A stretch of 64,000 nucleotides of DNA from Candidatus Binataceae bacterium (lineage in GTDB: Bacteria > Desulfobacterota > Binatia > Binatales > Binataceae). Location: positions 72,232-136,231 of the forward strand of contig CAWCTG010000032.1 in assembly GCA_963798375.1 (NCBI GenBank), written 5' to 3'. The translations under genes and the position numbers were made by a program. How positions within the stretch are numbered: position 1 is the stretch's first letter; every line of letters begins with the position of its first letter. Below the pieces are notes generated by a model. That model searched no databases, was not told where the DNA came from, and saw only the letters and a list, made by a program, of their open reading frames with translations. Below are positions 1 through 64,000 of this stretch, piece after piece.

Positions 1-568
1 GAAGCCGCCGGGGCGAATTAATCGCTCGGGCGGTTCAACTTCCGTCCACGTTTTTCGAAGACCCCGGTGGGGCTTACACCGAGTATCGCGAAAGCGCCCT
101 GACATCCTGCTTGCGGCCCATCGAACAGCGCATCGCTGTTTCATCTCCCCGGGGGGTGCGCGGGATGTCAAATCTTCACACGGCACTATCCTCTGCCGGG
201 CCACACCTGTTGCAGGAATGAGTCATTGGAGCTGTATCGGAGTTGCTACGGGCCATCCCGGGTACTGATTTTCGGTAGTGATTTTCAACGCAATTTCGGG
301 GCATAAAAGTTGCTCCTAAACGATTTGGACTAATTTCGCACATTTTGTAGAAGTGTAGTGCTCGGAAACTTCGATTTATTTGCCGTTTGCTTGGAGGGTT
401 CTGCGATGAATCGCCGGCGTAGTCGTGAGCGTGGTCAAGTCCTGGCGTTGGCCACCGCTTCGATAGATGCGCTGATGGGCTCCCTGGCGATCGTTAGATC
501 CACAAGTTCGCGAAACTTGGTCGGACGCGCACCGCGCGCGGGGTGACCGCCGTTTTCGCGGGGGAATC
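1..568. repeat. Copy 1 of duplicated promoter/leader module upstream of the NHL-repeat gene (paralogous to 4141-4682, ~85% identical)
   Basis: Direct comparison of 1-568 with 4141-4682: same hairpin motif (gccggggcgaattaatcgctc[g/c]ggcgg), same leader containing a small ORF, same SD GGGGGAATCGTGATG. Confidence 0.8.
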
Positions 569-3500
569 GTGATGCTCAAATCTGGATTTTGGAAACTCGC
601 AGCGCCGTGCCTGCTGATCATAGCCGCAACCCTGGCGACTCCCTCCATCGCGGGCGACGACGTCGCCGATGTTGTGCTGGGGCAGCCTGACTTTCTGCAC
701 AACCTGCCAAACTTCCCTGACCAATACGCGCTTTACTATCCATTCGCGGTGACGATCGACGCCAGCACAACGCCCAACCGGCTTTATGTCGCGGATGACA
801 GTAACTCGAGGGTGCTGGGCTGGAACGATGTGACGACGTTCGCCAATGGCGCTCCGGCCGACCTGGTCATTGGTCAACCGGACTTTTACTCGACCGCGTG
901 CAACACCGGCGGCGTAAGCGGGAGCAGCCTGTGCTATCCCTACGGGATTTCGGTGGACGCAAGCGGCAACCTCTACGTCGCCGACTATGTCAACAGCCGG
1001 GTACTCGAATACAACACCCCATTCGCCGGATGCGGTTCGTTTCCCTGCGTTGGGGGGTCGGCAAATATGGTGTTCGGGCAGGGCGGCATCTTTACTTCGA
1101 ATACCCCGAATAGCGGCGGGGTGAGTGCGAACAGCCTCGCCTACCCTTTTGGGGTTGCGGTGGACGGAAACGGCAACCTATACGTCGCCGACGCAAGCAA
1201 CAACCGCGTGCTCGAATACAACACGCCGCTTAAGACGGGCACCACCGCCCATCTGGTGTTCGGGCAGGGCGGCATCTTTACTTCGAATACCGCGGATAAC
1301 GGCGGGGTGAGCGCGAACAGCCTCAACGAGCCCTTTGGGGTTGCGGTGGACTCAAGCGGCAATCTCTACGTGGCAGATGACGGCAACAGCCGCTTGCTCG
1401 AGTACAACACGCCGCTTAAGACGGGCACCACCGCCAATCTGGTGCTCGGGCAGCCCAACTTTATCCTCAAGTAACTGCAACAACGGCGGCGGGACGAGCG
1501 CGAGCAGCCTGTGCGCCCCCTACGGGATTACGGTGGACTCAAGCGACAACCTCTATGTCGCTGACTACGGCAACAGCCGGGTGCTGGAATACAACACGCC
1601 GCTCACCACCGACACGACCGCTGATCGCGTCTTCGGGCAGGATGACAGTTTCAGTTCCAGTGACTGCAACTTCGGCGCGACGAGCGCCAGCGCGCACAGC
1701 CTGTGCAGTCCGAGCGGCGTCGCGGTGGACGCCAGCGGCGACCTCTACGTCGCCGACACATCTAACAACCGTGTGCTCAAGTACAACCCTCCGTTCGCAA
1801 CCAACCCCATCGCCGATGTTGCGCTGGGCCAGGCCAACCTCACATACAACGCCGCCAACTTTCCCGACGCGCAAAAACTTGATTCTCCGCAGGGGGTTGC
1901 GATCGACGCCAGCACAACCCCAAACCGGCTTTATGTCGCGGACGTCCAAAACTCGCGGGTGCTGGGCTGGAACGATGTGACGGCGTTCACCAATGGCGCT
2001 CCGGCCGACCTGGTCATTGGTCAGCCGGACCCTTACTCGACTGCGTGCAATTCCGACACCGACGGCGGCAATCCCACCGCCGACGACCTGTGCAACCCCT
2101 ATGGCGTCGCGGTTGACGCCGCCGGCAACCTCTACGTCGCCGACTAAGCCAATAACCGCGTACTCGAATACAACACCCCATTCGCCGAGTGCGGTTCGTT
2201 CCCCTGCGTTGGGGGAGTCCGCCCATCTGGTGTTCGGGCAGGGCGGCAGCTTTACTTCGAATACCGCGAATAATGGCGGGGTGAGCGCGAAAAGCCTCGA
2301 CTCCCCCTGGGGGGTTGCGGTGGACGGAAACGGCAACCTCTACGTCGCCGACACGGTCAATAACCGCGTCCTCGAATACAACGCCCGCTTACGTACGGCA
2401 CCACCGCCCATCTGGTGTTCGGGCAGGGAGGCATCTTTACTTCGAATACCGCGAATAACGGCGGGGTGAGCGCGAACAGCCTCTACTACCCTAATGGCGT
2501 CGCAGTTGATGCTGCCGGCCAGCTCTACGTCGCCGACTTTAGCAACAGCCGCGTCCTCGAATACAACACTCCGCTTACCAGCAGCACCGCCAATGCCGTG
2601 TTCGGGCATGGCAGCTTTAATTCGAATACCCCGAACGACGGCGGGCTGGGCGCTAGCAGCCTCAACTACCCCAGTGGGGTCGTGGTGGATGCAACCGGCA
2701 ACCTCTACGTCGCCGACTACCTCAACAACCGCGTCCTCGAATACAACACTCCGCTTACCAGCAGCGCGGCCAACGCCGTTTTCGGGCAGGGCGACAGCTT
2801 CGACTCGGCTGACTGCAACAACAGCGGGGTGAGCGCGAGCAGCCTGTGCAGCCCCTGGGGGGTTGCGGTGGACGCCGCCGGCAACCTGTACGTCGCCGAC
2901 ACAGCCAACAACCGGGTGCTCAAGTACAACACGCCACTGATTGCGACACCAATACCCACAACTCCGGCACCCACCCCGACCGCGACGGCAACCGCGACCG
3001 CGACGGCAACTGCGACTGCGACGGCAACCGCGACGGCGACGGCAACTGCGACAGCCACAGCGACGCGCACCGCGACCGCGACGGCGACTGCGACAGCCAC
3101 AGCGACCCGCACCGCGACCGCGACGCCGACCGCGACCGCGACGCCGACCAAGACTGCGACGCCGACCGAGACCGCGACGCCGACCGCAACCGCAACGCCA
3201 ACAGTGACCGCCACTAAGACCGCCACTGCGACGGCGACGCCAACCAAGACGGCGACGTCGACCAAGACGGCCACACCAACGTCAACCAAGACGGCGACGC
3301 CGACCAAGACGGCCACACCAACGTCAACCAAGACGGCGACGCCGACCAGGACGGCCACACCAACCACGACGCCGACGCCCGCGATATCGGTGCCGGCGAA
3401 GCTGGGGCTGGGCTACTCGACGCTTGGCAACATGGTGTCCAAGAACCTCAACGTGAGGAACGCGGGGAAGGTGAACTTGTCTATTGAGAGCGTGAGCGTG

Positions 3501-4010
3501 AGCGGGGCCAACTCCGGCGATTTCGCGCCGGGCGCCTCGACCTGTCCGGCGGGCGGGCTTGCGCCCAGGGACAAGTGCACGATCGCGGTGGGATTCACGC
3601 CGAGCGCGCTCGGCCCGCACAGCGCAACGCTGACGCTCCACGACGACGCGGGCACGGGCGCGCAGAACGTGGCGCTGTCGGGGACGGGATTCGCTGACGT
3701 GATGGTATCTCCCGCCAGCATCGCTTACGGCAACGTGAGGCTGAGCGCAAAGAAGAGCAAAGCGCTTATCGTGAGGAACGCGCAGCCGGTGGAGGTGGCG
3801 CTGAGCAAGAGCATCACCGGCTCCGACGTGGGCGACTTTGCGGTGACAGGCGGGACGTGCGCGGCGACGCTAGAGGCCAAGGCGAGCTGCACCTACATCG
3901 TGACGTTCACGCCGCGGGCGGCTGGCCCGCGCACGGCGACGCTCAGCGTCAGGGCGAGCCCCGACCTGCTAAGCCCGCACGCGGTGAGCCTGACCGGCAG
4001 CGGCTCATAG
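569..4010 (+). pseudogene. NHL-repeat secreted protein, disrupted paralog of 4683-8471. Reading frame changes 2->0->1->0; it has a TAC->TAA nonsense codon at 2145-2147 and a +1 insertion near 2213 relative to copy 2. A 94-bp remnant of a further Ig-like domain lies at 4020-4113.
   Basis: Four overlapping ORFs (569-1474, 1335-2147, 1993-2469, 2415-4010) all carry NHL-repeat motifs (LYVAD, NRVLEYNTPL, VFGQGG). The signal peptide MMLKSGFWKLAAPCLLIIAATLATPSIAG matches copy 2. Alignment with copy 2 shows point nonsense and indel differences. Confidence 0.7.
2940..3370 (+). repeat. Imperfect tandem repeat (GCGACN hexamers, then a 42-bp unit repeated twice) encoding a Thr/Ala/Pro-rich linker; absent from paralog 2
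   Basis: Translation gives PTPTATATATATATATATATATATATATRTATATATATATATRTATATPTATATPTKTATPT...; the DNA shows gcgacggcaaccgcgaccgcgacggcaactgcg... periodicity. The 42-bp repeat caccaacgtcaaccaagacggcgacgccgaccaagacggcca occurs twice. Confidence 0.85.
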
Positions 4011-4140
4011 GCGGGCGCGATCAGGCGCGCTCGGTCATTGTGACATTCACGCCGGGCTCGGGATCGATCCGACCAGCCCGCACGCGGTGAGGCTGACGGG
4101 CGCCGGCAAGTAGCCGGCTTGTCTCATCCAGATCACGGAA

Positions 4141-4682
4141 CCGCCGGGGCGAATTAATCGCTCCGGCGGTTCAACTTCCTTCCACGTTTTCGAATACCGG
4201 GTGGGGCTTACACCGAGTATCGCGAAAGCGTCCGAACATCCTGCTCGCGGCCCATCGAACAGCGCATCGCCGGTTCAGCTCCAATGGCGATGATGTCAAA
4301 TCTTAACCCGACGCTATCATCTGTAGGTCAAATATGTCGCAAAATGAGTCATTTTGTATCAAAGTTGCCATCGGCCATCCCACGTGCTGATTTTCAGCGC
4401 AATTTCACGATATAAAACCTGCCTCTGAACGGTTTGACACAATTTAGCATACTTTATATAAGTATAGTGCTCGGAAGCTCGATTCATTTGTCCTCTGCTT
4501 AGCGAGAGATCTGCGATGAATCGCCTGCATAGTCATGAGCATGGTCAAGTCCTGGCGCTGGCCGCCGCTTCGATAGAGGCGCTGATCGGCTCCCTGGCGA
4601 TCGTTCCGTCCACAGGTTCACGAAACTCTGTCGGACGCGCGCCGGGCGCAGCAGCGACCGCGGCTTTCCGGGGGGAATCGTG
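4141..4682. repeat. Copy 2 of duplicated promoter/leader module upstream of the intact NHL-repeat gene
   Basis: ~85% nucleotide identity to 1-568. Confidence 0.8.
4434..4462 (+). promoter_or_regulatory. Candidate sigma-70 promoter TTGACA-N17-TATAAG for the NHL-repeat gene (about 220 nt of leader follows)
   Basis: Near-consensus -35 and -10 hexamers with a 17-nt spacer in an AT-rich patch. Copy 1 has the weaker TTGGAC-N17-TAGAAG at 325-353. Confidence 0.4.
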
Positions 4683-4683
4683 A
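4516..4683 (+). CDS. Conserved 55-codon upstream ORF in the leader. Its TGA overlaps the ATG of the NHL gene (TGATG). The copy-1 homolog is at 406-546.
   Basis: ORF MNRLHSHEHGQVLALAAASIEALIGSLAIVPSTGSRNSVGRAP... is conserved in both leader copies (MNRRRSRERGQVLALATASIDALMGSLAIV...). Copy 1 has a GGAGGG SD. The ORF could still be non-coding conserved leader. Confidence 0.3.
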   Translation: MNRLHSHEHGQVLALAAASIEALIGSLAIVPSTGSRNSVGRAPGAAATAAFRGES

Positions 4684-7600
4684 TGCCCAAATCTGGATTT
4701 TGGAAACTCACAGCGCTGTGCCTGCTGATCATCGCCACCGCCCTGGCGACTCCCTCCGTCGCGGGCGACGGCAACGCCGACATTGTGCTGGGTCAGGCCA
4801 ACTTCACATACTACGCCGCCAACTTTCCCGACGCGCGCAAACTTAATTCTCCGCAGGGGGTTGCGATCGACGCCAACACAACCCCAAACCGGCTTTATGT
4901 CGCGGACGTCTACAACTCGAGGGTGCTGGGCTGGAAGGATGTGACGGCGTTCACCAATGGCGCGCCGGCCGACCTGGTCATTGGTCAGCCGGACTCTTAC
5001 TCGACTGCGTGCAATTCTGACACCGGCGGAGGCAATCCCACCGACGACGATTTGTGCAACCCCTATGGCGTCGCAGTTGATGCCGCCGGCAACCTCTACG
5101 TCGCCGACTACACCAACAACCGCGTGCTCGTATACACCACCCCATTCGCTGGCTGCAGTTCGTTCCCCTGCGTTGGGGGGTCCGCCAATATGGTGTTCGG
5201 GCAAGGCGGCAGCTTTACTTCGAATACCGCGAATAAGGGCGGCGAGCCGAGCGCGAACAACCTCAACTCCCCCTGGGGGGTTGCGGTGGACGCAAACGGC
5301 AACCTCTACGTCGCGGACGCAAGCAACAACCGCGTGCTCGAATACAACACTCCGCTGACTCTAACCTCGACCCCCGGCAGCGGCGACACCACCGCGGACA
5401 TCGTGTTCGGGCAGGGCGGCTTCGGCTCGAATAGACTAAACGACGGCGGGCTGGGCGCGACCAGCCTGTACCTTCCCGTTGGTGTTGCGGTGGACGCAAG
5501 CGGCGACCTCTACGTCGCCGACAGCGAGAACAACCGCGTGCTCGAATACAACACCCCAATCGCGGGATGCGGTGGTTCGTTCCCCTGCATTGGGGGGGCC
5601 GCCAATATGGTGTTCGGGCAGGGCGGTTTCGACTCGAAGACCCCGAACAACGGCGGGCTGAGCGCGAGCAGCCTCAACTACCCCCGCGGGATCGCGGTGG
5701 ACGCAAGCGGCGACCTCTACATCGCGGACTTTTTAAACAACCGCGTGCTCGAATACAACACCCCACTCGCCGGATGCGGCGGTTCGTTCCCCTGCGTTGG
5801 GGGATCCGCCAATCTGGTCTTCGGGCAGGGCGGCAGCTTCGGCTCGGCTGCGTGCAATTCCGACACCGGCGGAGGCGCTCCCACCGCCAATGACCTGTGC
5901 AACCCCTGGGGAGTTGCGGCGGACGCAAGCGGCAACCTCTACGTAGCCGACACCTCCAACAACCGAGTGCTCGAGTACGACACCGCGCTTGCACCCAATA
6001 TCACTGCCGATGTTGTGCTGGGGCAGCCTGACTTTCTGCACAACCAGCCAAACTTCCCTGACCAATCCTCGCTTGACAATCCATCCGCGGTCACGATCGA
6101 CACCAGCGGAGCGAAAACCCACCTTTATGTCGCGGACCCCAGCAATTCGAGGGTGCTGGGCTGGAACGATGTGACGGCGTTCAGCAATGGCGCTCCGGCC
6201 GACCTGGTCATTGGTCAGCCGGACGCGTACACGATTGCGTGCAATTCCGACACCGACGGAGGCAATCCCACCGACGACGATTTGTGCAACCCCTATGGCG
6301 TCGCGGTTGATGCCGCCGGCAACCTCTACGTCGCGGACGCAAGCAACAACCGGGTGCTTGAATACACCACCCCATTCGCGGAGTGCGGTTCGTTCCCGTG
6401 CGTTGGGGGGTCCGCCAATCTGGTGTTCGGGCAGGGCGGCAGCTTCACCTCGGCCGGGTGCAATTCCGACGCCGAGGGAGGCAATCCCACCGCCGCCGAC
6501 CTGTGTTATCCATCTGGCACCGCAGTTGACGCCGCCGGCAACCTCTACATCGCCGACGCAAGCAACAACCGCGTGCTCGAATACAACGCACCTCTTACAA
6601 ACGGCGCCAGCGCCAACATGGTGTTCGGGCAGGGCGGCAGCTTTACTTCGAATACCGAAAATAAGGGCGGAGTGAGCAAGAAAAGCCTCAGCTACCCCTC
6701 TGGGGTTGCGGTGGACTCAACCGGCAACCTCTACGTCGCCGACTCTAACAACAGCCGCGTGCTCGAATACAACACTCCGCTTACGAACGTGAACGGCACC
6801 ACCGCCAATATGGTGTTCGGGCAGGACAGCACCTTCACCTGGGTTGGGTGCAATTCCCACACCACTGGAAGCAATCCCAGCGCCAAAAACCTGTGTTACC
6901 CCAATAGCGTCGCAGTTGATGCTGCCGGCAACCTCTACGTCGCGGACAGCGGCAACAACCGGGTGCTCGAGTACAACACGCCGCTCACCATCGGCACGAC
7001 CGCTGATCGCGTCTTCGGGCAGGGTGACAGTTTCACTTCCGGCCTTTGCAACTTCGGCGCGACGAGCGCCAGCGCGGACAGTCTATGCAATCCGAGTGCT
7101 GCCGCGTTGGACATCACCACCGGCCACCTCTACATCGCCGACACATCTAACAACCGTGTGCTCGAGTACGACGATTCGCTGCCTGCGGAGCCTACCTCGG
7201 TGTCGGTGACTGCTTCGTTCGCATTCGGTAGCTCGCCGGTTGGGGACACGGCCAGCAGGACTATCACGGTTGCAAACACCGGCACGAACCCGCTGTTCAT
7301 CGGCAGCGTTACCTCGTCCGACCAGGCTGAATATGCGGTCACCGGAGCGGGGACATGCGGTGCGATTCCCGTGACGGTCGCGCCCAAGACGTCCTGCACG
7401 CTGGGAGTCGCATTCACGCCAAACGCGGCCGGTTTGCACAGCGCAACGCTTTCGATCAACGATAACACCGCGACCAGCCCGCAGCACGTGGCGCTTAGCG
7501 GCACCGGCACGGTTGACCTGACGGTTACGCCCACCAGCTACGCATTCGGCGACGTCAAGGATGGCTCCAAGGCGATCAAGGCGATCGTCGTGCACAATTA

Positions 7601-8471
7601 TCGGAGCAACTCGGTTTCGCTCAGAGAAGGCTTCGGCGGGTCGAACCCCGACGACTTCAGCATCACGGGCGGCACCTGCACCTCGAGGCTGGCGGCCAAG
7701 ACCGCTTGTACGCTGATTGTCACTTTTGCTCCGAGCGCAGTGGGCACGGAATCGGCGACCATGACGGTTACGGACAGCCCCGATTCGCTGGGTCCGTACA
7801 CGGTTTCATTCAGCGCGTCGGCAACCATACCGGAATCCGTCTCTCCGACCAGCCTGCATTATGCAGACGTCTACCAGACCGCCTCCAAGACGCTGAACCT
7901 CACGCTCACCAACCATGCCACCAGCTCGATCACCCTGACCGGAACGACCATCGGCGGTGCCAACGCGGGAGACTTCGCAGTGACGGGCGGCGGGACCTGC
8001 ACCGGCTCGCTGGCGGCCTCGTCGAGTTGCACCTACGCGGTGACATTCACGCCCCGCACCGAGGCGGCGGAGAGCGGCACGCTTTCAATCGGGGTTGCGC
8101 AAGACCCCAATGGCGGTCCCCCGGCAGTCGCGCTTAGCGGAACCGGATTGGTGCCAGTGAGGGTAGTTCCGGCAAGCATCGCTTTCGGCACCATCGCGTC
8201 GGGCCATTCCTCACCAAACAGGACCGTGACAGTGATCAACGACGGCGCGGCGGTTTCGTTGAGCGAAAGCGTCGGCGGTGCCAACCCGGGCGACTTCGCG
8301 GTGACGGGCGGGAGCTGCGGCGCGTCGCTGGCGGGCGCTGGCGCTTCGTGCACGTACACGATGAAGTTCACGCCGAGCATCGTTGGAGCGGAGAGCGCGA
8401 CGCTTGGGGTCAGTGCGGTCGGCGACGGGGCCAGCCCGCACAATGTGAGCCTCTCGGGGACCGGCTCTTGA
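4683..8471 (+). CDS. Secreted NHL-repeat protein (~1262 aa). It has many NHL blades followed by five C-terminal Ig-like/ASH-like beta-sandwich domains (DFAVTGGTC...SCT..VTFTP...ATL...LSGTG).
   Basis: Signal peptide MMPKSGFWKLTALCLLIIATALATPSVAG. Repeated NHL motifs (LYVAD..NNRVLEY, VFGQGG) occur more than 15 times. The C-terminal ALSGTG-terminated domains repeat five times. Confidence 0.85.
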   Translation: MPKSGFWKLTALCLLIIATALATPSVAGDGNADIVLGQANFTYYAANFPDARKLNSPQGVAIDANTTPNRLYVADVYNSRVLGWKDVTAFTNGAPADLVIGQPDSYSTACNSDTGGGNPTDDDLCNPYGVAVDAAGNLYVADYTNNRVLVYTTPFAGCSSFPCVGGSANMVFGQGGSFTSNTANKGGEPSANNLNSPWGVAVDANGNLYVADASNNRVLEYNTPLTLTSTPGSGDTTADIVFGQGGFGSNRLNDGGLGATSLYLPVGVAVDASGDLYVADSENNRVLEYNTPIAGCGGSFPCIGGAANMVFGQGGFDSKTPNNGGLSASSLNYPRGIAVDASGDLYIADFLNNRVLEYNTPLAGCGGSFPCVGGSANLVFGQGGSFGSAACNSDTGGGAPTANDLCNPWGVAADASGNLYVADTSNNRVLEYDTALAPNITADVVLGQPDFLHNQPNFPDQSSLDNPSAVTIDTSGAKTHLYVADPSNSRVLGWNDVTAFSNGAPADLVIGQPDAYTIACNSDTDGGNPTDDDLCNPYGVAVDAAGNLYVADASNNRVLEYTTPFAECGSFPCVGGSANLVFGQGGSFTSAGCNSDAEGGNPTAADLCYPSGTAVDAAGNLYIADASNNRVLEYNAPLTNGASANMVFGQGGSFTSNTENKGGVSKKSLSYPSGVAVDSTGNLYVADSNNSRVLEYNTPLTNVNGTTANMVFGQDSTFTWVGCNSHTTGSNPSAKNLCYPNSVAVDAAGNLYVADSGNNRVLEYNTPLTIGTTADRVFGQGDSFTSGLCNFGATSASADSLCNPSAAALDITTGHLYIADTSNNRVLEYDDSLPAEPTSVSVTASFAFGSSPVGDTASRTITVANTGTNPLFIGSVTSSDQAEYAVTGAGTCGAIPVTVAPKTSCTLGVAFTPNAAGLHSATLSINDNTATSPQHVALSGTGTVDLTVTPTSYAFGDVKDGSKAIKAIVVHNYRSNSVSLREGFGGSNPDDFSITGGTCTSRLAAKTACTLIVTFAPSAVGTESATMTVTDSPDSLGPYTVSFSASATIPESVSPTSLHYADVYQTASKTLNLTLTNHATSSITLTGTTIGGANAGDFAVTGGGTCTGSLAASSSCTYAVTFTPRTEAAESGTLSIGVAQDPNGGPPAVALSGTGLVPVRVVPASIAFGTIASGHSSPNRTVTVINDGAAVSLSESVGGANPGDFAVTGGSCGASLAGAGASCTYTMKFTPSIVGAESATLGVSAVGDGASPHNVSLSGTGS

Positions 8472-8513
8472 GCGGCAGGGTGTAGGAGCCCGGTCCCTGC
8501 ACCTGAGTGAGGG

Positions 8514-8564
8514 AGAGAATCGGCGTCGCCATGTGAGTTTGCTCCATGTGCGGGCGATTCTCTC
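8514..8564. terminator. 10-bp perfect inverted repeat (GAGAGAATCG...CGATTCTCTC) between convergent genes; candidate bidirectional terminator or structured element
   Basis: Inverted repeat seen directly at 8514-8523 and 8555-8564 with a 31-nt loop, between the stop of the NHL gene (8471) and the stop of the DUF2231 gene (8619). Confidence 0.3.
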
Positions 8565-8618
8565 ATCGAGGTTTACAGCCGGCACCGCGCCCATCGACGA
8601 GCTTCCGCAAACCCCCTT

Positions 8619-9101
8619 CTATTTCTTGAAATCGATCGGCTGCGGGCAGGCCGAGCCGCCGGCGTTGTAGCCGTAAACCATCTCGCCGCCGAGGTCCGCG
8701 CCCGCCGCTATCAAACCCATGACTGCAATCAGACCGGCGAGAAACACGTAACGTCCCCGCATCGGCATCGGCCGCGCCGCGAGCGCCCACACCGTCAGCA
8801 CGCCCGTCACCACCGACACCGCGACCATCAGATGCTTATGATGGCGCAGCAATTCGTGGCGGACCGATACTGAAACCATCAGGCCGGGCGCCGCATAGAG
8901 ACCGCTCAAAAGCGCCGCCGCCGCGCCAAGCGCGCCCAGCACCAGCATCCAGAGCGCAGTCCACTTAAGCGCTTCGCTCGCGCGAATCGACGCGAGGAAA
9001 TAAAGCAGCGCCGCGCCATAGAGAAACGCGATCGGAAAATGCACCAGCAGGGGATGGATATTCTGCAGGTGCGATGCGCCCGGCAGAACGCGGTCTAGCA
9101 C
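8619..9101 (-). CDS. DUF2231-like integral membrane protein
   Basis: Four predicted TM helices. N-terminal HPLLVHFPIAFL motif typical of DUF2231. Confidence 0.6.
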   Translation of the reverse strand: MLDRVLPGASHLQNIHPLLVHFPIAFLYGAALLYFLASIRASEALKWTALWMLVLGALGAAAALLSGLYAAPGLMVSVSVRHELLRHHKHLMVAVSVVTGVLTVWALAARPMPMRGRYVFLAGLIAVMGLIAAGADLGGEMVYGYNAGGSACPQPIDFKK

Positions 9102-9119
9102 GACGATGTTTGTCCGCGG

Positions 9120-9473
9120 CTATTTCACGGATTCGACGACCAGGTAGTCCACCCCGTTCTTGCTGTATTCCTTGCCCGTCACCGTCACTTGGTCTTCCAT
9201 CCGCTGAATGACGCTGTCGGGAAGCGGCGACGCATCCTTGTTCGGCAACAGGATGTAGGCTTTCTCGGTCCCGCTTTCGATAAGCGTTGCGGGAATTCCC
9301 TTGGATACGCACTTTATCGCGCACGCCTTGTGGCCCGCGCCCTTCGCACCCATCGTGCCGTAGCAGTAGGAGTCTTCGATATTGCCGGTGACCGATTTCT
9401 CGCCGCCGTCGGCCGCGATCGCCGCCGGCGCAACCATCACCGTTGCGAGCAAAACCATGAGGGCGAGTTTTTT
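9120..9473 (-). CDS. Small secreted/periplasmic protein with paired Cys (KACAIKC), hypothetical
   Basis: Signal peptide MKKLALMVLLATVMVAPAAIA. ORF immediately upstream of the DUF2231 gene on the same strand. Confidence 0.5.
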   Translation of the reverse strand, partial: KKLALMVLLATVMVAPAAIAADGGEKSVTGNIEDSYCYGTMGAKGAGHKACAIKCVSKGIPATLIESGTEKAYILLPNKDASPLPDSVIQRMEDQVTVTGKEYSKNGVDYLVVESVK

Positions 9474-9541
9474 CATGACGAAATTCCTCTCCATATTCTA
9501 ATAACCGGCAAGCGCGGGCTTCACAATGACGAAACGCAAGC

Positions 9542-10528
9542 CTAGCGGCGATACGGGCGGGCTTCAACCGTCGAGCCGACGTCGCCGCCGCCGAACATTT
9601 CGCGCCACCCCTTGCGGCGCCGCGCCCCGGGCAATCGCGCACCCAGCCGCTGCAGGTGCAGCTCGAGAATCTGCTTGAGTTCGTCGTTGAGCCGCTCGAT
9701 TTCGACTTCCTCGGGCATCTTGGGCCGCGGCTGCCCTTCGGTAATTCCGCCACGGCGCCGGCCGTAGAGCTGCTGCAAGCGCAACTCCGCCTTCGCGAAC
9801 ATCGCTTTGTACTTATAGTCGAGCCGGCTGAGCGCGTCGGTCATCGCGGCCAGCGCCACGAACCTACGCCGCATCCGCCACCATTCGAACAGAGTCAGCA
9901 GCATCGCGCCGAGCATGAACAGCGCAAAGAATCCCAGGCTGACGGCGGTGCCACGCCACCACGGCAGCAACTTGATGCCAGCCTGCAAGTCCTGATTGTC
10001 GCCGCTCAGTTCCTGAACTTGCGCCTTGAGCGATTTGACCTGCTCCTCCGCCGAATCGGCCTTCTGCTCCGCCGTTTGCTGCTGCGCGCTCAGCGTCTCA
10101 ACCTGTGACTTGAGCGTGTTGACCTCGGTGGTGAAAGGATGCGGGACCTTCAACACCTCGTCCACCTGCAGTTCGTCGTCAGGATGAATCCGGTTGGCGT
10201 GGGCGAGATCATCAGCGGTGATCCCGAACATCTGCGCAATTGCGCCGAGCGAATCGCCGGGGCGAACCGTGTAAGGGATCATGTTCGCGGGATGATCCGG
10301 CTTGGCGGCGGGTTTTGGCTCCGGCTGGTCCGCGGGCTGTTCCGTGTCGCGAGCCTCAGACGGTTCGGCCTCGCTCGGCGGACTCACGACTCGCGAGGGA
10401 GGCGCAGAGGGCGGAATCGTACTCTCGTTGAAATCGGCTTGAGCGAACGCAACTCCGCAACCGGCAACGATAAACGCCGCCGCGAGGGTCAGTCTGGATA
10501 AAGTTGACCAAAACTGTCGCGCGCTCAT
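9542..10528 (-). CDS. LysM domain protein with coiled-coil and one TM segment (FimV-like architecture)
   Basis: Signal peptide/anchor MSARQFWSTLSRLTLAAAFIVAGCGVAFA. LysM motif YTVRPGDSLGAIAQMFGITADDLAHANRI. Heptad-rich segment LKSQVETLSAQQQTAEQKADSAEEQVKSLKAQVQEL. Confidence 0.7.
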   Translation of the reverse strand: MSARQFWSTLSRLTLAAAFIVAGCGVAFAQADFNESTIPPSAPPSRVVSPPSEAEPSEARDTEQPADQPEPKPAAKPDHPANMIPYTVRPGDSLGAIAQMFGITADDLAHANRIHPDDELQVDEVLKVPHPFTTEVNTLKSQVETLSAQQQTAEQKADSAEEQVKSLKAQVQELSGDNQDLQAGIKLLPWWRGTAVSLGFFALFMLGAMLLTLFEWWRMRRRFVALAAMTDALSRLDYKYKAMFAKAELRLQQLYGRRRGGITEGQPRPKMPEEVEIERLNDELKQILELHLQRLGARLPGARRRKGWREMFGGGDVGSTVEARPYRR

Positions 10529-10609
10529 GATGGACCCTTTGCCTGCGATCCCATTCCAGTATCCATGAGATTGCGCCCACGGTCTAGGATGCAGCAGCAT
10601 CCCCCGACT

Positions 10610-11602
10610 TCAGCGGGCACGGCGCGCACGCTTGACCGGATGCAGCGCCGCGTAGGCAGCCCCCACAACACCGCCTCGCGGACCCAGCGCCGCACGCACG
10701 ATCTTCGCCTGCGATGCGACCGCCGTGAAGGCCCGCTCGCGCACCTGCGTCATCATGGCTTTACGCATGTATGGCAGCGCGCCGGCGACGCCACCCCCGA
10801 TCACAATCAGCTCAGGATTGAAGATGTCAAGAAAAGCCGCAATCGCGATTCCGAGGTAATAGCCGGCCGTGGCGAAAGCCTCGAGCGCGAGTCTGTCGCC
10901 GCGGCGAGCTTGGGCCGACAGTCCGCGCACCGAGAAGTTCCCTTCCGAATCAACGATCGGTGCGGGCAACGGCGCACCCGGCGACAGTCCCAGGCGCTGT
11001 TCGACCAGGCCGCGCAGCCCCGACGCCGATGCGTATGACTCCAGGCATCCGTTCGCGCCGCAGTCGCATCGCGGACCGTCGGGATTGACCGTGACATGCC
11101 CCAATTCGCCCGCCATCCCGCTTCGCCCGTGAACCAGTTTGCCGCCGACGATCAGTCCGCCGCCGACCCCGGTGCCGAGCGTCAGCAGCACGACATCGCG
11201 CCGCCCGCGCGCCGCGCCGCGCCAGTATTCGCCGAGCGCCCACGCGTTGGCGTCGTTCTCGACGACCACCGTCCTGCCGATCAGCGCTTCGAGCTTGCGG
11301 CGCAGTGGGTATCCGCGCCATGCGGCGACGTGCGGCGCCTGCATTACGGTTCCCGAGTACACGTTTAGCGGTCCCGGCACCGCGACGCCGATCGCTCGCG
11401 GCGATCCAAGTCCGCGCCGGCGCGCGGTGTTCAGCAAATGAATGAGCTGCGCGGCGATGTTTTCAGCGACGGCTGCGGCCTGGCGCGACGCATGCGAAGG
11501 CCCGTGCTCCATCAGGATCACATCGCCGTCGCCGGCAGATACGGCTGCGCACCGGATATTGGTGCCACCCATATCCAATCCGACCGCCCATGCGCGCGTC
11601 AT
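10610..11602 (-). CDS. ROK-family sugar kinase (glucokinase-like)
   Basis: GLDMGGTNIRCA ATP-binding motif. ROK zinc motif CDCGANGCLE. Confidence 0.85.
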   Translation of the reverse strand: MTRAWAVGLDMGGTNIRCAAVSAGDGDVILMEHGPSHASRQAAAVAENIAAQLIHLLNTARRRGLGSPRAIGVAVPGPLNVYSGTVMQAPHVAAWRGYPLRRKLEALIGRTVVVENDANAWALGEYWRGAARGRRDVVLLTLGTGVGGGLIVGGKLVHGRSGMAGELGHVTVNPDGPRCDCGANGCLESYASASGLRGLVEQRLGLSPGAPLPAPIVDSEGNFSVRGLSAQARRGDRLALEAFATAGYYLGIAIAAFLDIFNPELIVIGGGVAGALPYMRKAMMTQVRERAFTAVASQAKIVRAALGPRGGVVGAAYAALHPVKRARRAR

Positions 11603-12348
11603 TTTCCGGATTCGCCCGGGAATTTCATCAGCGCGAGATATTCGCGATTTCCGGCCGCGCCTTCAATCGGCGATTCGATGGTGCCGACCACCTCGAGGCC
11701 GATACTCTGCGCGAACTCGACGATCCCCGCGATCGCTTCGCGCCGGAGTTTTTCGTCCCTGACGATGCCCCCCTTGCCGACTTTGCCCTTGCCGACTTCG
11801 AACTGCGGCTTGATGAGCGCGACTATCTCAGCGCGCGGCGCGAGCAGCGCAAGCACCGACGGAATCACCAGCCGCAGTGAGATAAAACTGGTGTCGATCG
11901 TGACCAGCTCGGGCGCGTGGGGCAAGTCTTCGGGCGACGCGAGCCGGATATTCATGCGATCAAGCACGGTGACGCGCGGATCCTGGCGCAGCTTCAGCGC
12001 CAGCTGTCCGTAGCCGACGTCCATCGCGATCACCGCCTTGGCGCCGCGGCGCAGCAGCACGTCGGTGAAGCCGCCGGTCGATGCGCCCACGTCCATCGCG
12101 AGCTTGCCCTCGACCGAGATGCCGAAATGCTCGAGTGCGGCGATAAGCTTGTACGCTCCGCGCGAGGCGAACTGCGGCGCACCTGCCATGAGCGCGATGG
12201 GAGTTTCAGCATCGACCTTGAGGTCGGCTTTGTAGGCCGGCCGCGAGTTGACGCGCACGCGCCCCGCCATTATCAGGCGTTGGGCGATTTCGCGGCTGTC
12301 GGCCAGACCGCGGCGTGCCATTTCGGCGTCGAGCCTGAAGCGGATCAA
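11599..12348 (-). CDS. tlyA: TlyA-family rRNA 2'-O-methyltransferase (S4 + FtsJ-like domains); start probably TTG at 12348
   Basis: S4-like N-terminus IRFRLDAEMARRGLADSREIAQRLIMAGRVRVN. FtsJ-like SAM motif MDVGASTGGFTDVLL. The upstream ATG (12459) would overlap xseB, so a downstream start is chosen. Confidence 0.75.
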   Translation of the reverse strand: MIRFRLDAEMARRGLADSREIAQRLIMAGRVRVNSRPAYKADLKVDAETPIALMAGAPQFASRGAYKLIAALEHFGISVEGKLAMDVGASTGGFTDVLLRRGAKAVIAMDVGYGQLALKLRQDPRVTVLDRMNIRLASPEDLPHAPELVTIDTSFISLRLVIPSVLALLAPRAEIVALIKPQFEVGKGKVGKGGIVRDEKLRREAIAGIVEFAQSIGLEVVGTIESPIEGAAGNREYLALMKFPGESGK

Positions 12349-12394
12349 GGGCGCGGGAGAGCGACGCGCTCTGGGCTTGACGCCGGAACCATTG

Positions 12395-12676
12395 CTAGCA
12401 GGATGTTTCGTCGTCGTCCCTTGCGCCGGCGGGGTGCTCGTCATCATACGATGCTTCAAAGGGCGCCGTGCGCAGTTCGCCGCCGGCGCTCCGCGTTAGC
12501 AGTTCGACCTTGCGCTCGACTTCGTCGAGTTTCCCATTGAGCGCCTTCACCAGCATGACGCCGCGTTCGAAGGCTCCGATTGATTCTTCGAGCGTAAGCT
12601 CACCCGAATCGATCTGATTGACGATCGTTTCAAGGTCCTTGAGCTCGTCCTCGAATTTTTTCGTCTTCGTGACCAT
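12395..12676 (-). CDS. xseB: Exodeoxyribonuclease VII small subunit
   Basis: FEDELKDLETIVNQIDSGELTLEESIGAFERG matches the XseB family and sits next to xseA. Confidence 0.85.
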   Translation of the reverse strand: MVTKTKKFEDELKDLETIVNQIDSGELTLEESIGAFERGVMLVKALNGKLDEVERKVELLTRSAGGELRTAPFEASYDDEHPAGARDDDETSC

Positions 12677-12679
12677 CGT

Positions 12680-14035
12680 CTAGATTGTGCGGCCGGTCGC
12701 GCGCGCGCGCAGCCGCCCCCTGGCCAGCCTGATATCGAGTTCGTCGTCCAGCTCGACCGTGGCCGCGTCGAGCACCGCGCGCGAATTGGTCTTATCGATC
12801 ACCACGGCGTAGCCGCGATCGAGAACTTTCAGCGGCGACAAAGCGTCGAGCCGGCCCGCCAGCGCGCCGAGCTGGCGCCGCCTGGCTTCGAGCGCCGACC
12901 GCGTGCCATGAACGAGACTGTTGCCGAGCCGGGAGGTCGCAAGGCGCATCTCGCGCACCATCGCATCGGGACTGCGAAGACGCAGCCGCAATTCGCGGAC
13001 GCTGCGCCGCCGCTCCGCGATTCGCGAGGACACCGCTTGCGCGAGTTCGCCCTCGATCTCGGCAACGCGTTCGCGCGCCTCGGCGATAGCGACGCCAGGA
13101 TGACGTATCCGCGCCGCCAGATCGTCGATCGATTCGCGCCGGTCCGACAGTTCGCGTTGCATCGCGCTCGCGAGCGACGCGCCTAGCGATGCGACGCGTT
13201 CGGTCAACTCGGCGAGACTGGGCACGACCATCTGCGCGGCCGCGGTGGGAGTAGGCGCGCGCAGGTCGGCGACGAAATCGGCGATCGTGTAGTCCACTTC
13301 GTGGCCGACCGCGGAAATCACCGGGATCGCCGACCGGAAAATCGCCCGCGCGACGATCTCTTCGTTGAACGCCCACAAATCTTCGAGCGAGCCGCCGCCG
13401 CGTCCAACGATCAGCACCTCGGCCCGGCCGTCGCGATTGAGATCGGCGATCGCATCCGCGATCTCCTGAGCGGAGCCGTCGCCCTGCACCTTCGCGGGCC
13501 TGAAAATCACTTGCAGGTTCGGGAATCGATCGAACAAGATGCGCAGCATGTCGCGCAGTCCCGCGCCAGCGCGCGCTGTCACGATTCCGATTCTGCGCGG
13601 CAGATACGGCATCGCGCGTTTGCGCGCCCGATCGAACAGCCCCTCGGCCTCCAGCCGCCGCTTCAACTGCTCGAAGGCGACCTGCAACGCGCCGACGCCG
13701 CGCGGCTCCATTTCCTCGGCGTAAAGCTGCAACGCGCCGCGCTGTTCGAAGATTTGCACCCGTCCGCGAACAATCACTTCCATCCCGTCGACGGCTTTGA
13801 ACCGCATCCGGTTGAACGCCGACTTGAACATCACGACGTTGATCGCGCTGCGCGAGTCCTTGAGCGTGAAGTAAAAATGATTCGACGGCGCCAGCCGCGC
13901 ATTCGAGATCTCGCCGACCACCCAATGCTCGCCGAGGCTGGCGTCGAGCGCGTCGCGTACCATCCTCACCAGGTCCGATACGCTGATCGCGCCCGAGCGG
14001 CGGCCGCGGATCGAAAGATCGAGCTGCCCGTCCAT
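12680..14035 (-). CDS. xseA: Exodeoxyribonuclease VII large subunit
   Basis: OB-fold N-terminus NHFYFTLKDSRSAINVVMF; 451 aa; adjacent xseB. Confidence 0.9.
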   Translation of the reverse strand: MDGQLDLSIRGRRSGAISVSDLVRMVRDALDASLGEHWVVGEISNARLAPSNHFYFTLKDSRSAINVVMFKSAFNRMRFKAVDGMEVIVRGRVQIFEQRGALQLYAEEMEPRGVGALQVAFEQLKRRLEAEGLFDRARKRAMPYLPRRIGIVTARAGAGLRDMLRILFDRFPNLQVIFRPAKVQGDGSAQEIADAIADLNRDGRAEVLIVGRGGGSLEDLWAFNEEIVARAIFRSAIPVISAVGHEVDYTIADFVADLRAPTPTAAAQMVVPSLAELTERVASLGASLASAMQRELSDRRESIDDLAARIRHPGVAIAEARERVAEIEGELAQAVSSRIAERRRSVRELRLRLRSPDAMVREMRLATSRLGNSLVHGTRSALEARRRQLGALAGRLDALSPLKVLDRGYAVVIDKTNSRAVLDAATVELDDELDIRLARGRLRARATGRTI

Positions 14036-14082
14036 GGTCGTTTAGCTTATCAGAACGAGTTGCCAGGCACCTATATGGCGCA

Positions 14083-14760
14083 TTAGATAAGCTGTTCGAC
14101 GATTGTCCTGGCCAGAGGCTCGCGATACCTCATCCGGCCAAGGCACGGAGCCTTGGCGATTCGCTTCAGCGCCGCCTCGGTGTCATCGGTCGCGGATGAA
14201 GCTGTCGGCTCGCAATCGCAAAGGATGTAGCCGGCGACAGCGACTTTGAGTCCCCGGCTCTCGCATCGTTGAAGCGCCAGCGTAGTCGCGTCCATACATC
14301 CGGGCCGATTTCCCACCACCACGATGACTTCGAGGCCGAGCATCGCGGCCAGATCGGCGAAATCGCTGTCGCCGGTAATCGGCGCGACGATCGCGCCCGC
14401 GCTTTCGACGAGCACGATGTCGTTATCCGCGGCGATTTCGCCAAAGCATCGCGCGATATTCGCAAGGTCGGGTGGCGGCAGCCGATCGATGGCGGCCGCA
14501 GCGGCGGGTGCGAGCGTCGAGCGATAGCGATACGGACAAATCAACTCCATTGGCAGAAGCGAACCAACTGCCAGCGCCAACGCATCCGCATCTCTGGGCT
14601 TCAGCTCGCCGTCAATTTCCGCGCATCCGGTTTCTACCGGTTTCATTACGCCCACGCGCATCCCACGCGCCCGCAATGCGAATCCGAGCGCGCATCCGAC
14701 AGTGGTCTTGCCCACGCCGGCGCCGGTCCCGGTGATCAGGAATCGTCGTCGTTGTCCCAT
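14083..14760 (-). CDS. bioD: Dethiobiotin synthetase-like P-loop ATPase
   Basis: FLITGTGAGVGKTTV P-loop; ~225 aa, BioD-like length. Confidence 0.7.
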   Translation of the reverse strand: MGQRRRFLITGTGAGVGKTTVGCALGFALRARGMRVGVMKPVETGCAEIDGELKPRDADALALAVGSLLPMELICPYRYRSTLAPAAAAAIDRLPPPDLANIARCFGEIAADNDIVLVESAGAIVAPITGDSDFADLAAMLGLEVIVVVGNRPGCMDATTLALQRCESRGLKVAVAGYILCDCEPTASSATDDTEAALKRIAKAPCLGRMRYREPLARTIVEQLI

Positions 14761-14872
14761 GCGTGATCGTCCTGAACATTGAGGCTACCATCAAAACCGG
14801 CTCTCGCGATCAGTTGCTGGCCAATGTTCGGGATGCGAGCGACCGGCGGCAACAACAACCCGCGCCGGCGTG

Positions 14873-14908
14873 AAAAAAAACGCGCCGGACATCACGATGC
14901 CCGGCGCG
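14873..14908 (-). terminator. Rho-independent terminator for ctpA on the minus strand: stem CGCGCCGG / CCGGCGCG followed by U8
   Basis: On the minus strand: cgcgccgg-gcatcgtgatgt-ccggcgcg followed by tttttttt (the plus-strand A-run is at 14873-14880). Located 25 nt downstream of the ctpA stop. Confidence 0.6.
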
Positions 14909-14933
14909 TTGCGATCGATTCTATTGCCGTCGT

Positions 14934-16370
14934 CTAGTCGCCCTTCGACTTGACGCTGTCGCCCTCGGATACCGCCGGCTGCGACTCGCCCTTGGCAAGC
15001 TGGAGCTTGAACGTGTTCCAATGCTTGAGGATGTCGATCGCGCGATCGAGCTGCACGTCCTTTTCCTCTTTGGCCTTGGCGCCCTTCGCGCCGGGGCCCT
15101 TGTCGCCCTTTCCGGTCCCGGGCACAGCAGCCGCGCCGGTCGCAGGATTCTTGTCATCCTTCTTCTGCCCGTTCTGGAAATGATGGGGCAAATCGGACTC
15201 GTGGATCTCCGGGTTTTCGTCGAACTCGGCGCCCTGCTGCGTCAGCGATGCGATCGTTTCCTTGGGCGGCTCTACATCGACGTCGGGTGTGATTCCCACC
15301 GCCTGGATCGAGCGCCCGGTGGGAGTGTAGTAGCGCGCCGTGGTCAGCCGCAGCGCGGAATGATCGTCGAGCGGCAGAATCGTCTGCACCGAGCCTTTGC
15401 CGAAGGTCTGGGTGCCGAGAATGACGGCGCGCTTCTGATCCTGCAAAGCGCCGGCGACGATTTCGCTGGCGCTCGCGCTGCCGCCGTTGACCAGCACCAC
15501 CATCGGATAGTCAACGAAGTCCGGCTTCTTGTGCGAGAAGTATTTCTGTTGCTGATTTTCCTCGCGCCCCTGCGTGTAAACGATCAGCCCGCCGTCGAGA
15601 AAATCGTCCGAAACCTTTACCGCCTGGTTCAGCAATCCGCCCGGATTGTCGCGCAGATCGAACACGATTCCCTTGAGCTTGCCGTGCTCCTTCGATTCGA
15701 ATCCGTCAATCGCCTTCTCCACCCCCTCGCCCGTGTTCTCCTGGAAGGTGGTGACGCGGATGTATCCGTAGCCGCCGTCGAGCGTCTTCGACTTGACCGA
15801 CTGAATCTTGATGACGTCGCGCGCGAGCGTCACCGTGAACAGCTCGGCCACGCCGTTGCGATGAAGCGTCAGCCTGATCTTGCTGCCCTTGGGCCCGCGC
15901 ATCCGCTTGACCGCCTCGGTGAGCGACATGTCCTTGGTGAAGTCGTCGTCGATCTTGATGATCTGGTCGCCGGCCTTGAGTCCGGCGCGATACGCCGGCG
16001 TGTCCTCGATCGGCGCAACGACGGTGAGCGCGCCGTTCTTGATGGTTATTTCGATTCCGAGTCCGCCGAAGCTGCCGCGCGTCTCGACTTCGAGGTCGCG
16101 GTACAGGTCGGGCGTGAGGTAGGCGCTATGCGGGTCGAGCGACGCCAGCATGCCGCTGATGGCGCCGTCGATCAGCTTTTTGGTCGATACCGGCTCGACG
16201 TAGTTTTTCTGCACGATTGCCAGCACGCTCGCGAATGTGTCGAGCTCCTGGTAGGTGTCGTTCGAGAGCGCCTGCGCTCGACGCACGGCGACCTCCTGGA
16301 GGACAAGGAAACAGGCAACCAGGGAGACCGCCAAGGTGATGGACCATCGATGTCTTTTGATCATTGACAT
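14934..16370 (-). CDS. ctpA: Carboxyl-terminal processing protease (S41 family, PDZ domain)
   Basis: TFGKGSVQ catalytic region; PDZ domain; N-terminal TM anchor. Confidence 0.9.
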   Translation of the reverse strand: MSMIKRHRWSITLAVSLVACFLVLQEVAVRRAQALSNDTYQELDTFASVLAIVQKNYVEPVSTKKLIDGAISGMLASLDPHSAYLTPDLYRDLEVETRGSFGGLGIEITIKNGALTVVAPIEDTPAYRAGLKAGDQIIKIDDDFTKDMSLTEAVKRMRGPKGSKIRLTLHRNGVAELFTVTLARDVIKIQSVKSKTLDGGYGYIRVTTFQENTGEGVEKAIDGFESKEHGKLKGIVFDLRDNPGGLLNQAVKVSDDFLDGGLIVYTQGREENQQQKYFSHKKPDFVDYPMVVLVNGGSASASEIVAGALQDQKRAVILGTQTFGKGSVQTILPLDDHSALRLTTARYYTPTGRSIQAVGITPDVDVEPPKETIASLTQQGAEFDENPEIHESDLPHHFQNGQKKDDKNPATGAAAVPGTGKGDKGPGAKGAKAKEEKDVQLDRAIDILKHWNTFKLQLAKGESQPAVSEGDSVKSKGD

Positions 16371-16580
16371 TTATTTAGTGCTGCTTTGGACTCTCGATTG
16401 TAAATTTGGAGATTTAATTTAAGCAGATGCCGCGCTCTAATGCATACGGCTGCGACACCGCCCCCGTTACGGTAAATAATAGCAGATTTATCGCGCCGAG
16501 CCTGCTCGACGCGATTGATTAAGCCGTTGACAGGGGCCGCGCGCGACAACGCAGCGCGGCGTTAACATTGGGTGCAGGGG

Positions 16581-17165
16581 TCACCCCTGCTTTGAGTCGA
16601 GCAGTTGCTGCAAGGCGTCCTTGACGTCAGGCCGCGACCAGTCGAATGCGCCCATGTGGTGCGCGACTATCTGGCCCTTGCGATCGATTATGAAAGTCTC
16701 GGGCACCCCGCTCACGTCGTAAGTCTCGCTGATCTTGTTTTCGGGGTCGAGCAGTATTGTGAAATGGAATCCGTTCTTCGCGACATAGGACGCCACCACC
16801 GAGCGGCCGCTGGTGTCCTGGCTGGCGGCCAGCATCACGAAGTCCTTGTTGCCCTTGAAGTCGTCGTACAGCGTCTGCATCGAGGGCATTTCTTCCCGGC
16901 ACGGGCCGCACCAGGTAGCCCATACGTTCAGAAATACGACTTTGCCGCGCAGCGATTGGAGCGAAACAGTTTGTCCGTCCAGGGTCTCGAGCTTGAAGTC
17001 GGCCGCTCGACTGCCGGCCGCCACCGTCGCCGGGGATTGCGCTGCCGTTTCCGGTGAGGTCGTAGCGATGCGTGCGCCGCGATGCCCGCTGAGCGCGACG
17101 AGCGTAAGGCCGGTCATCACGACGATGGCGGCGACGAGGTAGAGGATTTTGTCCTTGATCTCCAT
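16581..17165 (-). CDS. TlpA/ResA-like thiol-disulfide oxidoreductase (thioredoxin fold)
   Basis: WATWCGPCREEMP active site; N-terminal membrane anchor. Confidence 0.8.
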   Translation of the reverse strand: MEIKDKILYLVAAIVVMTGLTLVALSGHRGARIATTSPETAAQSPATVAAGSRAADFKLETLDGQTVSLQSLRGKVVFLNVWATWCGPCREEMPSMQTLYDDFKGNKDFVMLAASQDTSGRSVVASYVAKNGFHFTILLDPENKISETYDVSGVPETFIIDRKGQIVAHHMGAFDWSRPDVKDALQQLLDSKQG

Positions 17166-17170
17166 CGCGC

Positions 17171-18040
17171 TCAGGCCCGCGCCGCGTCCATCGCCGGACG
17201 CCGGTTTTTTTCGCCGGGCCGCTGGCCGCTTTCTGCCTGGTCCTTTTCCCTGCTGAGAATCAACGCGACGCCGCCGCCGATCATCATCGCGATCGCAATC
17301 AGTTGCGCCTCACTGAGATCATGGAAGACCCGCGGATTGATTCGTACGAACTCGACCAGAAAGCGCGCGGCGCCCGCCAGCACCAGGTACCAATACATAA
17401 TCCGGCCGGCCGGATGAGACGTCTTGCGCATCGACCACAATATCGCGAACAAGCCGAGATACAGAATAGTTTCGTAAACCGGCGCCGGATGCACGCGGAC
17501 GCCGGGGAAGAAGCCGGAGACGAGGCGGTAATGCTCGTCCAATTTCAGCACGGTCTGGGAGTTCCAGCCGACGATCGCGCGAGGATAGGCCATCGCCCAC
17601 GGCATCGTGGACGGCAGTCCCCAGTCGCCGTCGCCAGCGAGCTGGCATCCGATTCGGCCGATTGCCTGCCCGACGGCAAGCGCAGGCCCGCACATGTCCA
17701 TCGTCGCGGCGAATCCGATTCGATACCACCGCGAAACAATGTAAGCGCCGAGGATTCCACCGATCATGCCGCCGTAGAATACGAATCCCGAGCCGGAGAA
17801 GATCATCAACTTGGGATCGGCAAGGTACGTGGGCAGATCGTCCAGGATCGCGTAGATGCGCGAACCGACCAGCCCCATCACGGCTGCCGCGATCACGATC
17901 GAGGAGGAATATTCGGGATCGAAGCCGCGGCGGACGCATTCGAGGCGGATAACGTAGTCGGCCGCCAGGAATCCAAGCGCCATCATCAGCCCGAAGCTGT
18001 AAACGGTCAGCGGGCCCAGGTGGAACAAGACGGGAATCAT
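17171..18040 (-). CDS. lgt: Prolipoprotein diacylglyceryl transferase
   Basis: Lgt signature YGGMIGGILG; multi-TM. Confidence 0.9.
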   Translation of the reverse strand: MIPVLFHLGPLTVYSFGLMMALGFLAADYVIRLECVRRGFDPEYSSSIVIAAAVMGLVGSRIYAILDDLPTYLADPKLMIFSGSGFVFYGGMIGGILGAYIVSRWYRIGFAATMDMCGPALAVGQAIGRIGCQLAGDGDWGLPSTMPWAMAYPRAIVGWNSQTVLKLDEHYRLVSGFFPGVRVHPAPVYETILYLGLFAILWSMRKTSHPAGRIMYWYLVLAGAARFLVEFVRINPRVFHDLSEAQLIAIAMMIGGGVALILSREKDQAESGQRPGEKNRRPAMDAARA

Positions 18041-18125
18041 TATCGTTTCGAATTATAGTACGCGACGGCCCGCCCAGACCACAAAGGGTTTCGCCTTGCG
18101 CCGCTCGCTATTATATGACGCAAGT

Positions 18126-18572
18126 ATGCGGGCGGTGGTTCAACGCGTCAGCCGCGCGGAGGTGCGCTGCAACGGGCGCATCGTGGGCAAAATCGCTCGC
18201 GGGTTTGTCGTGCTGCTGGGAGTTGCCGGCGGCGACAGCGAGGCTGACGCGGCGTATCTTGTAGATAGAATCGTCGGCATGCGCGTATTCGCCGATGACG
18301 CCGGCAAGATGAACTGCTCGCTGGCGCAGGTCGGTGGCGCGCTGCTGGTCGTGTCGCAATTCACGTTGCTCGCCGACACGAATTCAGGCCGCCGGCCGTC
18401 GTTCATTGGGGCAGCCGCGCCCGACGAAGCGCGCCGCCTCTACCAGCACTTTCTCTCGCTCGCGCGCATTCGCGATGTTAAGGTTGAGAGCGGTGAGTTC
18501 GGCGCGATGATGGAAGTGGAAATCGTCAATGACGGCCCGGTGACGATCATCCTCGATAGTCGTGACAAGTGA
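18126..18572 (+). CDS. dtd: D-aminoacyl-tRNA deacylase
   Basis: MRAVVQRVSRAEV...SQFTLLAD motifs. Confidence 0.9.
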   Translation: MRAVVQRVSRAEVRCNGRIVGKIARGFVVLLGVAGGDSEADAAYLVDRIVGMRVFADDAGKMNCSLAQVGGALLVVSQFTLLADTNSGRRPSFIGAAAPDEARRLYQHFLSLARIRDVKVESGEFGAMMEVEIVNDGPVTIILDSRDK

Positions 18573-18601
18573 AGATGGAAGAACCGGGCAAGTAGGTTGC
18601 G

Positions 18602-19078
18602 ATGGCGCGGGCGGGATTCTATACGGCTGAATCAGGGAAGATCTCGTTTCGGCGCGACGGCAACTGGTACAGCGACGACGAGCGGATCGAGAACCCGCGA
18701 ATCTCGCTGCTCTTCAGCCGGAGCATCAAGCGCGATCCCGACGGCAGCTACTATCTGCAAGTCGCCGAAGAACGCGCGCCGATCGCGGTCGAGGACACAC
18801 CCTACGTAGTCAAGGCGCTCGAAGACGACGAGCTGGGCGGATTCCTGATGGTGCTGAACGACGAGACCTACGAGCCGCTCGATCCCACCGCGCTGGAGAT
18901 CGGCGCCGGCCACGTCCTCTACTCGCGCGTCAAGGGCGGCGATGCTCGCGCACGCTTCCTTCGCTCCGCCTACTACCATCTCAGTGACTGCTTCGAATCC
19001 GATGACGCGGGCCGTTTCTACGTCAATCTCAGGGGATATCGGTACCCTCTCGCTAGCGCGCCAGCGCCAGGCACCTGA
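18602..19078 (+). CDS. DUF1285-like conserved hypothetical protein
   Basis: FRRDGNWYSDDERIENPRISLLF resembles DUF1285. Confidence 0.45.
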   Translation: MARAGFYTAESGKISFRRDGNWYSDDERIENPRISLLFSRSIKRDPDGSYYLQVAEERAPIAVEDTPYVVKALEDDELGGFLMVLNDETYEPLDPTALEIGAGHVLYSRVKGGDARARFLRSAYYHLSDCFESDDAGRFYVNLRGYRYPLASAPAPGT

Positions 19079-19578
19079 TGCATCTGGCCGAGCCGAATCT
19101 GCACATCGTCCTGGTTCGCCCCGAGATTCCGCAGAACACGGGATCGATCGCCCGTCTGGCCGCCGCGACCAAGGCCCGGCTCCACCTGGTGGGTCCGCTC
19201 GGATTCTCGCTCGAGGATCGCTACCTCAAGCGCGCCGGCCTCGACTACTGGCCGCTGGTGGATTTGCGCACGTATGAAGGATGGGAGCAGTTCGCCGCGA
19301 TGCATCGCGATCCGCCGGCAACGAAGGTGAAAAAGACGAAATTTTTCTCGACTCACGCCGACGCGACCTATCTCGATGCGCACTATGCGCGCGGCGATTT
19401 TCTTTTCTTTGGCTGCGAGACGGCAGGCCTGGGCCGCGATTTCGTGCTTGAAAGAATTGACCGTGCGTATCGGATTCCAATCTTCGAGGCGGGCGTCCGG
19501 AGCCTCAATCTCTCCAACGCGGTGTCGATCGTGGTTTATGAAGCGCTGCGCCAGACCGGCGCGCTCAATGCTTCTTGA
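19078..19578 (+). CDS. trmL: tRNA (cytidine/uridine-2'-O)-methyltransferase, SpoU/TrmL type
   Basis: LHIVLVRPEIPQNTGSIARLAAA SPOUT motif. Confidence 0.85.
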   Translation: MHLAEPNLHIVLVRPEIPQNTGSIARLAAATKARLHLVGPLGFSLEDRYLKRAGLDYWPLVDLRTYEGWEQFAAMHRDPPATKVKKTKFFSTHADATYLDAHYARGDFLFFGCETAGLGRDFVLERIDRAYRIPIFEAGVRSLNLSNAVSIVVYEALRQTGALNAS

Positions 19579-19855
19579 CGGCGCAACTGCCGCAGCCTGT
19601 GCTGCAACCGCCCTGCTCGCCCGCGGCGGCGCCGGCGTCGGCGGGCGGCGCGCCAAAATAATAACCCGCCTGCTCGAGTTCGCCGGGCGAGACCCATTTG
19701 AGATGGTCGGCGACGGCGGTGTCGCAATGCACACAGACGCGGCGTTCGGCGCCATCGTCGTCGAGCGCGACGTAGGTCAGCACCGGCTTGCCGCAAGCCG
19801 CGCAATCCGCCATCAGAAATGACGCATCTCTGGGGATGGGCGTTAGCGTCGGCAT
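19565..19855 (-). CDS. Small zinc-ribbon protein with Gly/Cys-rich C-terminus (FmdB-like?)
   Basis: CAACGKP...CVHCDTA, a pair of CxxC motifs; C-terminus GGCSTGCGSCAV. Confidence 0.4.
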   Translation of the reverse strand: MPTLTPIPRDASFLMADCAACGKPVLTYVALDDDGAERRVCVHCDTAVADHLKWVSPGELEQAGYYFGAPPADAGAAAGEQGGCSTGCGSCAVKKH

Positions 19856-19911
19856 CGCAGATCAACCTACATCATCGCGCGCAGATGGGGAATCTGCGAG
19901 TTCACCCCTGC

Positions 19912-20862
19912 TCATTGGCGGCGATACGGTTCGCCAAGCGCGCTCGGCGCCGCCGCCTGTCCGCCAAAGCCCGCCAGTACCACCAACGTCAGCGCATAGG
20001 GGAGCGCAAGAAACAGTTGGTACGGTACGACGGTACCGAGCGCCTGCAATCCGAATTGCAACGCCATCGCGGCGCCGAACAGCACCGACGCGGCCGCCAG
20101 ACCCCACGAATTCCATCGTCCGACGATGACCACCGACAGCGCAACGAAGCCGCGGCCAGCCGAGATATTCTCGACGAACGTGTTGGCGTACGCGAGCGTC
20201 AAAAATGCGCCAGCCAGGCCCGTCAGCGCTCCCGACACGATCAGCGCCTGCCATCTGATTGCGATTACGCCGAGTCCGAGCGCGTCCGCCGCTTCGGGAC
20301 GCTCACCGCAAGCGCGAAGTCGCAGGCCATAGCGCGTGCGCGCGATCGCGTACCAAAGCGCCGGCACGAGAATGAACGTGAAGTACACCAGTCCGTTGTG
20401 ATTGAAGAGCACCGGACCGAGAAGCGGGATTCGCGCCAGCGGACCGAGCGGGATTTTCGCAATCGGCGCCACCATAAACGCCTTGCCGGTCACGCCGAAC
20501 AGCTTGCGATAGAAGACGCCGGTTAATCCCAGCGCCAGGATGCTGACCGCGGTTCCAGTCACGACCTGGTTGACGGCGAGATTCACCACCAGGATCGCAA
20601 AGATCGCATTGATCGCGACACCCGCCGCGATTGCGCCCGCCAAGCCCAGCGCGGTACTGCCGCTGAAGTACGCGATCGCAAGCGCAGCGAACGCGCCCGC
20701 CAGCATCGCGCCTTCGATGCCAATATTGATTACGCCGCTTTCCTCCACGAGCAGCTCGCCCAGCGCGGCCAGCAGGATGGGCGTCGCCATGGTGATCGCC
20801 GAGACGAGGAACGCTTCAAGCATCAGGCATCTCCGCAACCGGCGGCACCGCGGCCGCATCAT
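19912..20862 (-). CDS. ABC transporter permease (BMP/nucleoside-type)
   Basis: Multi-TM permease; adjacent permease and ATPase. Confidence 0.8.
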   Translation of the reverse strand: MMRPRCRRLRRCLMLEAFLVSAITMATPILLAALGELLVEESGVINIGIEGAMLAGAFAALAIAYFSGSTALGLAGAIAAGVAINAIFAILVVNLAVNQVVTGTAVSILALGLTGVFYRKLFGVTGKAFMVAPIAKIPLGPLARIPLLGPVLFNHNGLVYFTFILVPALWYAIARTRYGLRLRACGERPEAADALGLGVIAIRWQALIVSGALTGLAGAFLTLAYANTFVENISAGRGFVALSVVIVGRWNSWGLAAASVLFGAAMALQFGLQALGTVVPYQLFLALPYALTLVVLAGFGGQAAAPSALGEPYRRQ

Positions 20863-21891
20863 TTGGCGCGCCGAAAATCTGCTCGCGGAGTCCGCTCCAG
20901 GCCGGGGTGTCGAACGCCAGGATGATCAAAATGACGAGACCCTGGATAACCTGCACCAGCTCCGGCGAGACACCCTGAGTTCGCTGCATCGCCTGCGAGC
21001 CGTTGTCGAGCGCGCCGAACAGGATCGCGGCGGGAATGATGCCGAGTGGATTCAGGCGCGCCACCAATGCGACCGCAATTGCCTCGAAACCCCATCCGGG
21101 CGAGAGCTTCTCGTACAATCGATGCGAAATCGCGGAGATCTGCACCGCGCCGCCAAGCCCGGCCAGAGCGCCTGACAGCGCCATCACCCACAACGTGAGC
21201 GACGGGATTCGGATGCCGAAGAATGTCGCGGCGCGCCGGTTGCGGCCCATCGCGCGCAGCTCGAATCCGGCTCCGGTGCGGAACAACAGCAGGTAGCACG
21301 CGGCGGCGAGCACGACTGCGAGGATCATGCCCAGGTTGATGCGGCTCGGCGCAAAGTAGAATTCAAGCTGGGCGGCGCGTGCGATTGGCGAGCTGGTCGG
21401 ATACGCGCGCGACGGTTCCATCAGCGGTCCATGCACGACCCAACTGAGCGCCTGCACGGCGACGAAGTTCAGCATGATCGTGCTGATAACTTCGTTTACG
21501 TCGCGCCGCGCGCGCAGCCATCCCGCCACGCCGCCCCAAACCGCGCCGCCAAGCGCGCCGGCGGCGAGAATGATCGCAATTGCGATCGCATGCGGAAAAT
21601 TGCCGAGATGCGGACCGATCGCGCCGGCCGCGATCGCGCCGATCGTAAGCTGCCCGTCTGCGCCGATATTCCATAGCGCGCCCGAGAAAGCGAGCGAGAC
21701 TGCAAGCCCGGTGAAAACCAGCGGCGTGGATTTCACAATTGTATCCACGCATGCGTACCAGTTGCCGAACGCGCCTTCGCCAAGCGCCGCGAACACGCCG
21801 AGCGGAGACGCGCCGAGAGCGGCGAGCACGATCGAGATGAGCGCGGCGGCGAGCGCCAGCGCTGCAAACGGTTTCGCAATCGAGGACAGCA

Positions 21892-21892
<1 letters not shown>
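20816..21892 (-). CDS. ABC transporter permease
   Basis: Multi-TM permease; its start overlaps the downstream permease. Confidence 0.8.
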
Positions 21893-23368
<1,476 letters not shown>

Positions 23369-24691
23369 CTAGGCGGCGCTTACGCCGTAATGGATGCGCA
23401 CATATTCGAGCGCGGCTTCGCGGGTTTCGAGCGCGCCGTCGAGTTGATGATCCTCGACGTCCTTCAAAATTTCCTTGAAGCGCGGCCCGGGCGTAAATCC
23501 CAACTGCTTCAGGTCTTCGCCGCCGATTAAACGCGGTGGCCGAATCTCGGCCGCGGTCATCGTCGTCATTGCGCGGCGGCAAAAGTGCCAGAAGCCCAGG
23601 TAAGAGCTCGACGCCATCGCGTCCATAAACGCGACTTCCATCAATTCGTCAAACCCGTCTTCCGCGAGCATTCTTTTCAACGTCGCCGGGCGCATCCGCG
23701 GCGCCATGCAGAGCTTCAGATGATTCTTCACCAGGTATGCGACCCGCTCCTGGACCGCGCGCGAGCGCTTGAGCCGCGCCATGATTTCCGCCGCCATCAC
23801 GGCGCCATCCTCGGTATGCCCATAGAACGTGACCTTGTCGCCGGTGACCGCACGGCATTGCGGTTTGGCGATGTCGTGCAGCAGGATTCCGAACGCAACG
23901 GTCTCGCTGCATCCGGCGGGAAGCATCGCGACGCCGATCCGCGTATGGGTGTACACGTCGCCCTCGGGATGGAAATTTTCCGGCTGCGCGCATCCGGGCA
24001 TCAGGACGACTTCGGGCAGGATCAATTGCATCAGGCCGCTGTCCATCATCAGATCCATCGCGCGCGCGGCGGCGCCCTCGGTCATCATCATCACGATTTC
24101 TTCGCCGATTCGTTCGGCCGCTATTCCGATGATCGTCGGCGCGGCGCGTTTCATCGCGGCCCAGGTCGCCGGATCGATCGTGAAGTTGAGCCGCGCGGCG
24201 AAGCGTGCGGCGCGCAGGATGCGCAAATGATCCTCGTCGAAGCGGTCGTAGGGATTTCCGATCGCGCGGATGATTCCGGCGCGCAGATCGCGCATCCCGC
24301 CGACCAAATCGATCAGGCGGCCGGCGATCGGATCGTAAAACATTCCGCCAATGGTGAAGTCGCGGCGAACAGCATCCTCCTCGATCGCGCCGAAGCGCAC
24401 CGACGAGGGCCGGCGTCCATCGACATATTCGGCATCGGCGCGAAACGTCGCGACCTCGAACAGATCGTCGTCGATCAGCACGCCGATCACGCCGAACTTG
24501 GCCCCGACCGCCACGGTGCGATCGAACAGTTTCTGCACCACCTGGGGACGCGCGTCGGTGGCGACGTCGTAATCCTTGGGCTCGACGCCAAGAATTCGAT
24601 CGCGCACACATCCGCCGGCGAAGACGGCGCGAAAGCCGGAATCGACGAGACGTTGAACGATATAGAGCGCCTTTTGCTCTTTGTCGCTCAT
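23369..24691 (-). CDS. cca: CCA tRNA nucleotidyltransferase / poly(A) polymerase family with HD domain
   Basis: GGCVRDRILG...DYDVAT head-domain motifs; HD motif LLHDIAKP. Confidence 0.85.
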   Translation of the reverse strand: MSDKEQKALYIVQRLVDSGFRAVFAGGCVRDRILGVEPKDYDVATDARPQVVQKLFDRTVAVGAKFGVIGVLIDDDLFEVATFRADAEYVDGRRPSSVRFGAIEEDAVRRDFTIGGMFYDPIAGRLIDLVGGMRDLRAGIIRAIGNPYDRFDEDHLRILRAARFAARLNFTIDPATWAAMKRAAPTIIGIAAERIGEEIVMMMTEGAAARAMDLMMDSGLMQLILPEVVLMPGCAQPENFHPEGDVYTHTRIGVAMLPAGCSETVAFGILLHDIAKPQCRAVTGDKVTFYGHTEDGAVMAAEIMARLKRSRAVQERVAYLVKNHLKLCMAPRMRPATLKRMLAEDGFDELMEVAFMDAMASSSYLGFWHFCRRAMTTMTAAEIRPPRLIGGEDLKQLGFTPGPRFKEILKDVEDHQLDGALETREAALEYVRIHYGVSAA

Positions 24692-24786
24692 GGGCGACTC
24701 TCCAGACGCGCATTTTATAGCGGCGCGATTGGGAGGCGCCATACGGGGGGAGAGGCACCTAACAGCGAGAGTAAACCGACAGCGCC

Positions 24787-25575
24787 CTAGCCCTCGCCCA
24801 GGCGCGCTTGCCCCAGCAGGATTCCGCCATCGACGGCGATCACCTGGCCGGTCACGTTAATCGCCTTGTCGGAGCAGAGCCACGCCACCGCGCGGCCGAT
24901 ATCCTCGACGGTCTGTTCGCGGCCGAGCGGAACGAGCTGGCCCACCACCGAGTCGAAGACCGTGCGCGCGTTCGCATCGCCGCCGCCGAGCACCGCGCCC
25001 AAATCCTGCCATACTTTGGTGTAGATGAGCCCCGGGGCAACCGCGTTGACGCGAATTCCGGCCGGACCAAGCTGGAGTGCGAGCGTTTTGCTGTACGAGA
25101 TCACGCCAGCCTTGGCCGCGGCGTATGCGGCAAGCATCGGAGACGCCTGCAGGCCGGCAACCGATGAGGTGTTGCAGATCGCGGCGCCACTCTTCATCCG
25201 CGGCGCAACCTCGCGCGACACCAGATAAACCGAGTTCAGGTTGAGATCGACATAGCGGCGCCACGTTTCGACGCTGTCCCACTCGCGTTGATTCCCACTC
25301 TCGAACCATGCCCGATCGCCGCCGCCGGCGTTGTTGCATAGCACGTCCGGATGAGCGCCGAAGCGGGAGACAATCTCCTCGACCGCGCCATGCACCTGCT
25401 TCTCGTCGGTGACGTCGGCGGCGAAGCCTTGAACCTGGGCGGCGATCGCGGCGGGTGGCGGCGCCAGATCGCGATCGATGACGGCTACCCTCTCGACCAC
25501 CTTTTCTTCCAGCAGCGCGTTCACGATCCCGAGTCCGAGTCCGCGCGCTCCTCCTGTCACGATTGCGTATTTCAT
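24787..25575 (-). CDS. SDR-family oxidoreductase
   Basis: MKYAIVTGGARGLGLG Rossmann motif; YAAAKAG catalytic motif. Confidence 0.85.
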   Translation of the reverse strand: MKYAIVTGGARGLGLGIVNALLEEKVVERVAVIDRDLAPPPAAIAAQVQGFAADVTDEKQVHGAVEEIVSRFGAHPDVLCNNAGGGDRAWFESGNQREWDSVETWRRYVDLNLNSVYLVSREVAPRMKSGAAICNTSSVAGLQASPMLAAYAAAKAGVISYSKTLALQLGPAGIRVNAVAPGLIYTKVWQDLGAVLGGGDANARTVFDSVVGQLVPLGREQTVEDIGRAVAWLCSDKAINVTGQVIAVDGGILLGQARLGEG

Positions 25576-25615
25576 TGATTTTTTCTCCGGGGCGAACTGT
25601 GTGCGTGCCAGGCGC

Positions 25616-26689
25616 TCAGGCTGCTTCCTTGCGCCTGCCCGAGTATTCCTTTCTATAGACGCGCAGCAGAGCCGCAAACACCGACATAATCGCGGGGCCC
25701 AGGAACAGGCCAAGCGGCCCGTACGCTTCGAGCCCGCCGAGAATCCCGAGAAACAGCGCGATAGTGGGCAGGCCCGTGCCGTGCTTCATCGCCAGCGGCT
25801 TGACGAAATTGTCGATGACCGCGAGCGCGATCGAACACCAGATGACCAGGCCGACCGCCGCCGACCAGCTCGACGCAAAGCCCAGGTAGAGCGTCGCGGG
25901 AATCCATACCAGTGCAGTGCCGCCGATTGGCATCAGTCCCGCGGCAGACGATGCAATCGCCAGGAACAGCCAGTACGGCACGCCGAAGATCAGCATGCCC
26001 AGGCCGATCGTCACGCCCTGCAGCACGGCGGACAGCATCAGGCCGCGCATCACCGACGACAGCGTCGTGCGCAGCGTATCGAAAATCGCCTTCTTGTCAT
26101 CTTCATGCAGCGGGGTCAGCTCGCGCAGGCTGCGGTAGTAGTAGTCGCCGTCGCGCAGCATGTAGAAAAACGCGAGCAGCGTGATTCCGAAGTCGATGAT
26201 GAACGAGAGGACGTTTTTCGCGGCCTGGGTCGCATTCCTGGCCACGTAATCGCTGGTCATCTGCGCCGCTTGCAGCGTGAGCTTGGGCAGCTCCTCGTCG
26301 AGCTTGTAACCGCGTTCCCCCATCCGTTTGGCGACCCATGCGCCGAGTTCGGTGTTAACCAGCCGATCGTGCAGCTTCATCACGCCGCCGCTATTCACCA
26401 TTTCCGTGGCCTGCGCGTAGAGCGTCTGCGCCTCTACCACGAGGCGGCCCGACGCCCAGATTGCCGGCAGCACCACGACGAGGCCGACGACCACGCTGAT
26501 GATCGCCGTCGACAGCGATCGCCGCTTGACGTACTTTTCGACTTCGATCAGCGCGGGATGCGCCATGAATGCGAGCAGGATTCCCCACGCCAGGGGCGTC
26601 AGGAACGGCAACAGCAGTTCGTACAGCTCGTAGGCCATCACGGCCAGAAAGCCGAAGAAGAACAGCTGCACTATGCGCTCGCGATCCAT
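25616..26689 (-). CDS. AI-2E family transporter (UPF0118/PerM)
   Basis: Eight TM helices; family-typical N-terminus. Confidence 0.85.
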   Translation of the reverse strand: MDRERIVQLFFFGFLAVMAYELYELLLPFLTPLAWGILLAFMAHPALIEVEKYVKRRSLSTAIISVVVGLVVVLPAIWASGRLVVEAQTLYAQATEMVNSGGVMKLHDRLVNTELGAWVAKRMGERGYKLDEELPKLTLQAAQMTSDYVARNATQAAKNVLSFIIDFGITLLAFFYMLRDGDYYYRSLRELTPLHEDDKKAIFDTLRTTLSSVMRGLMLSAVLQGVTIGLGMLIFGVPYWLFLAIASSAAGLMPIGGTALVWIPATLYLGFASSWSAAVGLVIWCSIALAVIDNFVKPLAMKHGTGLPTIALFLGILGGLEAYGPLGLFLGPAIMSVFAALLRVYRKEYSGRRKEAA

Positions 26690-26880
26690 TTTCTTAAGTC
26701 CGTGACTGTCCCTCCGTGCGCGCGCGATACTTGGCGCGCAAGCTTAGCAGATGCCCCCGTTACGGTCGCCTGCCGGCCCACGCTGAATCGGGATGCGCGA
26801 TGCTTCGGTTGCCCGCCAGCCCAATATCGGTTACCGTTTGCGTTTGCTTGACGTATCTACTCAATACCCCTCGCCCGTGA

Positions 26881-26955
26881 AGGCACGTAGCTCAGTGGGA
26901 GAGCGCTTCCTTGACACGGAAGAGGTCGGCGGTTCAATCCCGCCCGTGCCTACCA
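26881..26955 (+). tRNA. tRNA-Val (anticodon GAC) with encoded CCA
   Basis: Hand-folded cloverleaf: acceptor AGGCACG/CGTGCCT, D-stem GCTC/GAGC, anticodon stem CTTCC/GGAAG with loop TTGACAC, T-arm GGCGG-TTCAATC-CCGCC, discriminator A, CCA. Confidence 0.9.
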
Positions 26956-27057
26956 GGTCCGTGCCCACCGCCTCGCGCGCGAATTTCGTCCCGCCAGTTC
27001 ATTTCATATGCGCCTGAAGTTCGCTCCGTACCCCGCAATGATTAGAATCTTCGCCTG

Positions 27058-28998
27058 ATGAGTTCCCAAGTAACCGTAACCTTGAACGGCGAATCGCGCG
27101 TCGTGCCGGTTGGCACTATCGTTCGCGACGTACTGGACGGGATTCCGAGCCGCGAGCTGGTGGCCGCGCGCGTCAACGGCAAGGTCGTCGATCTCACGCG
27201 CAAGCTCGAGCACGACGCGTCGGTCGAGCCGGTGCTGGCCGACTCGCCCGAGGGTCTCGAGGTAATCCGTCATTCCACCGCACATCTGATGGCGATGGCG
27301 GTGCAATCGCTGTATCCCGGCACGCAGGTGACGATCGGTCCGGTAATCGAGGACGGGTTCTTCTACGACTTCGCGCCTCCCGCGCCGTTCACGGTCGAGG
27401 ATCTGCCGAAGATCGAAGCGAAGATGCGCGAGCTGGTGAAGGCCGACCACAAGATCCAGCGGACCGAAGTCTCGCGCGAGGACGCCATCCGCAAATTCTC
27501 GGCGATGGGCGAGAAATACAAGGTCGAGATAATCCAGGGCATCCCGGACGATCAGGTGTCGATCTACAGCCAGGGCGACTGGATGGATCTCTGCCGCGGA
27601 CCGCACGTCCCCTCGACCCGCTATCTCAAGGCATTCAAGCTCACCAGCGTGGCCGGCGCGTATTGGCGCGGCGACGAGCACAACGCGATGCTGTCGCGAA
27701 TCTACGGCACCGCGTTCGCCGGCAAGGAGGCGCTCGAGGAGCATCTGAAACTCGTCGAGCTCGCCCGCCAGCGCGACCATCGCAAGCTCGGCCGCGAGAT
27801 GGGCCTCTACATCTTCGATCCAATCTCGCCGGGCTCGCCGTTCTACCTGCCCAAGGGCGTCATCATCTTCAACGCGCTCGTTGACTACATGCGGCGACTG
27901 TACCGGCGCTACGGCTACGACGAGGTGGTCACGCCGCTGATTTTCAAGAACGAGCTTTTCAATACCTCCGGGCATTGGGAAAATTTCCGCGAGAACATGT
28001 TCCTGTCGCCGGATCCCGACAGCGATACGCATACTATCGATACCGGTCCCGACGGATGGCATCACGGCTACGGGCTCAAGCCCATGAATTGCCCCGGCCA
28101 TGCGCTGGTGTACCGCGCCGAGAAGCGCTCGTACCGCGATCTTCCGCTGCGCCTGGCGGAGTTCAGCAGGCTGCATCGCGCGGAACGCTCGGGCACGCTG
28201 CACGGCCTGATGCGGGTGCGCGCGATGTCGCAGGACGACGCGCACATCTTCTGCCGGGAAGATCAGATCGAGGACGAAATCGCGCTGAATCTCCAAATGG
28301 TGCGCGACGTTTACGGCGCGCTGGGTTTCGAACGCGTCGAGTTCAAGCTCGCGACCATGCCGGACAAGCATCTCGGCACCGAAGAGCAATGGCGGGTGAC
28401 CGAGGCAAAGCTCGGCAACGCATTGAAGCGCAACGAAATCGCGTACGAGATAAATCCGAAGGAAGGCGCGTTCTACGGCCCCAAGATCGAGATTTACGTG
28501 TCCGACGCGCTCAAGCGCAGGTGGCAGGTCGCGACGATCCAGCTCGATCCCAACAACCCCGAGCGCTTCGACCTGACCTACACCAACAGCGCCGGCGCCG
28601 AAGAACGTCCCGTGATGATTCATCGCGCGATCCTGGGCTCGCTCGAACGCTTTATCGGCGTGCTGATCGAACATACCGGCGGCGTGCTGCCTTTGTGGCT
28701 CGCGCCGGAGCAGGTGCGGGTGCTCTCGCTCAGCGAAAAGGTCGAGACCTATGCGGGCGAAGTCACCGGCCTGCTCAGGCGCGAGGGATTCCGCGCCCAT
28801 GCCGACATCCGCAACGAGAAGCTCGGTTTCAAGGTTCGCGAGGCCGAACTCGCCAAGGTGCCGTATATGGTCGTGGTCGGCGAGCGCGAGGCCGCCGATC
28901 GATCGGTGTCGCTCCGGCTGCTGCGCGGCGAGAAGAGCAATGCGATGCCGCTTGCGGCGCTGGTCGAGCTATTGAAGAAGGAGCCGATCCCGGCTTAG
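27058..28998 (+). CDS. thrS: Threonyl-tRNA synthetase
   Basis: 646 aa; TGS domain; class II motifs; HRAILGSLERFIGVLIEH. Confidence 0.95.
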   Translation: MSSQVTVTLNGESRVVPVGTIVRDVLDGIPSRELVAARVNGKVVDLTRKLEHDASVEPVLADSPEGLEVIRHSTAHLMAMAVQSLYPGTQVTIGPVIEDGFFYDFAPPAPFTVEDLPKIEAKMRELVKADHKIQRTEVSREDAIRKFSAMGEKYKVEIIQGIPDDQVSIYSQGDWMDLCRGPHVPSTRYLKAFKLTSVAGAYWRGDEHNAMLSRIYGTAFAGKEALEEHLKLVELARQRDHRKLGREMGLYIFDPISPGSPFYLPKGVIIFNALVDYMRRLYRRYGYDEVVTPLIFKNELFNTSGHWENFRENMFLSPDPDSDTHTIDTGPDGWHHGYGLKPMNCPGHALVYRAEKRSYRDLPLRLAEFSRLHRAERSGTLHGLMRVRAMSQDDAHIFCREDQIEDEIALNLQMVRDVYGALGFERVEFKLATMPDKHLGTEEQWRVTEAKLGNALKRNEIAYEINPKEGAFYGPKIEIYVSDALKRRWQVATIQLDPNNPERFDLTYTNSAGAEERPVMIHRAILGSLERFIGVLIEHTGGVLPLWLAPEQVRVLSLSEKVETYAGEVTGLLRREGFRAHADIRNEKLGFKVREAELAKVPYMVVVGEREAADRSVSLRLLRGEKSNAMPLAALVELLKKEPIPA

Positions 28999-29077
28999 GA
29001 AGTTCATCCGGCCACCGAGCCGGAGGAGGTGCTTTATCCGAAGAGATTTCAGAACCCCGCCCTCAAGGGAGCCCGCG

Positions 29078-29569
29078 ATTCGCGTCAATAACCTGATTCG
29101 CGCTCAAGAAGTCCGTGTAATCGACGCCGACGGCAGCCAGATCGGAATCCTGCCCCTGCGTGAGGCGATCAAAGTGGCGGAGGGCCGCGGCCTGGACCTG
29201 GTCGAGGTCTCATCGACGGCGACGCCCCCGGTGTGCCGGGTCACCGACTTCGACAAGTACCGATACGCGCAGAAGAAAAAGTCGCACGACTCCAAAAAGC
29301 ACACCATCAGCATGATCAAGGAAGTGAAGATGGGGTCGGCGACCGGCAAGCATGATGTGGACTTCAAAGTTAATCACATCAAGCGCTTTGTTGGAGAAGG
29401 TCATCGTGTTAAGCTCACGGTTTCGTTCCGCGGCCGCGCGATCACCCATCCGGAACTCGGACGGGCGCTGATCGAGAGAATCATCGCGCAGGTTACGGAC
29501 ATCGCGCAGGCGGAAGGCACGCCACGGATGGAAGGACGTAACATGTCCGTGCTGCTGACGCCGCGATAG
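29078..29569 (+). CDS. infC: Translation initiation factor IF-3, predicted to start at ATT 29078
   Basis: The N-terminal domain IRVNNLIRAQEVRVIDADGSQIGILPLREAIKVAEGRGLDLVEV lies upstream of the first ATG (29174). In-frame ATT with AAGGGA 8 nt upstream. IF-3 genes classically use AUU/AUA starts. Confidence 0.75.
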   Translation: MRVNNLIRAQEVRVIDADGSQIGILPLREAIKVAEGRGLDLVEVSSTATPPVCRVTDFDKYRYAQKKKSHDSKKHTISMIKEVKMGSATGKHDVDFKVNHIKRFVGEGHRVKLTVSFRGRAITHPELGRALIERIIAQVTDIAQAEGTPRMEGRNMSVLLTPR

Positions 29570-29605
29570 GAGAAAATTTCAGGAAAGAAGCAAAGCGACT
29601 ATCGT

Positions 29606-29803
29606 ATGCCGAAAATCAGGACCAGCCGTACCGCCGCCAAGCGCTTTTCCGTGACCAAGAGCGGCAAGGTCAAGTTCAAACACGCGTATGCCCGCCACAT
29701 GTTCTCGGCCAAAAATCCGAAACAGAAAGCGCGGCTCCGCAGGACCGGTATCCTGGGCAAGGCCGACGCCGAAAAAGTTAAGATAATGATGCCGTACGCT
29801 TGA
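29606..29803 (+). CDS. rpmI: 50S ribosomal protein L35
   Basis: MPKIRTSRTAAKRF... Confidence 0.95.
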   Translation: MPKIRTSRTAAKRFSVTKSGKVKFKHAYARHMFSAKNPKQKARLRRTGILGKADAEKVKIMMPYA

Positions 29804-29853
29804 ACGCGGCCGATTAACTCACCGGATATCTACCAAGGAAGGATTCGACCCCG

Positions 29854-30219
29854 ATGCCTCGCGCCAAAGGCGGACCCAAGACGCGCCGCCGTCATAAGCG
29901 TCAACTCAAGCTCGCCTCCGGTTTCGTCGGCGGGCGCAAACTCTACCGGCAGGCTCGCTCGACGCTCGAAAAGGGCCTCACCTACGCCTATCGCGATCGC
30001 AAGCAGAAAAAGCGCGATTACCGCACGCTCTGGATTGCGCGTATCAACGCGCTCGCCCGCGAAAGCGGAATCTCGTACAGCGCGCTGATGAACGGGCTGA
30101 AGAAAGCGGGCGTCGAGGTCGATCGCAAGATGCTCGCGAAGCTCGCGCAGGAGCGCGACGGATTGTTTACCGAGCTGGTGCGCACCGCGAAGAGCGCGCT
30201 CGGCTTGCAAGCAGCATAG
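29854..30219 (+). CDS. rplT: 50S ribosomal protein L20
   Basis: MPRAKGGPKTRRRHKRQLKLASGF... Confidence 0.95.
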   Translation: MPRAKGGPKTRRRHKRQLKLASGFVGGRKLYRQARSTLEKGLTYAYRDRKQKKRDYRTLWIARINALARESGISYSALMNGLKKAGVEVDRKMLAKLAQERDGLFTELVRTAKSALGLQAA

Positions 30220-30354
30220 AGCCGCGCCGTTCCAAGCGCCGCGCACCAGGAGACCATGTGGGTGATTGCCCGCGTGGTTTTTTGTTTTTCGTTGCTGCAA
30301 CATTGCACAACGGATCAATGGCCGGACTGAGCTGGAGATGCGGGGAAGACCACG

Positions 30355-31401
30355 ATGAGAGAACAACTCGAAGAAATCAGGCACCGTGCGATGGCGGAAC
30401 TCGCCGACGACGCCGGCGAAGCGCAAATCGACGCGGTTCGGGTGCGCGTGCTCGGCCGCTCGGGTGAGCTTACGGAAATCATGCGCGGGATGCGCGAGGT
30501 TCCGGGCGCGGAGCGGCCCGCCATCGGCCAACTCATCAATCAGATCAAGCGCGAAGTCGAAGCGCGCATCGAGACTCTGAGCGAGAAACTCAAAGCCGCG
30601 GCGCTGACGAAATCGCTCAATGAAAAACGCCTCGACGTGACGCTGCCCGGCATGCGCATCGCGCGCGGCCACATCCATCCAATCACCGACATTCTCGAAA
30701 AAATGTTGCAAATTTTCGAGTCCATGGGCTTCGAAGTCGCGATGACCCAGGATATCGAGGACGACTTTCACAACTTCGCGGCGCTCAACTTCCCGCCGCA
30801 TCATCCGGCGCGCGACATGCAAGACACCTTCTACCTCGAGGGCGGGATGCTGCTGCGAACGCATACCTCGAATGGCCAGATCCGCGTGATGGAAAAACGC
30901 CGGCCGCCGCTGGCGGTCGTTTGTCCCGGCCGATGCTATCGACGCGACGACCTGACCGTGCGCAGCTCGCCGATGTTCACGCAGATCGAGGGTTTCATGG
31001 TCGATAAACGCGGCCGCATCACGATGGCACATCTCAAGGGCGTGCTGACCGAATTCGCGCGCGCGTTTTTCGGCACGACCGCGGTGCGCTTTCGCGCCAG
31101 CTATTTTCCATTTACCGAGCCGAGCGCCGAACTCGACATGCATTGCCTTCTCTGCGACGGCGCCGGATGCCCGGTCTGCAAGCATTCCGGATGGACCGAA
31201 GTGCTCGGCTGCGGAATGATCCACCCCAACGTGATGCGCGCGGTCGAGTACGATCCCGGCGAGTACCAGGGCTTCGCCTTCGGCATGGGCGTCGAGCGCA
31301 CCGGTCTGCTGGAGCTCGGCGTTGACGACATGCGTCTGTTTTTCGAGAACGACCTCCGCTTTTTGAGCCAGTTCCCGGCGCTCAGCGCAGGCGTGCGATG
31401 A
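30355..31401 (+). CDS. pheS: Phenylalanyl-tRNA synthetase alpha subunit
   Basis: Class II motifs FRASYFPFTEPS and GFAFGMGVER. Confidence 0.95.
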   Translation: MREQLEEIRHRAMAELADDAGEAQIDAVRVRVLGRSGELTEIMRGMREVPGAERPAIGQLINQIKREVEARIETLSEKLKAAALTKSLNEKRLDVTLPGMRIARGHIHPITDILEKMLQIFESMGFEVAMTQDIEDDFHNFAALNFPPHHPARDMQDTFYLEGGMLLRTHTSNGQIRVMEKRRPPLAVVCPGRCYRRDDLTVRSSPMFTQIEGFMVDKRGRITMAHLKGVLTEFARAFFGTTAVRFRASYFPFTEPSAELDMHCLLCDGAGCPVCKHSGWTEVLGCGMIHPNVMRAVEYDPGEYQGFAFGMGVERTGLLELGVDDMRLFFENDLRFLSQFPALSAGVR

Positions 31402-33818
31402 AGCTTCCGCTCAGTTGGCTGAGAGACTTCGTCAGCATCGACGCGCCGGTCGAAGAAATCTCGCGGCGCCTAAGTTACGCGGGGCTGGTTGTCGAGAATG
31501 TCGAAAAACTCGCGCCCGGATTCGCGGGCGTGTTCGCCGCCAGGGTGCTCCACGTCGAAAAGCATCCCAACGCGGACCGGCTGAATCTCTGCGACGTGGA
31601 CGCGGGCCAAAAGGGCCAATTCAAAGTCGTGTGCGGAGCGCCCAACGTGAAGGCCGGCATGGTAGCACCACTCGCTCTGGTTGGCGCGCAGCTTGGCAAG
31701 CAGCCGCCCCTGGAGGCAGCCGTCATTCGCGGTGTGCGTTCCGAAGGCATGCTCTGCTCAGAGCGCGAGCTCGGCCTGTCGCAGGATCATGCTGCAATCC
31801 TCGCGCTCGGCGCCGATGCGCCGCTTGGTAGCGACGTGGCCGCGTATTTGCACCTCGACGATACCGTGCTCGATGTCGAAATCACCCCGAATCGGGGCGA
31901 TTGCCTGTCGGTTCTCGGCCTGGCGCGCGAGGTCGCAGCATTGTTCGCCGCCAGGCTGCGCGCGCCCAGGTTACGCGCGGCGCATTGGGCTGGCTCGCCT
32001 GACGGAGCCCGCTTTTCGTTTTCGGTTTCGATCGAAGCGCCCGATCTATGCCCGCGCTACGCCGCGCTCGCGATGACCGGAATCAAGATCGGTCCTTCGC
32101 CGGCGTGGCTCAAGCGCCGGCTGGAACTGTGCGGGATGCGCGCGCTCAACAACGTCGTCGATGCGACCAACTATGTAATGCTCGAACTCGGCCAGCCGTT
32201 GCACGCGTTCGACTTCGGCAAAATCGCCGGCGGAAAGATCATCGTCCGCCGCGCCGGCGATACGCGCAAGTTCGTCACGCTCGACAACGTCCCCCGCGCG
32301 CTCGATCCGAACGATCTGCTGATCGCCGACAGCGACAAGCCGCTCGCAATCGCGGGCGTGATGGGCGGCCTCAACTCCGAGGTCGGCGATTCGACCGGGA
32401 CTATTTTGCTCGAGAGCGCATACTTCGAGCCGATGACCATAGCGCGCACGGCGCGGCGGCTGGGTTTGCGCAGCGAGGCAAGTTACCGCTTCGAGCGCGG
32501 CATCGATCGAGCGGGACAAGTCGGCGCGCTGATTCGCGCCGCCGATTTGATCCGCAGGATCGCGCGCGGACGCGAGGCGTCGCCGATCGCCGACTTCGAG
32601 CCGCGCACAGCCGAGCCGCGCGAGATTGCGCTCGACCTCGGCGCGATGGAATCGTTGCTTGGCGCCGCGATACCGCCGGCCGTCGCCAGGAGCCGTCTCA
32701 AATCGCTCGGCGCGCAAGTGAGCACGCGCGCCAAGGGTGTGCTCGCGGTCGTGCCTCCATCGTTCCGCTCCGATCTGGTCGAGGAGGCCGATCTGATCGA
32801 GGAAGTCGCGCGGCTCGGCGGTCTCGAGGACATTCCGGCCCTGCTGCCTGAACGCGTCACTGCGCTGGCTCCCGTCAATCGCGAGCGCGAGTTCTTGAAG
32901 GGCACGCGCGAAGTGATGCTGGGATGCGGCCTGACCGAGGCCGCCACCATCGCGTTTATCGCGCCCGCCGACAACGCGCGCTTTTCGGGGCTTCAAGCCG
33001 CGCCGCGGCCGGTCAAAGTAACCAACCCGCTGTCGGCGGAACTCAGCGAGCTGCGCGTGAGCCTGATGCCGGGCCTGATCACCTCGCTCAGGTTCAATTT
33101 GAACCGCGAGGCCCGCGCCTTTCACGCGTTTGAAATGGGCAAGACCTTCCGCATGGACGGCGACGTGGCGACCGAGCACCATCATCTTGCCGCCATCAGC
33201 TACGGAGCTTACGCGCTTTCTGCAATCGGCGAGCACAGCGTCACGGCGGGATTTTTTTCGATCAAGGGAATCCTCGAGACGTATTTGGAAGCGATTGGAA
33301 TTTCGCCGCGCGTGGCGTTCAAAGCCCTCGAGAGCGCCGATGCGCCGTTCCTGCATCCCGGCCGCAGCGCTATCGTTACGCTCGACGACGCGCCGATCGG
33401 CTTGATTGGCGAGTTGCATCCGGCGGAGGCGATGCGCCTTGATCTGAACGATCCCTGCGCGGTTTACGAACTTGACATGAGCAGTCTCATTGCCTATGGT
33501 TTCTCGCCGCGTAAAACTTTCCAGCCGCCGCCAAAATATCCCGCCATCAGGCGCGATCTGGCGCTGGTGCTGGATCGAAATTTCCCGGTGGATATGGTAG
33601 TCAAAACCATTCGGGAATGCGGCGCGTCGCTGCTGGAAAGCGTCGAGGTCTTCGACGCGTACGAGGGGCCGGCGGTGGCGGCCGGGAAGAAGAGTGTGGC
33701 GTTGGCTTGTCGTTACCGTGCAAAAGATCGCACGCTGACCGATGAGGAGGTTAACCGCATTCACGCCGTGTTGGTCGAGCAGGCGCGGACGCGATTAGGG
33801 GCGGAGTTGCGGCAGTAA
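31398..33818 (+). CDS. pheT: Phenylalanyl-tRNA synthetase beta subunit
   Basis: 806 aa; B3/4, B5 and FDX-ACB domains; overlaps the pheS stop. Confidence 0.95.
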   Translation: MKLPLSWLRDFVSIDAPVEEISRRLSYAGLVVENVEKLAPGFAGVFAARVLHVEKHPNADRLNLCDVDAGQKGQFKVVCGAPNVKAGMVAPLALVGAQLGKQPPLEAAVIRGVRSEGMLCSERELGLSQDHAAILALGADAPLGSDVAAYLHLDDTVLDVEITPNRGDCLSVLGLAREVAALFAARLRAPRLRAAHWAGSPDGARFSFSVSIEAPDLCPRYAALAMTGIKIGPSPAWLKRRLELCGMRALNNVVDATNYVMLELGQPLHAFDFGKIAGGKIIVRRAGDTRKFVTLDNVPRALDPNDLLIADSDKPLAIAGVMGGLNSEVGDSTGTILLESAYFEPMTIARTARRLGLRSEASYRFERGIDRAGQVGALIRAADLIRRIARGREASPIADFEPRTAEPREIALDLGAMESLLGAAIPPAVARSRLKSLGAQVSTRAKGVLAVVPPSFRSDLVEEADLIEEVARLGGLEDIPALLPERVTALAPVNREREFLKGTREVMLGCGLTEAATIAFIAPADNARFSGLQAAPRPVKVTNPLSAELSELRVSLMPGLITSLRFNLNREARAFHAFEMGKTFRMDGDVATEHHHLAAISYGAYALSAIGEHSVTAGFFSIKGILETYLEAIGISPRVAFKALESADAPFLHPGRSAIVTLDDAPIGLIGELHPAEAMRLDLNDPCAVYELDMSSLIAYGFSPRKTFQPPPKYPAIRRDLALVLDRNFPVDMVVKTIRECGASLLESVEVFDAYEGPAVAAGKKSVALACRYRAKDRTLTDEEVNRIHAVLVEQARTRLGAELRQ

Positions 33819-33861
33819 GCGTGCCTAACGCGAGCGGGTGGGGATCGTTACGCCGCAGGGC

Positions 33862-34155
33862 ATGACCAAAGCCGATCTTGTAGAGCTGATCTACGAGCGG
33901 GTAGGCTCCTCCAGGAAGGAAGCCTGTGAAGCGGTCGAAGCGGTGTTCGCGATCATCAGGGATTCGTTGCGCCACGGTCAGAAAGTGAAAATTTCCGGCT
34001 TCGGCACTTTTCTCGTCAATCAAAAACATGCGCGCCGTGGGCGCAACCCGCAGACCGGGGAGCCGATTACCATCGATTCCCGCCGCGTCCTCTCCTTCAA
34101 GCCCAGCCAGGTGTTGAGGGAGCGGGTTAACCACCTCTCCAAGCCAGCGCCATGA
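33862..34155 (+). CDS. ihfA: Integration host factor alpha subunit (HU/IHF family)
   Basis: MTKADLVELIYERVG...GFGTF...RRGRNPQTGEPI, in the conserved position after pheT. Confidence 0.85.
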   Translation: MTKADLVELIYERVGSSRKEACEAVEAVFAIIRDSLRHGQKVKISGFGTFLVNQKHARRGRNPQTGEPITIDSRRVLSFKPSQVLRERVNHLSKPAP

Positions 34156-34217
34156 CGCCGATGCCACGCCAGCCATCAGGTCTGCGGCGAAAACCCAAGC
34201 CGGATGCGCGCGCCACC

Positions 34218-34616
34218 ATGTCCTTGTTCCCCGAGCGCGGGTTGAAGATCGGCGAAGCGGCGCGCGCGCTGGGCGTCGAGACCTACGTGCTGCGTTTTTG
34301 GGAAACCCAGTTCCCATTTCTGAAACCCAGGCACACCCGCACCAAGCATCGCTTCTACCAGGAAAAGGACCTCGACGTGCTGCGCCTCATCAAGCGCCTC
34401 CTGCACGACGAAGGCTTCACGATCGCGGGCGCGAACAAGCATATCAAGGAATTTGGCATCGACACTTTGATGACTGGCAAGCCCGTCGCGAAGCCTGCCC
34501 CGTCGTCCTCGGAGCGCGCGCCGGCGCAGTCTGCCGGAATCGACGGTCACGCTCGCCGCGTACTCAATGAGGTCCGCCGCGACCTGCAATCGATCCACAA
34601 GATTTTGGAAGACTGA
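34218..34616 (+). CDS. MerR-family transcriptional regulator
   Basis: HTH LKIGEAARALGVETYVLRFWETQF; conserved partner downstream of ihfA. Confidence 0.8.
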   Translation: MSLFPERGLKIGEAARALGVETYVLRFWETQFPFLKPRHTRTKHRFYQEKDLDVLRLIKRLLHDEGFTIAGANKHIKEFGIDTLMTGKPVAKPAPSSSERAPAQSAGIDGHARRVLNEVRRDLQSIHKILED

Positions 34617-34669
34617 CCCGCGCGATCGCGCCGCAGCTCGCGACGCGGACCGATGGAATCTGAAAAAAA

Positions 34670-37201
34670 CTAGTCCGCGATGCGTTCTTGCGAGGCCAAC
34701 TGCGCGCCCGCAGGTTTGCGCGCGGCGGCTACCGCTTGCGTGCCCGAAGCCCGAGGGACCAGTACCCCCAGCGGCGCAAGATTCAGCTCGGTTGCGCACT
34801 CCTCACTCGCGCGATGCGCGATTCTTCCCGCTCCTGCCATTTCGGCGGCTATGCACACCGCGCCGGCCATCGTGAGCGCCCCCAAGCCAAGCGCGATCTC
34901 AGGCAGTCCCGCTATCGCCGCAACTGCCGCGCTCAGCGCGCCCGCCGCCAGAGCCAGCCTGGTGATTCGAGTGGACTTTATCCGCGCCAGTACGTGGTTG
35001 GTTACCTTGCCCGCCTCGTGTTCTTCGTCGGCGGTCTTGAGCTCGATTCGCGTCCACGGATTCGGCCGCACTTCCAGGTCGTAGTCGTTCCACCCCGCAT
35101 CGACGATCGCGCTATGCCCGCTGCGCGCGAACAGCTTCAGCATCCTGTCCATCAGGCGGTCACGCGTGATGCTTTCGTCGTTCCAATAGTCCAGCCGCAT
35201 TGTTCGCCTGAGCCAGTCGATGGTTGGGCGTTGGCGCACGCCGTCAGCGCCCGCGAGTCCCGTCAGGGCTTTCGCCCGCGTCTTGTAGCGCGTCATCGTT
35301 CGCACCATCGGCCCCGTGTACGCGAGATACGCGATCAGAAGTCGCGCGGCGAAACTTTCGTGAGATTTTTCGAGCGGCGCATGCCACGCATAGTACATCG
35401 CCCAAATCGGCCCCAGCGCGAGCATCGCAGCCGCGGCAATCAGCGGCACCCCAAGCACTATCGACGCGGCTAGCGCAAAAGCCGAGAGCAGCGTCCACTC
35501 GAGCGTCTGCGGGATAACCCTGGCCAGCGTGAGTCCGGGATCGAAAAGCGTCTGCGCACCTGCGCTGGCAGTCCTCCACAGCACGCGTTTGCGGCTGCCG
35601 CCCGGTATCGTCCGCGCCAGCCCGGGGATCGTGCCTCGCCACGCGATTTGGCCGATCGCGTTGAAGCGCTCGGGATAGCGCCGATGCAGCATCGCCTCGG
35701 CGCGTCCATAGCCGCGCTGCTGTCCGTAGTAAGCCTTGACCGTGTTGCGCCGGAAATGCCAGACGAATGCCGCCGGCGAGAAGCCGAGCTTGAAGCCCGC
35801 CTCGAGCAGTCGCCAGCATATGTCAACGTCGTCGCCCGCGGACGTGAACTGCGGATCGAATCCGCCAATCTTTGCGAGCGCCGCCTTCGAGAAGAGCATG
35901 TTGCAGCCAGCCAGATGCTCGGCTCGATCGTCGGCGACCAGCACGTGGCACGGCGCGCCCGGCGATGCGGCGCAACTGGCTTCGATCCAGCCGTCTTCGT
36001 GCGGCGCGTAGTTCGGTCCGCCGCATCCGTCGAAATTGTTTTCGATCATCGAGCGGACCATCAGCGTCAGCCAATGCGGATCGACGACGCAGTCCGAATC
36101 GGTGTAGGCGATTATTTCGCCGCGCGCCGCCTGCATCCCGACGTTGCGCGCAACGCTCAGCCCCTTATTGGGTTGGCGAATGAGACGGAACTCCGGAAAG
36201 TCCATCGAGATGTCGGCGGTGCGATCGCGCGAGCCGTCATCGACGATCACTACCTCGAAATTCCCGTAGTCCAGACGGCGCAGCGACTCCAGGCAAGCCC
36301 GCATGGTGCGCTCCGCGTCGTACGCGCAAATCACCACCGACACCATCGGCATCTTCGGCGGCCGCGGCGGGCAGGTGCCATTGAGCGTCACGAACGGCAT
36401 CACATCCGACGCGCGCATCATGCGCACGCCAAGCCAGTCGTGAGAAACCGGAGCAGGAACCGGCGGAGCAACCACGCCAGCCGCACCCGTGCCAAACGCC
36501 ACTGCTACCGCTTCGTCCTGCCCCGGCGATGCATCTTTGAATTCGATCACCACCGGCCGCGCTTCCGCGAGGTTATGCAGGGCGACGACGAAATCGCGAA
36601 TCTCGACCGGCTTGAGCGCGGGGATTTCCGCGTAAAGAAAATCTTCTTCAAGTATTGAAAGGGCGCGGGTTTCCGGCCGCACCTTTATTCCGACCATCGC
36701 CTCCGGCGCGCGTCCCTTGATCGTCTTGACGACGCCGCGCACGCGCCGCCGCGCGTTTTCGAGTCCGCCCGCGCGCAGCGCGTCCTGGCCGATTTCGCAA
36801 TCCAGGATGTAACCGGCCAGCGCAGGATGCGTTGCGAAAATGCTTGCCGTACGCGCGATTCGCGAGACCACGGATTTCCATCCGCGGCTGCGGGTGAGCT
36901 CATCCGCGCTGATTCTCAACTCGACCATGGCGACCAGTCCCGACTGGGCCGCGATGTCCAGGCACGGCTGCGACTGCGCCTCGCTCAGCACCACGCCGGT
37001 CGTGTGCGCGGTTCTGAGATCGTCGAGCCGCTTTCTTAGTTTGAGCTTCTGAGCAAAATCGAGCGTTGCGCTCACGTCGGCGAGGCGCATCGCCTTGAAA
37101 AAGAACTTCTGTCCTGCACGGGAAAGAAACTTGGCGTGTGGCGTGACGCGTTGAACAGACCCGGAATTGGTAAGCATCAATGGGTGTCCTGCCAAAGCCA
37201 T
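34670..37201 (-). CDS. Large membrane-anchored family-2 glycosyltransferase (843 aa) with an N-terminal extra domain and C-terminal TM helices
   Basis: GT2 core VSVVICAYDAERTMRACLESLRRLDYGNFEVVIVDDGSRD...YTDSDCVVDP; four to six predicted TM helices at the C-terminus. Confidence 0.8.
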   Translation of the reverse strand: MALAGHPLMLTNSGSVQRVTPHAKFLSRAGQKFFFKAMRLADVSATLDFAQKLKLRKRLDDLRTAHTTGVVLSEAQSQPCLDIAAQSGLVAMVELRISADELTRSRGWKSVVSRIARTASIFATHPALAGYILDCEIGQDALRAGGLENARRRVRGVVKTIKGRAPEAMVGIKVRPETRALSILEEDFLYAEIPALKPVEIRDFVVALHNLAEARPVVIEFKDASPGQDEAVAVAFGTGAAGVVAPPVPAPVSHDWLGVRMMRASDVMPFVTLNGTCPPRPPKMPMVSVVICAYDAERTMRACLESLRRLDYGNFEVVIVDDGSRDRTADISMDFPEFRLIRQPNKGLSVARNVGMQAARGEIIAYTDSDCVVDPHWLTLMVRSMIENNFDGCGGPNYAPHEDGWIEASCAASPGAPCHVLVADDRAEHLAGCNMLFSKAALAKIGGFDPQFTSAGDDVDICWRLLEAGFKLGFSPAAFVWHFRRNTVKAYYGQQRGYGRAEAMLHRRYPERFNAIGQIAWRGTIPGLARTIPGGSRKRVLWRTASAGAQTLFDPGLTLARVIPQTLEWTLLSAFALAASIVLGVPLIAAAAMLALGPIWAMYYAWHAPLEKSHESFAARLLIAYLAYTGPMVRTMTRYKTRAKALTGLAGADGVRQRPTIDWLRRTMRLDYWNDESITRDRLMDRMLKLFARSGHSAIVDAGWNDYDLEVRPNPWTRIELKTADEEHEAGKVTNHVLARIKSTRITRLALAAGALSAAVAAIAGLPEIALGLGALTMAGAVCIAAEMAGAGRIAHRASEECATELNLAPLGVLVPRASGTQAVAAARKPAGAQLASQERIAD

Positions 37202-37440
37202 GCCACCGGGAAAATCCAGTGATTATCGGGCTTTTTCGGCAAACACCCGCCTCGCACAAACCAATTGGGATGAGCCCTGTACGATTTGCGCCTCGGGCGG
37301 ACTCGGAGCGAACAGTTCGCGGGTGCAAAATCAGGCACTATGCCGCCCGAATGCACACGCTAGATTGGTTATTTTGCGAATGTTATACGTCAGTTGGTTG
37401 ACACATCAACGCTGGAGTCCTCCGGCCGGATTTTACTGCA

Positions 37441-39183
37441 ATGAAACTATCGCTCGCTTGTGGATGCTGCAGACCATCAACGTTCAAACGACACCGCGAA
37501 CCAACCGACGCGCCAATTCAGGCCACCCCCGAAGAACTACAGGCGATAAGGCTCCAGCTCGCTGAGATCGAGCAATCGCTCTCGCGCCTATGGGGTCCGA
37601 CAATTTGGAGCCGCACGCCCGAGTGCATCCAGGTTCGCGCCGAAGCCGCCGATCTGATCGACCGGCACTTCGACGGCATCGTCGAGCAGTGGGGAGAAGC
37701 GATAATCGCCCTCATCGACGGCCGCTCCGAACACGACCAGGAAGAGGGCAAAGCCAGTTTGGTCAACGCTCTCATCCGTCTCGTCGATCACCTGCGCGAT
37801 CCCGACGACATTTGCACGTACGTTTATCTGCGCCGGCATTGCCAGGAGGGGATGCTCGCGCGGGCCAAACCGTCGCAGTTCAACACCATCCACATCGCGC
37901 TCAAGCAAATAATTCTCAATCACGTAAAATCTTCAATGACCGGTCCCGCGATGGAACTGGTGCGCGACCTGGTGGTGGCGGCAATCGACGAGCGGCGCCT
38001 GATGGTCTCGCAGTTCTACATCGAATCGCGCGAACGGATGCTGCGCGAATCCGAAGAGAAGTACCGCAACACCATCGACCACGCGCCGGATCCAATGTAT
38101 GAGATCGAAGCGGATACCTGGGTCGTGACCGGGCTGAATGCGGCCGCCCTGCGACTCCATCGAACCGAGGTACCGCCAAAAGGTTGGTATGACCCCGGCC
38201 ATGAAAAGAAGCAGATTATTGGATTTCCGATCACAGATTTCGTACCGCCGGAGTTAAGGCCAAGAGTGATCGAGAGCCTGGAGACGGTTGTGCGCCAGGG
38301 ATCGGCGCAGGCCTCGGAATTTCCGATCGGGCCGCTCTTCTTCGACGTAAACTCCGCGCTCATCACCTACGGCAAGAAGCAATTCATCCAGATGATCCTG
38401 CGCGACGTAACGCAGCGGCGCGACATGCTCGACTCGCTGATCAAGGCCGAGCGATTGGCCGCGGCGGGCACCTTCGCGGCGGGCGTGGCGCATGAGGTGA
38501 ACAACCCGCTGGCGTCGATCTCATCGCTGGTTCAATCCATCCTGACCGGCGAGAACGACCCCCAGCGGCGCACCACCCTGCACACCATCCTGTCCCAGAT
38601 CACGCGCATCTCGAGCACGCTCAAGGACCTGGTGAATTTCGCGCGACCCACCACCGCGCAACGCAAACCGGTTGACGTCAACGGGCTGATCGCCGAGACG
38701 CTGCGGCTCATCACCTACAACAAACGCTTCAGCGGCATCCAGATCGAACCCATTCTTGCTCCCGATCTGCGCCGCGCGTTCGCCGACGACAACGAAATTC
38801 AGCAGGTGCTGCTCAATCTGCTCTTCAACGCCGCCGACGCCTCCCCCGCCGAGGGCGCCGTGATCAAAGTGATCACCGAGAACCAGCGCGCCGGACAGGG
38901 CGCGGACAAATCGGGCCGGGTGGTTATCAAGGTGGTTGACAACGGCATCGGAATCCCGCGCGAACATCTGGAACGCGTGTTCGATCCATTCTTTACCACC
39001 AAGCCCGCGGGCGCCGGGGTCGGACTGGGACTGTCGCTATGCCAGCGCATGATCCTGTCCAATCAGGGCACCATTCGCGTTGACAGCGAGGTCGGCCGCG
39101 GCACCTCCGTCACCGTCACGCTGGCGGCGGGCGCCCAGGATTCCGAACGCGCGGAACAGGCGGCGAGCATGGCCGCGTCTTGA
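37441..39183 (+). CDS. PAS-domain sensor histidine kinase
   Basis: H-box HEVNNPLASI; HATPase motifs DNGIGIP and GLGLSL. Confidence 0.8.
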   Translation: MKLSLACGCCRPSTFKRHREPTDAPIQATPEELQAIRLQLAEIEQSLSRLWGPTIWSRTPECIQVRAEAADLIDRHFDGIVEQWGEAIIALIDGRSEHDQEEGKASLVNALIRLVDHLRDPDDICTYVYLRRHCQEGMLARAKPSQFNTIHIALKQIILNHVKSSMTGPAMELVRDLVVAAIDERRLMVSQFYIESRERMLRESEEKYRNTIDHAPDPMYEIEADTWVVTGLNAAALRLHRTEVPPKGWYDPGHEKKQIIGFPITDFVPPELRPRVIESLETVVRQGSAQASEFPIGPLFFDVNSALITYGKKQFIQMILRDVTQRRDMLDSLIKAERLAAAGTFAAGVAHEVNNPLASISSLVQSILTGENDPQRRTTLHTILSQITRISSTLKDLVNFARPTTAQRKPVDVNGLIAETLRLITYNKRFSGIQIEPILAPDLRRAFADDNEIQQVLLNLLFNAADASPAEGAVIKVITENQRAGQGADKSGRVVIKVVDNGIGIPREHLERVFDPFFTTKPAGAGVGLGLSLCQRMILSNQGTIRVDSEVGRGTSVTVTLAAGAQDSERAEQAASMAAS

Positions 39184-39196
39184 GAATCGAAATGCG

Positions 39197-40621
39197 ATGA
39201 ACAACGACGCTTCATGGACCGCACAGGAACGCGGACCTTACCGGCTGCTGATCGTCGAAGACGAACCCTTGATGCGCTCGATCATCGTGCAGCTCGCGCG
39301 CAGCGAAGGCTACGAGGTAATGGAGGCGCCGGCCGCGGAGGTCGCGCTGCACATCTTCGAAAAAGAAAAAATCGATCTCGCGATTCTCGACCTTAACCTG
39401 ACCAGCGGCGGCAACGGACTCGATCTGCTCCGCAAAATGCGCGAACTCGACCCCGAGGTGATGGGAATAATCGTCACCGCCTACGCCAGCGTCGAGTCAG
39501 CCGTCGAGGCGCTGCACCAGGGCGCTTACGATTACATCACCAAGCCGTTTGCGAACGATCATCTGAAAAAGGTGATGCGCAACGCGCTCGAGGGCAAGGC
39601 GCTGTTCAGGGAAAACCGTTTTCTGCGCCAGGAACTGCGCGAGAAGTATCGCTTCGAGAGCATCATCGGCAAAAGCGACGCCATCGAAAGCGTGTTCCGC
39701 GTCATGGAAAAAGTCGCGCGCACCGACACCAGCGTGTTGATCACCGGCGACTCCGGCACCGGCAAGGAACTGGTGGCCCGCGCGATTCATTTCAGCTCCG
39801 AGCGCGCCAGCAACCGCTTCCTGCCGATCAATTGCGGCGCGCTGCCCGAGAACCTGCTCGAGAGCGAACTGTTCGGCTACAAACGCGGCGCATTCACCGG
39901 CGCCGGGCAGGACAAGGTCGGCCTGCTCAAGGCCGCCGACAAAGGCACCGTCCTGCTCGACGAGATTGGCGAGTTGCCGCTCGCGCTGCAGGTCAAACTG
40001 CTGCGCGCGCTTCAGGAGCGCGAGGTCTATCCGCTTGGCGCCAACGATCCGGTGGCGTTCGACGTGCGCGTGCTGTGCGCCACCAATCGCAACCTCGAAA
40101 GCGAAGTCAAGGCCGGCCGCTTCCGCGAGGAACTGCTCTACCGAATCAACGTCATCAACATCAATCTTCCCGGTTTGCGCGAGCGCCAGGACGATATTCC
40201 CCTGCTCGCCAACCATTTCCTGCGCAAGTACGAAAAGTCGATGTCGCGAACAGCGATGCGCTTTTCCAAAGGCGCGATGCGCCTGCTCATCAACTACGCC
40301 TGGCCGGGCAACGTCCGGGAGCTCGAAAACGCCGTCGAGCGCGCCGCCATTCTGGCCGAGACCGACGTCATCCACTCGCACGATTTGCCTGACAAGCTGC
40401 GCAGCACGTCGCCCGTGATGGCGAGTGTCGAGAACCCCGGCCTCACGCTCGAGGAGCTTGAGCGCGAGCATATCAAACTCGTGCTCGACAGAGTCGAAAA
40501 CGACAAGGTGAAGGCCGCGCAGGTGCTCGGGATTCACCTCTCGACGCTCTATCGCAAGGTCCAGCGTTACCACCTCGACGGCGACATCCCCGTGCATCAG
40601 GAGCCTGCGCGCTCGGCGTGA
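39197..40621 (+). CDS. Sigma-54-dependent response regulator (NtrC family: REC + AAA+ + HTH)
   Basis: [11 protein letters not shown]...; Walker [16 protein letters not shown]; GAFTGA motif ([15 protein letters not shown]); C-terminal HTH. Confidence 0.9.
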
Positions 40622-40709
40622 GGGCCGCGGAATAGGCGTGGCAATCCGCCAGTCAAGGATATAGAGTTTCCAGTGGGCCGACTGGACGGCGGCCGGCCCG
40701 GAGAAAAAT

Positions 40710-40925
40710 ATGGACCTGTTTGCGCCAACTCACCTGCTGATCATTTTGCTGATCATTTTGGTCATCTTCGGGCCTAGCAAGCTCGGCGATGTCGGCGGCG
40801 CGATGGGCAAAGCGATTCGCGATTTCAAGCGCGCGATGAACGAGCCCGACGACGCCGCCAAGACGGTCGCGAAGACCGACGACGCCAAGGCGGCCGAGGC
40901 CGTAAAACCCGACAAACTTTCCTGA
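40710..40925 (+). CDS. tatA: Twin-arginine translocase subunit TatA/E
   Basis: MDLFAPTHLLIILLIILVIFGPSKLGDVGGAMGKAIRDFK. Confidence 0.9.
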   Translation: MDLFAPTHLLIILLIILVIFGPSKLGDVGGAMGKAIRDFKRAMNEPDDAAKTVAKTDDAKAAEAVKPDKLS

Positions 40926-41029
40926 CCCGCCGCGCTTCGCTGATTTTCCCGGACATTCGCACACTGCGCCTGCGATGACGCGCGTCATGAACGCGCGAGA
41001 TCCTTTCGATCCGCTCACTTTTCACTGCG

Positions 41030-41836
41030 TCACATGTTCAGGCATGCTTCGGCGGCGAGCGCGAACAGCCGCTCGCGGATCTGATGACGGTTCCAGTTGC
41101 GATGATCCCATCGGGCGCTTAGATCGTCCCCGCCATAGAGAATCTGTCCGAACTGGACGCCGCGGAACTGCGCGACGGCGAAGAAGGCCGCCGCTTCCAT
41201 CTCGACCGTGAGGCATCCTTCGCGCCTGCGCGAGAGCATCCGGGCGCGCGTCTCGCGGAACAGCCCGTCGGTAGTCCAGGTCTTGGCGACGATATAGTCG
41301 AGGCCGTTTCGCCTCAGGGTCTTTTCGATCGCCGCCAGGGCGCGCGGATGCGGCGCGACTTCACGCGCGGGCGGCAGGTAATGGTACGAAGTGCCCTCGT
41401 CGCGAATCGCAGCGGTCGGCACCACGATATGGCCGACCGCAATCTTCGAGTCGAGCACGCCCGCGCCGCCGCATGCGATGAACTTGCGCACGCCGCGCGC
41501 GATGCATCGATCGAGCATCGCAGCGGCCATCGGAGCGCCTATGCGCGGGTGAGCCACCGCCAGCCGCTTGCCGCCGAACTCGAGCTCGTAAACGGGATGG
41601 CGCCCCACTTCGCTGATCGCGTGATCGATCTCGCGGGCGCCGCCATTGAGGATGAGGTCGTCGATCACGTCCTGGAAGAAGCAGAGCACGCAATGCTTTG
41701 GCACGTCGATCGGTTTGTACACGCGGCGCGGCTCGATGATCGCAGTCGGTGAGGGATCGTATTCGAGGATGGGGAACGGACACGCGGGCCGGCGCTTTGG
41801 GACGCGATGGGGTGATTTAGGGTGACGCGGCTTCAT
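41030..41836 (-). CDS. PNP/UDP-family nucleoside phosphorylase-like protein
   Basis: Phosphorylase fold signature FIACGGAGVLD...TVEMEAAAF; ~269 aa from MKPRHPK. Confidence 0.55.
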   Translation of the reverse strand: MKPRHPKSPHRVPKRRPACPFPILEYDPSPTAIIEPRRVYKPIDVPKHCVLCFFQDVIDDLILNGGAREIDHAISEVGRHPVYELEFGGKRLAVAHPRIGAPMAAAMLDRCIARGVRKFIACGGAGVLDSKIAVGHIVVPTAAIRDEGTSYHYLPPAREVAPHPRALAAIEKTLRRNGLDYIVAKTWTTDGLFRETRARMLSRRREGCLTVEMEAAAFFAVAQFRGVQFGQILYGGDDLSARWDHRNWNRHQIRERLFALAAEACLNM

Positions 41837-42259
41837 GACGCGATAGTAGCAGGGGCCGGCCCCTGCACCCGAGTCAGGACGAGAAGAAGAGAGGCGGCGG
41901 AGGTTATCCTGAGTGAAGTCGAAGGCGCCGTTAGAAGGGCGGGGGTAAGGTCGCGAGCGGCGAGAGACGCCTGCTGCATTCAGCTCGATTCTCGCGGCGG
42001 CACTGGAAAGGCTGTGCAACAAACCCGCCTGGAAATCTTGCACAGGGGGGCCGTTTGGACTACAAGACGGGCTGAAATCATAGAGTAAAATGCGATTGCG
42101 AGGATTGTGACGGTATAAAATTTGCTTACTTGGCAGACCGAGGTTTTTAGAAAGATTAATGAGAGGGCATTTTCTCCAAGGATCACAAGGCCGCCGCCGA
42201 AGGATCCCAAAACCATGATGATTCTTTTGGATAGGATCGCATCGCCTTTTGGATACAGT

Positions 42260-42277
42260 TGTCCCGTTTTTGGGACA
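42260..42277. promoter_or_regulatory. Perfect 6-6-6 palindrome TGTCCC-gttttt-GGGACA ~60 nt upstream of the cytochrome operon; candidate operator
   Basis: Seen directly, in a low-GC promoter region that also has two CTTTTGGATA direct repeats (42222-42231 and 42247-42256). Confidence 0.3.
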
Positions 42278-42337
42278 GCTCGTCGTTGTGAGGAGCATGT
42301 GTAACCGCCGGCGGTAAGCCGCTAGACGGGCGCGCCT

Positions 42338-43395
42338 TTGCCGACGGCGGGCGCCCGAAATGGAGACGGCAATATGGAGGGGGAACGCAGCTCGCGAAAG
42401 TTTTGGGCAGGTCTTTTGGTGGCGCTGGTCGCGTTTGGAATCGCCTCCCTGGTTTCATCGCCCCCCGCAATCGGCATGGAAGGCACCCTGCTTTCCCAAG
42501 CCACAGGATCGGGGACCCGGCTACCGCCGGGCTATGTCCATAATGACACCTGCACCAGTTGCCATGATGTATCGGTCAAGTCCTTCCGCAAGACAATGAT
42601 GGGCCATCTTATGATGGGCCAGCCGCGCGACGAGGAGGAAGGCCTCGCGTGCCAGGCCTGTCATGGTCCCGGCCGCGAGCATCTACGCCATCCGAGCAAG
42701 CCGTCGCCGGGATTTCTGAGTTTTCGCGAGACCACCTTCACCGACATCAAGATTGAGAACGACCGGTGCCTCGCATGCCATCAAAACGGCGAGCGCGGGT
42801 TCTGGCGAGCCAGCGCCCACGCCGAGCGCGGCATTCGATGCGTTGATTGCCACGCCGTGATGTGTCCGGTGACGGCGAGCGCGCTGCCGCAGGCGCAACT
42901 CAAGAAGTCACCGCTTGGCACTGAATTCATCAACCCGTTCGTCGTGACGCGGCCCGAAACGCAGGTCTGCCTGCGCTGCCATCTCGACAAAAAGATGGAA
43001 ATCAATTTGCCGTCGCACATGCCGCTGCGCGAGGGGTTGATGACGTGCACCGACTGCCACAACCCGCACGGCGGACCGTATCAGAAGCAATTGCGGGCGG
43101 CGATGGTCAATGAGGTCTGCTACCGCTGTCATGCCGAAAAGCGCGGGCCGTTCCTCTGGATGCACGCGCCGGTGGCGATGAACTGCCTCAATTGCCATAT
43201 CCCGCACGGCAGCGTCAACCAGCACATGCTGGTGATCAACATGCCGGTGCTCTGCCAGCGCTGCCACATCGGCACCCGTCATCCGAGTGAGCCACAGAGG
43301 GGGGGTCAATTTTCGTGATCAACCAGCAATGCGCCAATTGCCATTCGCAGATACACGGCTCGAGCTCGCCGGGCGGGAGATATTTCACGCGCTGA
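42338..43395 (+). CDS. Periplasmic decaheme c-type cytochrome, MtrA/MtoA/PioA family. The reading frame is broken at the G7 run 43299-43305, which places the tenth CXXCH (CANCHSQIHGS) in the +1 frame.
   Basis: Nine CXXCH motifs in ORF 42338-43318 (CTSCH, CQACH, CLACH, CVDCH, CLRCH, CTDCH, CYRCH, CLNCH, CQRCH). The next frame reads INQQCANCHSQIHGSSSPGGRYFTR*, a typical MtrA-family C-terminus. N-terminal signal/anchor present. Confidence 0.8.
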
Positions 43396-43466
43396 AGCGG
43401 GAGGCAGAGGAACGCACGGCATCGCTGGGCCGCACCGCGTCTTGCAGCCGGCCCGGGAGGAAAGTC

Positions 43467-45722
43467 ATGAACCTGAAGCGGTTGTTAGCCGGATGTGGAA
43501 CGATGGCGCTCGTGTTGTCGATGCTTTCGCCGGCGCTGGCACAGGTCGATTTCGCGCAATTCACAGCGCAGGGTTCGGTCGAGGCCGGCGCCATTCCCCA
43601 GCCTGTCCCTTATACCAATGTCGCGGAGTATCAGCAGTACCGCGATCTGGCGCAGCAGTTCATCGTTCCGCAACTGCAGTTGATCCTGGGCGACAAGGCG
43701 GAGAACTACTACGTCCAGTTCGACGCCATCAACGTCGCGCAAAAGAACCAGATGTATTCGCTGCGCTTCGGCGAGTACGGTCTGCTCGATGTTCAGGCAA
43801 AATTCTTCGAGATTCCACACAACTTCAGCAACGGCATCGCGAGCACGCCGTACAACCAGGAAGGCGGCAACTTCACTCTATCCTCGAAGCCCACTGGTAC
43901 CGGCCCCGCGCTCGATTCCTGGCTGACAGCGAACGCCAAAACGTTCGACATGAGCCTGCTCGAAGGTGTCGCGGACATCGACGTGCGCTATACGCCGACG
44001 CCGTCGCTGACCTTCAGTGCGAACATGGATTACCAGAACCCCACCGGCCAACAGCCATTCGGCGGCTCCTTTCTGTTTGGCACCAGCCCGGGTACTTACA
44101 AAGTGAACGAACTGTTCCTGCCAATCCAGTACTACACCTATAACTTCGGCACCGGCATCGAATACGCGAAAAACGGATGGATGGTGGGTTTCCAGTACCA
44201 GGGGTCCTTCTTCGTCGACGACTACAGCACCCTGACCTGGGACAACCCCCTCAATACCAGCGGAGTAGGCAGCAAATGCGTTGATTCCACCGTTTTCACT
44301 TCCACCTCGCTCACCGGCCCCTGCCAGGGACGGGCAGCCATGTACCCGAACAACCAGGCTCACAACTTCATCGTGAACGGAACGGGTCAGCTTCCATTCA
44401 ACACACACGTGATGGGGAGCCTCGAGTACGGATTCTGGCTCCAGAACGCTCCCTTCATCCCGCTTACGGCCAACAGCAAGTTGCAGCAGTCATTAAGTTC
44501 GGTAGGAGCGCCTAATAGCCTCGGCGGCGACGTGCAGCCTTTCTTTGCCAACTTCACGATCGATAGCAATCCAATCGAACCGCTGGATCTAAAGGCGACC
44601 TATTCCTATTTCGATTACGACAACCTGACGCCGGCGATCACCTTCACAGGTGTTAAGTCGCTGAATGACGTAGCGGACGCGCAGACGCCTTTCACCGCTT
44701 ATCCCTTTGCATTCTCGGAGCAGGACGTCAGCCTCGAGCCAACCTACCGCCTGACTGATACTCTCGCCACACACTTTATGTTCAAGTGGCAGACCAACCA
44801 CAACGGCGGGCTGGAGGTGCTACAGCAGGATCAAACCAGCTACGGACCCGCGCTCGATTGGAACCCATACCCGTGGCTGACTTTCCGGGCGGACTACCAG
44901 CACGCGCACCGCGACTCGCCGGGATACAACAACAACCGCGCCAGCCTGGTCCAGGTGCTTGGCGGGACCCCGGGAGAGATCGAGGAGCTTCAGAGCCTCT
45001 GGCGGTTCGACGAGGCCACGCTCGATGTGAACCAGACCTCGCTCTATGCCTCCGCGCAGCCGATCGAACAACTCACGCTGTTCGCCGCCTTCAATTACGA
45101 CGACTATAACTACCCCAACAGCGACTTCGGCCTGGAGCACACTTCGGACTATTCGCCGTCGGTGGGGGCCAGTTGGGAACCGATGCCAGGCATGCACCTT
45201 TTTAGCGACTACTCCTGGCAGGCGTACGATTGGAACCTATGGTCACAGGACGAGACTACTATTCCGGCGGCGAAGCCTCCGCCTGGAAAAACGAACGCTT
45301 GGGAGGCCAGGGGCCGCAACCAGGGCAACAATATCGATTTCGGCACGGACATCGCGATACCGCCGAATCGCATTCTGCCGCGGCCGTCGCACCTGAAACT
45401 CCAGTACACCTACACGGTTGGCAACAACAGCACCCACCAATCGGGGGCTACCTCGGCCGGGGCGTCAGGGGAGGCGATCGACTATCCCGATGTCGGCAGC
45501 CAGTTCCAAGAGTTGATAATTCAGTACCAGTACGATTTGCTTGACAACCTGGCTATCAACGTCGGCTACTACTTCACTCACTCCAACGAAAACAATTTCA
45601 TGGTGGACAACATGAGGAACTACATGCCGAATGCAAGCGCAAATTCGACATTTCTCGGCAACACCGACATAGCTCCTTACAACGTCAATGTCGCATTCAT
45701 AACCCTGAAGTACAAATTTTAG
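43467..45722 (+). CDS. Large outer-membrane beta-barrel protein (~752 aa), MtrB/MtoB/PioB-like porin partner of the decaheme cytochrome
   Basis: Signal peptide MNLKRLLAGCGTMALVLSMLSPALAQ. Y/N/G/S/T/Q-rich with alternating amphipathic strands. Ends in an aromatic C-terminus ...AFITLKYKF. Sits immediately downstream of the MtrA-like gene. The listed ORF start 43287 is an artefactual upstream extension. Confidence 0.7.
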   Translation: MNLKRLLAGCGTMALVLSMLSPALAQVDFAQFTAQGSVEAGAIPQPVPYTNVAEYQQYRDLAQQFIVPQLQLILGDKAENYYVQFDAINVAQKNQMYSLRFGEYGLLDVQAKFFEIPHNFSNGIASTPYNQEGGNFTLSSKPTGTGPALDSWLTANAKTFDMSLLEGVADIDVRYTPTPSLTFSANMDYQNPTGQQPFGGSFLFGTSPGTYKVNELFLPIQYYTYNFGTGIEYAKNGWMVGFQYQGSFFVDDYSTLTWDNPLNTSGVGSKCVDSTVFTSTSLTGPCQGRAAMYPNNQAHNFIVNGTGQLPFNTHVMGSLEYGFWLQNAPFIPLTANSKLQQSLSSVGAPNSLGGDVQPFFANFTIDSNPIEPLDLKATYSYFDYDNLTPAITFTGVKSLNDVADAQTPFTAYPFAFSEQDVSLEPTYRLTDTLATHFMFKWQTNHNGGLEVLQQDQTSYGPALDWNPYPWLTFRADYQHAHRDSPGYNNNRASLVQVLGGTPGEIEELQSLWRFDEATLDVNQTSLYASAQPIEQLTLFAAFNYDDYNYPNSDFGLEHTSDYSPSVGASWEPMPGMHLFSDYSWQAYDWNLWSQDETTIPAAKPPPGKTNAWEARGRNQGNNIDFGTDIAIPPNRILPRPSHLKLQYTYTVGNNSTHQSGATSAGASGEAIDYPDVGSQFQELIIQYQYDLLDNLAINVGYYFTHSNENNFMVDNMRNYMPNASANSTFLGNTDIAPYNVNVAFITLKYKF

Positions 45723-45845
45723 GCCAAGCCTATTAAGGTACTTGGAGCGAGAGGCCGGAACACAAACAACGAATGACCTATCGTCCGCGGCGGCCCGGCC
45801 CGCAAACCAATTGGCGGACAAGGATTGTAAGGAAGGAGAGAAGCT

Positions 45846-46259
45846 ATGTCGAAGAGTTTGAGAACGAAGATTCGATCGAGACTCTGGATTTGGACCGCGT
45901 CGGCCATACCAGCAGTTGCAGTGCTGGCGTTGATCTCAACCTGCGCCCGCGCAGCCGATCTCACGGCCGCGGCCGGCAGTTACTCGGATACCTGCGCTAA
46001 GTGTCACGGCCCGGCCGGCAAGGGCGATGGCCCCAAAGCGGCCGAACTGAAAGACAAGGACGGCAAGCCGGTCACCATCGGAGATTTATCCGATTGTGCC
46101 AAGATGAGCAAGATAACCGATGACGACATGTTCAAGGAGCTGAAAGAGGGCGGCGCGTCAGTAGGCAAGAGCAAGTTCATGACTCCCTATGGCGATGCGA
46201 TGGAGGACGACGAGATCAAAGGGCTGGTCGCTTATGTCAGAACCTTGTGCAAGAAGTAG
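45846..46259 (+). CDS. Monoheme class-I cytochrome c, secreted (MtoD/Cyc1-like candidate periplasmic shuttle), paralog 1
   Basis: Signal peptide; single CAKCH; conserved C-terminus LVAYVRTLCKK. Confidence 0.8.
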   Translation: MSKSLRTKIRSRLWIWTASAIPAVAVLALISTCARAADLTAAAGSYSDTCAKCHGPAGKGDGPKAAELKDKDGKPVTIGDLSDCAKMSKITDDDMFKELKEGGASVGKSKFMTPYGDAMEDDEIKGLVAYVRTLCKK

Positions 46260-46280
46260 CGGCGCGCGCCACATCGGCGA

Positions 46281-46406
46281 TCGACTGTATCAATACTGGC
46301 ACCCGGTTCCATGAGTTGATATTTCAGTGCGAGTACGATTTTGCGCGATAACATCGCGTCATCGCAGGCTACTACTCCAGCAATTGTGGCGAACATAATT
46401 TCATGG
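46281..46406 (+). repeat. Degraded duplicate of the porin-gene 3' region (cf. 45480-45603), footprint of a tandem segmental duplication that generated the second monoheme cytochrome gene
   Basis: ~75% identity by direct alignment. Both cytochrome genes end ...tgcaagaagtagcggcgcgcgcca. Both have an AAGGAAGGAGAG-type SD. Confidence 0.7.
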
Positions 46407-46423
46407 AGGGAAGGAGAGGAGCA

Positions 46424-46825
46424 ATGAGAACTAAGATTCGATCGATACTGTGGGTTTGGACCGTGTCGGCCATACCGGCGGTTGCAGCGCTGGCGTTGAT
46501 CTCAACCGGCGCCCGCGCAGCCGATCTCACGGCCGCGGCCAGCAGTTACTCGGATACGTGCGCTAAGTGTCACGGCCCGCTCGGCAAGGGCGACGGCCCC
46601 AAAGCTGCCGAACTGAAAGACAAGGACGGCAAGGTGGTCCCCAGCGGAGATTTGTCCGATTGCGCCAAGATGGCCAAGGTTACTGACGACGACATGTTCA
46701 AGGAGCTCAAGGAAGGCGGCCAGGCGGTCGGCAAGAGCAAGTTCATGACTCCCTATGGCGACGCGATGGAGGACGACGAGATCAAGGCGATGGTTGCGTA
46801 CGTCAGAACCTTGTGCAAGAAGTAG
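46424..46825 (+). CDS. Monoheme class-I cytochrome c, paralog 2 (tandem duplicate of 45846-46259)
   Basis: MRTKIRSILWVWTVSAIPAVAALALIS...CAKCHGP...MVAYVRTLCKK; ~85% aa identity to paralog 1. Confidence 0.8.
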   Translation: MRTKIRSILWVWTVSAIPAVAALALISTGARAADLTAAASSYSDTCAKCHGPLGKGDGPKAAELKDKDGKVVPSGDLSDCAKMAKVTDDDMFKELKEGGQAVGKSKFMTPYGDAMEDDEIKAMVAYVRTLCKK

Positions 46826-47113
46826 CGGCGCGCGCCAGGCTCCAGAATGAGCCTCGGCGCGCGGGGTTGAAAGCGAGCAGTCTCAGGCAGCGGCCGGCTT
46901 GTAGTTCGCCGGCGGTGTCGCGCAGCAGTTGTACTCGCGCTCGCCCTGACCACTCAAAGCTGGCAAGTGAAAGGCCTCGCACTGGTAACCGGCTGAACCT
47001 CACCAGAGAGCGACCCAGGACAAGCGGGTCCGATCCCAGGGATCGGACCGCTTGCCGCTCGGAAACCGGGCGTCGCTTCCCCAGATTTTCGAGAGAAGCT
47101 ACGCAGGTGGAAT

Positions 47114-48655
47114 ATGCAAACGAGCGGAGATGAGCCGGGCGCACCGGGATCGGAGCGCCCGGCACGGCAAAATGGCGCCGAGGCCGAACGCCAATTACCA
47201 AGCCTGGCTCGCAACCGGCTGAGCATCGCCGGCCTGATCATCGCCGTCATCGTCTTGGCGGACATGGTTTCCCTGGCTGGCATGACGCTGCTAGGGGTGC
47301 AGTTGAACCCCTACGTCGGCATTTTTGCCTACCTGATCGGTCCGGCCGTCATGATATTCGGCCTGTTGCTCATTCCGGCCGGGATGGCACTCGAACGGCG
47401 ACGGCGCCGGAAGTTTCTGCCGGGTGAGCTGCCGCCCTTTCCCAAGCTCGATCTCAACGAGCCTTCGGTTCGGCGCGGCTTTCTCGGCGCGGTAGGCTTT
47501 TCGATGTTTTTTGTGGTTCTGAGCCTGGCGGCAAGCTACCAAGGCTACCAGTTCACGGACTCGGTGATGTTCTGCGGCCAGACCTGTCACGTCCCGATGA
47601 AGCCGGAATTCGACGCCTACCAGGATTCGCCGCACGCGCGGGTCGCATGCGCGGACTGCCACGTAGGACCCGGCGCCACTTGGTTTGTTCGCTCCAAGCT
47701 GTCGGGCGCCTATCAGGTCTATGCGGTAATGTTCAACAAGTACCCCAGACCGATTGAAACCCCCATCAAGGATTTGCGCCCGGTTCAGGCAGCCTGCGAG
47801 CAATGCCATTGGCCGCAGAAGTTCTACGGCGCGCAACTCAAGGTCTTCGCGCATTATGCCTACGACGAGAAGAACACGCCCACGCGCATCCAGATGCTGA
47901 TCAAGACCGGAGGAGGAGCTGCCGAGTTCGGCCGCGCCACCGGAATCCACTGGCACATGAACATCGCCAACCAAGTATGGTTCGCGGCTACTGACACGCA
48001 GTCCCAGGTGATTCCATGGGTGAAGGTAAGGACCCCCGACGGAAGGACCACGGAATACACTGCCAAGGGCACTTCGCTGACCCCAAAGCAGATTGCGGCG
48101 ATTCCCATCCAGACGATGGACTGTGTGAGCTGCCATGCCCGCCCGTCCCATAAGTTTCTTCCGCCCGATCAGGCGGTCGATGCGTCGTTCGAGGCGGGCC
48201 AGCTCGACCCTACGCTTCCCTTCTTGAAGAGGCAGGCGGTCAAGGCTCTGCTCAAGCGCTATGACACGTCGGAACACGCGACCGAGGGAATCGCCACCGC
48301 CCTCGATACCTTTTACCAGGATCGCTATCCCCAGATTTATGCCGCCAAGGCGCAGCAAATCGGGGCCGCCATTGCCGCCGTGCAGCACATCTACACAACC
48401 AACATCTTTTCGTTTATGCGGGTTGATTGGCGCACGCATCCCGATAACATCGGCCACCTTTATTACGCGGGATGCTTCCGCTGTCACGACGGGCAGCACG
48501 TCAGCGCCGATGGCCGGGTGATACCCCAGCAATGCGAAACCTGTCACACGGTCCTTGCATCTCCCAACAGTGTCGCCGAGTTCAAGCATCCAGTTGATCT
48601 GAACGATGTAGGCGGCGCGACCTGCAGCACCTGTCATACCGGAGGCGTCCTGTAA
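47114..48655 (+). CDS. Membrane-anchored heptaheme c-type cytochrome, NapC/NirT-related (ImcH-like candidate quinol/quinone oxidoreductase)
   Basis: Two N-terminal TM helices; seven CXXCH (CGQTCH, CADCH, CEQCH, CVSCH, CFRCH, CETCH, CSTCH); 513 aa. Confidence 0.7.
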   Translation: MQTSGDEPGAPGSERPARQNGAEAERQLPSLARNRLSIAGLIIAVIVLADMVSLAGMTLLGVQLNPYVGIFAYLIGPAVMIFGLLLIPAGMALERRRRRKFLPGELPPFPKLDLNEPSVRRGFLGAVGFSMFFVVLSLAASYQGYQFTDSVMFCGQTCHVPMKPEFDAYQDSPHARVACADCHVGPGATWFVRSKLSGAYQVYAVMFNKYPRPIETPIKDLRPVQAACEQCHWPQKFYGAQLKVFAHYAYDEKNTPTRIQMLIKTGGGAAEFGRATGIHWHMNIANQVWFAATDTQSQVIPWVKVRTPDGRTTEYTAKGTSLTPKQIAAIPIQTMDCVSCHARPSHKFLPPDQAVDASFEAGQLDPTLPFLKRQAVKALLKRYDTSEHATEGIATALDTFYQDRYPQIYAAKAQQIGAAIAAVQHIYTTNIFSFMRVDWRTHPDNIGHLYYAGCFRCHDGQHVSADGRVIPQQCETCHTVLASPNSVAEFKHPVDLNDVGGATCSTCHTGGVL

Positions 48656-48679
48656 GCGAATCGGCGCGGCGCAGGCGGT

Positions 48680-50056
48680 GTGAGACAAATGACGCACGGA
48701 TCAGGGCGTATGGTTAGCTCAGGGCGGACGGTTAGCGGCCTCGGGCGCGCCGCGTGCGCTATTGCGGCAATGCTGCTGTACGCAGTTGCAACGGCGCAGG
48801 CCGCTCCGACCAAGGCCGCTCCGCCGAAGGCCGCTAAGACGACGAGAGCCGGTAAGACGACGAAAGCCGCTCCGGCGAAGCCGCTCACCGATAGCGATTG
48901 CCTGTCCTGTCATAATCTTAAGGCCAGCGCCAAGTTACAGGCGCGGCCGGTTAGCGTGTACGTCAATGCGGAGATATACCAGCCCTCGGTCCACGCGAAG
49001 CTGGGTTGTGTCTCCTGCCATTCTGACATCCATGCCTTTCCTCATCCCGATCCGGTCAAGCCGGTTTCCTGCGCCGGCTGCCACGCGAGTGAGACTTCGG
49101 CCTATGCGGGCAGCGTTCACGCTATCGCCGAGCGGGAGAAGAAGAGCCGCTTTCCGGCCTGTCTCAATTGTCACGGAAACCCCCACGGCCTCCGCGCCAA
49201 GACTGACCCGAAGTCGCGAGTTTACCCGCTCAACCTGCCGGGCACCTGCGGCACCTGCCACGGTAACCCCGAGCTTGCCAAGAAATATGGCTTGCCGGAC
49301 GTGTACCCGCTCTACATGGATTCGATTCACGGCTTCGCGCTGAGTGCCGACGGGCTCCTGGTGGCTGCCACCTGCAGCAAGTGCCATGGCGCGCACGATA
49401 TCCTCAGCCGAAAGGACCCGAAGAGCCGGATCTTCTATAAAAATGTGCCTGCCACCTGTGGCGCGTGCCATGCCGGCGTCGAAGTCGAGTACCTTGCCGG
49501 AGCGCACGGCGCGGCGATGATCGCCGGGCGCGCGAATGCTCCGGTATGCACGAATTGCCATACCTCGCATCAGATTACCCAGGTGGACGTCGCTAGCTGG
49601 CAAATCAAAACCGTCGCCACCTGCGGTAACTGTCACAAGACCAGGCTTAGGAGCTACGGCGATACTTTCCACGGCGAGGTGACCGAGCGCGGCTTCGTCT
49701 CCGCGGCGCAATGCTGGAGTTGCCATGGCGCTCACGAAGTTCTTAAGGCCTCCAATCCCAAGTCCAAGGTCGCGCCGGCCAACCTTCTCACCACCTGCGG
49801 CAAGTGCCACGTCGGCGCAACCGCTAGCTTTGTCAAGTACGATCCGCATCCCAATGCGCACGAGCGGCGGCGCAACCCGGCCCTGTATTACGCGGCTCTA
49901 TGCATGGGACTGCTGCGTTTGATTGACCCATTCGGACTGATGGCTGTTGGCGTGGTGCTCGCAATTACGCTCGCTCACGGAATCGGCCAGATCGTGCGGT
50001 ATAACACGGGGACGGACCACTCGGACTCTGACCGCCATTCGGGAGATGAAAAATGA
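48680..50056 (+). CDS. Undecaheme (11 x CXXCH) c-type cytochrome with Sec signal and C-terminal hydrophobic helix
   Basis: CLSCH, CVSCH, CAGCH, CLNCH, CGTCH, CSKCH, CGACH, CTNCH, CGNCH, CWSCH, CGKCH counted. Repeated ...DPKSR... spacing. C-terminal TM LYYAALCMGLLRLIDPFGLMAVGVVLAITLAH. Confidence 0.8.
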   Translation: MRQMTHGSGRMVSSGRTVSGLGRAACAIAAMLLYAVATAQAAPTKAAPPKAAKTTRAGKTTKAAPAKPLTDSDCLSCHNLKASAKLQARPVSVYVNAEIYQPSVHAKLGCVSCHSDIHAFPHPDPVKPVSCAGCHASETSAYAGSVHAIAEREKKSRFPACLNCHGNPHGLRAKTDPKSRVYPLNLPGTCGTCHGNPELAKKYGLPDVYPLYMDSIHGFALSADGLLVAATCSKCHGAHDILSRKDPKSRIFYKNVPATCGACHAGVEVEYLAGAHGAAMIAGRANAPVCTNCHTSHQITQVDVASWQIKTVATCGNCHKTRLRSYGDTFHGEVTERGFVSAAQCWSCHGAHEVLKASNPKSKVAPANLLTTCGKCHVGATASFVKYDPHPNAHERRRNPALYYAALCMGLLRLIDPFGLMAVGVVLAITLAHGIGQIVRYNTGTDHSDSDRHSGDEK

Positions 50057-50145
50057 CCTACGTCGTAGTTGATCCCGTAACGCGCATCGAGGGCCATCTA
50101 CGGATCGAAGCCGAGCTTGACGGCGGCAAGGTGAGGATTCTGTGA
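50053..50145 (+). pseudogene. 30-codon remnant of a [NiFe]-hydrogenase large subunit (N-terminal L1 motif fused to a short C-terminal tail), start/stop-coupled between the 11-heme cytochrome and cytochrome b
   Basis: MTYVVVDPVTRIEGHLRIEAELDGGKVRIL*. VVDPVTRIEGHLRIE matches the universally conserved N-terminus of NiFe hydrogenase large subunits (cf. E. coli HyaB LVVDPITRIEGHMRCEV). Its ATG overlaps the upstream TGA (ATGA) and its TGA overlaps the GTG of the cytochrome b gene. Confidence 0.65.
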
Positions 50146-50843
50146 GTGCGCCACCGCGGCTTGTGCCCGAGCCACCTGGCACTGGCCTTGTTTATGTCTG
50201 GCAACTGCCAGTGCGTTTGTCGCACTGGTTGATCGTCATATCGATAGCTGTGCTAGCGGTTACCGGCTACTTCATCGGCAATCCGTTAATAACAACCGGC
50301 GGACCTGCAAGGGATCGCATCGTCGCAGCCACCATGCGCAGCATCCATCTCTACGCCGCGTGGGTGTTTGGTGTGTCGGTGGTCGTGCGGGTTTACTGGA
50401 TGTTCGCCGGCAGTTACTACGCGCGTTGGGACCAGTTCATTCCGGTCTCGCGCGACCGGCTCAATAGCGTCTGGCAGGCGATGAGGTTTTATAGCTTCCA
50501 GCGCCGCGGCCCACAGCTTTATCCGGGTCATAGCGGCCTTGCCGCGCTGGCTTATACGGGCATCTTCATGATCTACTTTATGGAGATCGTCACCGGCCTG
50601 GCCCTGTACTTCATCTATGCTCCGGCGAATTCGGTCTTTCAGGGTTTTCGCTTTTTAGTCCCAATCTACTCTCGCTTTCTCCACCATATCGGGATGTGGA
50701 TCTTGTTGATGTTCGTGATTCAGCACGTGTACTCGACGATTCTTTTTTCGGTCGAGGAGCGCAGTGGAATCATCGACTCGATGTTCACAGGCTACAAGCG
50801 CATAAGCCCGGAAGCCGAGGAGGAGGCGCATCGCGATGCCTGA
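50142..50843 (+). CDS. Dihaem b-type cytochrome of the Ni/Fe-hydrogenase (HyaC/HydC/FdnI-like) family, membrane quinone-interacting subunit
   Basis: Four TM helices with conserved His (RLSHWLI..., IHLYAAW, HHIGMWILLMFVIQHVYS); family-typical R-x-x-H-W at TM1. Confidence 0.8.
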   Translation: MSAPPRLVPEPPGTGLVYVWQLPVRLSHWLIVISIAVLAVTGYFIGNPLITTGGPARDRIVAATMRSIHLYAAWVFGVSVVVRVYWMFAGSYYARWDQFIPVSRDRLNSVWQAMRFYSFQRRGPQLYPGHSGLAALAYTGIFMIYFMEIVTGLALYFIYAPANSVFQGFRFLVPIYSRFLHHIGMWILLMFVIQHVYSTILFSVEERSGIIDSMFTGYKRISPEAEEEAHRDA

Positions 50844-50891
50844 CGAGTTACTCGAACTCATGAACGCCGCTATCACACAAGGAGAATCGCA

Positions 50892-51656
50892 ATGATATTC
50901 GGTGTAGTCATCTTAATCGCCGCAATCTTCATTCTGAGCGGGGTCAAAGTCCTTAACGAATATCAGCGCGCCGTAGTCTTCCGCCTGGGGCGGCTCATGC
51001 GGTACCGCGGCCCCGGCATAATTTACGTGGTCCCCCTGGTGGAGCGGATGGTCCGGATCGATCTGCGTACCGTCGTGCTCGACATCCCGCCGCAGGACGT
51101 AATCACCAAGGACAACGTGACCGTCAAGGTGAGCGCGGTGCTCTACTTCCGGGTGATCGATCCGTCGCGCGCGGTCACCGAGGTGGCAAATTACCTGTTC
51201 GCCACCATGCAGCTCGCGCAGACCACCCTGCGCTCCGTTGGCGGACAGACCGAACTCGACGAACTTCTGAGCCAGCGCGACAAAGTCAACGCGCGCATCC
51301 AGGCGATCGTCGATGCCCAAACCGAGCCGTGGGGAATCAAGGTCATGCTCGTCGAGCTGAAGAACATTGATCTGCCGCAGGACATGCAGCGCGCGATCGC
51401 CGCCCAGGCCGAGGCCGAGCGCGAACGGCGCGCCAAGGTGATCGCGGCCGAGGGCGAATTTCAGGCGGCGCAGCGCCTGGCCGAGGCGGCGGAAATCATG
51501 GGCAAAAGCCCGATCACGCTCCAGCTTCGCTACCTGCAGACGCTTGCCGAGATCGCGACCGAGCATAATTCGACCACCGTGTTTCCCCTCCCGATCGATC
51601 TGCTCGAGCCCTTTCGCAAGCTGGCAGGCGGCGGCGACGCCGACAAGCCGAAGTAA
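50892..51656 (+). CDS. SPFH/band-7 (stomatin/prohibitin-like) membrane protein
   Basis: N-terminal TM; SPFH core [18 protein letters not shown]...; C-terminal coiled coil [22 protein letters not shown]. Confidence 0.85.
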
Positions 51657-51954
51657 GGGGAGGTCATCGCGGCGCCGTGGACAGATGGCGCCGGCAGTGG
51701 TCGGATCGCTGAGCTGATTTCGACGACGGCCCTGGGCACGCCTGATTGTGGTTGACAAAAGCTTGGAATAAATGTTGCTGATGCTTTAAAGTAAGCGGAT
51801 GAAGGGAGGCTAATGCGTTGGGAAAAACGGAACTGAGGATGCTATCGTCGCACGATGTTCCCAACCATTGTGTCTCAAACGAATACACCTGTGTAGCCTT
51901 TCGTCATGATGTTTGGTAGCGAAGCGAAACGCCTTAGACAAAAGAAGGAGCAGA

Positions 51955-52368
51955 ATGGTCATGTCAGAAAATTCACCGGCGAAGATTCGATCGAAGGGCT
52001 GGAGCTGGACGCCCTTGGCGGCGGGAGTAGCGATGATGCTGGCGCCGGCATTGATCCCAACCGTCGTACGTGCCGCCGAAGTCGATCTGAAGGCCGCGGC
52101 CAGTAATTATTCGGATTCGTGCGTGGACTGCCATGGTGAGTCGGGCAAAGGCGACGGTAAAAAGGCGGCCGACCTGAAGGTCAAGCCCGCCGACTATACC
52201 AATTGCGCAGAGATGACGAAGTTGAGCGACGATTATCTCTTCAACGTCATCAAAAACGGCGGCAAGTCGGTGCACAAGAGCGAGGCCATGGCCGACTTCG
52301 GCAAGGCCTACGACGACGACGAGATTCACGGGCTTGTCGCCTACGTCCGCACGTTCTGCAAAAAGTGA
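51955..52368 (+). CDS. Monoheme class-I cytochrome c, third and more divergent paralog
   Basis: Signal peptide; CVDCHGESGKGDG; C-terminus LVAYVRTFCKK. Confidence 0.75.
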   Translation: MVMSENSPAKIRSKGWSWTPLAAGVAMMLAPALIPTVVRAAEVDLKAAASNYSDSCVDCHGESGKGDGKKAADLKVKPADYTNCAEMTKLSDDYLFNVIKNGGKSVHKSEAMADFGKAYDDDEIHGLVAYVRTFCKK

Positions 52369-52917
52369 GTGCGGCTAGCCGTGCCCGACGGTAATCGCGC
52401 ACAATTTGCGGTCTCGGAAGCCGGCGAAGTTATCGAGAGCGAACCGCGGCGGAAGTTCCTGGCGCGTCTGTTCTGGGGCGCGATGGCCATTGTCAGCGCC
52501 GCCATCGCGGCGCCCGTCATTTCCTATCTGATTATCCCGCTGTTGCGGCCGGGTGAGTCCAACGATTGGGTAAAGATGGGAAACATCGCCGACCTTCCGC
52601 TCAACCTTCCCCAGCGGCTCGAGGTCGGCCGGCGCGTGGTCGAGGGATGGGAAACGGACGATTCGCAGGTGACGGCCTGGGTGGTGCGGATGCCGGACAA
52701 AATCTACGTTTTCGATCCGCATTGCACGCACTTGGGATGCGCCTACCGATGGGTCGAGCAGGAAAAGCAGTTCTTCTGCCCATGCCATGCCGGCGTATTC
52801 AGCCTAACCGGGCAGGTGGTCAGCGGCCCTCCCCCACGTCCGCTGGACGTTTACGCGCACGAGGTCCGCGAGGGCGCCCTTTATGTGGTCCCGACTCCAA
52901 CTAAGCAAGTGGTTTGA
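52369..52917 (+). CDS. Rieske [2Fe-2S] iron-sulfur protein with twin-arginine signal
   Basis: RRKFLARL Tat motif; Rieske boxes CTHLGC and CPCHAGVF; GTG start directly after the upstream stop. Confidence 0.85.
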   Translation: MRLAVPDGNRAQFAVSEAGEVIESEPRRKFLARLFWGAMAIVSAAIAAPVISYLIIPLLRPGESNDWVKMGNIADLPLNLPQRLEVGRRVVEGWETDDSQVTAWVVRMPDKIYVFDPHCTHLGCAYRWVEQEKQFFCPCHAGVFSLTGQVVSGPPPRPLDVYAHEVREGALYVVPTPTKQVV

Positions 52918-54619
52918 CGAGCGCCTCGGCACGCGGGCGATCCGCGTCGCGCTCTTCGATCGCAACATTCCGAAAAGCAGCCCGCTGGTCGAGTGGATCT
53001 ACACGCTCGGCAGCGTGCTGCTGTTCTTTTTCATCCTTCAAGCAGTGACCGGCATGATGCTGGCGATGAACTATGTGGCCAGCCCCGATCACGCCTTCGA
53101 CGCCGCGCGTTACATCTCGCTGCGCGCTCCCATGGGCCAGTTCATCCGTGGGCTTCATTCGTGGGGCGCAACCGCGATGGTGGTGGTGATCGGCGCGCAC
53201 ATGCTGACCACCTTTCTCTCCGGCAGCTACAAGTATCCGCGCGAATCGACCTGGATTACCGGCGTCGTCCTGTTCCTGATCGTGATGTTGTTCGGATTCA
53301 CCGGATATCTGCTGCCCTGGAACCAGAAGTCGTACTGGGCGACCGTGGTCGGCACCAACATCGCGGGCGCGACTCCCTACATCGGGCAGTACATCGTGCG
53401 CTTCTTCCGCGGTGGCAGCGAGGTCGGCCCGCAAACGTTGACCAGATTCTACGCCCTGCACGTGCTGATGCTGCCGGCGGCGCTGATCGTTTTCGTCTCG
53501 GTGCATCTTTTCATGGTCGTGCGCCAGGGCATCTCGGCGCCTCCCAAGCGGCATCCCGAATACGGCCGCCACGGTATCAACGCCCAGCTCGGCATCGACC
53601 CCGGGCTTGGTGTCGGCACCCAGCTCAGCGTCGACGACCAGCGCAGCCGGGCGGCCGACGAATATCATCACGAGAAAGAGGCCGGCGAGTCCTTCTATCC
53701 GTTTTATCTGTCCAAAGACGCTGTCGCCGTGCTGCTGGCGCTTTCGGTGCTGGTGATTTTGGTCTTGAAGTATCCGGCCGAGATCGGCGAGATCGCCGAC
53801 CCCGCCAGCACCAGCTACAATCCGCGCCCGGACTGGTACTTCCTGTTCCTGTTCCAGGCGCTCAAGTATTTTCCCGGCAGCATGGAATCGGTCGCGGCAG
53901 TCATGCTGCCGGGGCTTGCGTTGCTGGTCCTCGTCACAGTGCCCTTCTTCGATCGGCGGATGCGCCAGCATCCGCTGGACCGCCCGATCGCAACCGGCTT
54001 TGCGCTCTCCACGCTGGTCGGCGTGATCGCGTTGACCGTGATCGGCGCGCGATCGCCGCTGCTCAACCCATATGTGCCGGAGCTGCCGACCGTCGCCGAG
54101 GGTCACCGGCTCTTTCACACGCTCAATTGCGCATACTGCCACGCCGTCAATGGCCGCGGGAGCAGGATTGGGCCCGATCTGATGCTGGATCCCCTCAAGC
54201 ACGACAAGGCTTGGATAGTCCTCCATCTCGAGCGGCCCGGCGAAGTCTTTCGGCCCGGCGCCCGCACCGCAATGACCGGATTGTTGCCGGAGGAAAGCGC
54301 GGACCTGTTCGACTACATCAATGAGCTGCAGGGCGGCGGCCCCTATAGCGACAAGGCGTCCCGGCTGTTCTACCGAAATTGCGGCAAGTGCCACATGGTG
54401 GCAGGCCACGGCGGCGCCAAGGCTCCCGATCTGAGCGGAATCGGGCTGGTGCGGTCGGTTTCGTTCATCCACCGCTACATCGAGGATCCGAAGGCCCTCT
54501 ACAGCCAGACCAAGATGCCGCCGTTCTTGCAGCCGCAGGGCAAGCTGACCCACCCCGAAATCGAGGACATCGCGCGCTTTCTCGCGCATCAGCGCACACC
54601 GGCGCCACCTAAAAACTGA
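52883..54619 (+). CDS. Cytochrome b (b6 plus subunit-IV-like, fused) with a C-terminal dihaem cytochrome c domain: the cytochrome b/c subunit of a Rieske/cyt b complex
   Basis: Cytochrome b6 N-terminus LSKWFDERLG; haem-ligating His in TM helices; PEWY-like region PDWYFLFLFQALK; two C-terminal CXXCH (CAYCH, CGKCH). Confidence 0.85.
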   Translation: MWSRLQLSKWFDERLGTRAIRVALFDRNIPKSSPLVEWIYTLGSVLLFFFILQAVTGMMLAMNYVASPDHAFDAARYISLRAPMGQFIRGLHSWGATAMVVVIGAHMLTTFLSGSYKYPRESTWITGVVLFLIVMLFGFTGYLLPWNQKSYWATVVGTNIAGATPYIGQYIVRFFRGGSEVGPQTLTRFYALHVLMLPAALIVFVSVHLFMVVRQGISAPPKRHPEYGRHGINAQLGIDPGLGVGTQLSVDDQRSRAADEYHHEKEAGESFYPFYLSKDAVAVLLALSVLVILVLKYPAEIGEIADPASTSYNPRPDWYFLFLFQALKYFPGSMESVAAVMLPGLALLVLVTVPFFDRRMRQHPLDRPIATGFALSTLVGVIALTVIGARSPLLNPYVPELPTVAEGHRLFHTLNCAYCHAVNGRGSRIGPDLMLDPLKHDKAWIVLHLERPGEVFRPGARTAMTGLLPEESADLFDYINELQGGGPYSDKASRLFYRNCGKCHMVAGHGGAKAPDLSGIGLVRSVSFIHRYIEDPKALYSQTKMPPFLQPQGKLTHPEIEDIARFLAHQRTPAPPKN

Positions 54620-56267
54620 TCCGCGCGCCCCCCGCCGATCCCCTAAAAGCTGTTGAAATTGGAGTGGCGGTCATCCTCGCCCGATCGGAAGATCGGGTGG
54701 AGTTTAACGAGGAGGACGCCCTGAGGAAGGGTGCCAAGAGGTGAGGGAGTGGAAAGACAGCCGTTGGCGAAGGACAACTGTGGTTGCGATATGCGGGTTT
54801 GTACGCGAGGCGAAGTTCGGCCGATCGCTGGCAACGGAATCCGCGCCTGTCAGCAAATGTGGATAGCCGAATCTGCATTGCGTCAGCGCGAGAGGCGAAC
54901 CGTGAAGCGACAAGCGGAGGATGCCGCTAATGAGAATTCACGAGAACGAGAACCGGAATGTCCGAACTAAAGACAAATGGAAGAATGCAAGCAGGATTCA
55001 AGAACGCTCAACTTGAAGCAGACTGTCGAGAACGTCTTCGACAGAAGCTGACAGTTGCGTCAATGAGGCGGCATGCCTTCCTGGTAGTACGAACACCATA
55101 ATGATTCCCAGTTTCTCGAATTTGCCGAGGTTGGACAAACTCAGGGCACTTGCTATCGAACTTAATTCCGCACTGCTCGAAGAATTCGACTCTTACAATG
55201 ACGTTCCTCTAGACGAGCGGTCGCTTCTCAAAAGGGAAGGCTGAGAACTTAGCGCGATGGGATACGGGCCGATTTGGATCATACTGGGCGCGGGCGTCTG
55301 CCCGATCCGATGAAACATGTTCAAAGCGATAGCGAGCCTCGCTCGCGCTTGTGGGCCGTTTTCGTGGCTGGCACTCTTAAGAATTCTTTGGCATTTGGCG
55401 GCGGAAAGCCGATAGCAAGTAGTGGGTTCGAATTTTGTGACTAACCGGGGGACTGTTTATGTCGATTTTTCGGACCGCTCTCGGTATGCGCCACGGCTAT
55501 GGGATCAGGGAGTGGCGCAGCGCCTCCTTGAGCAGCCACCATGGAGCTCTTAGCGGAGAGTCCGACGCCCACGGGGATGCTGGCATGCGAGAATAATAAG
55601 AGTCACGCAATCAGTTTCACCATGTCGGAAAGTCGAAAAAAGTGCCAAACGATATCGCGCTCGATGGCCCAGGCCCGCAGGGCCCGCCGGGTCCAGCCTC
55701 GACAACTATCGTCCCAACCGCCTCGCAGGTCTGCGATTGCTATTGTACCGCACCCCCGTGCGATTACAATTCCCCGAACGCAGAAGTTGTTTCGCAATGC
55801 CCGGATGGTGAAGTCGTCGTCGGCGGCACCTACACCTTCGACTTTGACGAGTATTATAATAAAGCCTTTGATTTCTGGGCAGTTCGGCTTGCGGGCTTCC
55901 CGATCTCACGCGGTGACCGATGGGTTATGTCGGATAGCGCTTGAGGTCGATTCACCGTCCACTGAATCAACACGGCTATACCAACGGTTTTCCGAGCTGA
56001 TGCAGGGCAGCGCTACTGTATTGCCTACCGTCGAAGCCACCCCATCGGTGTCATACGACGGGGATTCGGCGTCGTCACCGAAGAAGAAGTAGCGACACGG
56101 AAAGGAGAGCCTGAGGGAAGAAAAGTCTTTTTGGCATACCGTCACGTCCGCCAGGTCGAACTGAGCCCGCAGCACTGCGACTTATCGTCATCGAGCGCGA
56201 GCGTACTCGCGGCCTTGAGATTTGCGACAGACGCGACGAATAGCGTCCGCTTCGATCACTCCGATGA

Positions 56268-56651
56268 CTACTTCGAACGCTTTTCTGCCGAAAAGGAACC
56301 AATGGCTTTTTCTGCTTTTTGCAGACGGTCTAGCTCCTCACGCTTATGTCTATCCTGATCGAGAATTAAAAAGATCGCCTGCTTAAGCATCTCAAAGGCG
56401 TTGAGGCATTGAGTCTCCTCAAGTTCGTGGATACCAATCGATAAAATCGCATATACCTTTTTGTTGCGAACAAGAAACTCCGGCAGGTGGTGCTTAAGGA
56501 ACTCAATCTTCTCTTCCATGCGCTTGCCAACGAAGTCGGCGTCCTTCCAGCCTTCTGGCGCCTTGAATTCTTCGAACCGCCGTGTGATCAGCCTTTCGAA
56601 TACACGCCGCAGATAGACGAAAGAACCGACGCTCGACGCCGTGGGCGGCAA
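56268..56651 (-). CDS. Hypothetical protein in low-GC island (K/E-rich, 127 aa)
   Basis: Longest ORF in the AT-richer island; no recognisable motif. Confidence 0.3.
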   Translation of the reverse strand: MPPTASSVGSFVYLRRVFERLITRRFEEFKAPEGWKDADFVGKRMEEKIEFLKHHLPEFLVRNKKVYAILSIGIHELEETQCLNAFEMLKQAIFLILDQDRHKREELDRLQKAEKAIGSFSAEKRSK

Positions 56652-57457
56652 GCCGATTGCTCGATGGAGTTCTACGCCGTCGACTGGGTTAAGAACCTGT
56701 CGATAGTTGCGGCTTTCGTCGTTGGCTATATCTGAAGCGAAGGGTACTGCCCGATTTTTTAAATCAGCGGCTTCTTGAGCTTCAACACAAAAAGGATTGT
56801 GTGCTTCGCGTTACGGGCACAGGCAATTTCGAAACCGAGAGCCGGAATATTTTCGACCGCATATTTGAGGTTCCCGATCTCTATATCGCCAGCAGTGCGG
56901 CTAAGCGTGGGAGCCTTATGGAAGTGCGGGCAGTACCCATCTACGACATGAGGGTGATTGAACATATAGAATATGCCACGCCGCTGTCGCCCAGTTTGGC
57001 AGAGTCGAAATCATACTCGGCATACAGGGGTGCACCGAACAGAAAGTCCTGAATTGAAGATAGCAACGGGAATTTAGGCCCAGAATTGGATTCGGAAATT
57101 TCCGTAGAGTCCATTCTTTCGTATCATGTTGCAACCCGATTTCGACCCCGCGCCAACGACAGTGCGCAGCCAGCTTGGAAGGAAATCGCGCCGTGGGCCG
57201 CCCCTTGCGCGCGGCGGCGAGAAGGCTTGTCGAAAGGTCGTGCCAAACGACTGACAAACCGTGCAGAAATAGACCGAGCAGCATCGACCTGATTTCGACA
57301 AAACCTTTATTTAAGGCGCGTTTTGTTCTTTCACGGATCGAATGCTCGAACTGCTAAGAATGAGAGCCTGTTCCACGCGCGCGCGAACGCGTATAGTCAG
57401 AGGGACCGATCCAGCCACTGTGCATTCTCAAAACTCTGACACCTAGGTGAAGCATCC

Positions 57458-58576
57458 ATGATGCCCTCGATCGACTTCGCGAAAGCTCCCTTTCTGGTTA
57501 TCTGGGAAACGACTCAGGCCTGCGACCTCGCCTGCAGCCATTGCCGCGCCTCGGCTCAACCGCTGCGCCATTGCGACGAACTGACCACCGCGCAAGGCTT
57601 CGCGCTGCTTGCCGAGACCGCTGCGATGGGCACTCCGGTGTTTATCTTAAGCGGTGGCGACCCGCTCAAACGTCCCGACCTGTTGGACCTCGTGCGCGAG
57701 GGCAAGCGGCTCGGTCTGCGCATGGGAACCATTCCGGCGGCGACTCCAGCACTTACTCCGACCGTGGTCCGCCAGTTGAAGGAGGCGGGCCTGGACCAGA
57801 TGGCGCTGAGCCTCGATTATCCGCGCGCTGACCTTCACGACGGTTTCCGCGGAGTACCAGGGGCCTTCAACAAGACAATGGCGGCGGTCGAATGGGCGCA
57901 CCAATGTGGTCTGCCGCTACAGATCAACACGACCCTGTGGGCTGGTTCGGCGCCGTTTCTGTCCGAGATGGCTGAATTGGTCGAACGTCTTCGAGCAGTC
58001 TTCTGGGAAGTGTTCTTCCTGGTCCCGATGGGTCGCGGCGAGGTCCTGGACGGAGTCGCGGCGAACCAGTGTGAGGAACTCTTCGCGACCTTATACGCGG
58101 TTCAGAAAAAGTCGCACTTCGTCGTGAAGGTGACCGAGGCGCCCCACTACCGGCGCTATGTCGCGCAGCACGAGGCGGGAAGCAGCGGTGCGCAGTACCA
58201 GGGCCACCCCGGCTCGGTGGCGATGCCCGACATGCTTCGGCGATCGGAAGGCCCGGGGCACACCGTTGGGCTTGCGCCTCACGGCGTCAACGCTGGCAAG
58301 GGCTTTGTCTTCGTGTCCCACCTGGGCGAGGTCTATCCGAGCGGATTCCTGCCGGTTTCTGCCGGAAACGTGCGGTCGCAAAGCTTGGCCGAGATTTATC
58401 GTGACTCCGAGCTCTTCCGCACGCTGCGTGACCCCGCCGCCCTGCGCGGCAGGTGCGGGCGGTGCGAGTATCGCAGCTTCTGCGGCGGCTCTCGCTCGCG
58501 CGCCTATGCGTTGACCGGCGACTTTCTCGCGACTGACCCGTGGTGCAACTATCAACCTGCCCGGTCTGCCGCTTAG
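57458..58576 (+). CDS. Radical SAM / SPASM-domain enzyme (AhbD/NirJ/PqqE-like)
   Basis: CxxxCxxC cluster TTQACDLACSHCRA near the N-terminus; C-terminal SPASM Cys motif CGRCEYRSFCGG. Confidence 0.85.
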   Translation: MMPSIDFAKAPFLVIWETTQACDLACSHCRASAQPLRHCDELTTAQGFALLAETAAMGTPVFILSGGDPLKRPDLLDLVREGKRLGLRMGTIPAATPALTPTVVRQLKEAGLDQMALSLDYPRADLHDGFRGVPGAFNKTMAAVEWAHQCGLPLQINTTLWAGSAPFLSEMAELVERLRAVFWEVFFLVPMGRGEVLDGVAANQCEELFATLYAVQKKSHFVVKVTEAPHYRRYVAQHEAGSSGAQYQGHPGSVAMPDMLRRSEGPGHTVGLAPHGVNAGKGFVFVSHLGEVYPSGFLPVSAGNVRSQSLAEIYRDSELFRTLRDPAALRGRCGRCEYRSFCGGSRSRAYALTGDFLATDPWCNYQPARSAA

Positions 58577-58667
58577 CAAGGCCCTGCGGCTGGCAAAAAC
58601 CTCGTCCGGTGACGCGCTCGCCGGCGATCCTCTGTGCGCCGCCATCCCGGCGAAGGCTGAGACTCCG

Positions 58668-60467
58668 CTACCCCTTGCGAAGCGCAACCGCGGCGCGGGC
58701 CGGCTCGATCGCGCCGTAGCATACGATCGGATCGAACAGGTCGAGTATGGTGCGATCGTCGGACAGCAGACCGCGCATCGGATGGCGCCCGAGATGCGCT
58801 TGCGCGAACAGATGCGCGATCACCGCCTTGCGCGCGCTGCCCGAAGTGCTGAGCTCGAAGGCGGCCTCCTGGAGCAGCAAGGCGGCGGAGGCCGCGTCAG
58901 CGAGATAGTTGCCGAACACGCGCGCGCGCAATTGCGCGACCTCGCGATCGAGACGTGAGAGATGTGCGAGCGCCTCGCGCACTTCGCCGAGCGCGCGCGC
59001 CACCGTCTCGCGCGTGGCCGCCAGCAGGGCGCCTGCGGTCTCGACCCGTTCGCCGAGCGCGGCGAAGGCGGCCTGCATCACCTGCTCGCTGCGCAGCGCG
59101 CGCAGGATGTCAAGGCAGATGATGTTCTCGGTGCCTTCCCAGATCGTGTTGCTCTGCGCGTCGCGCAACTGGCGCGCGAGCGGCCAGTTTTCGACATAAC
59201 CGTTGCCGCCATGGACTTCGACGGCCTGCGAGGCGAACTCGACCCCGCGCCGGCTGGCGCGCATCTTCGCGACCGGCACGAGCAGGCGCGCGAGCGCGCT
59301 ATCGTCCGAGGTGGAGGCGAAAACCAGCGCTGCGGCGGCCTCCAGCTCGACCATCATGCCCACCAGCATCTCGCGCATCATCGGTAGATCGCGCAGCGCG
59401 TGGCCGAACGCGCGGCGATGCCACGAGAAGATCGCAGACTCGAGGAACGAGCGGCGCATGATGCCAAGGCCCATCACGGCGATGCCGCGTCGCGAGTCGT
59501 TCACCATCTCCATCATTCGGTTGATCCCCTGGCCGTCCTTCGCCGTGCCGCCGCTGCCGGCGAGCAGAGACGCTTCGGCGTCGATGAAGTCCACTTCGGC
59601 GGTGGGCACCGCGCGGGTGCCGAGCTTGTCCTTGAGGCGGCGAATGGAGATGCCGTTGCGCGAGCCGTCGCGGCGCAGGCGCGGCAGCAGAAACAGCGCG
59701 ACGCCGCGCAGTCCGTCGTCGCCGCCCTCGGGGCGGGCGAGCGTCGCGATCGCGCTGGCATCGACATTTGAGCAGAACCACTTGGAGCCGTTCAGGATCC
59801 AGCGATCGCCGTCGCGGCGCGCGGTGGTGGTGAGCGTGGCGAGGTCGGAGCCGCCGGTTTTCTCGGTCATGAACATCGCGCCGTCCCACGCGTCGTCGAA
59901 GTGCTCAGCGGTGAGATGCGGCATGAACTCGCGCTGCACCTCCGGCGGCGCGAAGCGGCGCACCAGGCCGATCACTCCGCTGGTCATGCCGACCGAGCAG
60001 AGCATCCCAATCTCGGCCTGCGATAGCATGTAGTTGAGCGCGGTCGGGACCACCTCGGGCAGGTGGCGGCCGCGGCGGCGCGCTTCACTGTACAGACGTG
60101 GTCCGCTTACGCCGGCTTCCCACAGGTCGCGCTTGGTGGCGAGTGCGCCGGGATGGTGGCGCACTTCGTCGAGCGGATCGCCCCAGCGGTCGAACTTGAC
60201 GAGTTCGGATGAATGCTTGTCGGTGACCTCAGCGCGCGCGGCGACCGGACCGCCGCACAGCGCCCCGACCTTGCGCAGTTCCGGCTCGAGCCAGTCGAAA
60301 TCGGCGGGGTCGAGCAAACGGCGCATCTGAAGTTGCAGGTTGGGATCGATATCGTACCAGTTAAGTCCGATTGCGCTCTGGAATTGCGCGTAGTCAATCA
60401 TGGCCGGGTCTCCCGCTGCGGCAAGGCGCCAGAGATTCGAAGCACGGCGGCGCCGCGCTCGACTCAA
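58668..60467 (-). CDS. Acyl-CoA dehydrogenase family protein (long, ~600 aa)
   Basis: ACAD middle and C-terminal domain motifs; FAD-binding region TEKTGGSD. Confidence 0.85.
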   Translation of the reverse strand: MSRARRRRASNLWRLAAAGDPAMIDYAQFQSAIGLNWYDIDPNLQLQMRRLLDPADFDWLEPELRKVGALCGGPVAARAEVTDKHSSELVKFDRWGDPLDEVRHHPGALATKRDLWEAGVSGPRLYSEARRRGRHLPEVVPTALNYMLSQAEIGMLCSVGMTSGVIGLVRRFAPPEVQREFMPHLTAEHFDDAWDGAMFMTEKTGGSDLATLTTTARRDGDRWILNGSKWFCSNVDASAIATLARPEGGDDGLRGVALFLLPRLRRDGSRNGISIRRLKDKLGTRAVPTAEVDFIDAEASLLAGSGGTAKDGQGINRMMEMVNDSRRGIAVMGLGIMRRSFLESAIFSWHRRAFGHALRDLPMMREMLVGMMVELEAAAALVFASTSDDSALARLLVPVAKMRASRRGVEFASQAVEVHGGNGYVENWPLARQLRDAQSNTIWEGTENIICLDILRALRSEQVMQAAFAALGERVETAGALLAATRETVARALGEVREALAHLSRLDREVAQLRARVFGNYLADAASAALLLQEAAFELSTSGSARKAVIAHLFAQAHLGRHPMRGLLSDDRTILDLFDPIVCYGAIEPARAAVALRKG

Positions 60468-60524
60468 AAATTACTCGCGCGCGTGCAAGCTGTCCATCGA
60501 AGCGCCGGATTCTCCGCGCGGCGG

Positions 60525-61298
60525 CTACTTTTGGAACTTGCGGAAATCCGGCGTGCGCCGCTCCATGAATGCGTTGCGGCCTTCCATGGATTCTTCGGTG
60601 CGGTAGTAGAGTCCCAGCGAGATTCCGCCCATCGCTCCGATTCCTTTGATGTGGTCGGTTTCGGCGTTGAAGGAGGCCTTGGCGATCCGGATCGCGGTCG
60701 GGCTCAAGGCCAGAATTTCGCGCCCCCAAGCGCGGGCCTCGTCCATCAACTGCGCGGCGGGCACCACCTTGTTGACCAGGCCCATCTCCAGAGCTTCCTG
60801 CGCCGAATACTGGCGGCACAGAAACCAAATCTCGCGCGCTTTTTTCTCGCCGACCAGGCGCGTCAGGTAGGCGGTGCCGAAGCCGGGATCGACGCTGCCA
60901 ACCCGCGGGCCGACCTGGCCGAAGCGGGCGGTATCGGCCGCGATAGAAAGGTCGCAGATTATATGGAGGACGTGTCCTCCGCCGATTGCGTAGCCGTTGA
61001 CCGCGGCGATAACAGGCTTCGGAATGTCGCGGATGACTTCGTGCAGCGCTTCGACGTTCATCCCGCCGCGATAGCCTCCGCCACTGCGCATGGCTTGGTC
61101 ACCGCCCGAGCTGAAGGCGCGGTCGCCGGCGCCGGTCAGAATCGCCACCCCGATCGAACGGTCCTGCCAGGCGTCCCTGAACGCCTCCACCATCTCGTCC
61201 ACGGTCTGACCGCGGAACGCGTTGCGAACCTCCGGACGGTTGATTGCGATGGTGGCGATCCCGTCTTGCTTGTCGTAGATGATGTCCTCAAATGCCAT
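60525..61298 (-). CDS. Enoyl-CoA hydratase/isomerase (crotonase fold)
   Basis: Crotonase oxyanion motifs [11 protein letters not shown] and [11 protein letters not shown]... Confidence 0.85.
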
Positions 61299-61361
61299 CT
61301 GCGTCTCCTTCGGCCGCGGCCGACCTTTGCGCCACCGCGTTTATGCTACCCATCGGGAGAT

Positions 61362-62168
61362 TTATTTTCCCTGGAATCTGGGCTTGCGCTTTTCTGCGAA
61401 GGCAGTCGCCGCCTCGCGATGGTCTTCGGTGTTGAAGCTCATCATCTCATACGCGATCGACGCGTCCAGAATCAAATTGACCTGCTGCTTGAGCCACTTG
61501 TTCACCGACAGCTTGGTCCATCGGATCGCCCAAGTCGGGCCGTCGGCCAATTCGCGGGCGATTTCGCCGGCCTTGGAGAGCACCTGGTCTCCCGGCACGG
61601 CGTAGTTGACGAGCCCCATTTTGGCCGCCTCGGATCCGCTGATGAACGTCCCTCGCATCAGGAATTCCTTGGCCCGTGCCGGCCCGACCAGCAGCGGCCA
61701 GATCACTGCGCCGCTGTCGCCGGCAACGATTCCGACCTTGACATGGGTATCGGCGATCCGCGCGGTTTCAGAGGCGACGATAACGTCCGACAGCAGCGCG
61801 ATATTCGCGCCCAGGCCCATCGCGTCGCCATTTACCGCGGCTATGATCGGCTGCTCAACGTCGAGCAGGTTCTGGATGATCCTGCGGCCCGCCGCGGCGA
61901 TCTTGAGCGTCCACTTTCTGCCTTCCTCAGTGCCCCAGCGCGCCGCCATCGCCTTCACGTCGCCGCCGGCCGAAAAGGCCTTGCCCGCACCGGTCAGCAA
62001 AATCGCGTTCACTTCCTCGTCGTTGGCAAGATCGATCCAGATGTGTTCAAGTTCGTCGTGCAGCTCGGAATTGACCGCGTTAAGTGCTTCGGGCCGGTTC
62101 AGGATCACCGTGGCAAGCTTGTTCTCCCTCTCGACCTTGATGCATCGATACTTCCCGTAATCGATCAT
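61362..62168 (-). CDS. Enoyl-CoA hydratase/isomerase family protein
   Basis: AAVNGDAMGLG and TGAGKAFSAGGD crotonase motifs. Confidence 0.85.
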   Translation of the reverse strand: MIDYGKYRCIKVERENKLATVILNRPEALNAVNSELHDELEHIWIDLANDEEVNAILLTGAGKAFSAGGDVKAMAARWGTEEGRKWTLKIAAAGRRIIQNLLDVEQPIIAAVNGDAMGLGANIALLSDVIVASETARIADTHVKVGIVAGDSGAVIWPLLVGPARAKEFLMRGTFISGSEAAKMGLVNYAVPGDQVLSKAGEIARELADGPTWAIRWTKLSVNKWLKQQVNLILDASIAYEMMSFNTEDHREAATAFAEKRKPRFQGK

Positions 62169-62291
62169 GACGATTCCCTTCTCTTCCGACGCTCTGGCGG
62201 CTCGCCTCTGGCGCAGTCCGCTACATATGATGCCATCGGAAACTTCGCGCGACCCTGCTCTCGCTCTGGAGATCGAAGCCGGCGGCAGACG

Positions 62292-62561
62292 CTAGTGAGC
62301 CAATTGACTCAGGCAGCCTCGGTTACAGGCACCGCGTTCAGGCCACCGAGAACAGTCGTCCAAACGGAGTCGGTTCATCCCAACCGCCGACGTCATCGCA
62401 GCGTAAGTGGCGTCCACCGCGACCTGAGCGAGCTTGCCGTTGTCAGGGCAGATTACCTCCTTGGGCTTTCTGAAGTCCGCGAAGACGCTCAGCCCGACGG
62501 GTAAAAGGACGTAGCTGATGCCGATTGCGGCGATAGCGCCGAGTGTGACCAAGGTATCCAT
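62292..62561 (-). CDS. Small Cys-containing membrane protein, hypothetical
   Basis: One TM helix; CxxxC pairs; unsupported by homology. Confidence 0.3.
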   Translation of the reverse strand: MDTLVTLGAIAAIGISYVLLPVGLSVFADFRKPKEVICPDNGKLAQVAVDATYAAMTSAVGMNRLRLDDCSRWPERGACNRGCLSQLAH

Positions 62562-62742
62562 AGGTCATACCTCCTGCTGATGCGAGCTAGCCGAGATCAT
62601 CTACGCATTAATCGTACCAATCTTCGGCGACATGGCCTGTGCCTACTCCGACGTGTCGGAAAAGTCGAGCGCGCGCCACGTCCCGCGCACGGACACCTTC
62701 CATAAGAGGGTATCAGGACGGTCGGGGCGACGGGGGCAGAGG

Positions 62743-63687
<945 letters not shown>

Positions 63688-63798
63688 GCAAAATCTCCTT
63701 GGACCGCGCGTGATCGACAGACAGCGACCCGCGACGATCCAGAGCCCAGCGAGATACTTAAGTTAGGCGGGGCTGATAGGCAAGCGCCGGCGCGCGCC

Positions 63799-63890
63799 GC
63801 TAATCCTCGAAGCGGTGAAAGTCCGCGCGCCAATGCGCGCGGGGCTAATTCTCGAAGCGGTGAAAGTCCGCGCGCCAATGGGCGCGAAAC
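63799..63890. repeat. 46-bp tandem duplication (2 units, 3 mismatches) spanning the stop codon of the last gene
   Basis: Unit gctaat[c/t]ctcgaagcggtgaaagtccgcgcgccaatg[c/g]gcgcg at 63799-63844 and 63845-63890. Confidence 0.8.
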
Positions 63891-64000
63891 CAGGGCTCGC
63901 CGTCGCGCGTGCCGTACACGTCGGCGTTGACTATCATGTCGTCGCCGCCGATCCGGCAGTCGAGGTTGGTGGTTTCGTCAACCGCAAATGTCGCTGACGA
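63846..64000 (-). CDS. Partial CDS (C-terminal part only), unknown function; ends ...EPWFRAHWRADFHRFEN*
   Basis: Open frame on the minus strand running off the window end; stop TAG at 63846-63848. Confidence 0.4.

Follow-up and report, generated by a model that had tools for sequence, protein, structure and literature searches.

The locus lies on a Candidatus Binatus (Binataceae) chromosome, where an S53-peptidase/Ig gene is followed by two NHL-repeat genes, copy 1 and copy 2, within or beside the 64,000-nt stretch of DNA analysed here (hereafter the window). The peptidase gene itself is outside the window, its stop codon lying 24 nt upstream of the window start, and three independent contigs (L006, L007 and L009) place it directly 5' of the upstream region of copy 1. 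It matched Pro-kuma_activ (E = 7.9e-27, residues 63–203) and choice_anch_D (E = 5.2e-39, 133 bits against a cut-off of 45, three stretches), with no catalytic-domain match in Pfam at E ≤ 1e-3, hence the putative catalytic part is placed by its position only. All three genes appear to encode Sec-secreted proteins with a C-terminal array of choice-of-anchor-D Ig-like domains. These domains are positionally homologous, Ig1, Ig2 and Ig3 of copy 2 being nearest to Ig1, Ig2 and Ig3 of the peptidase gene (67, 54 and 49%, respectively). The peptidase and NHL proteins share Ig arrays in the same order, which suggests a common module, of the cell-surface or matrix-attachment kind, exchanged among the secreted proteins of the lineage. 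Annotated neighbouring genes encode a DUF2231 protein, a LysM-like protein, a ROK kinase and TlyA.

The two NHL genes are colinear direct-repeat paralogs in the same orientation (forward strand, as are all features below), and carry both domain families, which bears out the original prediction of tandem paralogs of a secreted NHL protein with Ig-like domains. Window positions 1–1230 and 4138–5356 gave a single colinear blastn match. The signal peptide, also predicted to be shared, is 91% identical between copies at the DNA level, and elsewhere the identity is mosaic, with a 90% patch at 1808–2389 against approximately 80% outside it. Read by eye, the signal peptide (MLKSGFWKLAAPCLLIIAATLATPSIA/GD) shows no lipobox; its n-region is basic, its core hydrophobic and its cleavage site A-x-A-like. 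Each copy possesses 12 LY[VI]AD motifs, one of the marks of its 12 NHL blades, and the blades probably form two runs of six, judging by blade order and the distinctive first blades. A third paralog elsewhere in the genome is 94–99% identical to copy 1 over 1808–2107.

Copy 2 (4680–8471) is one intact ORF starting at 4680 or 4683 (1263 or 1262 aa). It encodes a signal peptide, 12 blades (~4767–7184) and, without an intervening linker, four choice-of-anchor-D Ig-like domains (7191–8468); five had been claimed, but both the alignment and the four choice_anch_D stretches (aa 838–1263, E = 1.1e-62, 209 bits against a cut-off of 45) give four. The protein matched Pfam PF01436 (NHL) in 10 stretches (E = 1.1e-90) and TEN_NHL (E = 1.8e-40). 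An identical copy-2 protein is encoded on L001 and L002, and the part of copy 2 held by L003 is also intact.

Copy 1 (569–4010, TAG stop) encodes the same kind of secreted protein, with its frame broken four times in this assembly. It comprises a signal peptide (569–652), 12 blades (~656–2957), a Thr/Ala/Pro linker found only in this copy (~2958–3383) and two choice-of-anchor-D Ig-like domains (3384–4007, matching Cep192_D4 and ASH), the number originally predicted. These are the equivalents of Ig1 and Ig4, whereas copy 2 has Ig1 to Ig4; Ig-domain number does vary between genes of this mosaic and recombining family, as had been proposed. The gene is split over ORFs at 569–1474 (frame 2), 1335–2147 (frame 0), 1993–2469 (frame 1) and 2415–4010 (frame 0), the last of which still matches PF01436 (E = 9.1e-28). 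When three 1-nt indels are mended and an in-frame TAA is read through, one continuous NHL/Ig protein of 1146 aa results. The asymmetry between an intact copy 2 and a broken copy 1 is what a truly decaying copy 1 would give.

Each NHL gene is preceded by a version of the same upstream module, at 1–568 for copy 1 and, by alignment to it, at 4138–4679 for copy 2. The two are 84% identical in aligned columns (79% with gaps counted), close to the ~85% originally estimated for a co-duplicated module, and one 31-mer occurs twice in the window against zero occurrences expected by chance. Module 1 begins with a hairpin and a conserved island, followed by a promoter region that is variable and AT-rich and by a ~210-nt leader; between modules the hairpin and island are 93% identical and the leader 85%. 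The terminator-like hairpin at 1–36 (fold −23.7 kcal/mol, z −2.9) lies directly downstream of the peptidase gene, 24 nt past its stop in L006, L007 and L009. Its homologue at 4138–4172 is a perfect 15-bp stem with a 5-nt loop (−31.7 kcal/mol, z −4.15). Candidate sigma-70-like promoters were recognised by eye at homologous positions, TTGGAC-N17-TAGAAG at 325–353 and TTGACA-N17-TATAAG at 4434–4462, the latter being the better match to consensus. A consensus promoter scan called neither, in the second case because it accepts a −10 hexamer only if the final base is T. The leader of module 1 contains a candidate upstream ORF of 46 aa (406–546), whose ATG and open frame are conserved in eight of eight module sequences, the one from L009 retaining them despite a 3-nt deletion; substitutions were too few for a coding test. 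A candidate upstream ORF of 55 aa (4516–4683) ends in a TGA that overlaps the GTGATG start of copy 2.

A fragment at ~4011–4118, separating copy 1 from module 2, reveals how the pair arose. Positions 4064–4118 are 94.5% identical over 55 nt to the last codons and stop of the peptidase gene (in L006, L007 and L005), positions 4029–4057 are 93% identical over 29 nt to its penultimate Ig domain, and L005 carries an undeleted version. The fragment is therefore left over from the 3' end of the peptidase gene, with ~360 nt deleted internally. A sequence at ~4020–4113 had been noted as an orphan third Ig domain of copy 1; the sequence is there, but its homology to the upstream gene rules out that origin. 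The colinear direct copies, including non-coding flanks, and the junction scar derived from the other end of the unit are the two marks of tandem duplication, and both are present. A single duplication of ~4.6 kb gave rise to both NHL genes, its unit beginning inside the penultimate Ig domain of the peptidase gene, taking in that gene's stop, the terminator hairpin, promoter and ~210-nt leader, and ending a few bases past the NHL stop. The same module precedes each copy because the unit included the promoter and leader, and the scar of the peptidase tail, marking the left boundary of the unit, sits between copy 1 and module 2. The copies then diverged to ~80% identity, and blade-scale recombination, with each other and with the third paralog, remodelled them.

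The four lesions of copy 1 fall at distinct sites. Lesion 1 is one extra base at 1463–1465, where the window has TTTATCCTCA and both L009 (TTT-TCCTCA) and L007 (TTTATC-TCA) are in frame; L006 has the window state. As L006 is an independent assembly (~96% identical), this recurrence counts against reading the site as an artefact. Lesion 2, the TAA stop at 2145–2147, stands opposite TAC in copy 2, exactly the TAC to TAA change originally reported; L009 also has TAC, and L006, L007 and the third paralog have GCA. Lesion 3 is one extra base at 2216–2218, the insertion that had been placed near 2213: the window reads GGGGGAGTCC (2211–2220) and copy 2 GGGGGGTCC, the alleles being GGGGGAG-CC in L009 and GGGGG-GTCC in L006, copy 2 and the third paralog. 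Lesion 4 is one missing base at 2383–2385 (AACGC-CCG; window 2380–2387 is AACGCCCG), where L009 and the third paralog have AACGCACCG and L006 has AACATCCCG. It restores the frame shifted by lesion 3. Lesions 1 and 4 thus supply the further frame changes that had been noted.

Copy 1 might be expressed in spite of these lesions, by programmed frameshifting, stop read-through or separate translation of the fragments, a reading that could draw on the +1/−1 pairing of lesions 3 and 4 and on the signal of purifying selection in the downstream frame (below), and on nothing else. We consider it very improbable. Direct reading found no slippery heptamer or long homopolymer at 1463–1465 or 2216–2218, two stop codons lie in the unshifted frame 0 between lesions 3 and 4, the downstream fragments have no signal peptide, and a single gene would need four separate events. 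Recoding sites would furthermore be conserved in close relatives, and these lesions are not.

Comparison with other assemblies instead suggests that the lesions entered during assembly. L009 (GCA_052916145.1), ~99% identical with 25 mismatches over window positions 1–3692, has none of the four and encodes a protein (P0240) in one frame through all four sites; L006 has only lesion 1, and neither lesion 1 nor lesion 2 is present in L007. The window letters at lesions 1 and 3 are exactly what results from combining two in-frame alleles that each lack a different base. Lesions 2, 3 and 4 lie within 2 nt of multi-nucleotide differences between L009 and L006, zones which make up 1.6% of the region, giving a chance of ~4e-6 that all three would fall there. 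At lesions 2 and 3 the third paralog has the alternative allele, and a single metagenome contains both haplotypes, represented by L009 and by the 5' end of L001. In a three-way comparison over 2.4 kb the changes private to the window were one substitution and two indels. Such a pattern could arise if the consensus combined reads of two in-frame alleles, whether from a co-existing haplotype, a near-identical paralog or both. Admixture of a whole second strain should have left such errors in other genes too; none were seen, hence any mixing would be limited to this locus or involve paralogs. The other window genes examined matched their family models over essentially full length, so the lesions are local to the repeat-rich, polymorphic copy 1.

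Selection is also visible across the breaks. Downstream of lesion 1, dN/dS between the window and L006 was 0.15 (P = 5e-8 against neutrality), compared with 1.3 and 2.4 in two out-of-frame controls. Over both propellers of copy 1 it was 0.25 against L006 and 0.35 against L007, and 0.35 for the copy-2 propellers, values that lie well away from the value near 1 of relaxed selection.

The original prediction took copy 1 to be pseudogenised; the frame-disrupting lesions are indeed in the sequence, three 1-nt indels and one TAA, but the absence of all four from L009 and the low dN/dS put the call itself in doubt. A recently inactivated pseudogene, with lesions that are real and polymorphic in the population and intact alleles belonging to other strains, is nonetheless a possibility to be taken seriously, if one we lean against. 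The deposited sequence contains the lesions, the broken ORFs are also the ones recorded for the 427-kb source contig, and the rest of the window is clean. Lesion 1 is common to the window and L006, copy 1 carries different single lesions elsewhere (at 2549 in L009, at 3510 in L001) while copy 2 is intact, and with fewer Ig domains than copy 2 its 3' end has already been remodelled. Yet the set of lesions does not recur in independent sequence of the same lineage, starting with near-identical L009. The positions of three lesions coincide exactly with rare multi-nucleotide polymorphisms, and these lesions shift the sequence towards the other allele, which argues against decay, as independent mutations have no reason to hit polymorphic sites in that direction. 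The ratio of two private indels to one substitution departs strongly from the mutation spectrum normally seen, and the frame shifts of lesions 3 and 4 cancel. A dN/dS of 0.15 was moreover obtained downstream of a frameshift supposedly common to two strains ~4% apart, although on the pseudogene account the divergence could predate inactivation, or gene conversion could have imported sequence from working paralogs.

Some disruption of copy 1 was found in every assembly covering much of it, including a 1-nt deletion at window position 2549 in L009, one at 3510 in L001 and a loss of frame within the linker in L006, which counts against the artefact reading. Copy 1 could be pictured as a hypervariable surface-protein locus, with mosaic haplotypes, some frameshifted, co-existing in near-clonal Binatus populations and kept by paralog recombination while copy 2 is fixed. 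We regard this as unlikely; if true, a secreted NHL propeller would vary across the population both in sequence and in whether it is on or off. A dedicated diversification system acting on copy 1 (a diversity-generating retroelement, shufflon or phase-variable repeats) would fit the clustering of variation (L001 shows 27 differences from the window, 25 of them within 3463–3780) and the short duplicated fragment adjoining the 3' end of copy 1. The locus does not, however, have the features of a retroelement target: substitutions are of all types and not adenine-specific, and the fragment at 4011–4118 is the neighbouring-gene relic. The variant patch (3463–3780) matches the L006 haplotype and is thus allelic, the lesions lie outside simple-sequence tracts, and no reverse transcriptase or recombinase is among the annotated neighbours. 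Such a system is extremely improbable.

Errors of consensus rather than a dead gene remain the most likely source of the four lesions on the sequence comparisons above, in which case the actual genome probably carries a working copy 1. We hold the explanation as a whole, a tandem duplication with later consensus errors in copy 1, with moderate confidence. Its biological weight is small: in Binatia such secreted NHL/Ig proteins form a very large family, to which this ordinary locus contributes another tandem pair. It does suggest that, in contigs derived from metagenomes, a seeming birth-and-death pseudogene should be counted as gene loss only with read support, and the neighbouring-gene relic offers a clean, datable boundary of the duplication.

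Among known systems, the genes resemble bacterial NHL-repeat beta-propeller proteins (PF01436), with the motif LYVAD..N.RVLEY in 12 blades per copy. More than 7,500 database proteins matched at E ≤ 1e-20, many named Candidatus Binatus or Binataceae, and the family has several architectures, of which a double propeller joined to Ig arrays is one. Members are labelled ‘NHL repeat-containing protein’ by NCBI and ‘sugar lactone lactonase YvrE’ by JGI, the latter by automatic annotation only. The C-terminal Ig-like domains are clear members of the choice-of-anchor D group (NCBIfam NF012200; Pfam ASH, Cep192_D4 and HYDIN-type), so named for its occurrence with various C-terminal sorting signals, whereas here the proteins end right after the last Ig domain (SLSGTGS, then stop) with no anchor segment visible by eye. 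Tandem segmental duplication followed by gene conversion is a general phenomenon in bacterial surface-protein families. This host differs in being an uncultured environmental bacterium in which an antigenic or phase-variation role is unsupported, but the direct repeats, co-duplicated regulatory DNA, junction scar, mosaic identity and domain-number variation are all alike. Frameshifted ‘pseudogenes’ produced by consensus error are, finally, a known class of artefact when metagenomes with mixed strains or repeated genes are assembled. Although one lesion, unlike these, recurs in a second assembly, copy 1 resembles the class in having 1-nt indels confined to a repeat-rich, polymorphic gene of an otherwise clean contig, absent from a near-identical assembly and located where alleles differ in adjacent bases.

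At the start of the window, over some 8.5 kb, lie two genes in direct repeat, both on the forward strand. Copy 2 is one ORF from 4680 (GTG) or 4683 (ATG) to 8471, encoding 1263 or 1262 aa, and copy 1 is divided among four ORFs that overlap and use three frames (569–1474, 1335–2147, 1993–2469 and 2415–4010). The ORFs and alignments bear out the original prediction of a paralogous pair. Profile searches matched copy 2 to Pfam NHL (E = 1.1e-90) and also to TEN_NHL, with ASH, Cep192_D4 and HYDIN-type Ig matches at the C-terminus and four stretches of the NCBIfam choice-of-anchor D model (E = 1.1e-62). Each copy has 12 blades ending in LY[VI]AD, organised as two runs of six with a distinctive first blade opening each run, and a typical Sec signal peptide was recognised by eye at the start of both. 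Copy 1 carries a Thr/Ala/Pro linker of ~140 aa (about 2958–3383) and two Ig domains; copy 2 lacks the linker and has four Ig domains, where five had been predicted, according to the choice-of-anchor D stretches and the alignment. The family is very large (>7,500 proteins at E ≤ 1e-20 in a database search), with matches named Candidatus Binatus or Binataceae, and no further paralog was found at 8.5–64 kb when copy 2 was compared with the whole window (tblastn).

The reading frame of copy 1 is broken at four places: an extra base at 1463–1465 (lesion 1), a TAA codon at 2145–2147 (lesion 2), an extra base at 2216–2218 (lesion 3) and a missing base at 2383–2385 (lesion 4). These were located by three-frame translation, alignment to copy 2 and comparison among copy 1's own repeats, and the frame-breaking changes predicted earlier (TAA, extra base, further shifts) are all present in the sequence. 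With the three indels undone and the TAA read through, copy 1 encodes a single uninterrupted protein of 1146 aa, including repaired-frame peptides that cross the lesion sites, such as GQPNFSSSNCNN, LYVADYANNRVLEY and CVGGAAHLVFGQ. An exact-sequence look-up found ORFs 572–1474 and 1533–2147 on record for the 427,101-nt contig, hence the lesions belong to the deposited assembly. A second homolog search, centred on the lesion region, added no near-identical sequence to the proteins P0017 and P0005, and a protein-guided scan of GTDB gave only one distant relative (contig L008, Binataceae, 51% identity).

Three independent contigs reach past the window start: L006 (ENA ERZ25039501, about 96% identical to the window), L007 (GCA_049586255.1, 96.5%) and L009 (GCA_052916145.1, about 99%). 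L009 differs from window positions 1–3692 by 25 mismatches and 6 gaps, maintains one frame through all four lesion sites and encodes P0240, a 752-aa protein in the same 90% cluster as the window ORFs. A 42-nt in-frame length difference separates it from the window in the linker, at 3259–3300. At lesion 1 the window reads TTTATCCTCA, a state shared by L006, with TTT-TCCTCA in L009 and TTTATC-TCA in L007. Lesion 2 is TAA in the window, TAC in L009, and GCA in L006, L007 and a third paralog encoded elsewhere. For lesion 3 the window has GGGGGAGTCC, L009 has GGGGGAG-CC, and L006, copy 2 and the third paralog have GGGGG-GTCC; at lesion 4 the three states are AACGC-CCG (window), AACGCACCG (L009) and AACATCCCG (L006).

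The window sequence at lesions 1 and 3 corresponds exactly to two in-frame alleles combined. Adjacent-base differences between L009 and L006 occur at only six places within 569–2945, zones within 2 nt of these places make up 1.6% of positions, and lesions 2, 3 and 4 fall on three of the six (chance about 4e-6). Private to the window in the three-way comparison are one substitution (2744) and two indels. Downstream of lesion 1, the window and L006 give a dN/dS of 0.15 (26.5 synonymous vs 13.5 non-synonymous differences; neutrality rejected at P = 5e-8), compared with 1.3 and 2.4 when these sites are translated in the two alternative frames; for the copy-2 propellers the value is 0.35. Furthermore, one metagenome contains both haplotypes, as contigs L009 and L001 come from the same assembly: L009 is window-like, and L001 is L006-like over its first 390 nt and then identical to the window. 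Allele unions, adjacent-base sites, dN/dS and mixed haplotypes are marks of a two-allele consensus, in which the second allele may derive from a co-existing haplotype or from cross-mapping reads of a near-identical paralog. On these sequence comparisons we moderately favour an assembly-consensus artefact, not independent mutations, as the source of the copy 1 lesions.

A real, recent and polymorphic inactivation of copy 1 is the less probable explanation, yet one that carries appreciable weight. Lesion 1 also occurs in L006. The L006 assembly is indel-rich, with 68 gap openings in 10 kb relative to the window and several truncated housekeeping genes, yet the same random error is unlikely to have arisen there at exactly this site; as an artefact, lesion 1 would imply that both assemblies either mixed the same alleles or made an error favoured by the local sequence context. 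No assembly with substantial coverage of copy 1 is free of disruption (L009 at 2549, L001 at 3510, L006 within its linker). Copy 2 has no break in the window, in contigs L001 and L002 or in the part carried by contig L003, and none of the remaining window genes is broken. The earlier claim of a pseudogenised first copy is therefore right about the lesions, but a dead gene is doubtful with L009 in frame at all four sites and a dN/dS of 0.15, and should not be accepted without read support. Recoding of copy 1 was rejected: there are no slippery sites, frame 0 stops between lesions 3 and 4, and the lesions are unconserved.

L001 and the window show 27 differences over 6.5 kb, of which 25 lie within 3463–3780, the first Ig domain of copy 1, and most match the L006 haplotype; only 2 bases differ in the 6 kb after this patch, all of copy 2 included. 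Mosaicism at strain level, restricted to copy 1, is evident from the comparison of 3463–3780 with L001 1–390. Between the window and L006, the copy 2 Ig region (7191–8468; dS 0.19, dN 0.089) is far more divergent than the copy 2 propellers (dS 0.047), and it is almost identical in L001, with a single base difference at 8165 and the same encoded protein.

In each of the three contigs (3/3), the module upstream of copy 1 begins 24 nt after the stop of a putative peptidase gene of 1247–1303 aa, whose product combines a pro-kumamolisin (S53 peptidase) activation domain with a long Thr/Ala linker and three choice-of-anchor-D domains. Its linker, like that of copy 1, varies in length (whole protein 1247 aa vs 1303 aa). 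Window positions 4064–4118 are 94.5% identical to the final codons and stop of this gene, and 4029–4057 match the end of its penultimate Ig domain at 93% identity, with ~360 nt deleted between the two parts; the undeleted version is present in the JGI contig L005. Hence the fragment at 4020–4113 exists as predicted, but it matches the 3' end of the peptidase gene and does not originate from a third copy-1 domain. After their stops, copies 1 and 2 have only GCGG in common. As the relic matches the peptidase tail, the duplicated unit began inside the penultimate Ig domain of the peptidase gene, and it ended a few bases past the NHL gene stop. The same elements precede each copy because this unit spanned the peptidase tail to the NHL stop. 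The relic of the adjacent peptidase gene thus marks the duplication boundary.

Positions 1–1907 of L005 (JGI Ga0208686_1017283) run from the copy 1 3' end (96.7% identical to window 3661–4057) through the undeleted peptidase tail and module 1 to the copy 1 5' end. Taken alone, this contig suggested one more NHL copy ahead of the window start, which was ruled out as L006, L007 and L009 show the peptidase gene there. L005 is best read as passing from the copy 1 3' end into the peptidase tail via the shared relic repeat; its arrangement could stem from mis-joining at that repeat, or from a strain that retains the full relic or is arranged differently.

The predicted sharing of an upstream module holds, with 1–568 and 4138–4679 being 84% identical in aligned columns. 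Shared elements are a hairpin, a conserved island (93%), an AT-rich region and a ~210-nt leader (85%). The module 2 hairpin (4138–4172, forward strand) has 15 perfect pairs and a 5-nt loop (-31.7 kcal/mol, z -4.15); it sits 3' of the gene-tail relic with no U-tract directly after it, and its module 1 counterpart (1–36) has a bulge. A promoter/terminator scan gave no more sites than shuffled sequence, so promoter candidates, such as a sigma-70-like TTGACA-N17-TATAAG within the AT-rich region at 4434–4462 on the forward strand, are by-eye inferences only. An Rfam scan of 1–9000 (E ≤ 1) matched no known RNA family to the leaders. Candidate upstream ORFs, both starting MNR, were seen in the conserved leader at 406–546 (46 aa) and 4516–4683 (55 aa), the TGA of the latter overlapping the GTGATG start of copy 2. 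The ATG and open frame are preserved in 8/8 module sequences from 5 assemblies, also across a 3-nt deletion in L009, and substitutions are too few to judge coding status. Exact search with a module 31-mer gave no match in GTDB representative genomes and one contig, L005, in JGI metagenomes.

Copies 1 and 2 are about 80% identical overall, rising to 90% between copy 1 1808–2389 (blades 7–9) and copy 2 4772–5356 (blades 1–3). Each copy-1 propeller opens with a blade that resembles the first blade of the opposite copy-2 propeller, and overall similarity is much the same for all four pairings of propellers (72–74% with gaps). The copies are mosaics, not simple copies. A wholesale propeller swap was rejected, since the exchange is limited to the first blades and the 90% patch. 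Copy-2 Ig1, Ig2 and Ig3 are nearest to peptidase Ig1, Ig2 and Ig3 (67, 54 and 49%, respectively), copy-1 Ig1 is nearest to peptidase Ig1 (55%) and copy-1 Ig2 to copy-2 Ig4 (47%). From these positional similarities, the Ig array is a shared, ordered module whose middle two domains are absent from copy 1. The third paralog, P0001 (1047 aa), maps to an unrelated locus of the genome to which L007 belongs (L010 10001–13144; GCA_049586255.1 JBAVBP010000140.1) and is 94–99% identical to copy 1 over 1808–2107. It combines the copy 1 signal peptide with the copy 2 blade order, a Thr/Ala linker and one Ig domain, and adjoins DDE transposase fragments. The end of the L007 contig switches into third-paralog sequence.

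Elsewhere the window carries ordinary chromosomal genes (xseA, tlyA, ROK kinase, CCA-adding enzyme, pheT and others); the other genes checked gave essentially full-length family-model matches, with thrS and pheS read by eye. A multihaem cytochrome gene with paired CXXCH motifs, followed by an MtrB/PioB-type outer-membrane porin gene (42338–45722), looks like a porin-cytochrome extracellular electron-transfer module. Histidine kinase and sigma-54-dependent response regulator genes lie at 37441–40621, their listed ORFs overlapping by about 100 nt, and a cytochrome b gene with a fused C-terminal cytochrome c domain (578 aa) at 52883–54619. Literature searches on Binatia with NHL, and on 'choice-of-anchor D', found nothing relevant. 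No reverse transcriptase or recombinase was seen among the annotated neighbouring genes. A dedicated diversification system (DGR, shufflon) was rejected, as all substitution types occur and the repeat is a gene relic; the locus holds a genuine tandem pair of secreted NHL/Ig genes, of an unremarkable kind, duplicated together with promoter and leader.

Follow-up and report, generated by a model that had tools for sequence, protein, structure and literature searches.

Gene content of the locus

The DNA analysed here, a 64,000-nt (64-kb) stretch (hereafter the window) from Candidatus Binatus (Binatota), an uncultured bacterium of soil or peat, carries between 42.3 and 54.6 kb a series of cytochrome, Rieske and porin genes, all on the + strand. 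An outer-membrane barrel, three monohaem cytochromes c, a 7-haem NapC-family cytochrome, an 11-haem cytochrome with a HyaC-type cytochrome b, a Rieske protein and a cytochrome b-dihaem c, all named in the original prediction, are present on this strand. The predicted count of at least 33 haem-binding motifs is reached in total, but one of the 33, the tenth motif of the MtoA-like protein, is out of frame. The 32 in-frame motifs comprise nine in the MtoA-like protein, one in each monohaem, six CXXCH and one CX3CH in the ImcH-like protein, 11 in the 11-haem protein and two in the cytochrome b fusion. The clustering is far beyond chance, because no ORF of at least 80 aa in the 64 kb other than the seven of the cluster bears a CXXCH motif. 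A further ORF at 46813-47133 was rejected as spurious. All cluster genes show dN/dS values of 0.13-0.52 and are under purifying selection. The locus is a genuine gene cluster, predicted to carry electrons across the outer membrane and to connect them with the quinone pool of respiration; its families are all known, and their arrangement has precedents. A 2.8-kb ORF-free insertion lies directly downstream.

A sensor histidine kinase (37441..39183, +; HisKA and HATPase_c), an NtrC-type sigma-54-dependent response regulator (39197..40621, +; Response_reg, Sigma54_activat and HTH_8) and tatA (40710..40925, +; TatA_B_E 60.9 bits, 100% aa identity to TatA of relative L004) are encoded upstream, as had been described, but the PAS domain ascribed to the kinase is sub-threshold (PAS_4 15.9 bits, cut-off 23.1) and a PNP_UDP_1 phosphorylase gene on the - strand (about 41030-41800) stands between tatA and the first cytochrome gene. 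The kinase is conserved upstream in L004, L007, L011, L021 and L022 and the regulator is 96-97% identical in L004, L007, L011 and L021. No match to either was found upstream of mtoA in L013, L014 and L001, and no sigma-54 promoter (-24/-12) motif was found in the window. Because this motif is absent and several orthologous loci lack these neighbours, the regulatory link to the cluster is one of adjacency alone.

Outer-membrane module

The first cluster gene (mtoA/mtrA-like; 42374..43395, +) encodes a decahaem cytochrome c with an N-terminal hydrophobic signal-like segment; its start was moved from 42338 to the ATG at 42374. The protein scores 205 bits on TIGR03508 (DmsE/MtrA family, cut-off 192) and matches the MtrA structure 6R2Q_A (E 4.8e-47). 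Its MtrA-like identity is borne out by both matches, but it is decahaem only after repair of a 1-nt deletion. In the assembly, the gene is frameshifted at a G7 run (43299-43305); the in-frame ORF stops at 43318 with nine CXXCH motifs, and the tenth (CANCHSQIHGS) follows the run in the -1 frame. The site spans 11 nt in the window (AGGGGGGGTCA) and 12 nt in orthologues (AGGAAGGGATCA), and the deletion stands relative to four intact orthologues. With one G restored, the product has 340 aa and 10 CXXCH motifs, is collinear with its orthologues and shows a dN/dS of 0.25 against L004.

Long-standing decay is less likely than a sequencing error in the homopolymer or a lesion of very recent date, since the break falls on a homopolymer of at least 7 nt, of which the 64 kb contain only seven, the 30 codons past it are essentially as in L004, and the sister long-read assembly L003 has several genes split relative to L001. 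Alternatively, the deletion is real, in which case the tenth haem, the C-terminus and with them the outer-membrane step would be lost in this genome, with a lineage-wide cluster that is otherwise functional. The frameshift does stand in the sequence as given, the cluster is followed by the ORF-free insertion, and an NHL-repeat gene in the window (569-4010) contains a frameshift and in-frame stops that are not homopolymer-type errors, so that pseudogenisation is conceivable. We nevertheless consider such a loss unlikely, as the mtoA break is the only one in about 25 kb collinear with L004, falls within the G7 run and is followed by a conserved out-of-frame tail, and the other cluster genes are all intact and under purifying selection.

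After a gap of 66 nt follows an mtoB/mtrB/pioB-like gene (43467..45722, +; start corrected from 43287) for an outer-membrane beta-barrel, and the two genes are adjacent at this spacing in all relatives. The barrel matches PF11854 (253 bits, E 9e-75), with a score on TIGR03509 (202 bits) that is under the cut-off of 240, and a phmmer comparison with MtrB gave no match. A signal peptide (MNLKRLLAGCGTMALVLSMLSPALA, followed by Q) can be read off the sequence. Its AF2 model (pLDDT 78) has about 26 long strands, within the 26-28 expected for this family, and superposes best on MtrB in Foldseek (6R2Q_B, E 4.7e-38, TMt 0.88, 17% identity in the structural alignment), with TonB-dependent transporters as runners-up (TM about 0.4).

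Two monohaem class-I cytochromes c are encoded next. Copy 1 (45846..46259, +; PF00034/PF13442) has one CXXCH and a signal-like N-terminus, and copy 2 (46424..46825, +; Pfam matches) is its tandem duplicate, the two forming a 300-nt direct repeat (89% identity, 566-nt period); both are kept in all long-variant loci. The top PDB match of copy 1 is the Kuenenia cytochrome 6H5L_B, and the PDB search gave no MtoD match for the monohaems at E <= 0.01.

Inner-membrane modules

The next gene encodes a 513-aa inner-membrane cytochrome of the ImcH type (47114..48655, +) with a NapC/NirT-like region (PF03264 40 bits). Three TM segments are predicted from hydropathy (about 36-54, 69-87 and 122-140), and a CX3CH at 154 is followed by CXXCH at 179, 228, 337, 454, 474 and 504. 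This layout agrees with the published definition of ImcH and the motif spacing of GSU3259, in support of the original assignment to a 7-haem NapC-family membrane cytochrome with an ImcH-like role. The protein is 56% identical to a homologue in a Koribacter MAG. The only role established for ImcH by genetics is that of a quinol oxidase sending electrons outwards, and a 2018 survey found it in Fe(III) reducers only and never beside mtoAB. That imcH adjoins mtoAB is a new detail of this cluster.

Downstream lies a gene for an 11-haem cytochrome c (48680..50056, +) with 11 CXXCH motifs, a signal peptide and a C-terminal membrane anchor (hydrophobic segment 414-432); its orthologues in L004 and L007 likewise carry 11 motifs. 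As L035 has a 654-aa multihaem-c/cytochrome-b fusion whose c-haem part is 34% identical to it, we interpret it as the c-haem half of a split CbcL/MtoC-type module. The putative quinone-interacting partner in this lineage is a HyaC-type dihaem cytochrome b (50142..50843, +; TIGR02125 138 bits, cut-off 121.5; PF01292 92 bits), and the pair of proteins, homologous to the L035 fusion, is a split relative of CbcL/MtoC-type fusions. This cytochrome b is 65-68% identical to the L027 hyaC, which follows a hydrogenase large subunit, and L058 (93%) and L059/L060 (83%) show the same arrangement; other relatives have in its place a 276-aa unrelated-looking cytochrome b that is weak on PF01292. Between the two genes, a relic of a [NiFe]-hydrogenase large-subunit gene (50053..50145, +) preserves the N-terminal 30 codons (MTYVVVDPVTRIEGH..., read from the translation). 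In L059, a 49-aa ORF at this position fuses the N-terminus of the large subunit with the C-terminal tail, and L027 has an intact hyaB end followed by hyaC. The cluster also contains a gene absent from the earlier description, encoding an SPFH/Band-7 membrane protein (50892..51656, +; PF01145 132 bits), which occupies this position, at 92-94% identity, in those long-variant loci that include the region; it was not found in L022.

The third monohaem gene (51955..52368, +; PF13442/PF00034, one CXXCH) encodes a protein about 52-55% identical to copy 1 and abuts the gene for a Rieske [2Fe-2S] subunit (52369..52917, +; PF00355 40 bits). In relatives, this copy is always immediately 5' of the Rieske gene or of an ActA-like gene. 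The Rieske protein has a twin-arginine motif (RRKFL), a membrane anchor (TM segment 41-59) and the motif CTHLGC...CPCH, both motifs being read from the sequence. The last gene (52883..54619, +) encodes a cytochrome b with a b6-like N-terminal domain and a subunit-IV-like domain (PF00033 170 bits, PF00032 36 bits), fused to a C-terminal dihaem c (PF00034 in two stretches, CXXCH at 416 and 500). It matches cytochrome b6 structures (E 1e-47) and is 90% identical to its L004 counterpart (dN/dS 0.20). The Tat-Rieske and cytochrome b-dihaem c proteins, as anticipated, constitute a genuine complex. Gaps of about 290-390 nt precede imcH and the third cytochrome c gene, and the locus may therefore comprise several transcription units.

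Conservation of gene order

Peat and soil MAGs contain the entire cluster at 80-90% identity, and the same 11-gene order is found at this identity in L004, L013 (palsa), L014 (SPRUCE peat), L021 and L058. A core of MtoAB and cytochrome c, with a Rieske/cytochrome b or ACIII-like module after it, also recurs in loci with barrels only 32-36% identical, which belong to MAGs labelled Binatia, Acidobacteriota (Acidiferrales), Verrucomicrobiota (Verrucomicrobiia) and Syntrophobacteraceae. In the Binatus loci L007, L008, L015 and L024, the bc genes are replaced in place by an ActA-like and Mo-oxidoreductase module, and L035 (labelled Verrucomicrobiia) holds all module types of the window. MtoAB, cytochrome c and a complex-III-type module stay linked in MAGs labelled to several phyla, even where modules are swapped, which argues against chance adjacency.

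The same link weighs against a function apart from iron or mineral electron exchange, in which a DmsE/MtrA-type wire would serve, for example, Mn(II) oxidation or an unidentified surface enzyme and the bc and ImcH genes would merely be nearby respiratory genes. Such a function would be compatible with the generic DmsE family being the best NCBIfam model for the decahaem protein, with a distant MtoAB-like pair in Candidatus Manganitrophus (L057), and with the NHL, Kelch and TPR proteins that directly flank mtoAB in L006, L008 and L009. As the window also contains no DmsAB-like or other surface enzyme gene, we regard it as very improbable.

Comparison with known systems

The combination in one locus had been set apart from the known systems, but it is not the first of its kind, because the RBG-1 cluster and Gallionellaceae mto clusters with MtoC or a cytochrome b-dihaem c preceded it. 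The very similar Mtr-PetAB cluster of RBG-1, a genome from aquifer sediment for which mixotrophic Fe(II) oxidation was favoured, comprises MtrA and MtrB homologues, two monohaem cytochromes c, several periplasmic or inner-membrane multihaem cytochromes c and PetAB, without an extracellular cytochrome (Castelle et al., 2013, Nat Commun; PMC3903129). RBG-1 belongs to another phylum, and the likeness is drawn from the published description of its gene content; as far as that description goes, an ImcH-type protein, a cytochrome b derived from a hydrogenase and an SPFH gene are not mentioned.

Mto sets of Gallionellaceae and Dechloromonas comprise mtoA-mtoB-mtoD-imoA(cymA) and PmcA in ES-1, mtoABCD in ES-2 and RCB, and mtoAB with Cytc1, Cytc2 and a cytochrome b561-dihaem c in culture-KS. 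They share with the window a decahaem cytochrome and porin without MtrC, followed by small monohaems and a quinone-active inner-membrane cytochrome, either the CbcL homologue MtoC or a cytochrome b-dihaem c fusion. In contrast, the monohaems of the window have no detectable similarity to the MtoD structure, its inner-membrane set is larger (ImcH, split CbcL-type module and a true Rieske/cytochrome b complex), and its host is an uncultured, presumed organotrophic Binatus rather than a known Fe(II) oxidiser. With Shewanella MtrCAB-CymA, the cluster shares MtrA homology and the MtrB fold, but MtrC/OmcA and CymA are lacking, barrel identity is low and the inner-membrane partners differ.

The ImcH-like protein shares with Geobacter ImcH the three TM segments, the CX3CH and six CXXCH and a near-identical motif spacing; the 2018 survey found imcH nowhere beside mtoAB, where it lies here. 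Like Geobacter CbcL, the window combines a multihaem c with a HydC/HyaC-type dihaem b, but in two genes, with 11 haems instead of nine and with a cytochrome b that, in this lineage, still has the remnant of a hydrogenase gene beside it. The pet operon of Acidithiobacillus ferrooxidans (cycA-sdrA-petA-petB-petC) also has a periplasmic cytochrome c gene directly 5' of the bc genes, and its bc complex is dedicated to the iron-oxidation pathway and runs in reverse. This likeness lies in organisation only; the A. ferrooxidans outer-membrane component is Cyc2 instead of MtoAB, its cytochrome c is a dihaem c4 and its c1 is a separate subunit. Syntenic porin and multihaem cytochrome clusters transcribed in situ were described in uncultured peat Acidobacteriota and Verrucomicrobiota, but these include extracellular multihaem cytochromes; Binatia, ImcH, MtrB by name and Rieske/bc complexes are unmentioned there (Fiorito et al., 2026, preprint; 10.64898/2026.05.27.727921).

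Proposed function and direction of electron flow

On balance, we favour, by a modest measure, an Mto/Pio-type outer-membrane conduit of Candidatus Binatus with inner-membrane modules that leans towards electron uptake. The decahaem MtoA, facing the periplasm, would be threaded into the 26-strand porin MtoB without an extracellular MtrC-type partner, and the parts would form one pathway with three inner-membrane modules: the ImcH-type 7-haem cytochrome; the split CbcL/MtoC-type pair of 11-haem c and a dihaem cytochrome b that came from a hydrogenase operon; and the Rieske/cytochrome b complex with its own dihaem c, whose genes are directly adjoined by a monohaem c gene dedicated to it. The electrons would come from the oxidation of extracellular Fe(II), reduced humics or minerals and would either reduce quinone through the ImcH/CbcL-type modules or be passed on by monohaem c of high potential, to an oxidase or in reverse through the bc complex. 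We lean slightly to this direction because no MtrC/OmcA-like extracellular multihaem cytochrome gene occurs anywhere in the 64 kb, the carriers are class-I monohaems, as in Gallionellaceae mto clusters, instead of low-potential multihaem carriers, Fe(II) oxidisers have MtoC-type and cytochrome b-dihaem c partners beside mtoAB, and the cytochrome c gene right before the bc genes parallels the uphill branch of A. ferrooxidans. Furthermore, uptake was likewise inferred for the RBG-1 cluster (PMC3903129).

The exclusive characterisation of ImcH as an outward quinol oxidase, and its occurrence in Fe(III) reducers only in the 2018 survey, speak against uptake. Reconstructions of Binatota genomes depict aerobic, ACIII-using methylotrophs and alkane degraders and state no lithoautotrophy, for which electron flow would have to be reversed; this also tells against the favoured explanation, as do the monohaems without detectable MtoD homology, the barrel score under the TIGR03509 cut-off and the lack of a phmmer match to MtrB, the out-of-frame mtoA with another broken gene in the window, and the possible division into several transcription units.

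The same parts might instead serve outward flow, in the anaerobic respiration of organically complexed Fe(III), Mn(IV), humic quinones or peat particulate organic matter, a possibility to be taken seriously if less probable than not. Depending on the potential of the acceptor, quinol would then be oxidised by ImcH, by the CbcL-type module or by the bc complex, much as Geobacter uses ImcH, CbcL and CbcBA, and MtoAB would by itself pass the electrons to acceptors that are soluble or colloidal. In acidic bogs, Fe(III)/Fe(II) couples are sufficiently positive to take electrons from bc-reduced cytochrome c. Membership of the ImcH family, the presence of a CbcL-type module, the peat and palsa origin of L014 and L013, the predicted organotrophy of Binatota and the transcription in anoxic peat of syntenic Mtr-like clusters of other phyla, interpreted as outward transfer, are all consistent with this direction. 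However, we know of no documented role of a bc complex in Fe(III) respiration in model reducers, and class-I monohaem cytochromes, the periplasmic carriers here, usually have high potentials and are poorly suited to reducing MtrA-type haems. The missing extracellular multihaem cytochrome and the assignment of the closest described clusters (RBG-1 and Gallionellaceae) to oxidation likewise point away from it. Uptake is thus slightly favoured for Candidatus Binatus, and the conduit could well be bidirectional.

Gene content and organisation of the cluster

ORF listing and translation revealed a co-directional row of genes on the plus strand at 42.3-54.6 kb, whose products were typed by Pfam and NCBIfam profile scans. 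The row begins with a DmsE/MtrA-family multihaem cytochrome (TIGR03508; mtoA, 42374-43395, frameshifted) and an MtrB/PioB barrel (PF11854; mtoB, 43467-45722), followed by two near-identical monohaem class-I cytochromes c that form a 300-nt direct repeat of 89% identity (copies 1 and 2, 45846-46259 and 46424-46825), a NapC/NirT-related cytochrome of 513 aa with six CXXCH and one CX3CH motif (imcH-type gene, 47114-48655) and an 11-CXXCH cytochrome (48680-50056). Downstream lie a HyaC-type cytochrome b (TIGR02125; 50142-50843), an SPFH/Band-7 protein recognised by profile match (50892-51656), a third monohaem c (copy 3, 51955-52368), a Rieske protein with an RRKFL twin-arginine motif (52369-52917) and a cytochrome b with b6-like N-terminal and subunit-IV-like domains fused to a dihaem c (cytochrome b-c2, 52883-54619). 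Profiles and motifs together recover the whole set of the original prediction, i.e. an MtrA-like multihaem cytochrome, a barrel, three monohaems, a 7-haem NapC-family cytochrome, an 11-haem cytochrome with a HyaC-type cytochrome b, a Rieske protein and cytochrome b-c2. Across the 64-kb window, no ORF of at least 80 aa other than the seven cytochrome genes of the cluster carries a CXXCH motif, which argues against chance clustering. An MtrC/OmcA-type extracellular cytochrome was not found among these seven. In Shewanella MtrCAB, by contrast, an extracellular decahaem MtrC/OmcA is encoded together with MtrAB, and the absence of any other CXXCH ORF from the window makes the arrangement MtoAB/PioAB-like rather than Shewanella-type MtrCAB.

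Export and anchor signals were called from a Kyte-Doolittle hydropathy scan and N-terminal sequences. Signal peptides are predicted for MtoA, MtoB, the three monohaems and the 11-haem protein, three transmembrane helices for the 513-aa protein, a C-terminal anchor for the 11-haem protein and an N-terminal anchor for the Rieske protein.

The putative outer-membrane conduit

Similarity of the decahaem protein to MtrA/MtoA, on which the original prediction had been staked beforehand, was found: the truncated in-frame ORF scores 205 bits against TIGR03508 (cut-off 192.2) and matches Shewanella MtrA (6R2Q_A) over residues 59-322 with an E value of 4.8e-47. Family membership thus stands, and of the ten haem motifs claimed, nine CXXCH are in frame and the tenth appears only after restoring one G. 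The in-frame ORF ends at 43318; motif ten, together with a C-terminus typical of MtrA (CANCHSQIHGSSSPGGRYFTR, followed by the stop), lies in the -1 frame past a G7 run at 43299-43305. Here the window reads AGGGGGGGTCA, one base shorter than the AGGAAGGGATCA of four orthologues; the orthologues, including those of the related loci L001, L004 and L006 on other contigs, carry ten CXXCH in 340 aa. Restoring the G yields a collinear 340-aa ten-haem MtoA with a dN/dS of 0.25 relative to L004. Homopolymers of at least 7 nt occur just seven times in the window, the G7 run included, and the frameshift is the sole frame break in approximately 25 kb collinear with L004. L003, a sister long-read assembly, breaks several genes (MoCoBD, WS_DGAT and POR), each whole in L001, into two or three ORFs, a pattern typical of indel errors in long-read MAG assemblies. 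The G7 run, the lone frame break, the conserved tail and the split genes of L003 favour a homopolymer error or a very recent lesion over old decay. That mtoA is a real pseudogene in this genome is the less probable reading; it draws some weight from an NHL-repeat gene in the same window (569-4010), which also holds a frameshift and in-frame stops.

In this NHL gene, the frame changes near 1474 and in-frame stops occur at 2145, 2271 and 2361; a long low-complexity linker of Thr/Ala/Pro is also present. Its C-terminal part is 74% identical to a 938-aa NHL protein encoded directly upstream of mtoA in L006 and L008, and it is followed by a second, intact NHL paralogue of 1263 aa (4680-8471). The NHL proteins are possibly linked to the conduit; NHL/TPR neighbours go unmentioned in He et al. 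(2017).

The mtoB gene lies directly 3' of mtoA, with a 66-nt gap both in the repaired window and in the orthologues. Its product scores 253 bits against PF11854 (gathering score 23), covering profile positions 10-635 of 635. The TIGR03509 score of 202 bits falls under the curated cut-off of 240, although NCBI labels close relatives as MtrB/PioB family. A phmmer search of the barrel against the PDB returned no match, so that its kinship with MtrB is visible only via the Pfam profile and the fold. An AlphaFold (AF2) model built from a 39-sequence alignment (pLDDT 78) contains about 26 long strands, as read off the DSSP string, and the modelled fold superposes in Foldseek on MtrB (6R2Q_B; E value 4.7e-38, TMt 0.88, rmsd 3.8 Å); the next-best matches are 22-strand TonB-dependent transporters with a TM of about 0.4. 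Profile, strand count and superposition bear out the proposed MtrB/PioB-type barrel of about 26 strands, which by its TIGR03509 score represents a divergent subfamily.

Monohaem cytochromes and the ImcH-type protein

The best PDB match of monohaem copy 1 is Kuenenia 6H5L_B. In a phmmer search against all PDB chains (E ≤ 0.01), copy 1 did not retrieve the entry of MtoD, the Sideroxydans monohaem cytochrome, which we take to be 4XXL; similarity of copy 1 to MtoD was thus not detected.

The 7-haem NapC-family membrane cytochrome that had been claimed resembles ImcH in its size, predicted transmembrane segments, CX3CH and six CX2CH motifs. ImcH has been defined as a protein of 495-519 aa with three N-terminal transmembrane segments, a CX3CH motif adjoining the transmembrane region and six CX2CH motifs (PMC6295460). 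The 513-aa protein has hydropathy peaks at residues 36-54, 69-87 and 122-140, a CX3CH at 154 and CXXCH at 179, 228, 337, 454, 474 and 504. The resulting spacing of 25, 49, 109, 117, 20 and 30 compares with 24, 49, 106, 117, 20 and 38 in GSU3259 of G. sulfurreducens (PMC6295460, Table S3), and in architecture and motif spacing the predicted protein fits the published definition. Its homologues form a very large family, in which those with 55-60% identity include a Koribacter MAG protein (56%); Acid345_2712 of Koribacter versatilis has been counted among ImcH homologues. In the 2018 survey (PMC6295460), imcH was never co-localised with mtoAB. The adjoining imcH and mtoAB genes contradict this generalisation and weaken ImcH as a marker for reduction only.

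The 11-haem/cytochrome b pair and a hydrogenase relic

In CbcL/MtrH/MtoC, a multihaem c and a HydC/FdnI-type cytochrome b form one polypeptide, whereas in the window the multihaem c and the dihaem b are encoded by two genes (48680-50056 and 50142-50843). In L004, the 11-haem protein shares 34% identity, and the 276-aa cytochrome b 31%, with the respective halves of a 654-aa fusion in L035, which joins a multihaem c to a Ni_hydr_CYTB domain in the CbcL/MtrH/MtoC architecture. Encoded by two separate genes, and akin in L004 to the halves of this fusion, the pair would be a split relative of the family rather than a member as defined.

The HyaC-type cytochrome b scores 138.2 bits against TIGR02125 (equivalog cut-off 121.5). 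A weakly PF01292-like 276-aa cytochrome b follows the 11-haem gene in L004, L007, L013, L014 and L021. Members of the HyaC family, cytochromes b of [NiFe] hydrogenases, are encoded with hydrogenase small and large subunits, whereas the window has only a 30-codon relic of the large subunit (50053-50145), which precedes the cytochrome b gene. The protein is 65-68% identical to the hyaC product of L027, whose gene lies behind a complete large-subunit gene. The different cytochrome b of L004, L007 and L013 had suggested that the window carries a replacement of its own or is misassembled, which was ruled out by the occurrence of the same gene and relic in L058, L059 and L060. In L058, the cytochrome b is 93% identical and the locus is collinear over 46425-53473; L059 and L060 encode a HyaC-type cytochrome b of 83% identity in the same arrangement as the window, and carry both kinds of 11-haem/cytochrome b pair. 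In L059, a 49-aa ORF (7807-7956) joins the N-terminal motif of the hydrogenase large subunit to its C-terminal tail. The recurrence in independent assemblies indicates a natural allele, and the relics in the window and L059 point to a hydrogenase operon as the source from which hyaC was recruited, with a gene fossil left behind. The cytochrome b is therefore a homologue taken over from such an operon rather than a functional part of a hydrogenase. The relic offers a view of how a CbcL-type quinone module can be built from a hydrogenase cytochrome b.

Positions 1-8900 of L059 and L060 contain three multihaem-c/cytochrome-b pairs in about 9 kb, namely an 11-haem gene with a 275-aa cytochrome b (c11-cytb275), an inverted pair of a 342-aa multihaem and a 241-aa cytochrome b, and a second 11-haem gene (c11') with the HyaC-type cytochrome b. 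Between the pairs lie genes for a dCache histidine kinase and for a GerE-type regulator.

The Rieske/cytochrome b complex

The proposed Rieske protein and cytochrome b fused to a dihaem c were both confirmed. The Rieske sequence contains CTHLGC and CPCH motifs, the Rieske and both cytochrome b domains (PF00355, PF00033 and PF00032) each score above their cut-offs, and the cytochrome b matches cytochrome b6 structures with an E value of 1e-47. No separate cytochrome c1 or f gene was found in the cluster; the dihaem c is fused to the C-terminus of cytochrome b, with CXXCH at 416 and 500. Fused-c variants of cytochrome b are known in several bacterial lineages.

Directly downstream, a 2.8-kb stretch (54620-57457) has a lower G+C content of 0.55-0.58 and a longest ORF of 183 aa, and contains no Pfam or Rfam match and no repeats. 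It is absent from the collinear L004, L059 and L060, where a radical-SAM gene directly follows cytochrome b-c2, and by this comparison it is a window-specific insertion.

Conservation and variants of the locus

An exact look-up of the window's barrel protein retrieved no recorded sequence. Barrel homologues with 80-90% identity (the best with 85-90%) are labelled Candidatus Binatus or Binataceae, and genome matches include Ca. Binatus soli UBA7539, Ca. Binatus sp. SPRUCE 224 and a palsa MAG. The window DNA is 89-93% identical to the JGI contig L004 over 33135-58281, and dN/dS between the two is 0.13-0.52 for every gene, i.e. the genes are under purifying selection. Gene order was compared by tblastn across 57 loci and from gene tables. 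The long form of the window is conserved in L004, L013, L014, L021 and L058. In L007, L008, L015 and L024, the long form has an alternative complex III (ACIII)-like end, with ActA-like multihaem and molybdopterin-oxidoreductase-like genes replacing Rieske/cytochrome b at the same place. L001 and L012 contain a short form (mtoA-mtoB-c-Rieske-cytochrome b), and in L006 and L009 mtoAB occurs by itself, among NHL, Kelch, TPR and NapC-like neighbours or beside transposases. The lone cytochrome c of the short form (L001/L012, 12377-12781) aligns to copy 1 over its full length; it resembles copy 1 at the 5' end and matches copy 3 (52069-52368) in its 3' part. Recombination between cytochrome c paralogues may have removed or introduced the 5.7-kb block of imcH, the 11-haem and cytochrome b genes and SPFH.

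On the same 3.24-Mb contig as L001/L012, mtoAB is present a second time in L027, in a paralogous cluster of about 50% identity that has separate cytochrome c genes and an 11-haem/cytochrome b276 pair. A [NiFe]-hydrogenase operon (large-subunit end and hyaC) lies about 9 kb upstream of it.

Loci whose barrels are just 32-36% identical occur in MAGs labelled Binatia, Acidiferrales, Verrucomicrobiia, Syntrophobacteraceae and 'Deltaproteobacteria'. These encode MtoAB and a cytochrome c followed by one of two modules, either ActA-like, Mo-protein, 4Fe-4S and NrfD (L041) or multihaem, Rieske and cytochrome b (L031, L032, L035, L038 and L050). L035 contains all module types of the window, including an ImcH-like protein.

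Regulation and transcription units

Of the upstream genes in the original prediction, the histidine kinase (HisKA and HATPase), the NtrC-type sigma-54 activator and tatA are indeed neighbours of the cluster, while the PAS domain of the kinase is sub-threshold. Between tatA and mtoA (41016-41988), the window contains a minus-strand PNP_UDP_1 nucleoside-phosphorylase-like gene; at the same place L004 encodes an XRE-type HTH regulator instead (7884-8518), a local replacement. Several orthologous loci have other genes upstream of the cluster. Strict and relaxed searches for sigma-54 -24/-12 promoters (the latter with GG/GC fixed and at least 8/11 matches) yielded none in the window, nor ahead of mtoA, imcH or the third cytochrome c gene in orthologous loci. 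The strict motif occurs only before the ActA-like gene of the ACIII-like variant, about 60 nt upstream, at 19122 in L007 (TGGCACGCGCATTGCC) and 21549 in L024 (TGGCACGCCCATTGCC). Sigma-70 and terminator scans gave results no different from shuffled controls. Given the intervening phosphorylase gene, the lack of a sigma-54 motif and the differing neighbours, the kinase and activator are at most putative regulators of the cluster. Judging by the gaps of about 290-390 nt that precede imcH and the third cytochrome c, the locus may comprise up to three transcription units.

Potential function and direction of electron transfer

Every component belongs to a described family or is a split relative of one. 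The analysis establishes families, fold, export and anchor signals, conserved gene order and purifying selection, and from there on the pathway is inferred. MtoA would sit inside MtoB and span the outer membrane, the monohaems would shuttle electrons through the periplasm, and ImcH, the 11-haem/cytochrome b pair and the bc complex would join the quinone pool. The SPFH protein may, speculatively, organise membrane complexes.

Sequence cannot tell the direction of transfer, and the conduit could plausibly run in both. We lean towards electron uptake (oxidation) as somewhat probable, as no extracellular cytochrome was found in the 64-kb window and the carriers are class-I monohaems as in the mto clusters of Gallionellaceae, where PmcA connects MtoA with ImoA and the electrons of the high-potential MtoD probably go to an oxidase. 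Furthermore, MtoC-type or cytochrome b-dihaem c partners occur beside mtoAB in Fe(II) oxidisers, and the pet operon of A. ferrooxidans is organised alike, a cytochrome c gene preceding the bc genes. The same cluster could also serve outward transfer (reduction), a reading that we consider credible and less probable: ImcH is documented solely as a quinol oxidase of Fe(III) reducers, the cluster includes a CbcL-type module, the host is a predicted organotroph of peat or soil, clusters of other phyla are transcribed in anoxic peat, and iron couples have, from general chemistry, a higher potential at bog pH. Like our preference for uptake, the reasoning of Castelle et al. (2013; PMC3903129) for RBG-1, which encodes MtrAB, two monohaem c, a multihaem c and PetAB, favoured oxidation.

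As the window resembles this combination, known since 2013, the novelty seen in the original prediction in having such modules combined in one locus does not hold. No account of the cluster or of an Mto/Mtr-type conduit was found in the literature on Binatia/Binatota. Relative to the literature searchable, what appears to be new is the presence and conservation of the cluster in Binatia, imcH adjoining mtoAB (explicitly not found in the 2018 survey), the exchange of bc and ACIII-like modules at one position and a hydrogenase-derived cytochrome b with its gene relic.

As a broader and doubtful proposal, MtoAB, a monohaem c and complex III might constitute a portable respiratory unit in MAGs labelled Binatia, Acidobacteriota, Verrucomicrobiota and Syntrophobacteraceae, with Rieske/cytochrome b or an ACIII-like complex as its interchangeable, dedicated inner-membrane partner. 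Abundant, supposedly aerobic organotrophic soil and peat bacteria might thereby exchange electrons with iron or humic matter via a proton-motive Q-cycle enzyme, and the Binatus version would be extended by ImcH and a CbcL-like module caught while it is put together from a hydrogenase cytochrome b. That mtoAB is found again and again in physical linkage with cytochrome c and bc or ACIII-like genes, even where modules have been swapped, supports the long-proposed, weakly evidenced coupling of outer-membrane iron conduits to complex III. Binatota are abundant in soils and peat and uncultured, and have so far been portrayed as aerobic methylotrophs and alkane degraders; with a conserved, selected conduit of the Mto type, their repertoire would extend to a possibly overlooked electron exchange with iron or humic matter.

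Follow-up and report, generated by a model that had tools for sequence, protein, structure and literature searches.

A probable electron conduit of the MtrAB/MtoAB/PioAB porin-cytochrome family, with a decahaem cytochrome gene that is frameshifted as sequenced, in Candidatus Binataceae

Background

Porin-cytochrome conduits of the MtrAB/MtoAB/PioAB family, in which a multihaem cytochrome is paired with an outer-membrane barrel, are already known: their homologues number in the thousands, and those of Binataceae already carry names at NCBI. In MtrA of the Shewanella MtrCAB complex, whose structure has been solved (6R2Q), haem 1 lies on the periplasmic side and haem 10 on the outside (PMC8415449). 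The Mto systems of Sideroxydans ES-1, Gallionella ES-2, the culture-KS Gallionellaceae and Dechloromonas RCB share a decahaem cytochrome gene followed by a barrel gene, one or more small periplasmic monohaem cytochromes c and a multihaem/b-type, quinone-interacting inner-membrane unit. Clusters with such an mtoABCD gene order occur in Gallionella ES-2 and Dechloromonas RCB, and the KS Gallionellaceae encode two small cytochromes c and a cytochrome b-dihaem cytochrome c fusion downstream (PMC6295460, PMC5566968). FeOB genomes also lack MtrC and OmcA (PMC5566968). The PioABC system of Rhodopseudomonas palustris TIE-1 draws on the same two protein families. Among inner-membrane partners, the known links of the ImcH family are so far confined to quinol oxidation and to bacteria that reduce Fe(III), and a 2018 survey found imcH never to adjoin mtrAB or mtoAB (PMC6295460).

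The DNA studied here is a 64-kb stretch (the window) from Candidatus Binataceae (class Binatia), an uncultured family; in the literature searched, data on the physiology, expression or biochemistry of its members were not found. The nearest proteins and loci come from Candidatus Binataceae or Candidatus Binatus MAGs that originate from peat and soil.

Results and discussion

The gene pair and the interrupted cytochrome frame

Positions 42374-45722 of the window are likely to encode the cytochrome and barrel of an MtrAB/MtoAB/PioAB-family conduit. The cytochrome gene precedes the barrel gene on the same strand with a gap of about 70-150 nt, as a first-pass annotation made from the sequence alone had recognized. 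All CXXCH-bearing open frames of the whole window fall within 42.3-54.6 kb, and the HMM and PDB matches of the pair have E-values of 1e-54 to 1e-75; the pair is thus not a chance occurrence.

Ten CXXCH motifs lie between 42551 and 43344, split over two reading frames. The 5' part of the gene (42374-43318, + strand) encodes a signal peptide and nine of the motifs, and ends at a premature TGA (43316-43318); its ATG at 42374, to which a TTG at 42338 is an alternative, agrees with the start of full-length homologues (ME..ER..). The 3' part (43291-43395, + strand) lies in the -1 frame (...SIFVINQQCANCHSQIHGSSSPGGRYFTR) and carries haem motif 10, CANCH at 43330, followed by SQIHGSSSPGGRYFTR and a TGA (43393-43395), together with the His of the HGS motif. 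This out-of-frame segment can be aligned to the end of MtrA, and 12 homologues have almost the same C-terminal sequence. The "exactly ten" motifs of the first-pass annotation are therefore present, but only nine of them in frame, and the "family-typical C-terminus" CxNCHSQIHGS is real sequence that the DNA, in its present form, leaves detached from the remainder of the protein. The frame break ahead of the tenth motif had been overlooked in that annotation. As read, the gene would give a nine-haem product devoid of the outward-facing haem 10 and of the HGS-motif His.

The sole stretch open in both the 0 and -1 frames, 43291-43315 (+ strand), includes a G7 run (43299-43305) and the sequence CAATTTT, and is one base short relative to the relatives examined. 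In about 20 related loci examined, ranging from 76% amino-acid to 98% nucleotide identity, the frame is intact at this site, and relatives have G4-G5 there with no long G run. The missing base is most probably located at the G7 run. Insertion of one base at this point yields a 340-aa product with ten CXXCH motifs that is 90% identical to intact Binataceae homologues, the closest homologue being likewise 340 aa, and haem motif 10 is present in 118 of the 120 best homologues.

A homopolymer sequencing error has, in our estimate, a somewhat better than even chance of accounting for the missing base. Homopolymer runs are the classic site of long-read consensus errors, and the break falls on one of just seven homopolymers of at least 7 bases in the window. 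In three related assemblies of long-read style that cover this cluster (L004, L005 and L030), these genes are frameshifted, with scattered single-base indels in L030. The source contig itself seems to be long (0.2-1 Mb), and the out-of-frame tail is undecayed, 27 of its 28 residues matching the family consensus. These observations speak against a genuine shift, that is, a pseudogene of very recent origin or an "off" state in which the strain makes no functional conduit. A genuine shift is nevertheless a serious contender, if one that falls short of even odds, given that the window is otherwise clean. Over 10 kb, no indel separates it from L027, an independent contig of 99.9% identity, and it shows no further coding indel in 34.7-46.9 kb against three relatives at 97.5-98%; none was found in 34.7-54.6 kb either. 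There is no second split gene among the scanned ORFs of the 64-kb window, and three further homopolymers of at least 7 bases inside ORFs are in frame. It is very improbable that the shift is instead bypassed by programmed -1 frameshifting on G_GGG_GGT, or exploited through poly-G phase variation that would toggle the outward-facing haem. The 0-frame heptamer G GGG GGT does fit the X XXY YYZ shape, with a -1 slip restoring the full-length protein, and poly-G tracts are known slippage sites. However, both the shift and the long G run are absent in relatives, a stable downstream RNA structure is lacking (z = +1.06), and to our knowledge G-rich heptamers are not established as slippery sites in bacteria. 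The first-pass annotation had also counted fewer than ten real haem sites as evidence against its reading. In its sequenced form the gene falls short of ten, and it reaches that number only on the assumption that the absent base reflects an error in sequencing.

Family relationships and predicted structure

The cytochrome matches the DmsE/MtrA decahaem family model TIGR03508 with 226 bits when repaired and 205 bits as encoded (curated cut-off, 192 bits), and solved MtrA (6R2Q_A) with an E-value of 2.8e-54. In the latter alignment all ten haem sites are matched, including that of the out-of-frame C-terminus, and identity is about 40% over 260 aligned residues. As the best NCBIfam model carries the DmsE name, a conduit of the DmsEF type might be considered, in which electrons would go to a dedicated extracellular terminal reductase and would not be exchanged with minerals, but TIGR03508 spans MtrA, MtoA and PioA alike, and neither the cluster nor the scanned ORFs of the window include a molybdoenzyme or other terminal-reductase gene, leaving this reading with hardly any credibility. 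In the 340-aa repaired protein the first haem motif already occurs at residue 60; the protein therefore lacks the long N-terminal extension of the Pio type and in this respect is as short as the Mto cytochromes; the size argument against a Pio-like protein made in the first-pass annotation is thus sound. A further departure from PioABC is that no HiPIP (PioC) gene is found among the scanned ORFs, and the context is not phototrophic. As a single chain the cytochrome gave an AlphaFold model with a pLDDT of 33, too low to be informative.

The adjacent gene (43467-45722, + strand; ATG 43467, stop 45720-45722) encodes a 751-aa MtrB/MtoB/PioB-family barrel. It begins with a signal-like hydrophobic segment and ends in ...AFITLKYKF, in agreement with the Sec-type signal, length of ~750 aa and terminal KYKF noted earlier. 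PF11854 (MtrB_PioB) matches it with 253 bits (E 8.7e-75), and a profile of the barrel family recovers MtrB (6R2Q_B) with an E-value of 1.6e-73. Its NCBIfam TIGR03509 score of 202 bits lies under the curated cut-off of 240, indicating that it is a divergent member of the family. Its AlphaFold model (pLDDT 82) has 26 long strands, and the best Foldseek match is MtrB 6R2Q_B (E 9.5e-35, TM 0.77/0.89), with 18% identity in the structural alignment; the next matches are TonB-dependent receptors with a TM of 0.36. A non-barrel fold, which would have spoken against the pairing, was thus not what structure prediction gave, and the profile searches on both proteins (TIGR03508, 6R2Q_A, PF11854 and 6R2Q_B) bear out the MtrAB/MtoAB family assignment.

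The label "MtrA-like" is appropriate for the family but otherwise too loose. In this clade Met occupies two positions that hold distal His ligands in MtrA, the CXXC near the N-terminus of Shewanella MtrB is absent from the barrel, and the window contains no gene for an MtrC-type partner. The inner-membrane partners also differ from those of MtrCAB, there being no CymA.

Regulatory genes and a candidate promoter

Upstream of the pair lie genes for a sensor histidine kinase (37441-39183, + strand; NCBIfam AtoS/ZraS-type kinase matches), which is probably a regulator of the cluster, and a sigma-54-dependent response regulator of the NtrC/AtoC enhancer-binding type (39197-40621, + strand; NCBIfam AtoC, 450 bits, E 7e-135). 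The kinase gene is kept directly upstream of the mtoA-like gene in loci L004, L005, L013 and L028-L036, and at the position of the response regulator relatives show Sigma54_activat and HTH_8 domains. These are followed by a TatA/E-family protein (40710-40925, + strand; PF02416, E 7e-17), whose position is conserved in relatives. The element GGTATAAAATTTGC (GG-N10-GC; 42112-42127, + strand), unique in the window, resembles a sigma-54-type promoter; it lies about 247 nt 5' of the cytochrome start, is followed by a conserved leader, and is kept with few substitutions in 11 of the 13 aligned upstream regions. The adjacent sigma-54 activator suggests its function as a putative sigma-54 promoter, and the cluster is probably driven from it under the adjacent two-component system.

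The downstream cluster and the direction of electron flow

The pair heads a conserved 12-kb cluster of genes that share one orientation. Next comes a periplasmic monohaem class-I cytochrome c (45846-46259, + strand; PF00034, PF13442) with a signal peptide and one CXXCH. It is MtoD-like by position, its similarity to MtoD (4XXL) being weak (E 0.07), so that the small cytochromes are not detectable as MtoD homologues. A tandem paralogue (46403-46825, + strand; PF00034) follows, the two copies sharing 89.8% nucleotide identity over 413 nt. The 513-aa product of 47114-48655 (+ strand) has three N-terminal TM helices, a CX3CH followed by six CXXCH, and a NapC/NirT-like region (PF03264; NrfH 2J7A_C at residues 134-241), an architecture described for ImcH (PMC6295460) and shared with the Geobacter sulfurreducens protein. 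In contrast to the 2018 survey, this imcH-like gene lies within an mtoAB-like cluster, and in loci L018-L020, from Bryobacterales and Omnitrophota, ImcH-like ORFs occur within 10 kb of genes for MtrA-like proteins.

The next two genes jointly provide the domain content of CbcL/MtoC (multihaem c plus HydC-like b) as a split CbcL/MtoC/MtrH-like unit. The first (48680-50056, + strand) encodes the c-type half, an 11-haem cytochrome with a signal peptide and a C-terminal hydrophobic segment. Many homologues of ~650-730 aa align with it along their first ~400 residues, and five of six long ones tested have a C-terminal PF01292 match (two of the five under the Pfam cut-off). The second (50142-50843, + strand) encodes the b-type half, a HydC/FdnI-type dihaem cytochrome b (TIGR02125, 138 bits; PF01292, E 5.5e-26). 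Besides being split, the unit differs from CbcL in having 11 haem motifs against 9; the likeness to ImcH and CbcL of Geobacter sulfurreducens (GSU3259 and GSU0274) is one of architecture and domain content. Further downstream is a bc-type complex (51946-54619, + strand) comprising a monohaem cytochrome c (51946-52368), a Rieske protein (52369-52917) and a cytochrome b with a dihaem cytochrome c fused at its C-terminus (52883-54619). Cytochrome c, Rieske and cytochrome b genes directly follow the mtoAB-like pair in L007, Rieske and cytochrome b genes the mtoA-like gene in L014, and in the Omnitrophota locus L019 Rieske/cytochrome b genes are within the same cluster as the mtoA-like gene. Profile matches and CXXCH frames reveal no MtrC/OmcA-type surface cytochrome in the 64-kb window.

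In gene content and order the arrangement resembles the Mto systems, and the KS Gallionellaceae further match it in their two small cytochromes c and cytochrome b fusion. It comes from a different phylum, however, Binatia as opposed to Betaproteobacteria, and unlike the Mto clusters it has the MtoC/CbcL-like unit in two genes, an inserted ImcH-like gene, a linked full Rieske/cytochrome b complex, a sigma-54 two-component system and a frameshifted cytochrome gene.

By analogy with Mto systems, we lean slightly towards electron uptake, in which Fe(II), reduced humics or minerals would be oxidized. This direction is favored by the missing MtrC/OmcA-type cytochrome, by a gene order that mirrors mtoABCD clusters, with mtoA and mtoB ahead of small cytochromes c and a multihaem-plus-b-type quinone module, by the Rieske/cytochrome b genes adjoining mtoA(B) in L007 and L014 and clustered with mtoA in L019, by the barrel without an N-terminal CXXC, and by the Met residues at two MtrA distal-His positions. 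The latter make His/Met-ligated haems possible, resembling PioA, for which such haems were reportedly described by Li et al. 2020 (Nanotechnology 31:354002). Titrations place PioA and MtoA at higher potentials than MtrA.

The same proteins might instead send electrons from respiration outward, to Fe(III), Mn(IV) or humics outside the cell as in Mtr, with the ImcH- and CbcL-like cytochromes acting as quinol oxidases as in Geobacter. The ImcH-like architecture and the adjoining CbcL-like unit point this way, the relatives originate from peat and soil, environments in which Fe(III) and humics commonly serve as acceptors, and Mtr-type conduits are reversible in principle (PMC6295460). Against this stand the lack of an MtrC/OmcA-type gene in the window, the Met substitutions, and the monohaem class-I periplasmic carriers with a linked Rieske/cytochrome b complex, both typical of oxidizing pathways. 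The barrel also lacks the CXXC of MtrB from metal-reducing Gammaproteobacteria, the distribution of which among these bacteria is reportedly treated by Wee et al. 2014. We regard export as possible, though doubtful.

Implications for the organism

By analogy with the Shewanella Mtr complex of known structure, the barrel of 26 strands would lie in the outer membrane and sheathe the cytochrome, whose ten c-type haems would form an electron path linking the periplasmic side (haem 1) to the outside of the cell (haem 10). The two periplasmic monohaem cytochromes c, the ImcH-like cytochrome and the split CbcL/MtoC-like quinone-interacting cytochrome supplied by the cluster, along with the adjoining Rieske/cytochrome b complex, would then make up a complete route between the cell exterior and the quinone pool. 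With haem 10 cut off by the frameshift, the conduit may be non-working as sequenced; a real deletion would probably leave this strain with a dead or switched-off conduit.

The outer-membrane barrel

The outer-membrane component of the predicted porin-cytochrome pair is encoded on the forward strand by an ORF running from an ATG at 43467 to a stop at 45722. As the first-pass annotation had described it, the 751-aa product carries a signal peptide and terminates in KYKF. It matches the Pfam family MtrB_PioB (PF11854) over nearly the full length of the model (barrel residues 56-751 against positions 10-635 of 635), with 253 bits against a gathering cut-off of 23 (E 8.7e-75). The score against the NCBIfam model TIGR03509, at 202.2 bits, falls below the curated cut-off of 240.05, which at the level of sequence marks the protein as a divergent member of the MtrB/MtoB/PioB family. 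Barrel homologues of 80-84% identity are labelled as MtrB/PioB family proteins by both JGI and NCBI.

A search of the PDB with the single barrel sequence returned no match, and a profile of 50 barrel-family members recovered MtrB of the solved Shewanella Mtr complex (6R2Q_B) over nearly its whole length (E 1.6e-73). The AlphaFold model built from the 50-member alignment (mean pLDDT 82.4, pTM 0.74) has 26 long strands, and a Foldseek search of the PDB with this model placed 6R2Q_B first (E 9.5e-35, TM 0.77/0.89, rmsd 3.7 Å); the next matches were TonB-dependent receptors with a TM of about 0.36. A non-barrel prediction had been named beforehand as the result that would tell against the pair, and the 26-strand model together with its structural match to MtrB points the other way.

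The decahaem-family cytochrome and its haem ligands

The barrel gene starts 71 nt past the restored stop codon of a cytochrome gene of the MtrA/MtoA family (42374-43395, forward strand). As encoded, the cytochrome ORF (42338/42374 to 43318) contains a signal-like hydrophobic segment at residues 10-28 and nine CXXCH motifs, and is closed by a TGA at 43316-43318. The tenth motif, CANCH (43330), is intact and is followed by SQIHGSSSPGGRYFTR and a TGA at 43393-43395, and it lies in the -1 frame beyond the stop codon. Insertion of one base after a run of G residues yields a 340-aa cytochrome with ten CXXCH motifs. The first-pass annotation had reported exactly ten such motifs in about 340 aa: all ten are present in the DNA, but nine are in frame and ten are obtained only by reading across the frameshift. 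The C-terminus that it had quoted is likewise real sequence, but is found in the -1 frame past the TGA at 43316-43318. The existence of a ten-haem protein in the cell turns on whether the base is truly missing.

Both forms pass the curated cut-off (192.2 bits) of TIGR03508, the NCBIfam model for DmsE family decahaem cytochromes, the repaired version scoring 226.2 bits and the encoded one 205.2. The nearest protein in the database, annotated as "DmsE family decaheme c-type cytochrome", comes from a Candidatus Binataceae MAG; it is 340 aa long and shares 90% identity over 100% of the length. In a homology search with more than 7,000 relatives, ten motifs are present in 111 of the best 120 homologues; of the remaining nine, seven are without motifs at the N-terminus, and a database homologue, P0007, has CTNSH at haem motif 10. 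Among these 120, P0024 alone stops before haem 10. This 318-aa protein ends in CQRCHIGTFHPSTPQKP, just short of haem motif 10 and at the same place as the window ORF, and it may be either an incomplete gene or a separate break in the same variable spot.

The AlphaFold model of the repaired cytochrome, based on a 13-sequence alignment, was unusable (pLDDT 33, pTM 0.19), and the sequence match to chain A of the Shewanella complex was therefore used in its place. This chain, MtrA of Shewanella baltica (6R2Q_A), is the best match in a search of all PDB sequences (E 2.8e-54, about 40% identity), and the alignment pairs cytochrome residues 47-338 with chain residues 57-331, thereby including the out-of-frame tail. 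At the MtrA distal-ligand positions, eight of ten retain His. The His of the MtrA CHQVH motif corresponds to Met163 (CHAVM, window 42860-42862), and that of SSHPL to Met216 (SHMPL, window 43019-43021), with a His adjacent at position 215; Met occupies these two positions in 119 and 120, respectively, of the 122 aligned sequences. The window cytochrome thus differs from Shewanella MtrA, which has a distal His at all ten positions, and does not show the all-ten bis-His pattern. The two conserved Met residues may, on this alignment, point to His/Met-ligated haems of higher potential, as reported for PioA. Li et al., in 2020, reportedly attributed the higher-potential haems of PioA to His/Met ligation. 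The measured potential windows extend from -400 to -100 mV in MtrA, up to +100 mV in MtoA, and up to +250 mV in PioA. In other respects the system departs from the PioA type: the first CXXCH lies at residue 60 of 340, leaving no long N-terminal extension, and the HiPIP (PioC) family is absent from the scanned window ORFs.

Conserved gene neighborhood

All c-type haem motifs of the 64-kb window fall in 42.3-54.6 kb, in a series of genes on the forward strand. The barrel gene is followed by two tandem monohaem class-I cytochromes c (45846-46259 and 46403-46825; Pfam), with 89.8% nucleotide identity over 413 nt. In relatives one or two such copies are encountered, the related locus L006 having one. 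The match of the small cytochrome to MtoD (4XXL_A) is weak (E 0.072, residues 23-71 only), and it is classed as a class-I cytochrome c. Next is a gene for a 513-aa protein (47114-48655) with TM segments at residues 41-59, 74-92 and 122-140, a CGQTCH motif at residue 154 and six CXXCH motifs, as well as PF03264 and NrfH matches over residues 126-241. The inner-membrane cytochrome ImcH has been described as a protein of about 495-519 aa with three N-terminal TM segments, a CX3CH followed by six CX2CH motifs, and a NapC/NirT-like segment at TM3 (PMC6295460). By this published description the motif layout of the 513-aa product fits the ImcH architecture exactly, and we refer to it as ImcH-like; the nearest proteins with a name are annotated "NapC/NirT family cytochrome c" and come from Binataceae, Acidobacteriota and NC10.

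Further downstream are an 11-haem cytochrome (48680-50056; Pfam and motif count), a HydC-type cytochrome b (50142-50843; NCBIfam, PF01292), an SPFH protein (50892-51656), a third monohaem cytochrome c (51946-52368), a Rieske protein (52369-52917) and a cytochrome b fused to a dihaem cytochrome c (52883-54619). Many homologues of the 11-haem protein are about 650-730 aa long. In five of six such homologues tested, PF01292 (cytochrome b) is matched at the C-terminus, in two of the five below the Pfam cut-off. On this basis, the 11-haem and HydC-type genes look like a split version of the CbcL/MtoC/MtrH unit. All haem-motif ORFs in the window are accounted for, and no MtrC/OmcA-type surface cytochrome is among them: all of them fall short of TIGR03507, lack a lipobox and are smaller than the 600-plus aa of MtrC. 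As far as the window extends, this sets the cluster apart from MtrCAB, in which such a decahaem lipoprotein is co-encoded. By published descriptions (PMC6295460, PMC5566968), the window shares with the Mto cluster the order of cytochrome, barrel, small periplasmic cytochrome c and inner-membrane quinone-interacting cytochrome.

Binataceae MAGs from palsa, SPRUCE peat and Danish soils carry the same complete arrangement. In locus L007 (10001-16072) an mtoAB-like pair is directly followed by cytochrome c, Rieske and cytochrome b genes, without ImcH-like or CbcL-like genes. In L014 (126-~2900) an mtoA-like gene directly precedes Rieske and cytochrome b genes, and no intervening barrel gene was detected. 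In loci from Bryobacterales (L018, ~14.0 kb) and Omnitrophota (L019, ~12.9-17.3 kb, and L020, ~8.8 kb), an ImcH-like ORF (38-49% identical) and an MtrA-like decahaem gene lie no more than 10 kb apart, and in L019 Rieske and cytochrome b genes are also near the MtrA-like gene. In contrast, a 2018 survey found no imcH adjacent to mtrAB or mtoAB (PMC6295460), and the window cluster differs from that survey in placing an ImcH-like gene in the company of an MtrAB/MtoAB-type pair. The cytochrome and barrel family itself is well known, and NCBI and JGI pipelines already assign the homologues from Binataceae to the DmsE-family cytochromes and the MtrB/PioB barrels. The composition of the cluster is somewhat unusual, and its value in this genome is clouded by the frameshift.

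Upstream region and flanking DNA

Upstream of the cytochrome gene are a histidine kinase (37441-39183) and a sigma-54-dependent response regulator (39197-40621), both on the forward strand and identified by NCBIfam, followed by TatA (40710-40925, forward strand; Pfam) and, between the TatA and cytochrome genes, a phosphorylase-family (PNP_UDP_1) gene on the reverse strand (41030-41850). In four related loci (L031, L034, L035 and L037, ~6443-6790) a small XRE-type HTH gene, encoded on the opposite strand, takes the place of the phosphorylase-family gene, and a 15-nt TTTCAC-repeat indel is present at window position 41020.

Alignment of the upstream regions revealed a GG-N10-GC element, GGTATAAAATTTGC (42112-42127), about 250 nt upstream of the cytochrome gene and conserved in 11 of 13 relatives. 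It is a candidate promoter that fits the neighboring sigma-54 activator. A scan with the sigma-54 consensus allowing mismatches gave counts at chance level. The leader between the element and the start codon (42128-42373) is strongly conserved in relatives, chiefly in its last ~110 nt, and contains GC-rich hairpins; its consensus fold has hairpins with no covariation, and it has no Rfam match, the only Rfam hit in the window being a tRNA.

Directly behind the cytochrome b gene, 54700-57363 is a strain-variable island of low GC (about 55-58%) with no convincing ORFs. It differs from the independent contig L027, which is elsewhere 99.7-99.9% identical: L027 has about 1.25 kb here, including a gene for a 313-aa acetyltransferase, versus about 2.5 kb in the window. 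Elsewhere in the window (569-8471) are three consecutive large NHL-repeat proteins (301, 531 and 1263 aa) with Ig-like (ASH/Cep192-type) domains, which are unrelated to the cytochrome cluster.

Position and possible origin of the frameshift

The only stretch in which both the 0 and -1 frames are open is 43291-43315, which holds a G7 run (43299-43305) and CAATTTT. Relative to the comparable sequences obtained, the window is one base short in this interval. The frame is kept in eleven loci of species-representative genomes and one MAG contig, and at the site itself in nine more contigs, five of them 97.5-98% nucleotide-identical to the window. Sequence varies more in the 15 nt upstream of TCAATTTTC than anywhere else in the cytochrome gene, with relatives showing either GGGGA-TCA-ATT (Ser-Ile) or GGA-CAA-ATT (Gln-Ile), and for this reason the missing base can be placed only to the interval 43291-43315. 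The tail beyond the shift almost matches the family consensus throughout, which indicates that the shift either arose very recently or is not genuine.

That it is a sequencing error is favored by the location of the break on one of just seven homopolymers of at least 7 bases in the 64 kb, and by the indexing of window proteins on a 0.2-1 Mb contig, suggesting a long-read assembly. There is also evidence that long-read noise is common in assemblies of this cluster: the long-read-style sister assemblies L004, L005 and L030 have frameshifts in mtoA-, mtoB- or ImcH-like genes, and L030 has scattered single-base indels. The regions concerned are 10927-13349 in L004, 14555-16157 in L005 and 7663-8686 in L030, and the single-base indels of the last relative to the window are many and dispersed. 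The quality of the window assembly itself speaks for a genuine mutation. Its 44543-54619 segment differs from L027 by 10 substitutions and 0 indels, comparison of 34.7-46.9 kb with L028, L033 and L036 revealed no further coding indel, and no frame split was found in the other genes checked by tblastn or Pfam. Were the deletion genuine, the predicted product would be without haem 10, which occupies the external face in MtrA (PMC8415449), and without the His of the HGS motif.

Five contigs with 99-99.9% identity (L023-L027), found via neighboring proteins, all start within the barrel gene and so leave the frameshift site uncovered. Exact-product look-ups with the 751-aa barrel and the 314-aa truncated cytochrome gave no match, and JGI metagenome contigs scanned for exact patterns of the frameshift site and of the strain-specific GAGCTCG variant were likewise negative. 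Programmed frameshifting is unlikely, as the shift is unconserved among relatives and lacks a downstream RNA structure (z = +1.06). A far-fetched reading, to which we give very little credence, is that the one-base poly-G difference is both real and reversible, and that slipped-strand variation would switch the conduit on and off through gain or loss of the outward tenth haem. The conduit would then belong to an undescribed hybrid pathway, controlled by sigma-54, in which an Mto-type outer module is joined to the ImcH-like protein, the split CbcL-like unit and the Rieske/cytochrome b complex; the phylum concerned has to date been described only as aerobic methylotrophs and alkane degraders. 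Returning to the choice between error and recent mutation, the decahaem assignment depends on reading across the frameshift, and this copy is unsuited as a reference until the reads are checked.

Electron flow and biological implications

As judged from the homologous, solved Mtr complex, the barrel would insulate a ten-haem chain spanning the outer membrane. Family membership and gene linkage suggest that the small cytochromes c may ferry electrons through the periplasm, and that the ImcH-like protein, the split CbcL-like unit and the Rieske/cytochrome b complex may link the chain to the quinone pool. With regard to direction, we lean towards electron uptake in an Mto-like role, with Fe(II) or mineral oxidation as a possible function. 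This leaning draws on the absence of an MtrC/OmcA-type surface cytochrome from the window, as in Fe(II) oxidisers (PMC5566968), on a gene order that parallels mtoABCD and the culture-KS cluster (PMC6295460, PMC5566968), on periplasmic carriers that are class-I monohaem cytochromes with a linked bc-type complex, and on the Met residues at two MtrA distal-His positions in the window and about 120 of 122 relatives. The barrel also lacks the N-terminal CXXC of Shewanella MtrB: its only Cys residues are at positions 10, 271 and 286, and it contains no CXXC. This motif of the MtrB of metal-reducing Gammaproteobacteria is C42/C45 in S. oneidensis (PMC12175506, citing Wee et al. 2014). Against uptake, the ImcH relatives described to date all come from Fe(III) reducers (PMC6295460).

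Our literature search found no paper tying Binatia/Binatota to Mto, Mtr or extracellular electron transfer, and a phylum-level genomic study describes Binatota as aerobic methylotrophs and alkane degraders, with extracellular electron transfer unmentioned. The linkage of an ImcH-like gene to an MtrAB/MtoAB-type conduit raises the question of whether ImcH-type proteins also serve electron uptake. If functional, the cluster would give Binataceae a direct electrical link to extracellular iron, manganese or humic substances, which would bear on peatland iron and carbon cycling; these uncultured bacteria are abundant in peat and soil.

Follow-up and report, generated by a model that had tools for sequence, protein, structure and literature searches.

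A one-base difference in a G run displaces the tenth haem motif of an MtrA-family decahaem cytochrome gene in a Candidatus Binatus contig

Background

The closest structurally described counterpart of the protein reported here is MtrA, chain A of PDB entry 6r2q, from the MtrCAB complex of Shewanella baltica (PMC7198977). Only a small part of MtrA, namely residues 284-306 together with haem A10, is presented at the cell surface (PMC7198977).

One-base differences in homopolymers can arise in the cell or in the assembly. Poly-G tracts within open reading frames (ORFs) are known mutational hotspots (PMC3786947, PMC8355987, 10.1101/2022.06.10.495637). In Nanopore consensus sequences, indels concentrate in homopolymers, R10.4 data have a nucleotide-specific weakness at homopolymer lengths of 8-9, especially for C, and bins with less than 40x coverage require polishing (PMC9262707, PMC12313526). 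Here we report a G run in a decahaem cytochrome gene of Candidatus Binatus whose length differs by one base between two near-identical contigs, and weigh the explanations for it.

Methods

The window is the whole stretch of DNA that was analysed, 64,000 nucleotides from a Candidatus Binataceae bacterium (assembly GCA_963798375.1, contig CAWCTG010000032.1, positions 72,232 to 136,231 of the forward strand), and all coordinates refer to it unless another contig is named. Family membership was assessed with TIGR03508, which represents the DmsE family decahaem c-type cytochromes and has a curated cutoff of 192.2 bits. The main contig used for comparison, L032 (GCA_052916165.1, JBLFKR010020988.1), encodes the public protein P0136 and is independent of the source contig. 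Cross-checking of the assembly covered 13 kb, for which L028 (10.15 kb, 99.9% identical, no indels) was used together with L032 for the rest.

Results

Two reading frames at the G run

Direct reading of the sequence places seven consecutive G residues (GGGGGGG) between an A and a T near the 3' end of a cytochrome gene (Table 1). The frame-2 ORF that contains this run starts at TTG 42338 or, more likely, at ATG 42374; its product has a signal-peptide-like N-terminus and nine CXXCH motifs, and ends in CQRCHIGTRHPSEPQRGGQFS at a TGA codon (43316-43318). The -1 frame (frame 1) is shut by a TGA at 43288-43290 and then continues as ATEGGSIFVINQQCANCHSQIHGSSSPGGRYFTR to a stop at 43393-43395. It encodes the tenth haem motif, CANCH (43330-43344), and a conserved C-terminus, HGSxSPGGRYFTR. 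Because of the TGA codons at 43288-43290 and 43316-43318, the frame switch is confined to 43291-43315, an interval within which the G run lies. The missing base puts the last 30 codons, with the tenth CXXCH and the conserved His-Gly-Ser C-terminus, out of frame. A preliminary description of this stretch had given coordinates and translations that proved correct, and had stated that the tenth haem motif of a decahaem cytochrome is missing and sits in the adjacent frame, as the position of CANCH bears out.

A run of seven G or C residues is unremarkable by itself. The window contains two G/C runs of at least seven, against 7.15 expected from dinucleotide shuffles or 24.6 from independent bases, and no run of at least eight, against 7.7 expected; G/C homopolymers are thus strongly depleted across the window relative to its composition. 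Another G7 tract of the window lies at 5592-5598. The significance of the site lies in the homology of the displaced frame and not in the G7 run as such.

Table 1 Features of the cytochrome gene and its neighbourhood in the window
Feature	Coordinates	Strand	Evidence or remark
PAS/histidine-kinase sensor, sigma-54-dependent response regulator, tatA	37441-40925	+	Translations; upstream of cytochrome
5' part of the DmsE/MtrA-family decahaem cytochrome gene, as sequenced	42374-43318	+	314 aa, 9 CXXCH
Hypervariable loop, residues 302-312, between haem-9 and haem-10 motifs	43277-43311	+	Entropy; MtrA alignment
G7 homopolymer	43299-43305	+	Site of one-base length difference; codons Gly310-Gly311 of the haem 9-haem 10 loop
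Displaced 3' remainder of the gene	43306-43395	+	-1 frame; SIFVINQQ-CANCH-SQIHGSSSPGGRYFTR then stop
MtrB/PioB-family outer-membrane beta-barrel gene, 751 aa, intact	43467-45722	+	PF11854, E=8.7e-75
Two tandem paralogous monohaem c-type cytochrome genes	45846-46259, about 46424-46825	+	PF00034, PF13442 in orthologous loci
NapC/NirT-family multihaem quinol-dehydrogenase-like gene, 513 aa	47114-48655	+	PF03264
Multihaem cytochrome, Ni_hydr_CYTB-type cytochrome b, Band_7, cytochrome c, Rieske, cytochrome b/c fusion	48680-54619		Downstream

Identity of the cytochrome and conservation of the displaced frame

With the run repaired to G8, the gene encodes a protein of 340 aa that scores 226.2 bits against TIGR03508, with a match extending to position 257 of the 258 in the profile. 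For the truncated protein of the window the score is 205.2 bits and the match ends at position 227. Both values exceed the curated cutoff, and on these scores the gene is placed in the DmsE/MtrA decahaem family; the preliminary description had already called it a decahaem cytochrome. Ten CXXCH motifs in one polypeptide are absent from the window as sequenced (nine, plus one out of frame) and present in the G8 allele (P0136 on L032).

The repaired C-terminus aligns without a gap to those of 19 homologues, among which the Cys and His residues of haem 10, H328 and the GS-SPGG-TR tail are invariant or nearly so. Their invariant residues C320, H324, H328, G329, S330 and P333-G335 are all matched by the -1-frame remainder. 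The downstream frame is strongly conserved, and represents the expected C-terminus of the protein as had been proposed. Every homologue examined is a single ORF of about 340 aa. The Ser of HGS-S-SPGG, where other homologues have Asn, was considered as a mark of decay after the frameshift and ruled out, for it is common to the intact L032 allele.

The only solved relative found by sequence is 6r2q_A (phmmer, E=2.8e-54, residues 47-338). The PDB metadata evidently mislabel this chain, giving its molecule name as 'Cystathionine beta-synthase'. The closest proteins carry Candidatus Binatus or Binataceae annotations, and a scan of the genome collection returned relatives of at most 93% protein identity. 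The host of the locus is Candidatus Binatus (Binataceae), a soil bacterium.

Recoding is a further alternative: if G7 were the true sequence, the full-length protein might still come from programmed -1 ribosomal frameshifting at G_GGG_GGU or from transcriptional slippage with insertion of an extra G. Although the required direction is -1 and the run, by inspection, formally fits X_XXY_YYZ in the zero frame, the two-frame arrangement occurs in none of the homologues and the site has no downstream stimulatory structure, the fold of 43306-43400 giving z = +1.24 with 183 of 200 shuffles at least as good. G_GGG_GGU is not among the known efficient slippery sites, and transcriptional slippage normally needs longer A/T runs. 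We regard recoding as very improbable.

The missing base lies in the G run

All 20 related loci aligned across the site carry exactly one more base there. An exact look-up found the G8-repaired protein (...RGGSIFV...) in the public protein collection as P0136. Its contig, L032, is 99.25% identical to the window over 7.7 kb (41695-49392), and within the gene the two differ by G8 versus G7 and by two synonymous substitutions, with nothing else. The tract reads GGGGGGGG in L032 and GGGGGGG in the window, with GAGGGGGGG-TCAATTTTC of the window aligned to GAGGGGGGGGTCAATTTTC of L032, and the 90 nt past the shift are identical. This comparison shows the difference to be a G8 to G7 contraction inside the G run, and the intact 340-aa gene of L032 upholds the earlier placement of the switch in that run.

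A loss just 3' of the run was considered as well, in which an A of CAAATT would have gone from an ancestral GGT CAA ATT (Gly-Gln-Ile) and the G run would be innocent. This placement is the most parsimonious fit to 16 more distant orthologues (about 80-95% DNA identity over the aligned segment), which read GGN CA(A/G) AT(T/C), since the zero frame of the window is GGT CAA up to the break. It is refuted by L032, which shows GGGGGGGG TCA ATT, and by the exact look-up, in which the protein repaired by an A is not in the collection and the one repaired by a G is; in the relatives P0148 and P0142, moreover, the position is likewise occupied by Ser (GGA TCA ATT). We give this alternative practically no weight.

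In the protein collection, the G7 product (P0180) comes from a single contig, the 427,101-bp source of the window. Each length has thus been observed once, on one G7 contig and one G8 contig, and metagenome contigs scanned for the exact pattern yielded no other copy of the allele.

Origin of the tract and variability of the loop

Among the relatives compared, the G8 tract is specific to this lineage. Relatives whose genes are 93-97.5% identical to L032 have interrupted tracts instead (AGGCGGGGA, AGGAAGGGA or AGGAGGGGA); the G8 tract is a recent product of an interrupted purine run. At the Gln/Ser codon, the change from CAA to TCA looks like a one-base register shift (GGA-CAAATT versus GGATCAA-TT).

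The tract lies in a loop that holds the top-ranked variable window of seven residues in the protein, with a mean entropy of 0.95 against a gene mean of 0.24 (14 Binatus orthologues). This loop aligns to residues 284-306 of S. baltica MtrA. In a conduit without MtrC, haem A10 is the exposed electron exit. Diversifying selection may act on residues 302-312. In comparisons with L039-L041 and L034-L036, the G8 allele (L032 680-1702) is overall nearest to the P0140 type (97.5% nucleotide identity, loop EPARRGQ), and its loop resembles that of the P0148 type (95.3% nucleotide identity, loop EPQRKGS). This pattern suggests mosaicism or recombination in the loop of the G8 allele.

Gene neighbourhood

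The barrel protein encoded next to the cytochrome scores 202 bits against the narrower TIGR03509, under its cutoff of 240, and its exact product is in the protein collection as P0135. The tandem monohaem cytochrome genes share about 90% DNA identity, and their arrangement is kept in related loci. In Candidatus Binatus soli, the counterpart of the 513-aa gene is named NapC/NirT family cytochrome c, and by analogy with CymA its product is likely the inner-membrane entry or exit point of the pathway. The regulatory arrangement upstream is conserved beside the cluster in relatives; in L021, for instance, Sigma54_activat/HTH_8 and TatA_B_E genes lie upstream of the orthologue. The genes at 48680-54619, directly downstream of the MtrAB-type genes, together resemble a complete periplasm-to-quinone electron-transfer island. 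Next to the cluster we saw no surface decahaem gene of the MtrC/OmcA type, and the gene content marks the locus as a porin-cytochrome cluster of the MtrAB/PioAB/MtoAB type lacking an adjacent MtrC gene.

Several further features of the region were noted. All 13 mtrB substitutions between the window and L032 fall within 600 nt (43822-44432), and none occur in the following 1.4 kb; the segment resembles a recombination tract or a strain-variable part of the barrel. Several short-read contigs of the same population (L028-L031) begin shortly 3' of this segment, at 43902-45272. The population is also represented, at 99.2-99.9% identity, in the sister metagenomes GCA_0529157xx-0529161xx. A 2.7-kb stretch (54699-57440) has a GC content of 52-57% against about 62-64% in its flanks and few convincing ORFs; it starts exactly where the 99.9% identity with L028 ends, and may be a strain-specific insertion. 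On the reverse strand, a 422-aa ORF (41030-42298) is nucleoside-phosphorylase-like by eye only in its C-terminal half, and its N-terminal extension, which overlaps the region upstream of mtrA, is probably untranslated.

Discussion

Two causes compete, an ordinary length error and a very recent slippage mutation. Our preferred explanation, to which we give a little better than an even chance, is that G7 is an assembly error, the length of a homopolymer that is truly G8 having been under-called in the source contig. A lineage-specific G8 homopolymer would then have been recorded as G7, and the organism itself would have G8 and a normal ten-haem protein, which would sit within the MtrB/PioB barrel with haem 10 shown at the cell surface. 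The record of the source contig (from NCBI and ENA, with a long contig) has the same pattern as those of the unannotated Nanopore-only MFD MAGs among the relatives. The site is the longest G/C run within the 13 kb that can be cross-checked against near-identical contigs, and the one-base difference is confined to the homopolymer, which has the in-frame length in the independent, near-identical L032 assembly. Downstream of the shift there is no sign of decay, because the 90 nt match L032 exactly and the cluster, mtrB included, is intact.

Two points count against an artefact. Over the 13 kb compared with L028 and L032, no other unexplained indel was found and the remaining 31 homopolymers of 5-6 nt all agree; therefore the assembly is not generally indel-prone. 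In addition, a true G8 tract is hypermutable, and a real contraction would look identical. A second homopolymer frameshift was suspected at an A7/T7 run (17205) and rejected, as the site holds two normal adjacent genes with overlapping open frames, a 289-aa membrane-protein ORF that by eye resembles Lgt and a thioredoxin-like ORF that starts at an ATG of its own. A GC3/ORF map of the window, which is blind to short C-terminal truncations, revealed no further large gene that was obviously split.

The same observations bear on a genuine, recent slipped-strand deletion that turned G8 into G7 in this strain, a change that a +1 slip could reverse and that need not be selected. We consider this possible, at distinctly less than an even chance. 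The strain would make a 314-aa nine-haem protein of about 34 kDa, in place of one of about 37 kDa, without haem 10 and the conserved C-terminal His. The clean agreement elsewhere in the 13 kb fits this alternative, as does the fact that homopolymer length is the sole coding difference from L032. A true G8 is intrinsically slippage-prone, and a tract so young would have left selection little time to purge the deletion; the depletion of G/C runs of at least seven fits with such tracts being costly through their mutability. Yet the G7 allele is on a single contig, the signal of relaxed selection is absent (the downstream frame is that of L032 and the partner genes are intact), and the error mode expected of long-read assembly yields the same pattern. 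Without its last 30 residues the protein would have neither the covalent attachment site of haem 10, nor the proximal His of that haem, nor the invariant H328, and a nine-haem product without the surface-facing terminal haem would be predicted to leave the conduit null or badly impaired.

The preliminary description had offered a sequencing error, an inactivating mutation and phase variation as causes, and of these selected phase variation is the least likely, because the tract is unconserved, lies near the 3' end, falls in a window depleted of G/C runs and is known from each allele once. The tract would here be a selected contingency locus by which the conduit, or its surface-exposed loop, is frequently switched ON and OFF in the population. 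A homopolymer of at least 7 nt whose length sets the frame is indeed present inside the ORF (G7 in the window, G8 in L032), and the polymorphism separates near-identical genomes. The position of the tract is suggestive too, in the most variable loop of the protein and the one homologous to the only cell-surface-exposed part of MtrA. Tracts close to the 3' end that switch C-termini are known from Helicobacter canadensis (PMC2823697). Against this, the tract is absent from all other relatives, even those 95-97.5% identical, each length has a single observation, the window shows depletion, not enrichment, of long G/C runs, and codon 310 of 340 is far from the 5' end. None of the papers listed in a literature search ties homopolymer phase variation to multihaem cytochromes. 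We rate a selected contingency locus as quite improbable, and hold it equally doubtful that the newly evolved G8 is a reversible switch of the terminal haem, and hence of the whole conduit, in the soil Binatus population. Taken jointly, an artefact receives somewhat over half of the probability and a genuine change most of the remainder, of which selected phase variation is a small part.

The finding is an ordinary one-base homopolymer length discrepancy in a well-known family that is already annotated in Binatus genomes. Annotation should treat the gene as a frameshifted or probably intact decahaem cytochrome rather than a nine-haem variant, and should score the Binatus MtrAB-type cluster of the window as present. 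A real deletion would mean that a hypermutable site has very recently cost the strain the surface-facing haem of its conduit, and the locus would then be a small example of new homopolymers making fragile genes. Only if tract length switches recurrently does the locus bear on phase-varied extracellular electron transfer in environmental bacteria; were the reversible switch true, it would be the first contingency locus reported for an extracellular electron-transfer pathway.

As a homopolymer, the tract invites comparison with two described situations. The phase-variable poly-G ORFs, such as hmbR/hpuAB of Neisseria (PMC3786947) and the G/C tracts of Campylobacter (PMC8355987), share with the Binatus locus an ORF for an envelope protein in which one base of a G tract toggles the frame. 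Unlike them, the Binatus tract is unconserved among relatives, near the 3' end and unique rather than one of many. The homopolymer indels of Nanopore-only assemblies (PMC9262707) resemble it in that a one-base under-call at an 8-nt G/C run splits a gene call; in contrast to those, the 13 kb open to cross-checking show no further error of this kind.

As a conduit, the locus resembles the Shewanella MtrCAB system (PDB 6R2Q chain A; PMC7198977) in encoding, beside an MtrB-type barrel gene, a ten-haem periplasm-to-surface wire whose haem-10 motif and HGSN-P-G C-terminus are conserved and in which the stretch preceding haem 10 is the counterpart of the surface-exposed residues of MtrA. It differs from that system in that the Binatus protein has a haem 9-haem 10 loop shorter by 9 residues, no MtrC/OmcA-type gene is seen adjacent, and the tenth haem motif is out of frame as sequenced. 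In combining a decahaem cytochrome and a barrel without MtrC, and in having a CymA/NapC-like quinol dehydrogenase gene nearby, the Binatus locus is like MtoA/MtoB of Sideroxydans and PioA/PioB of Rhodopseudomonas (PMC3274759).
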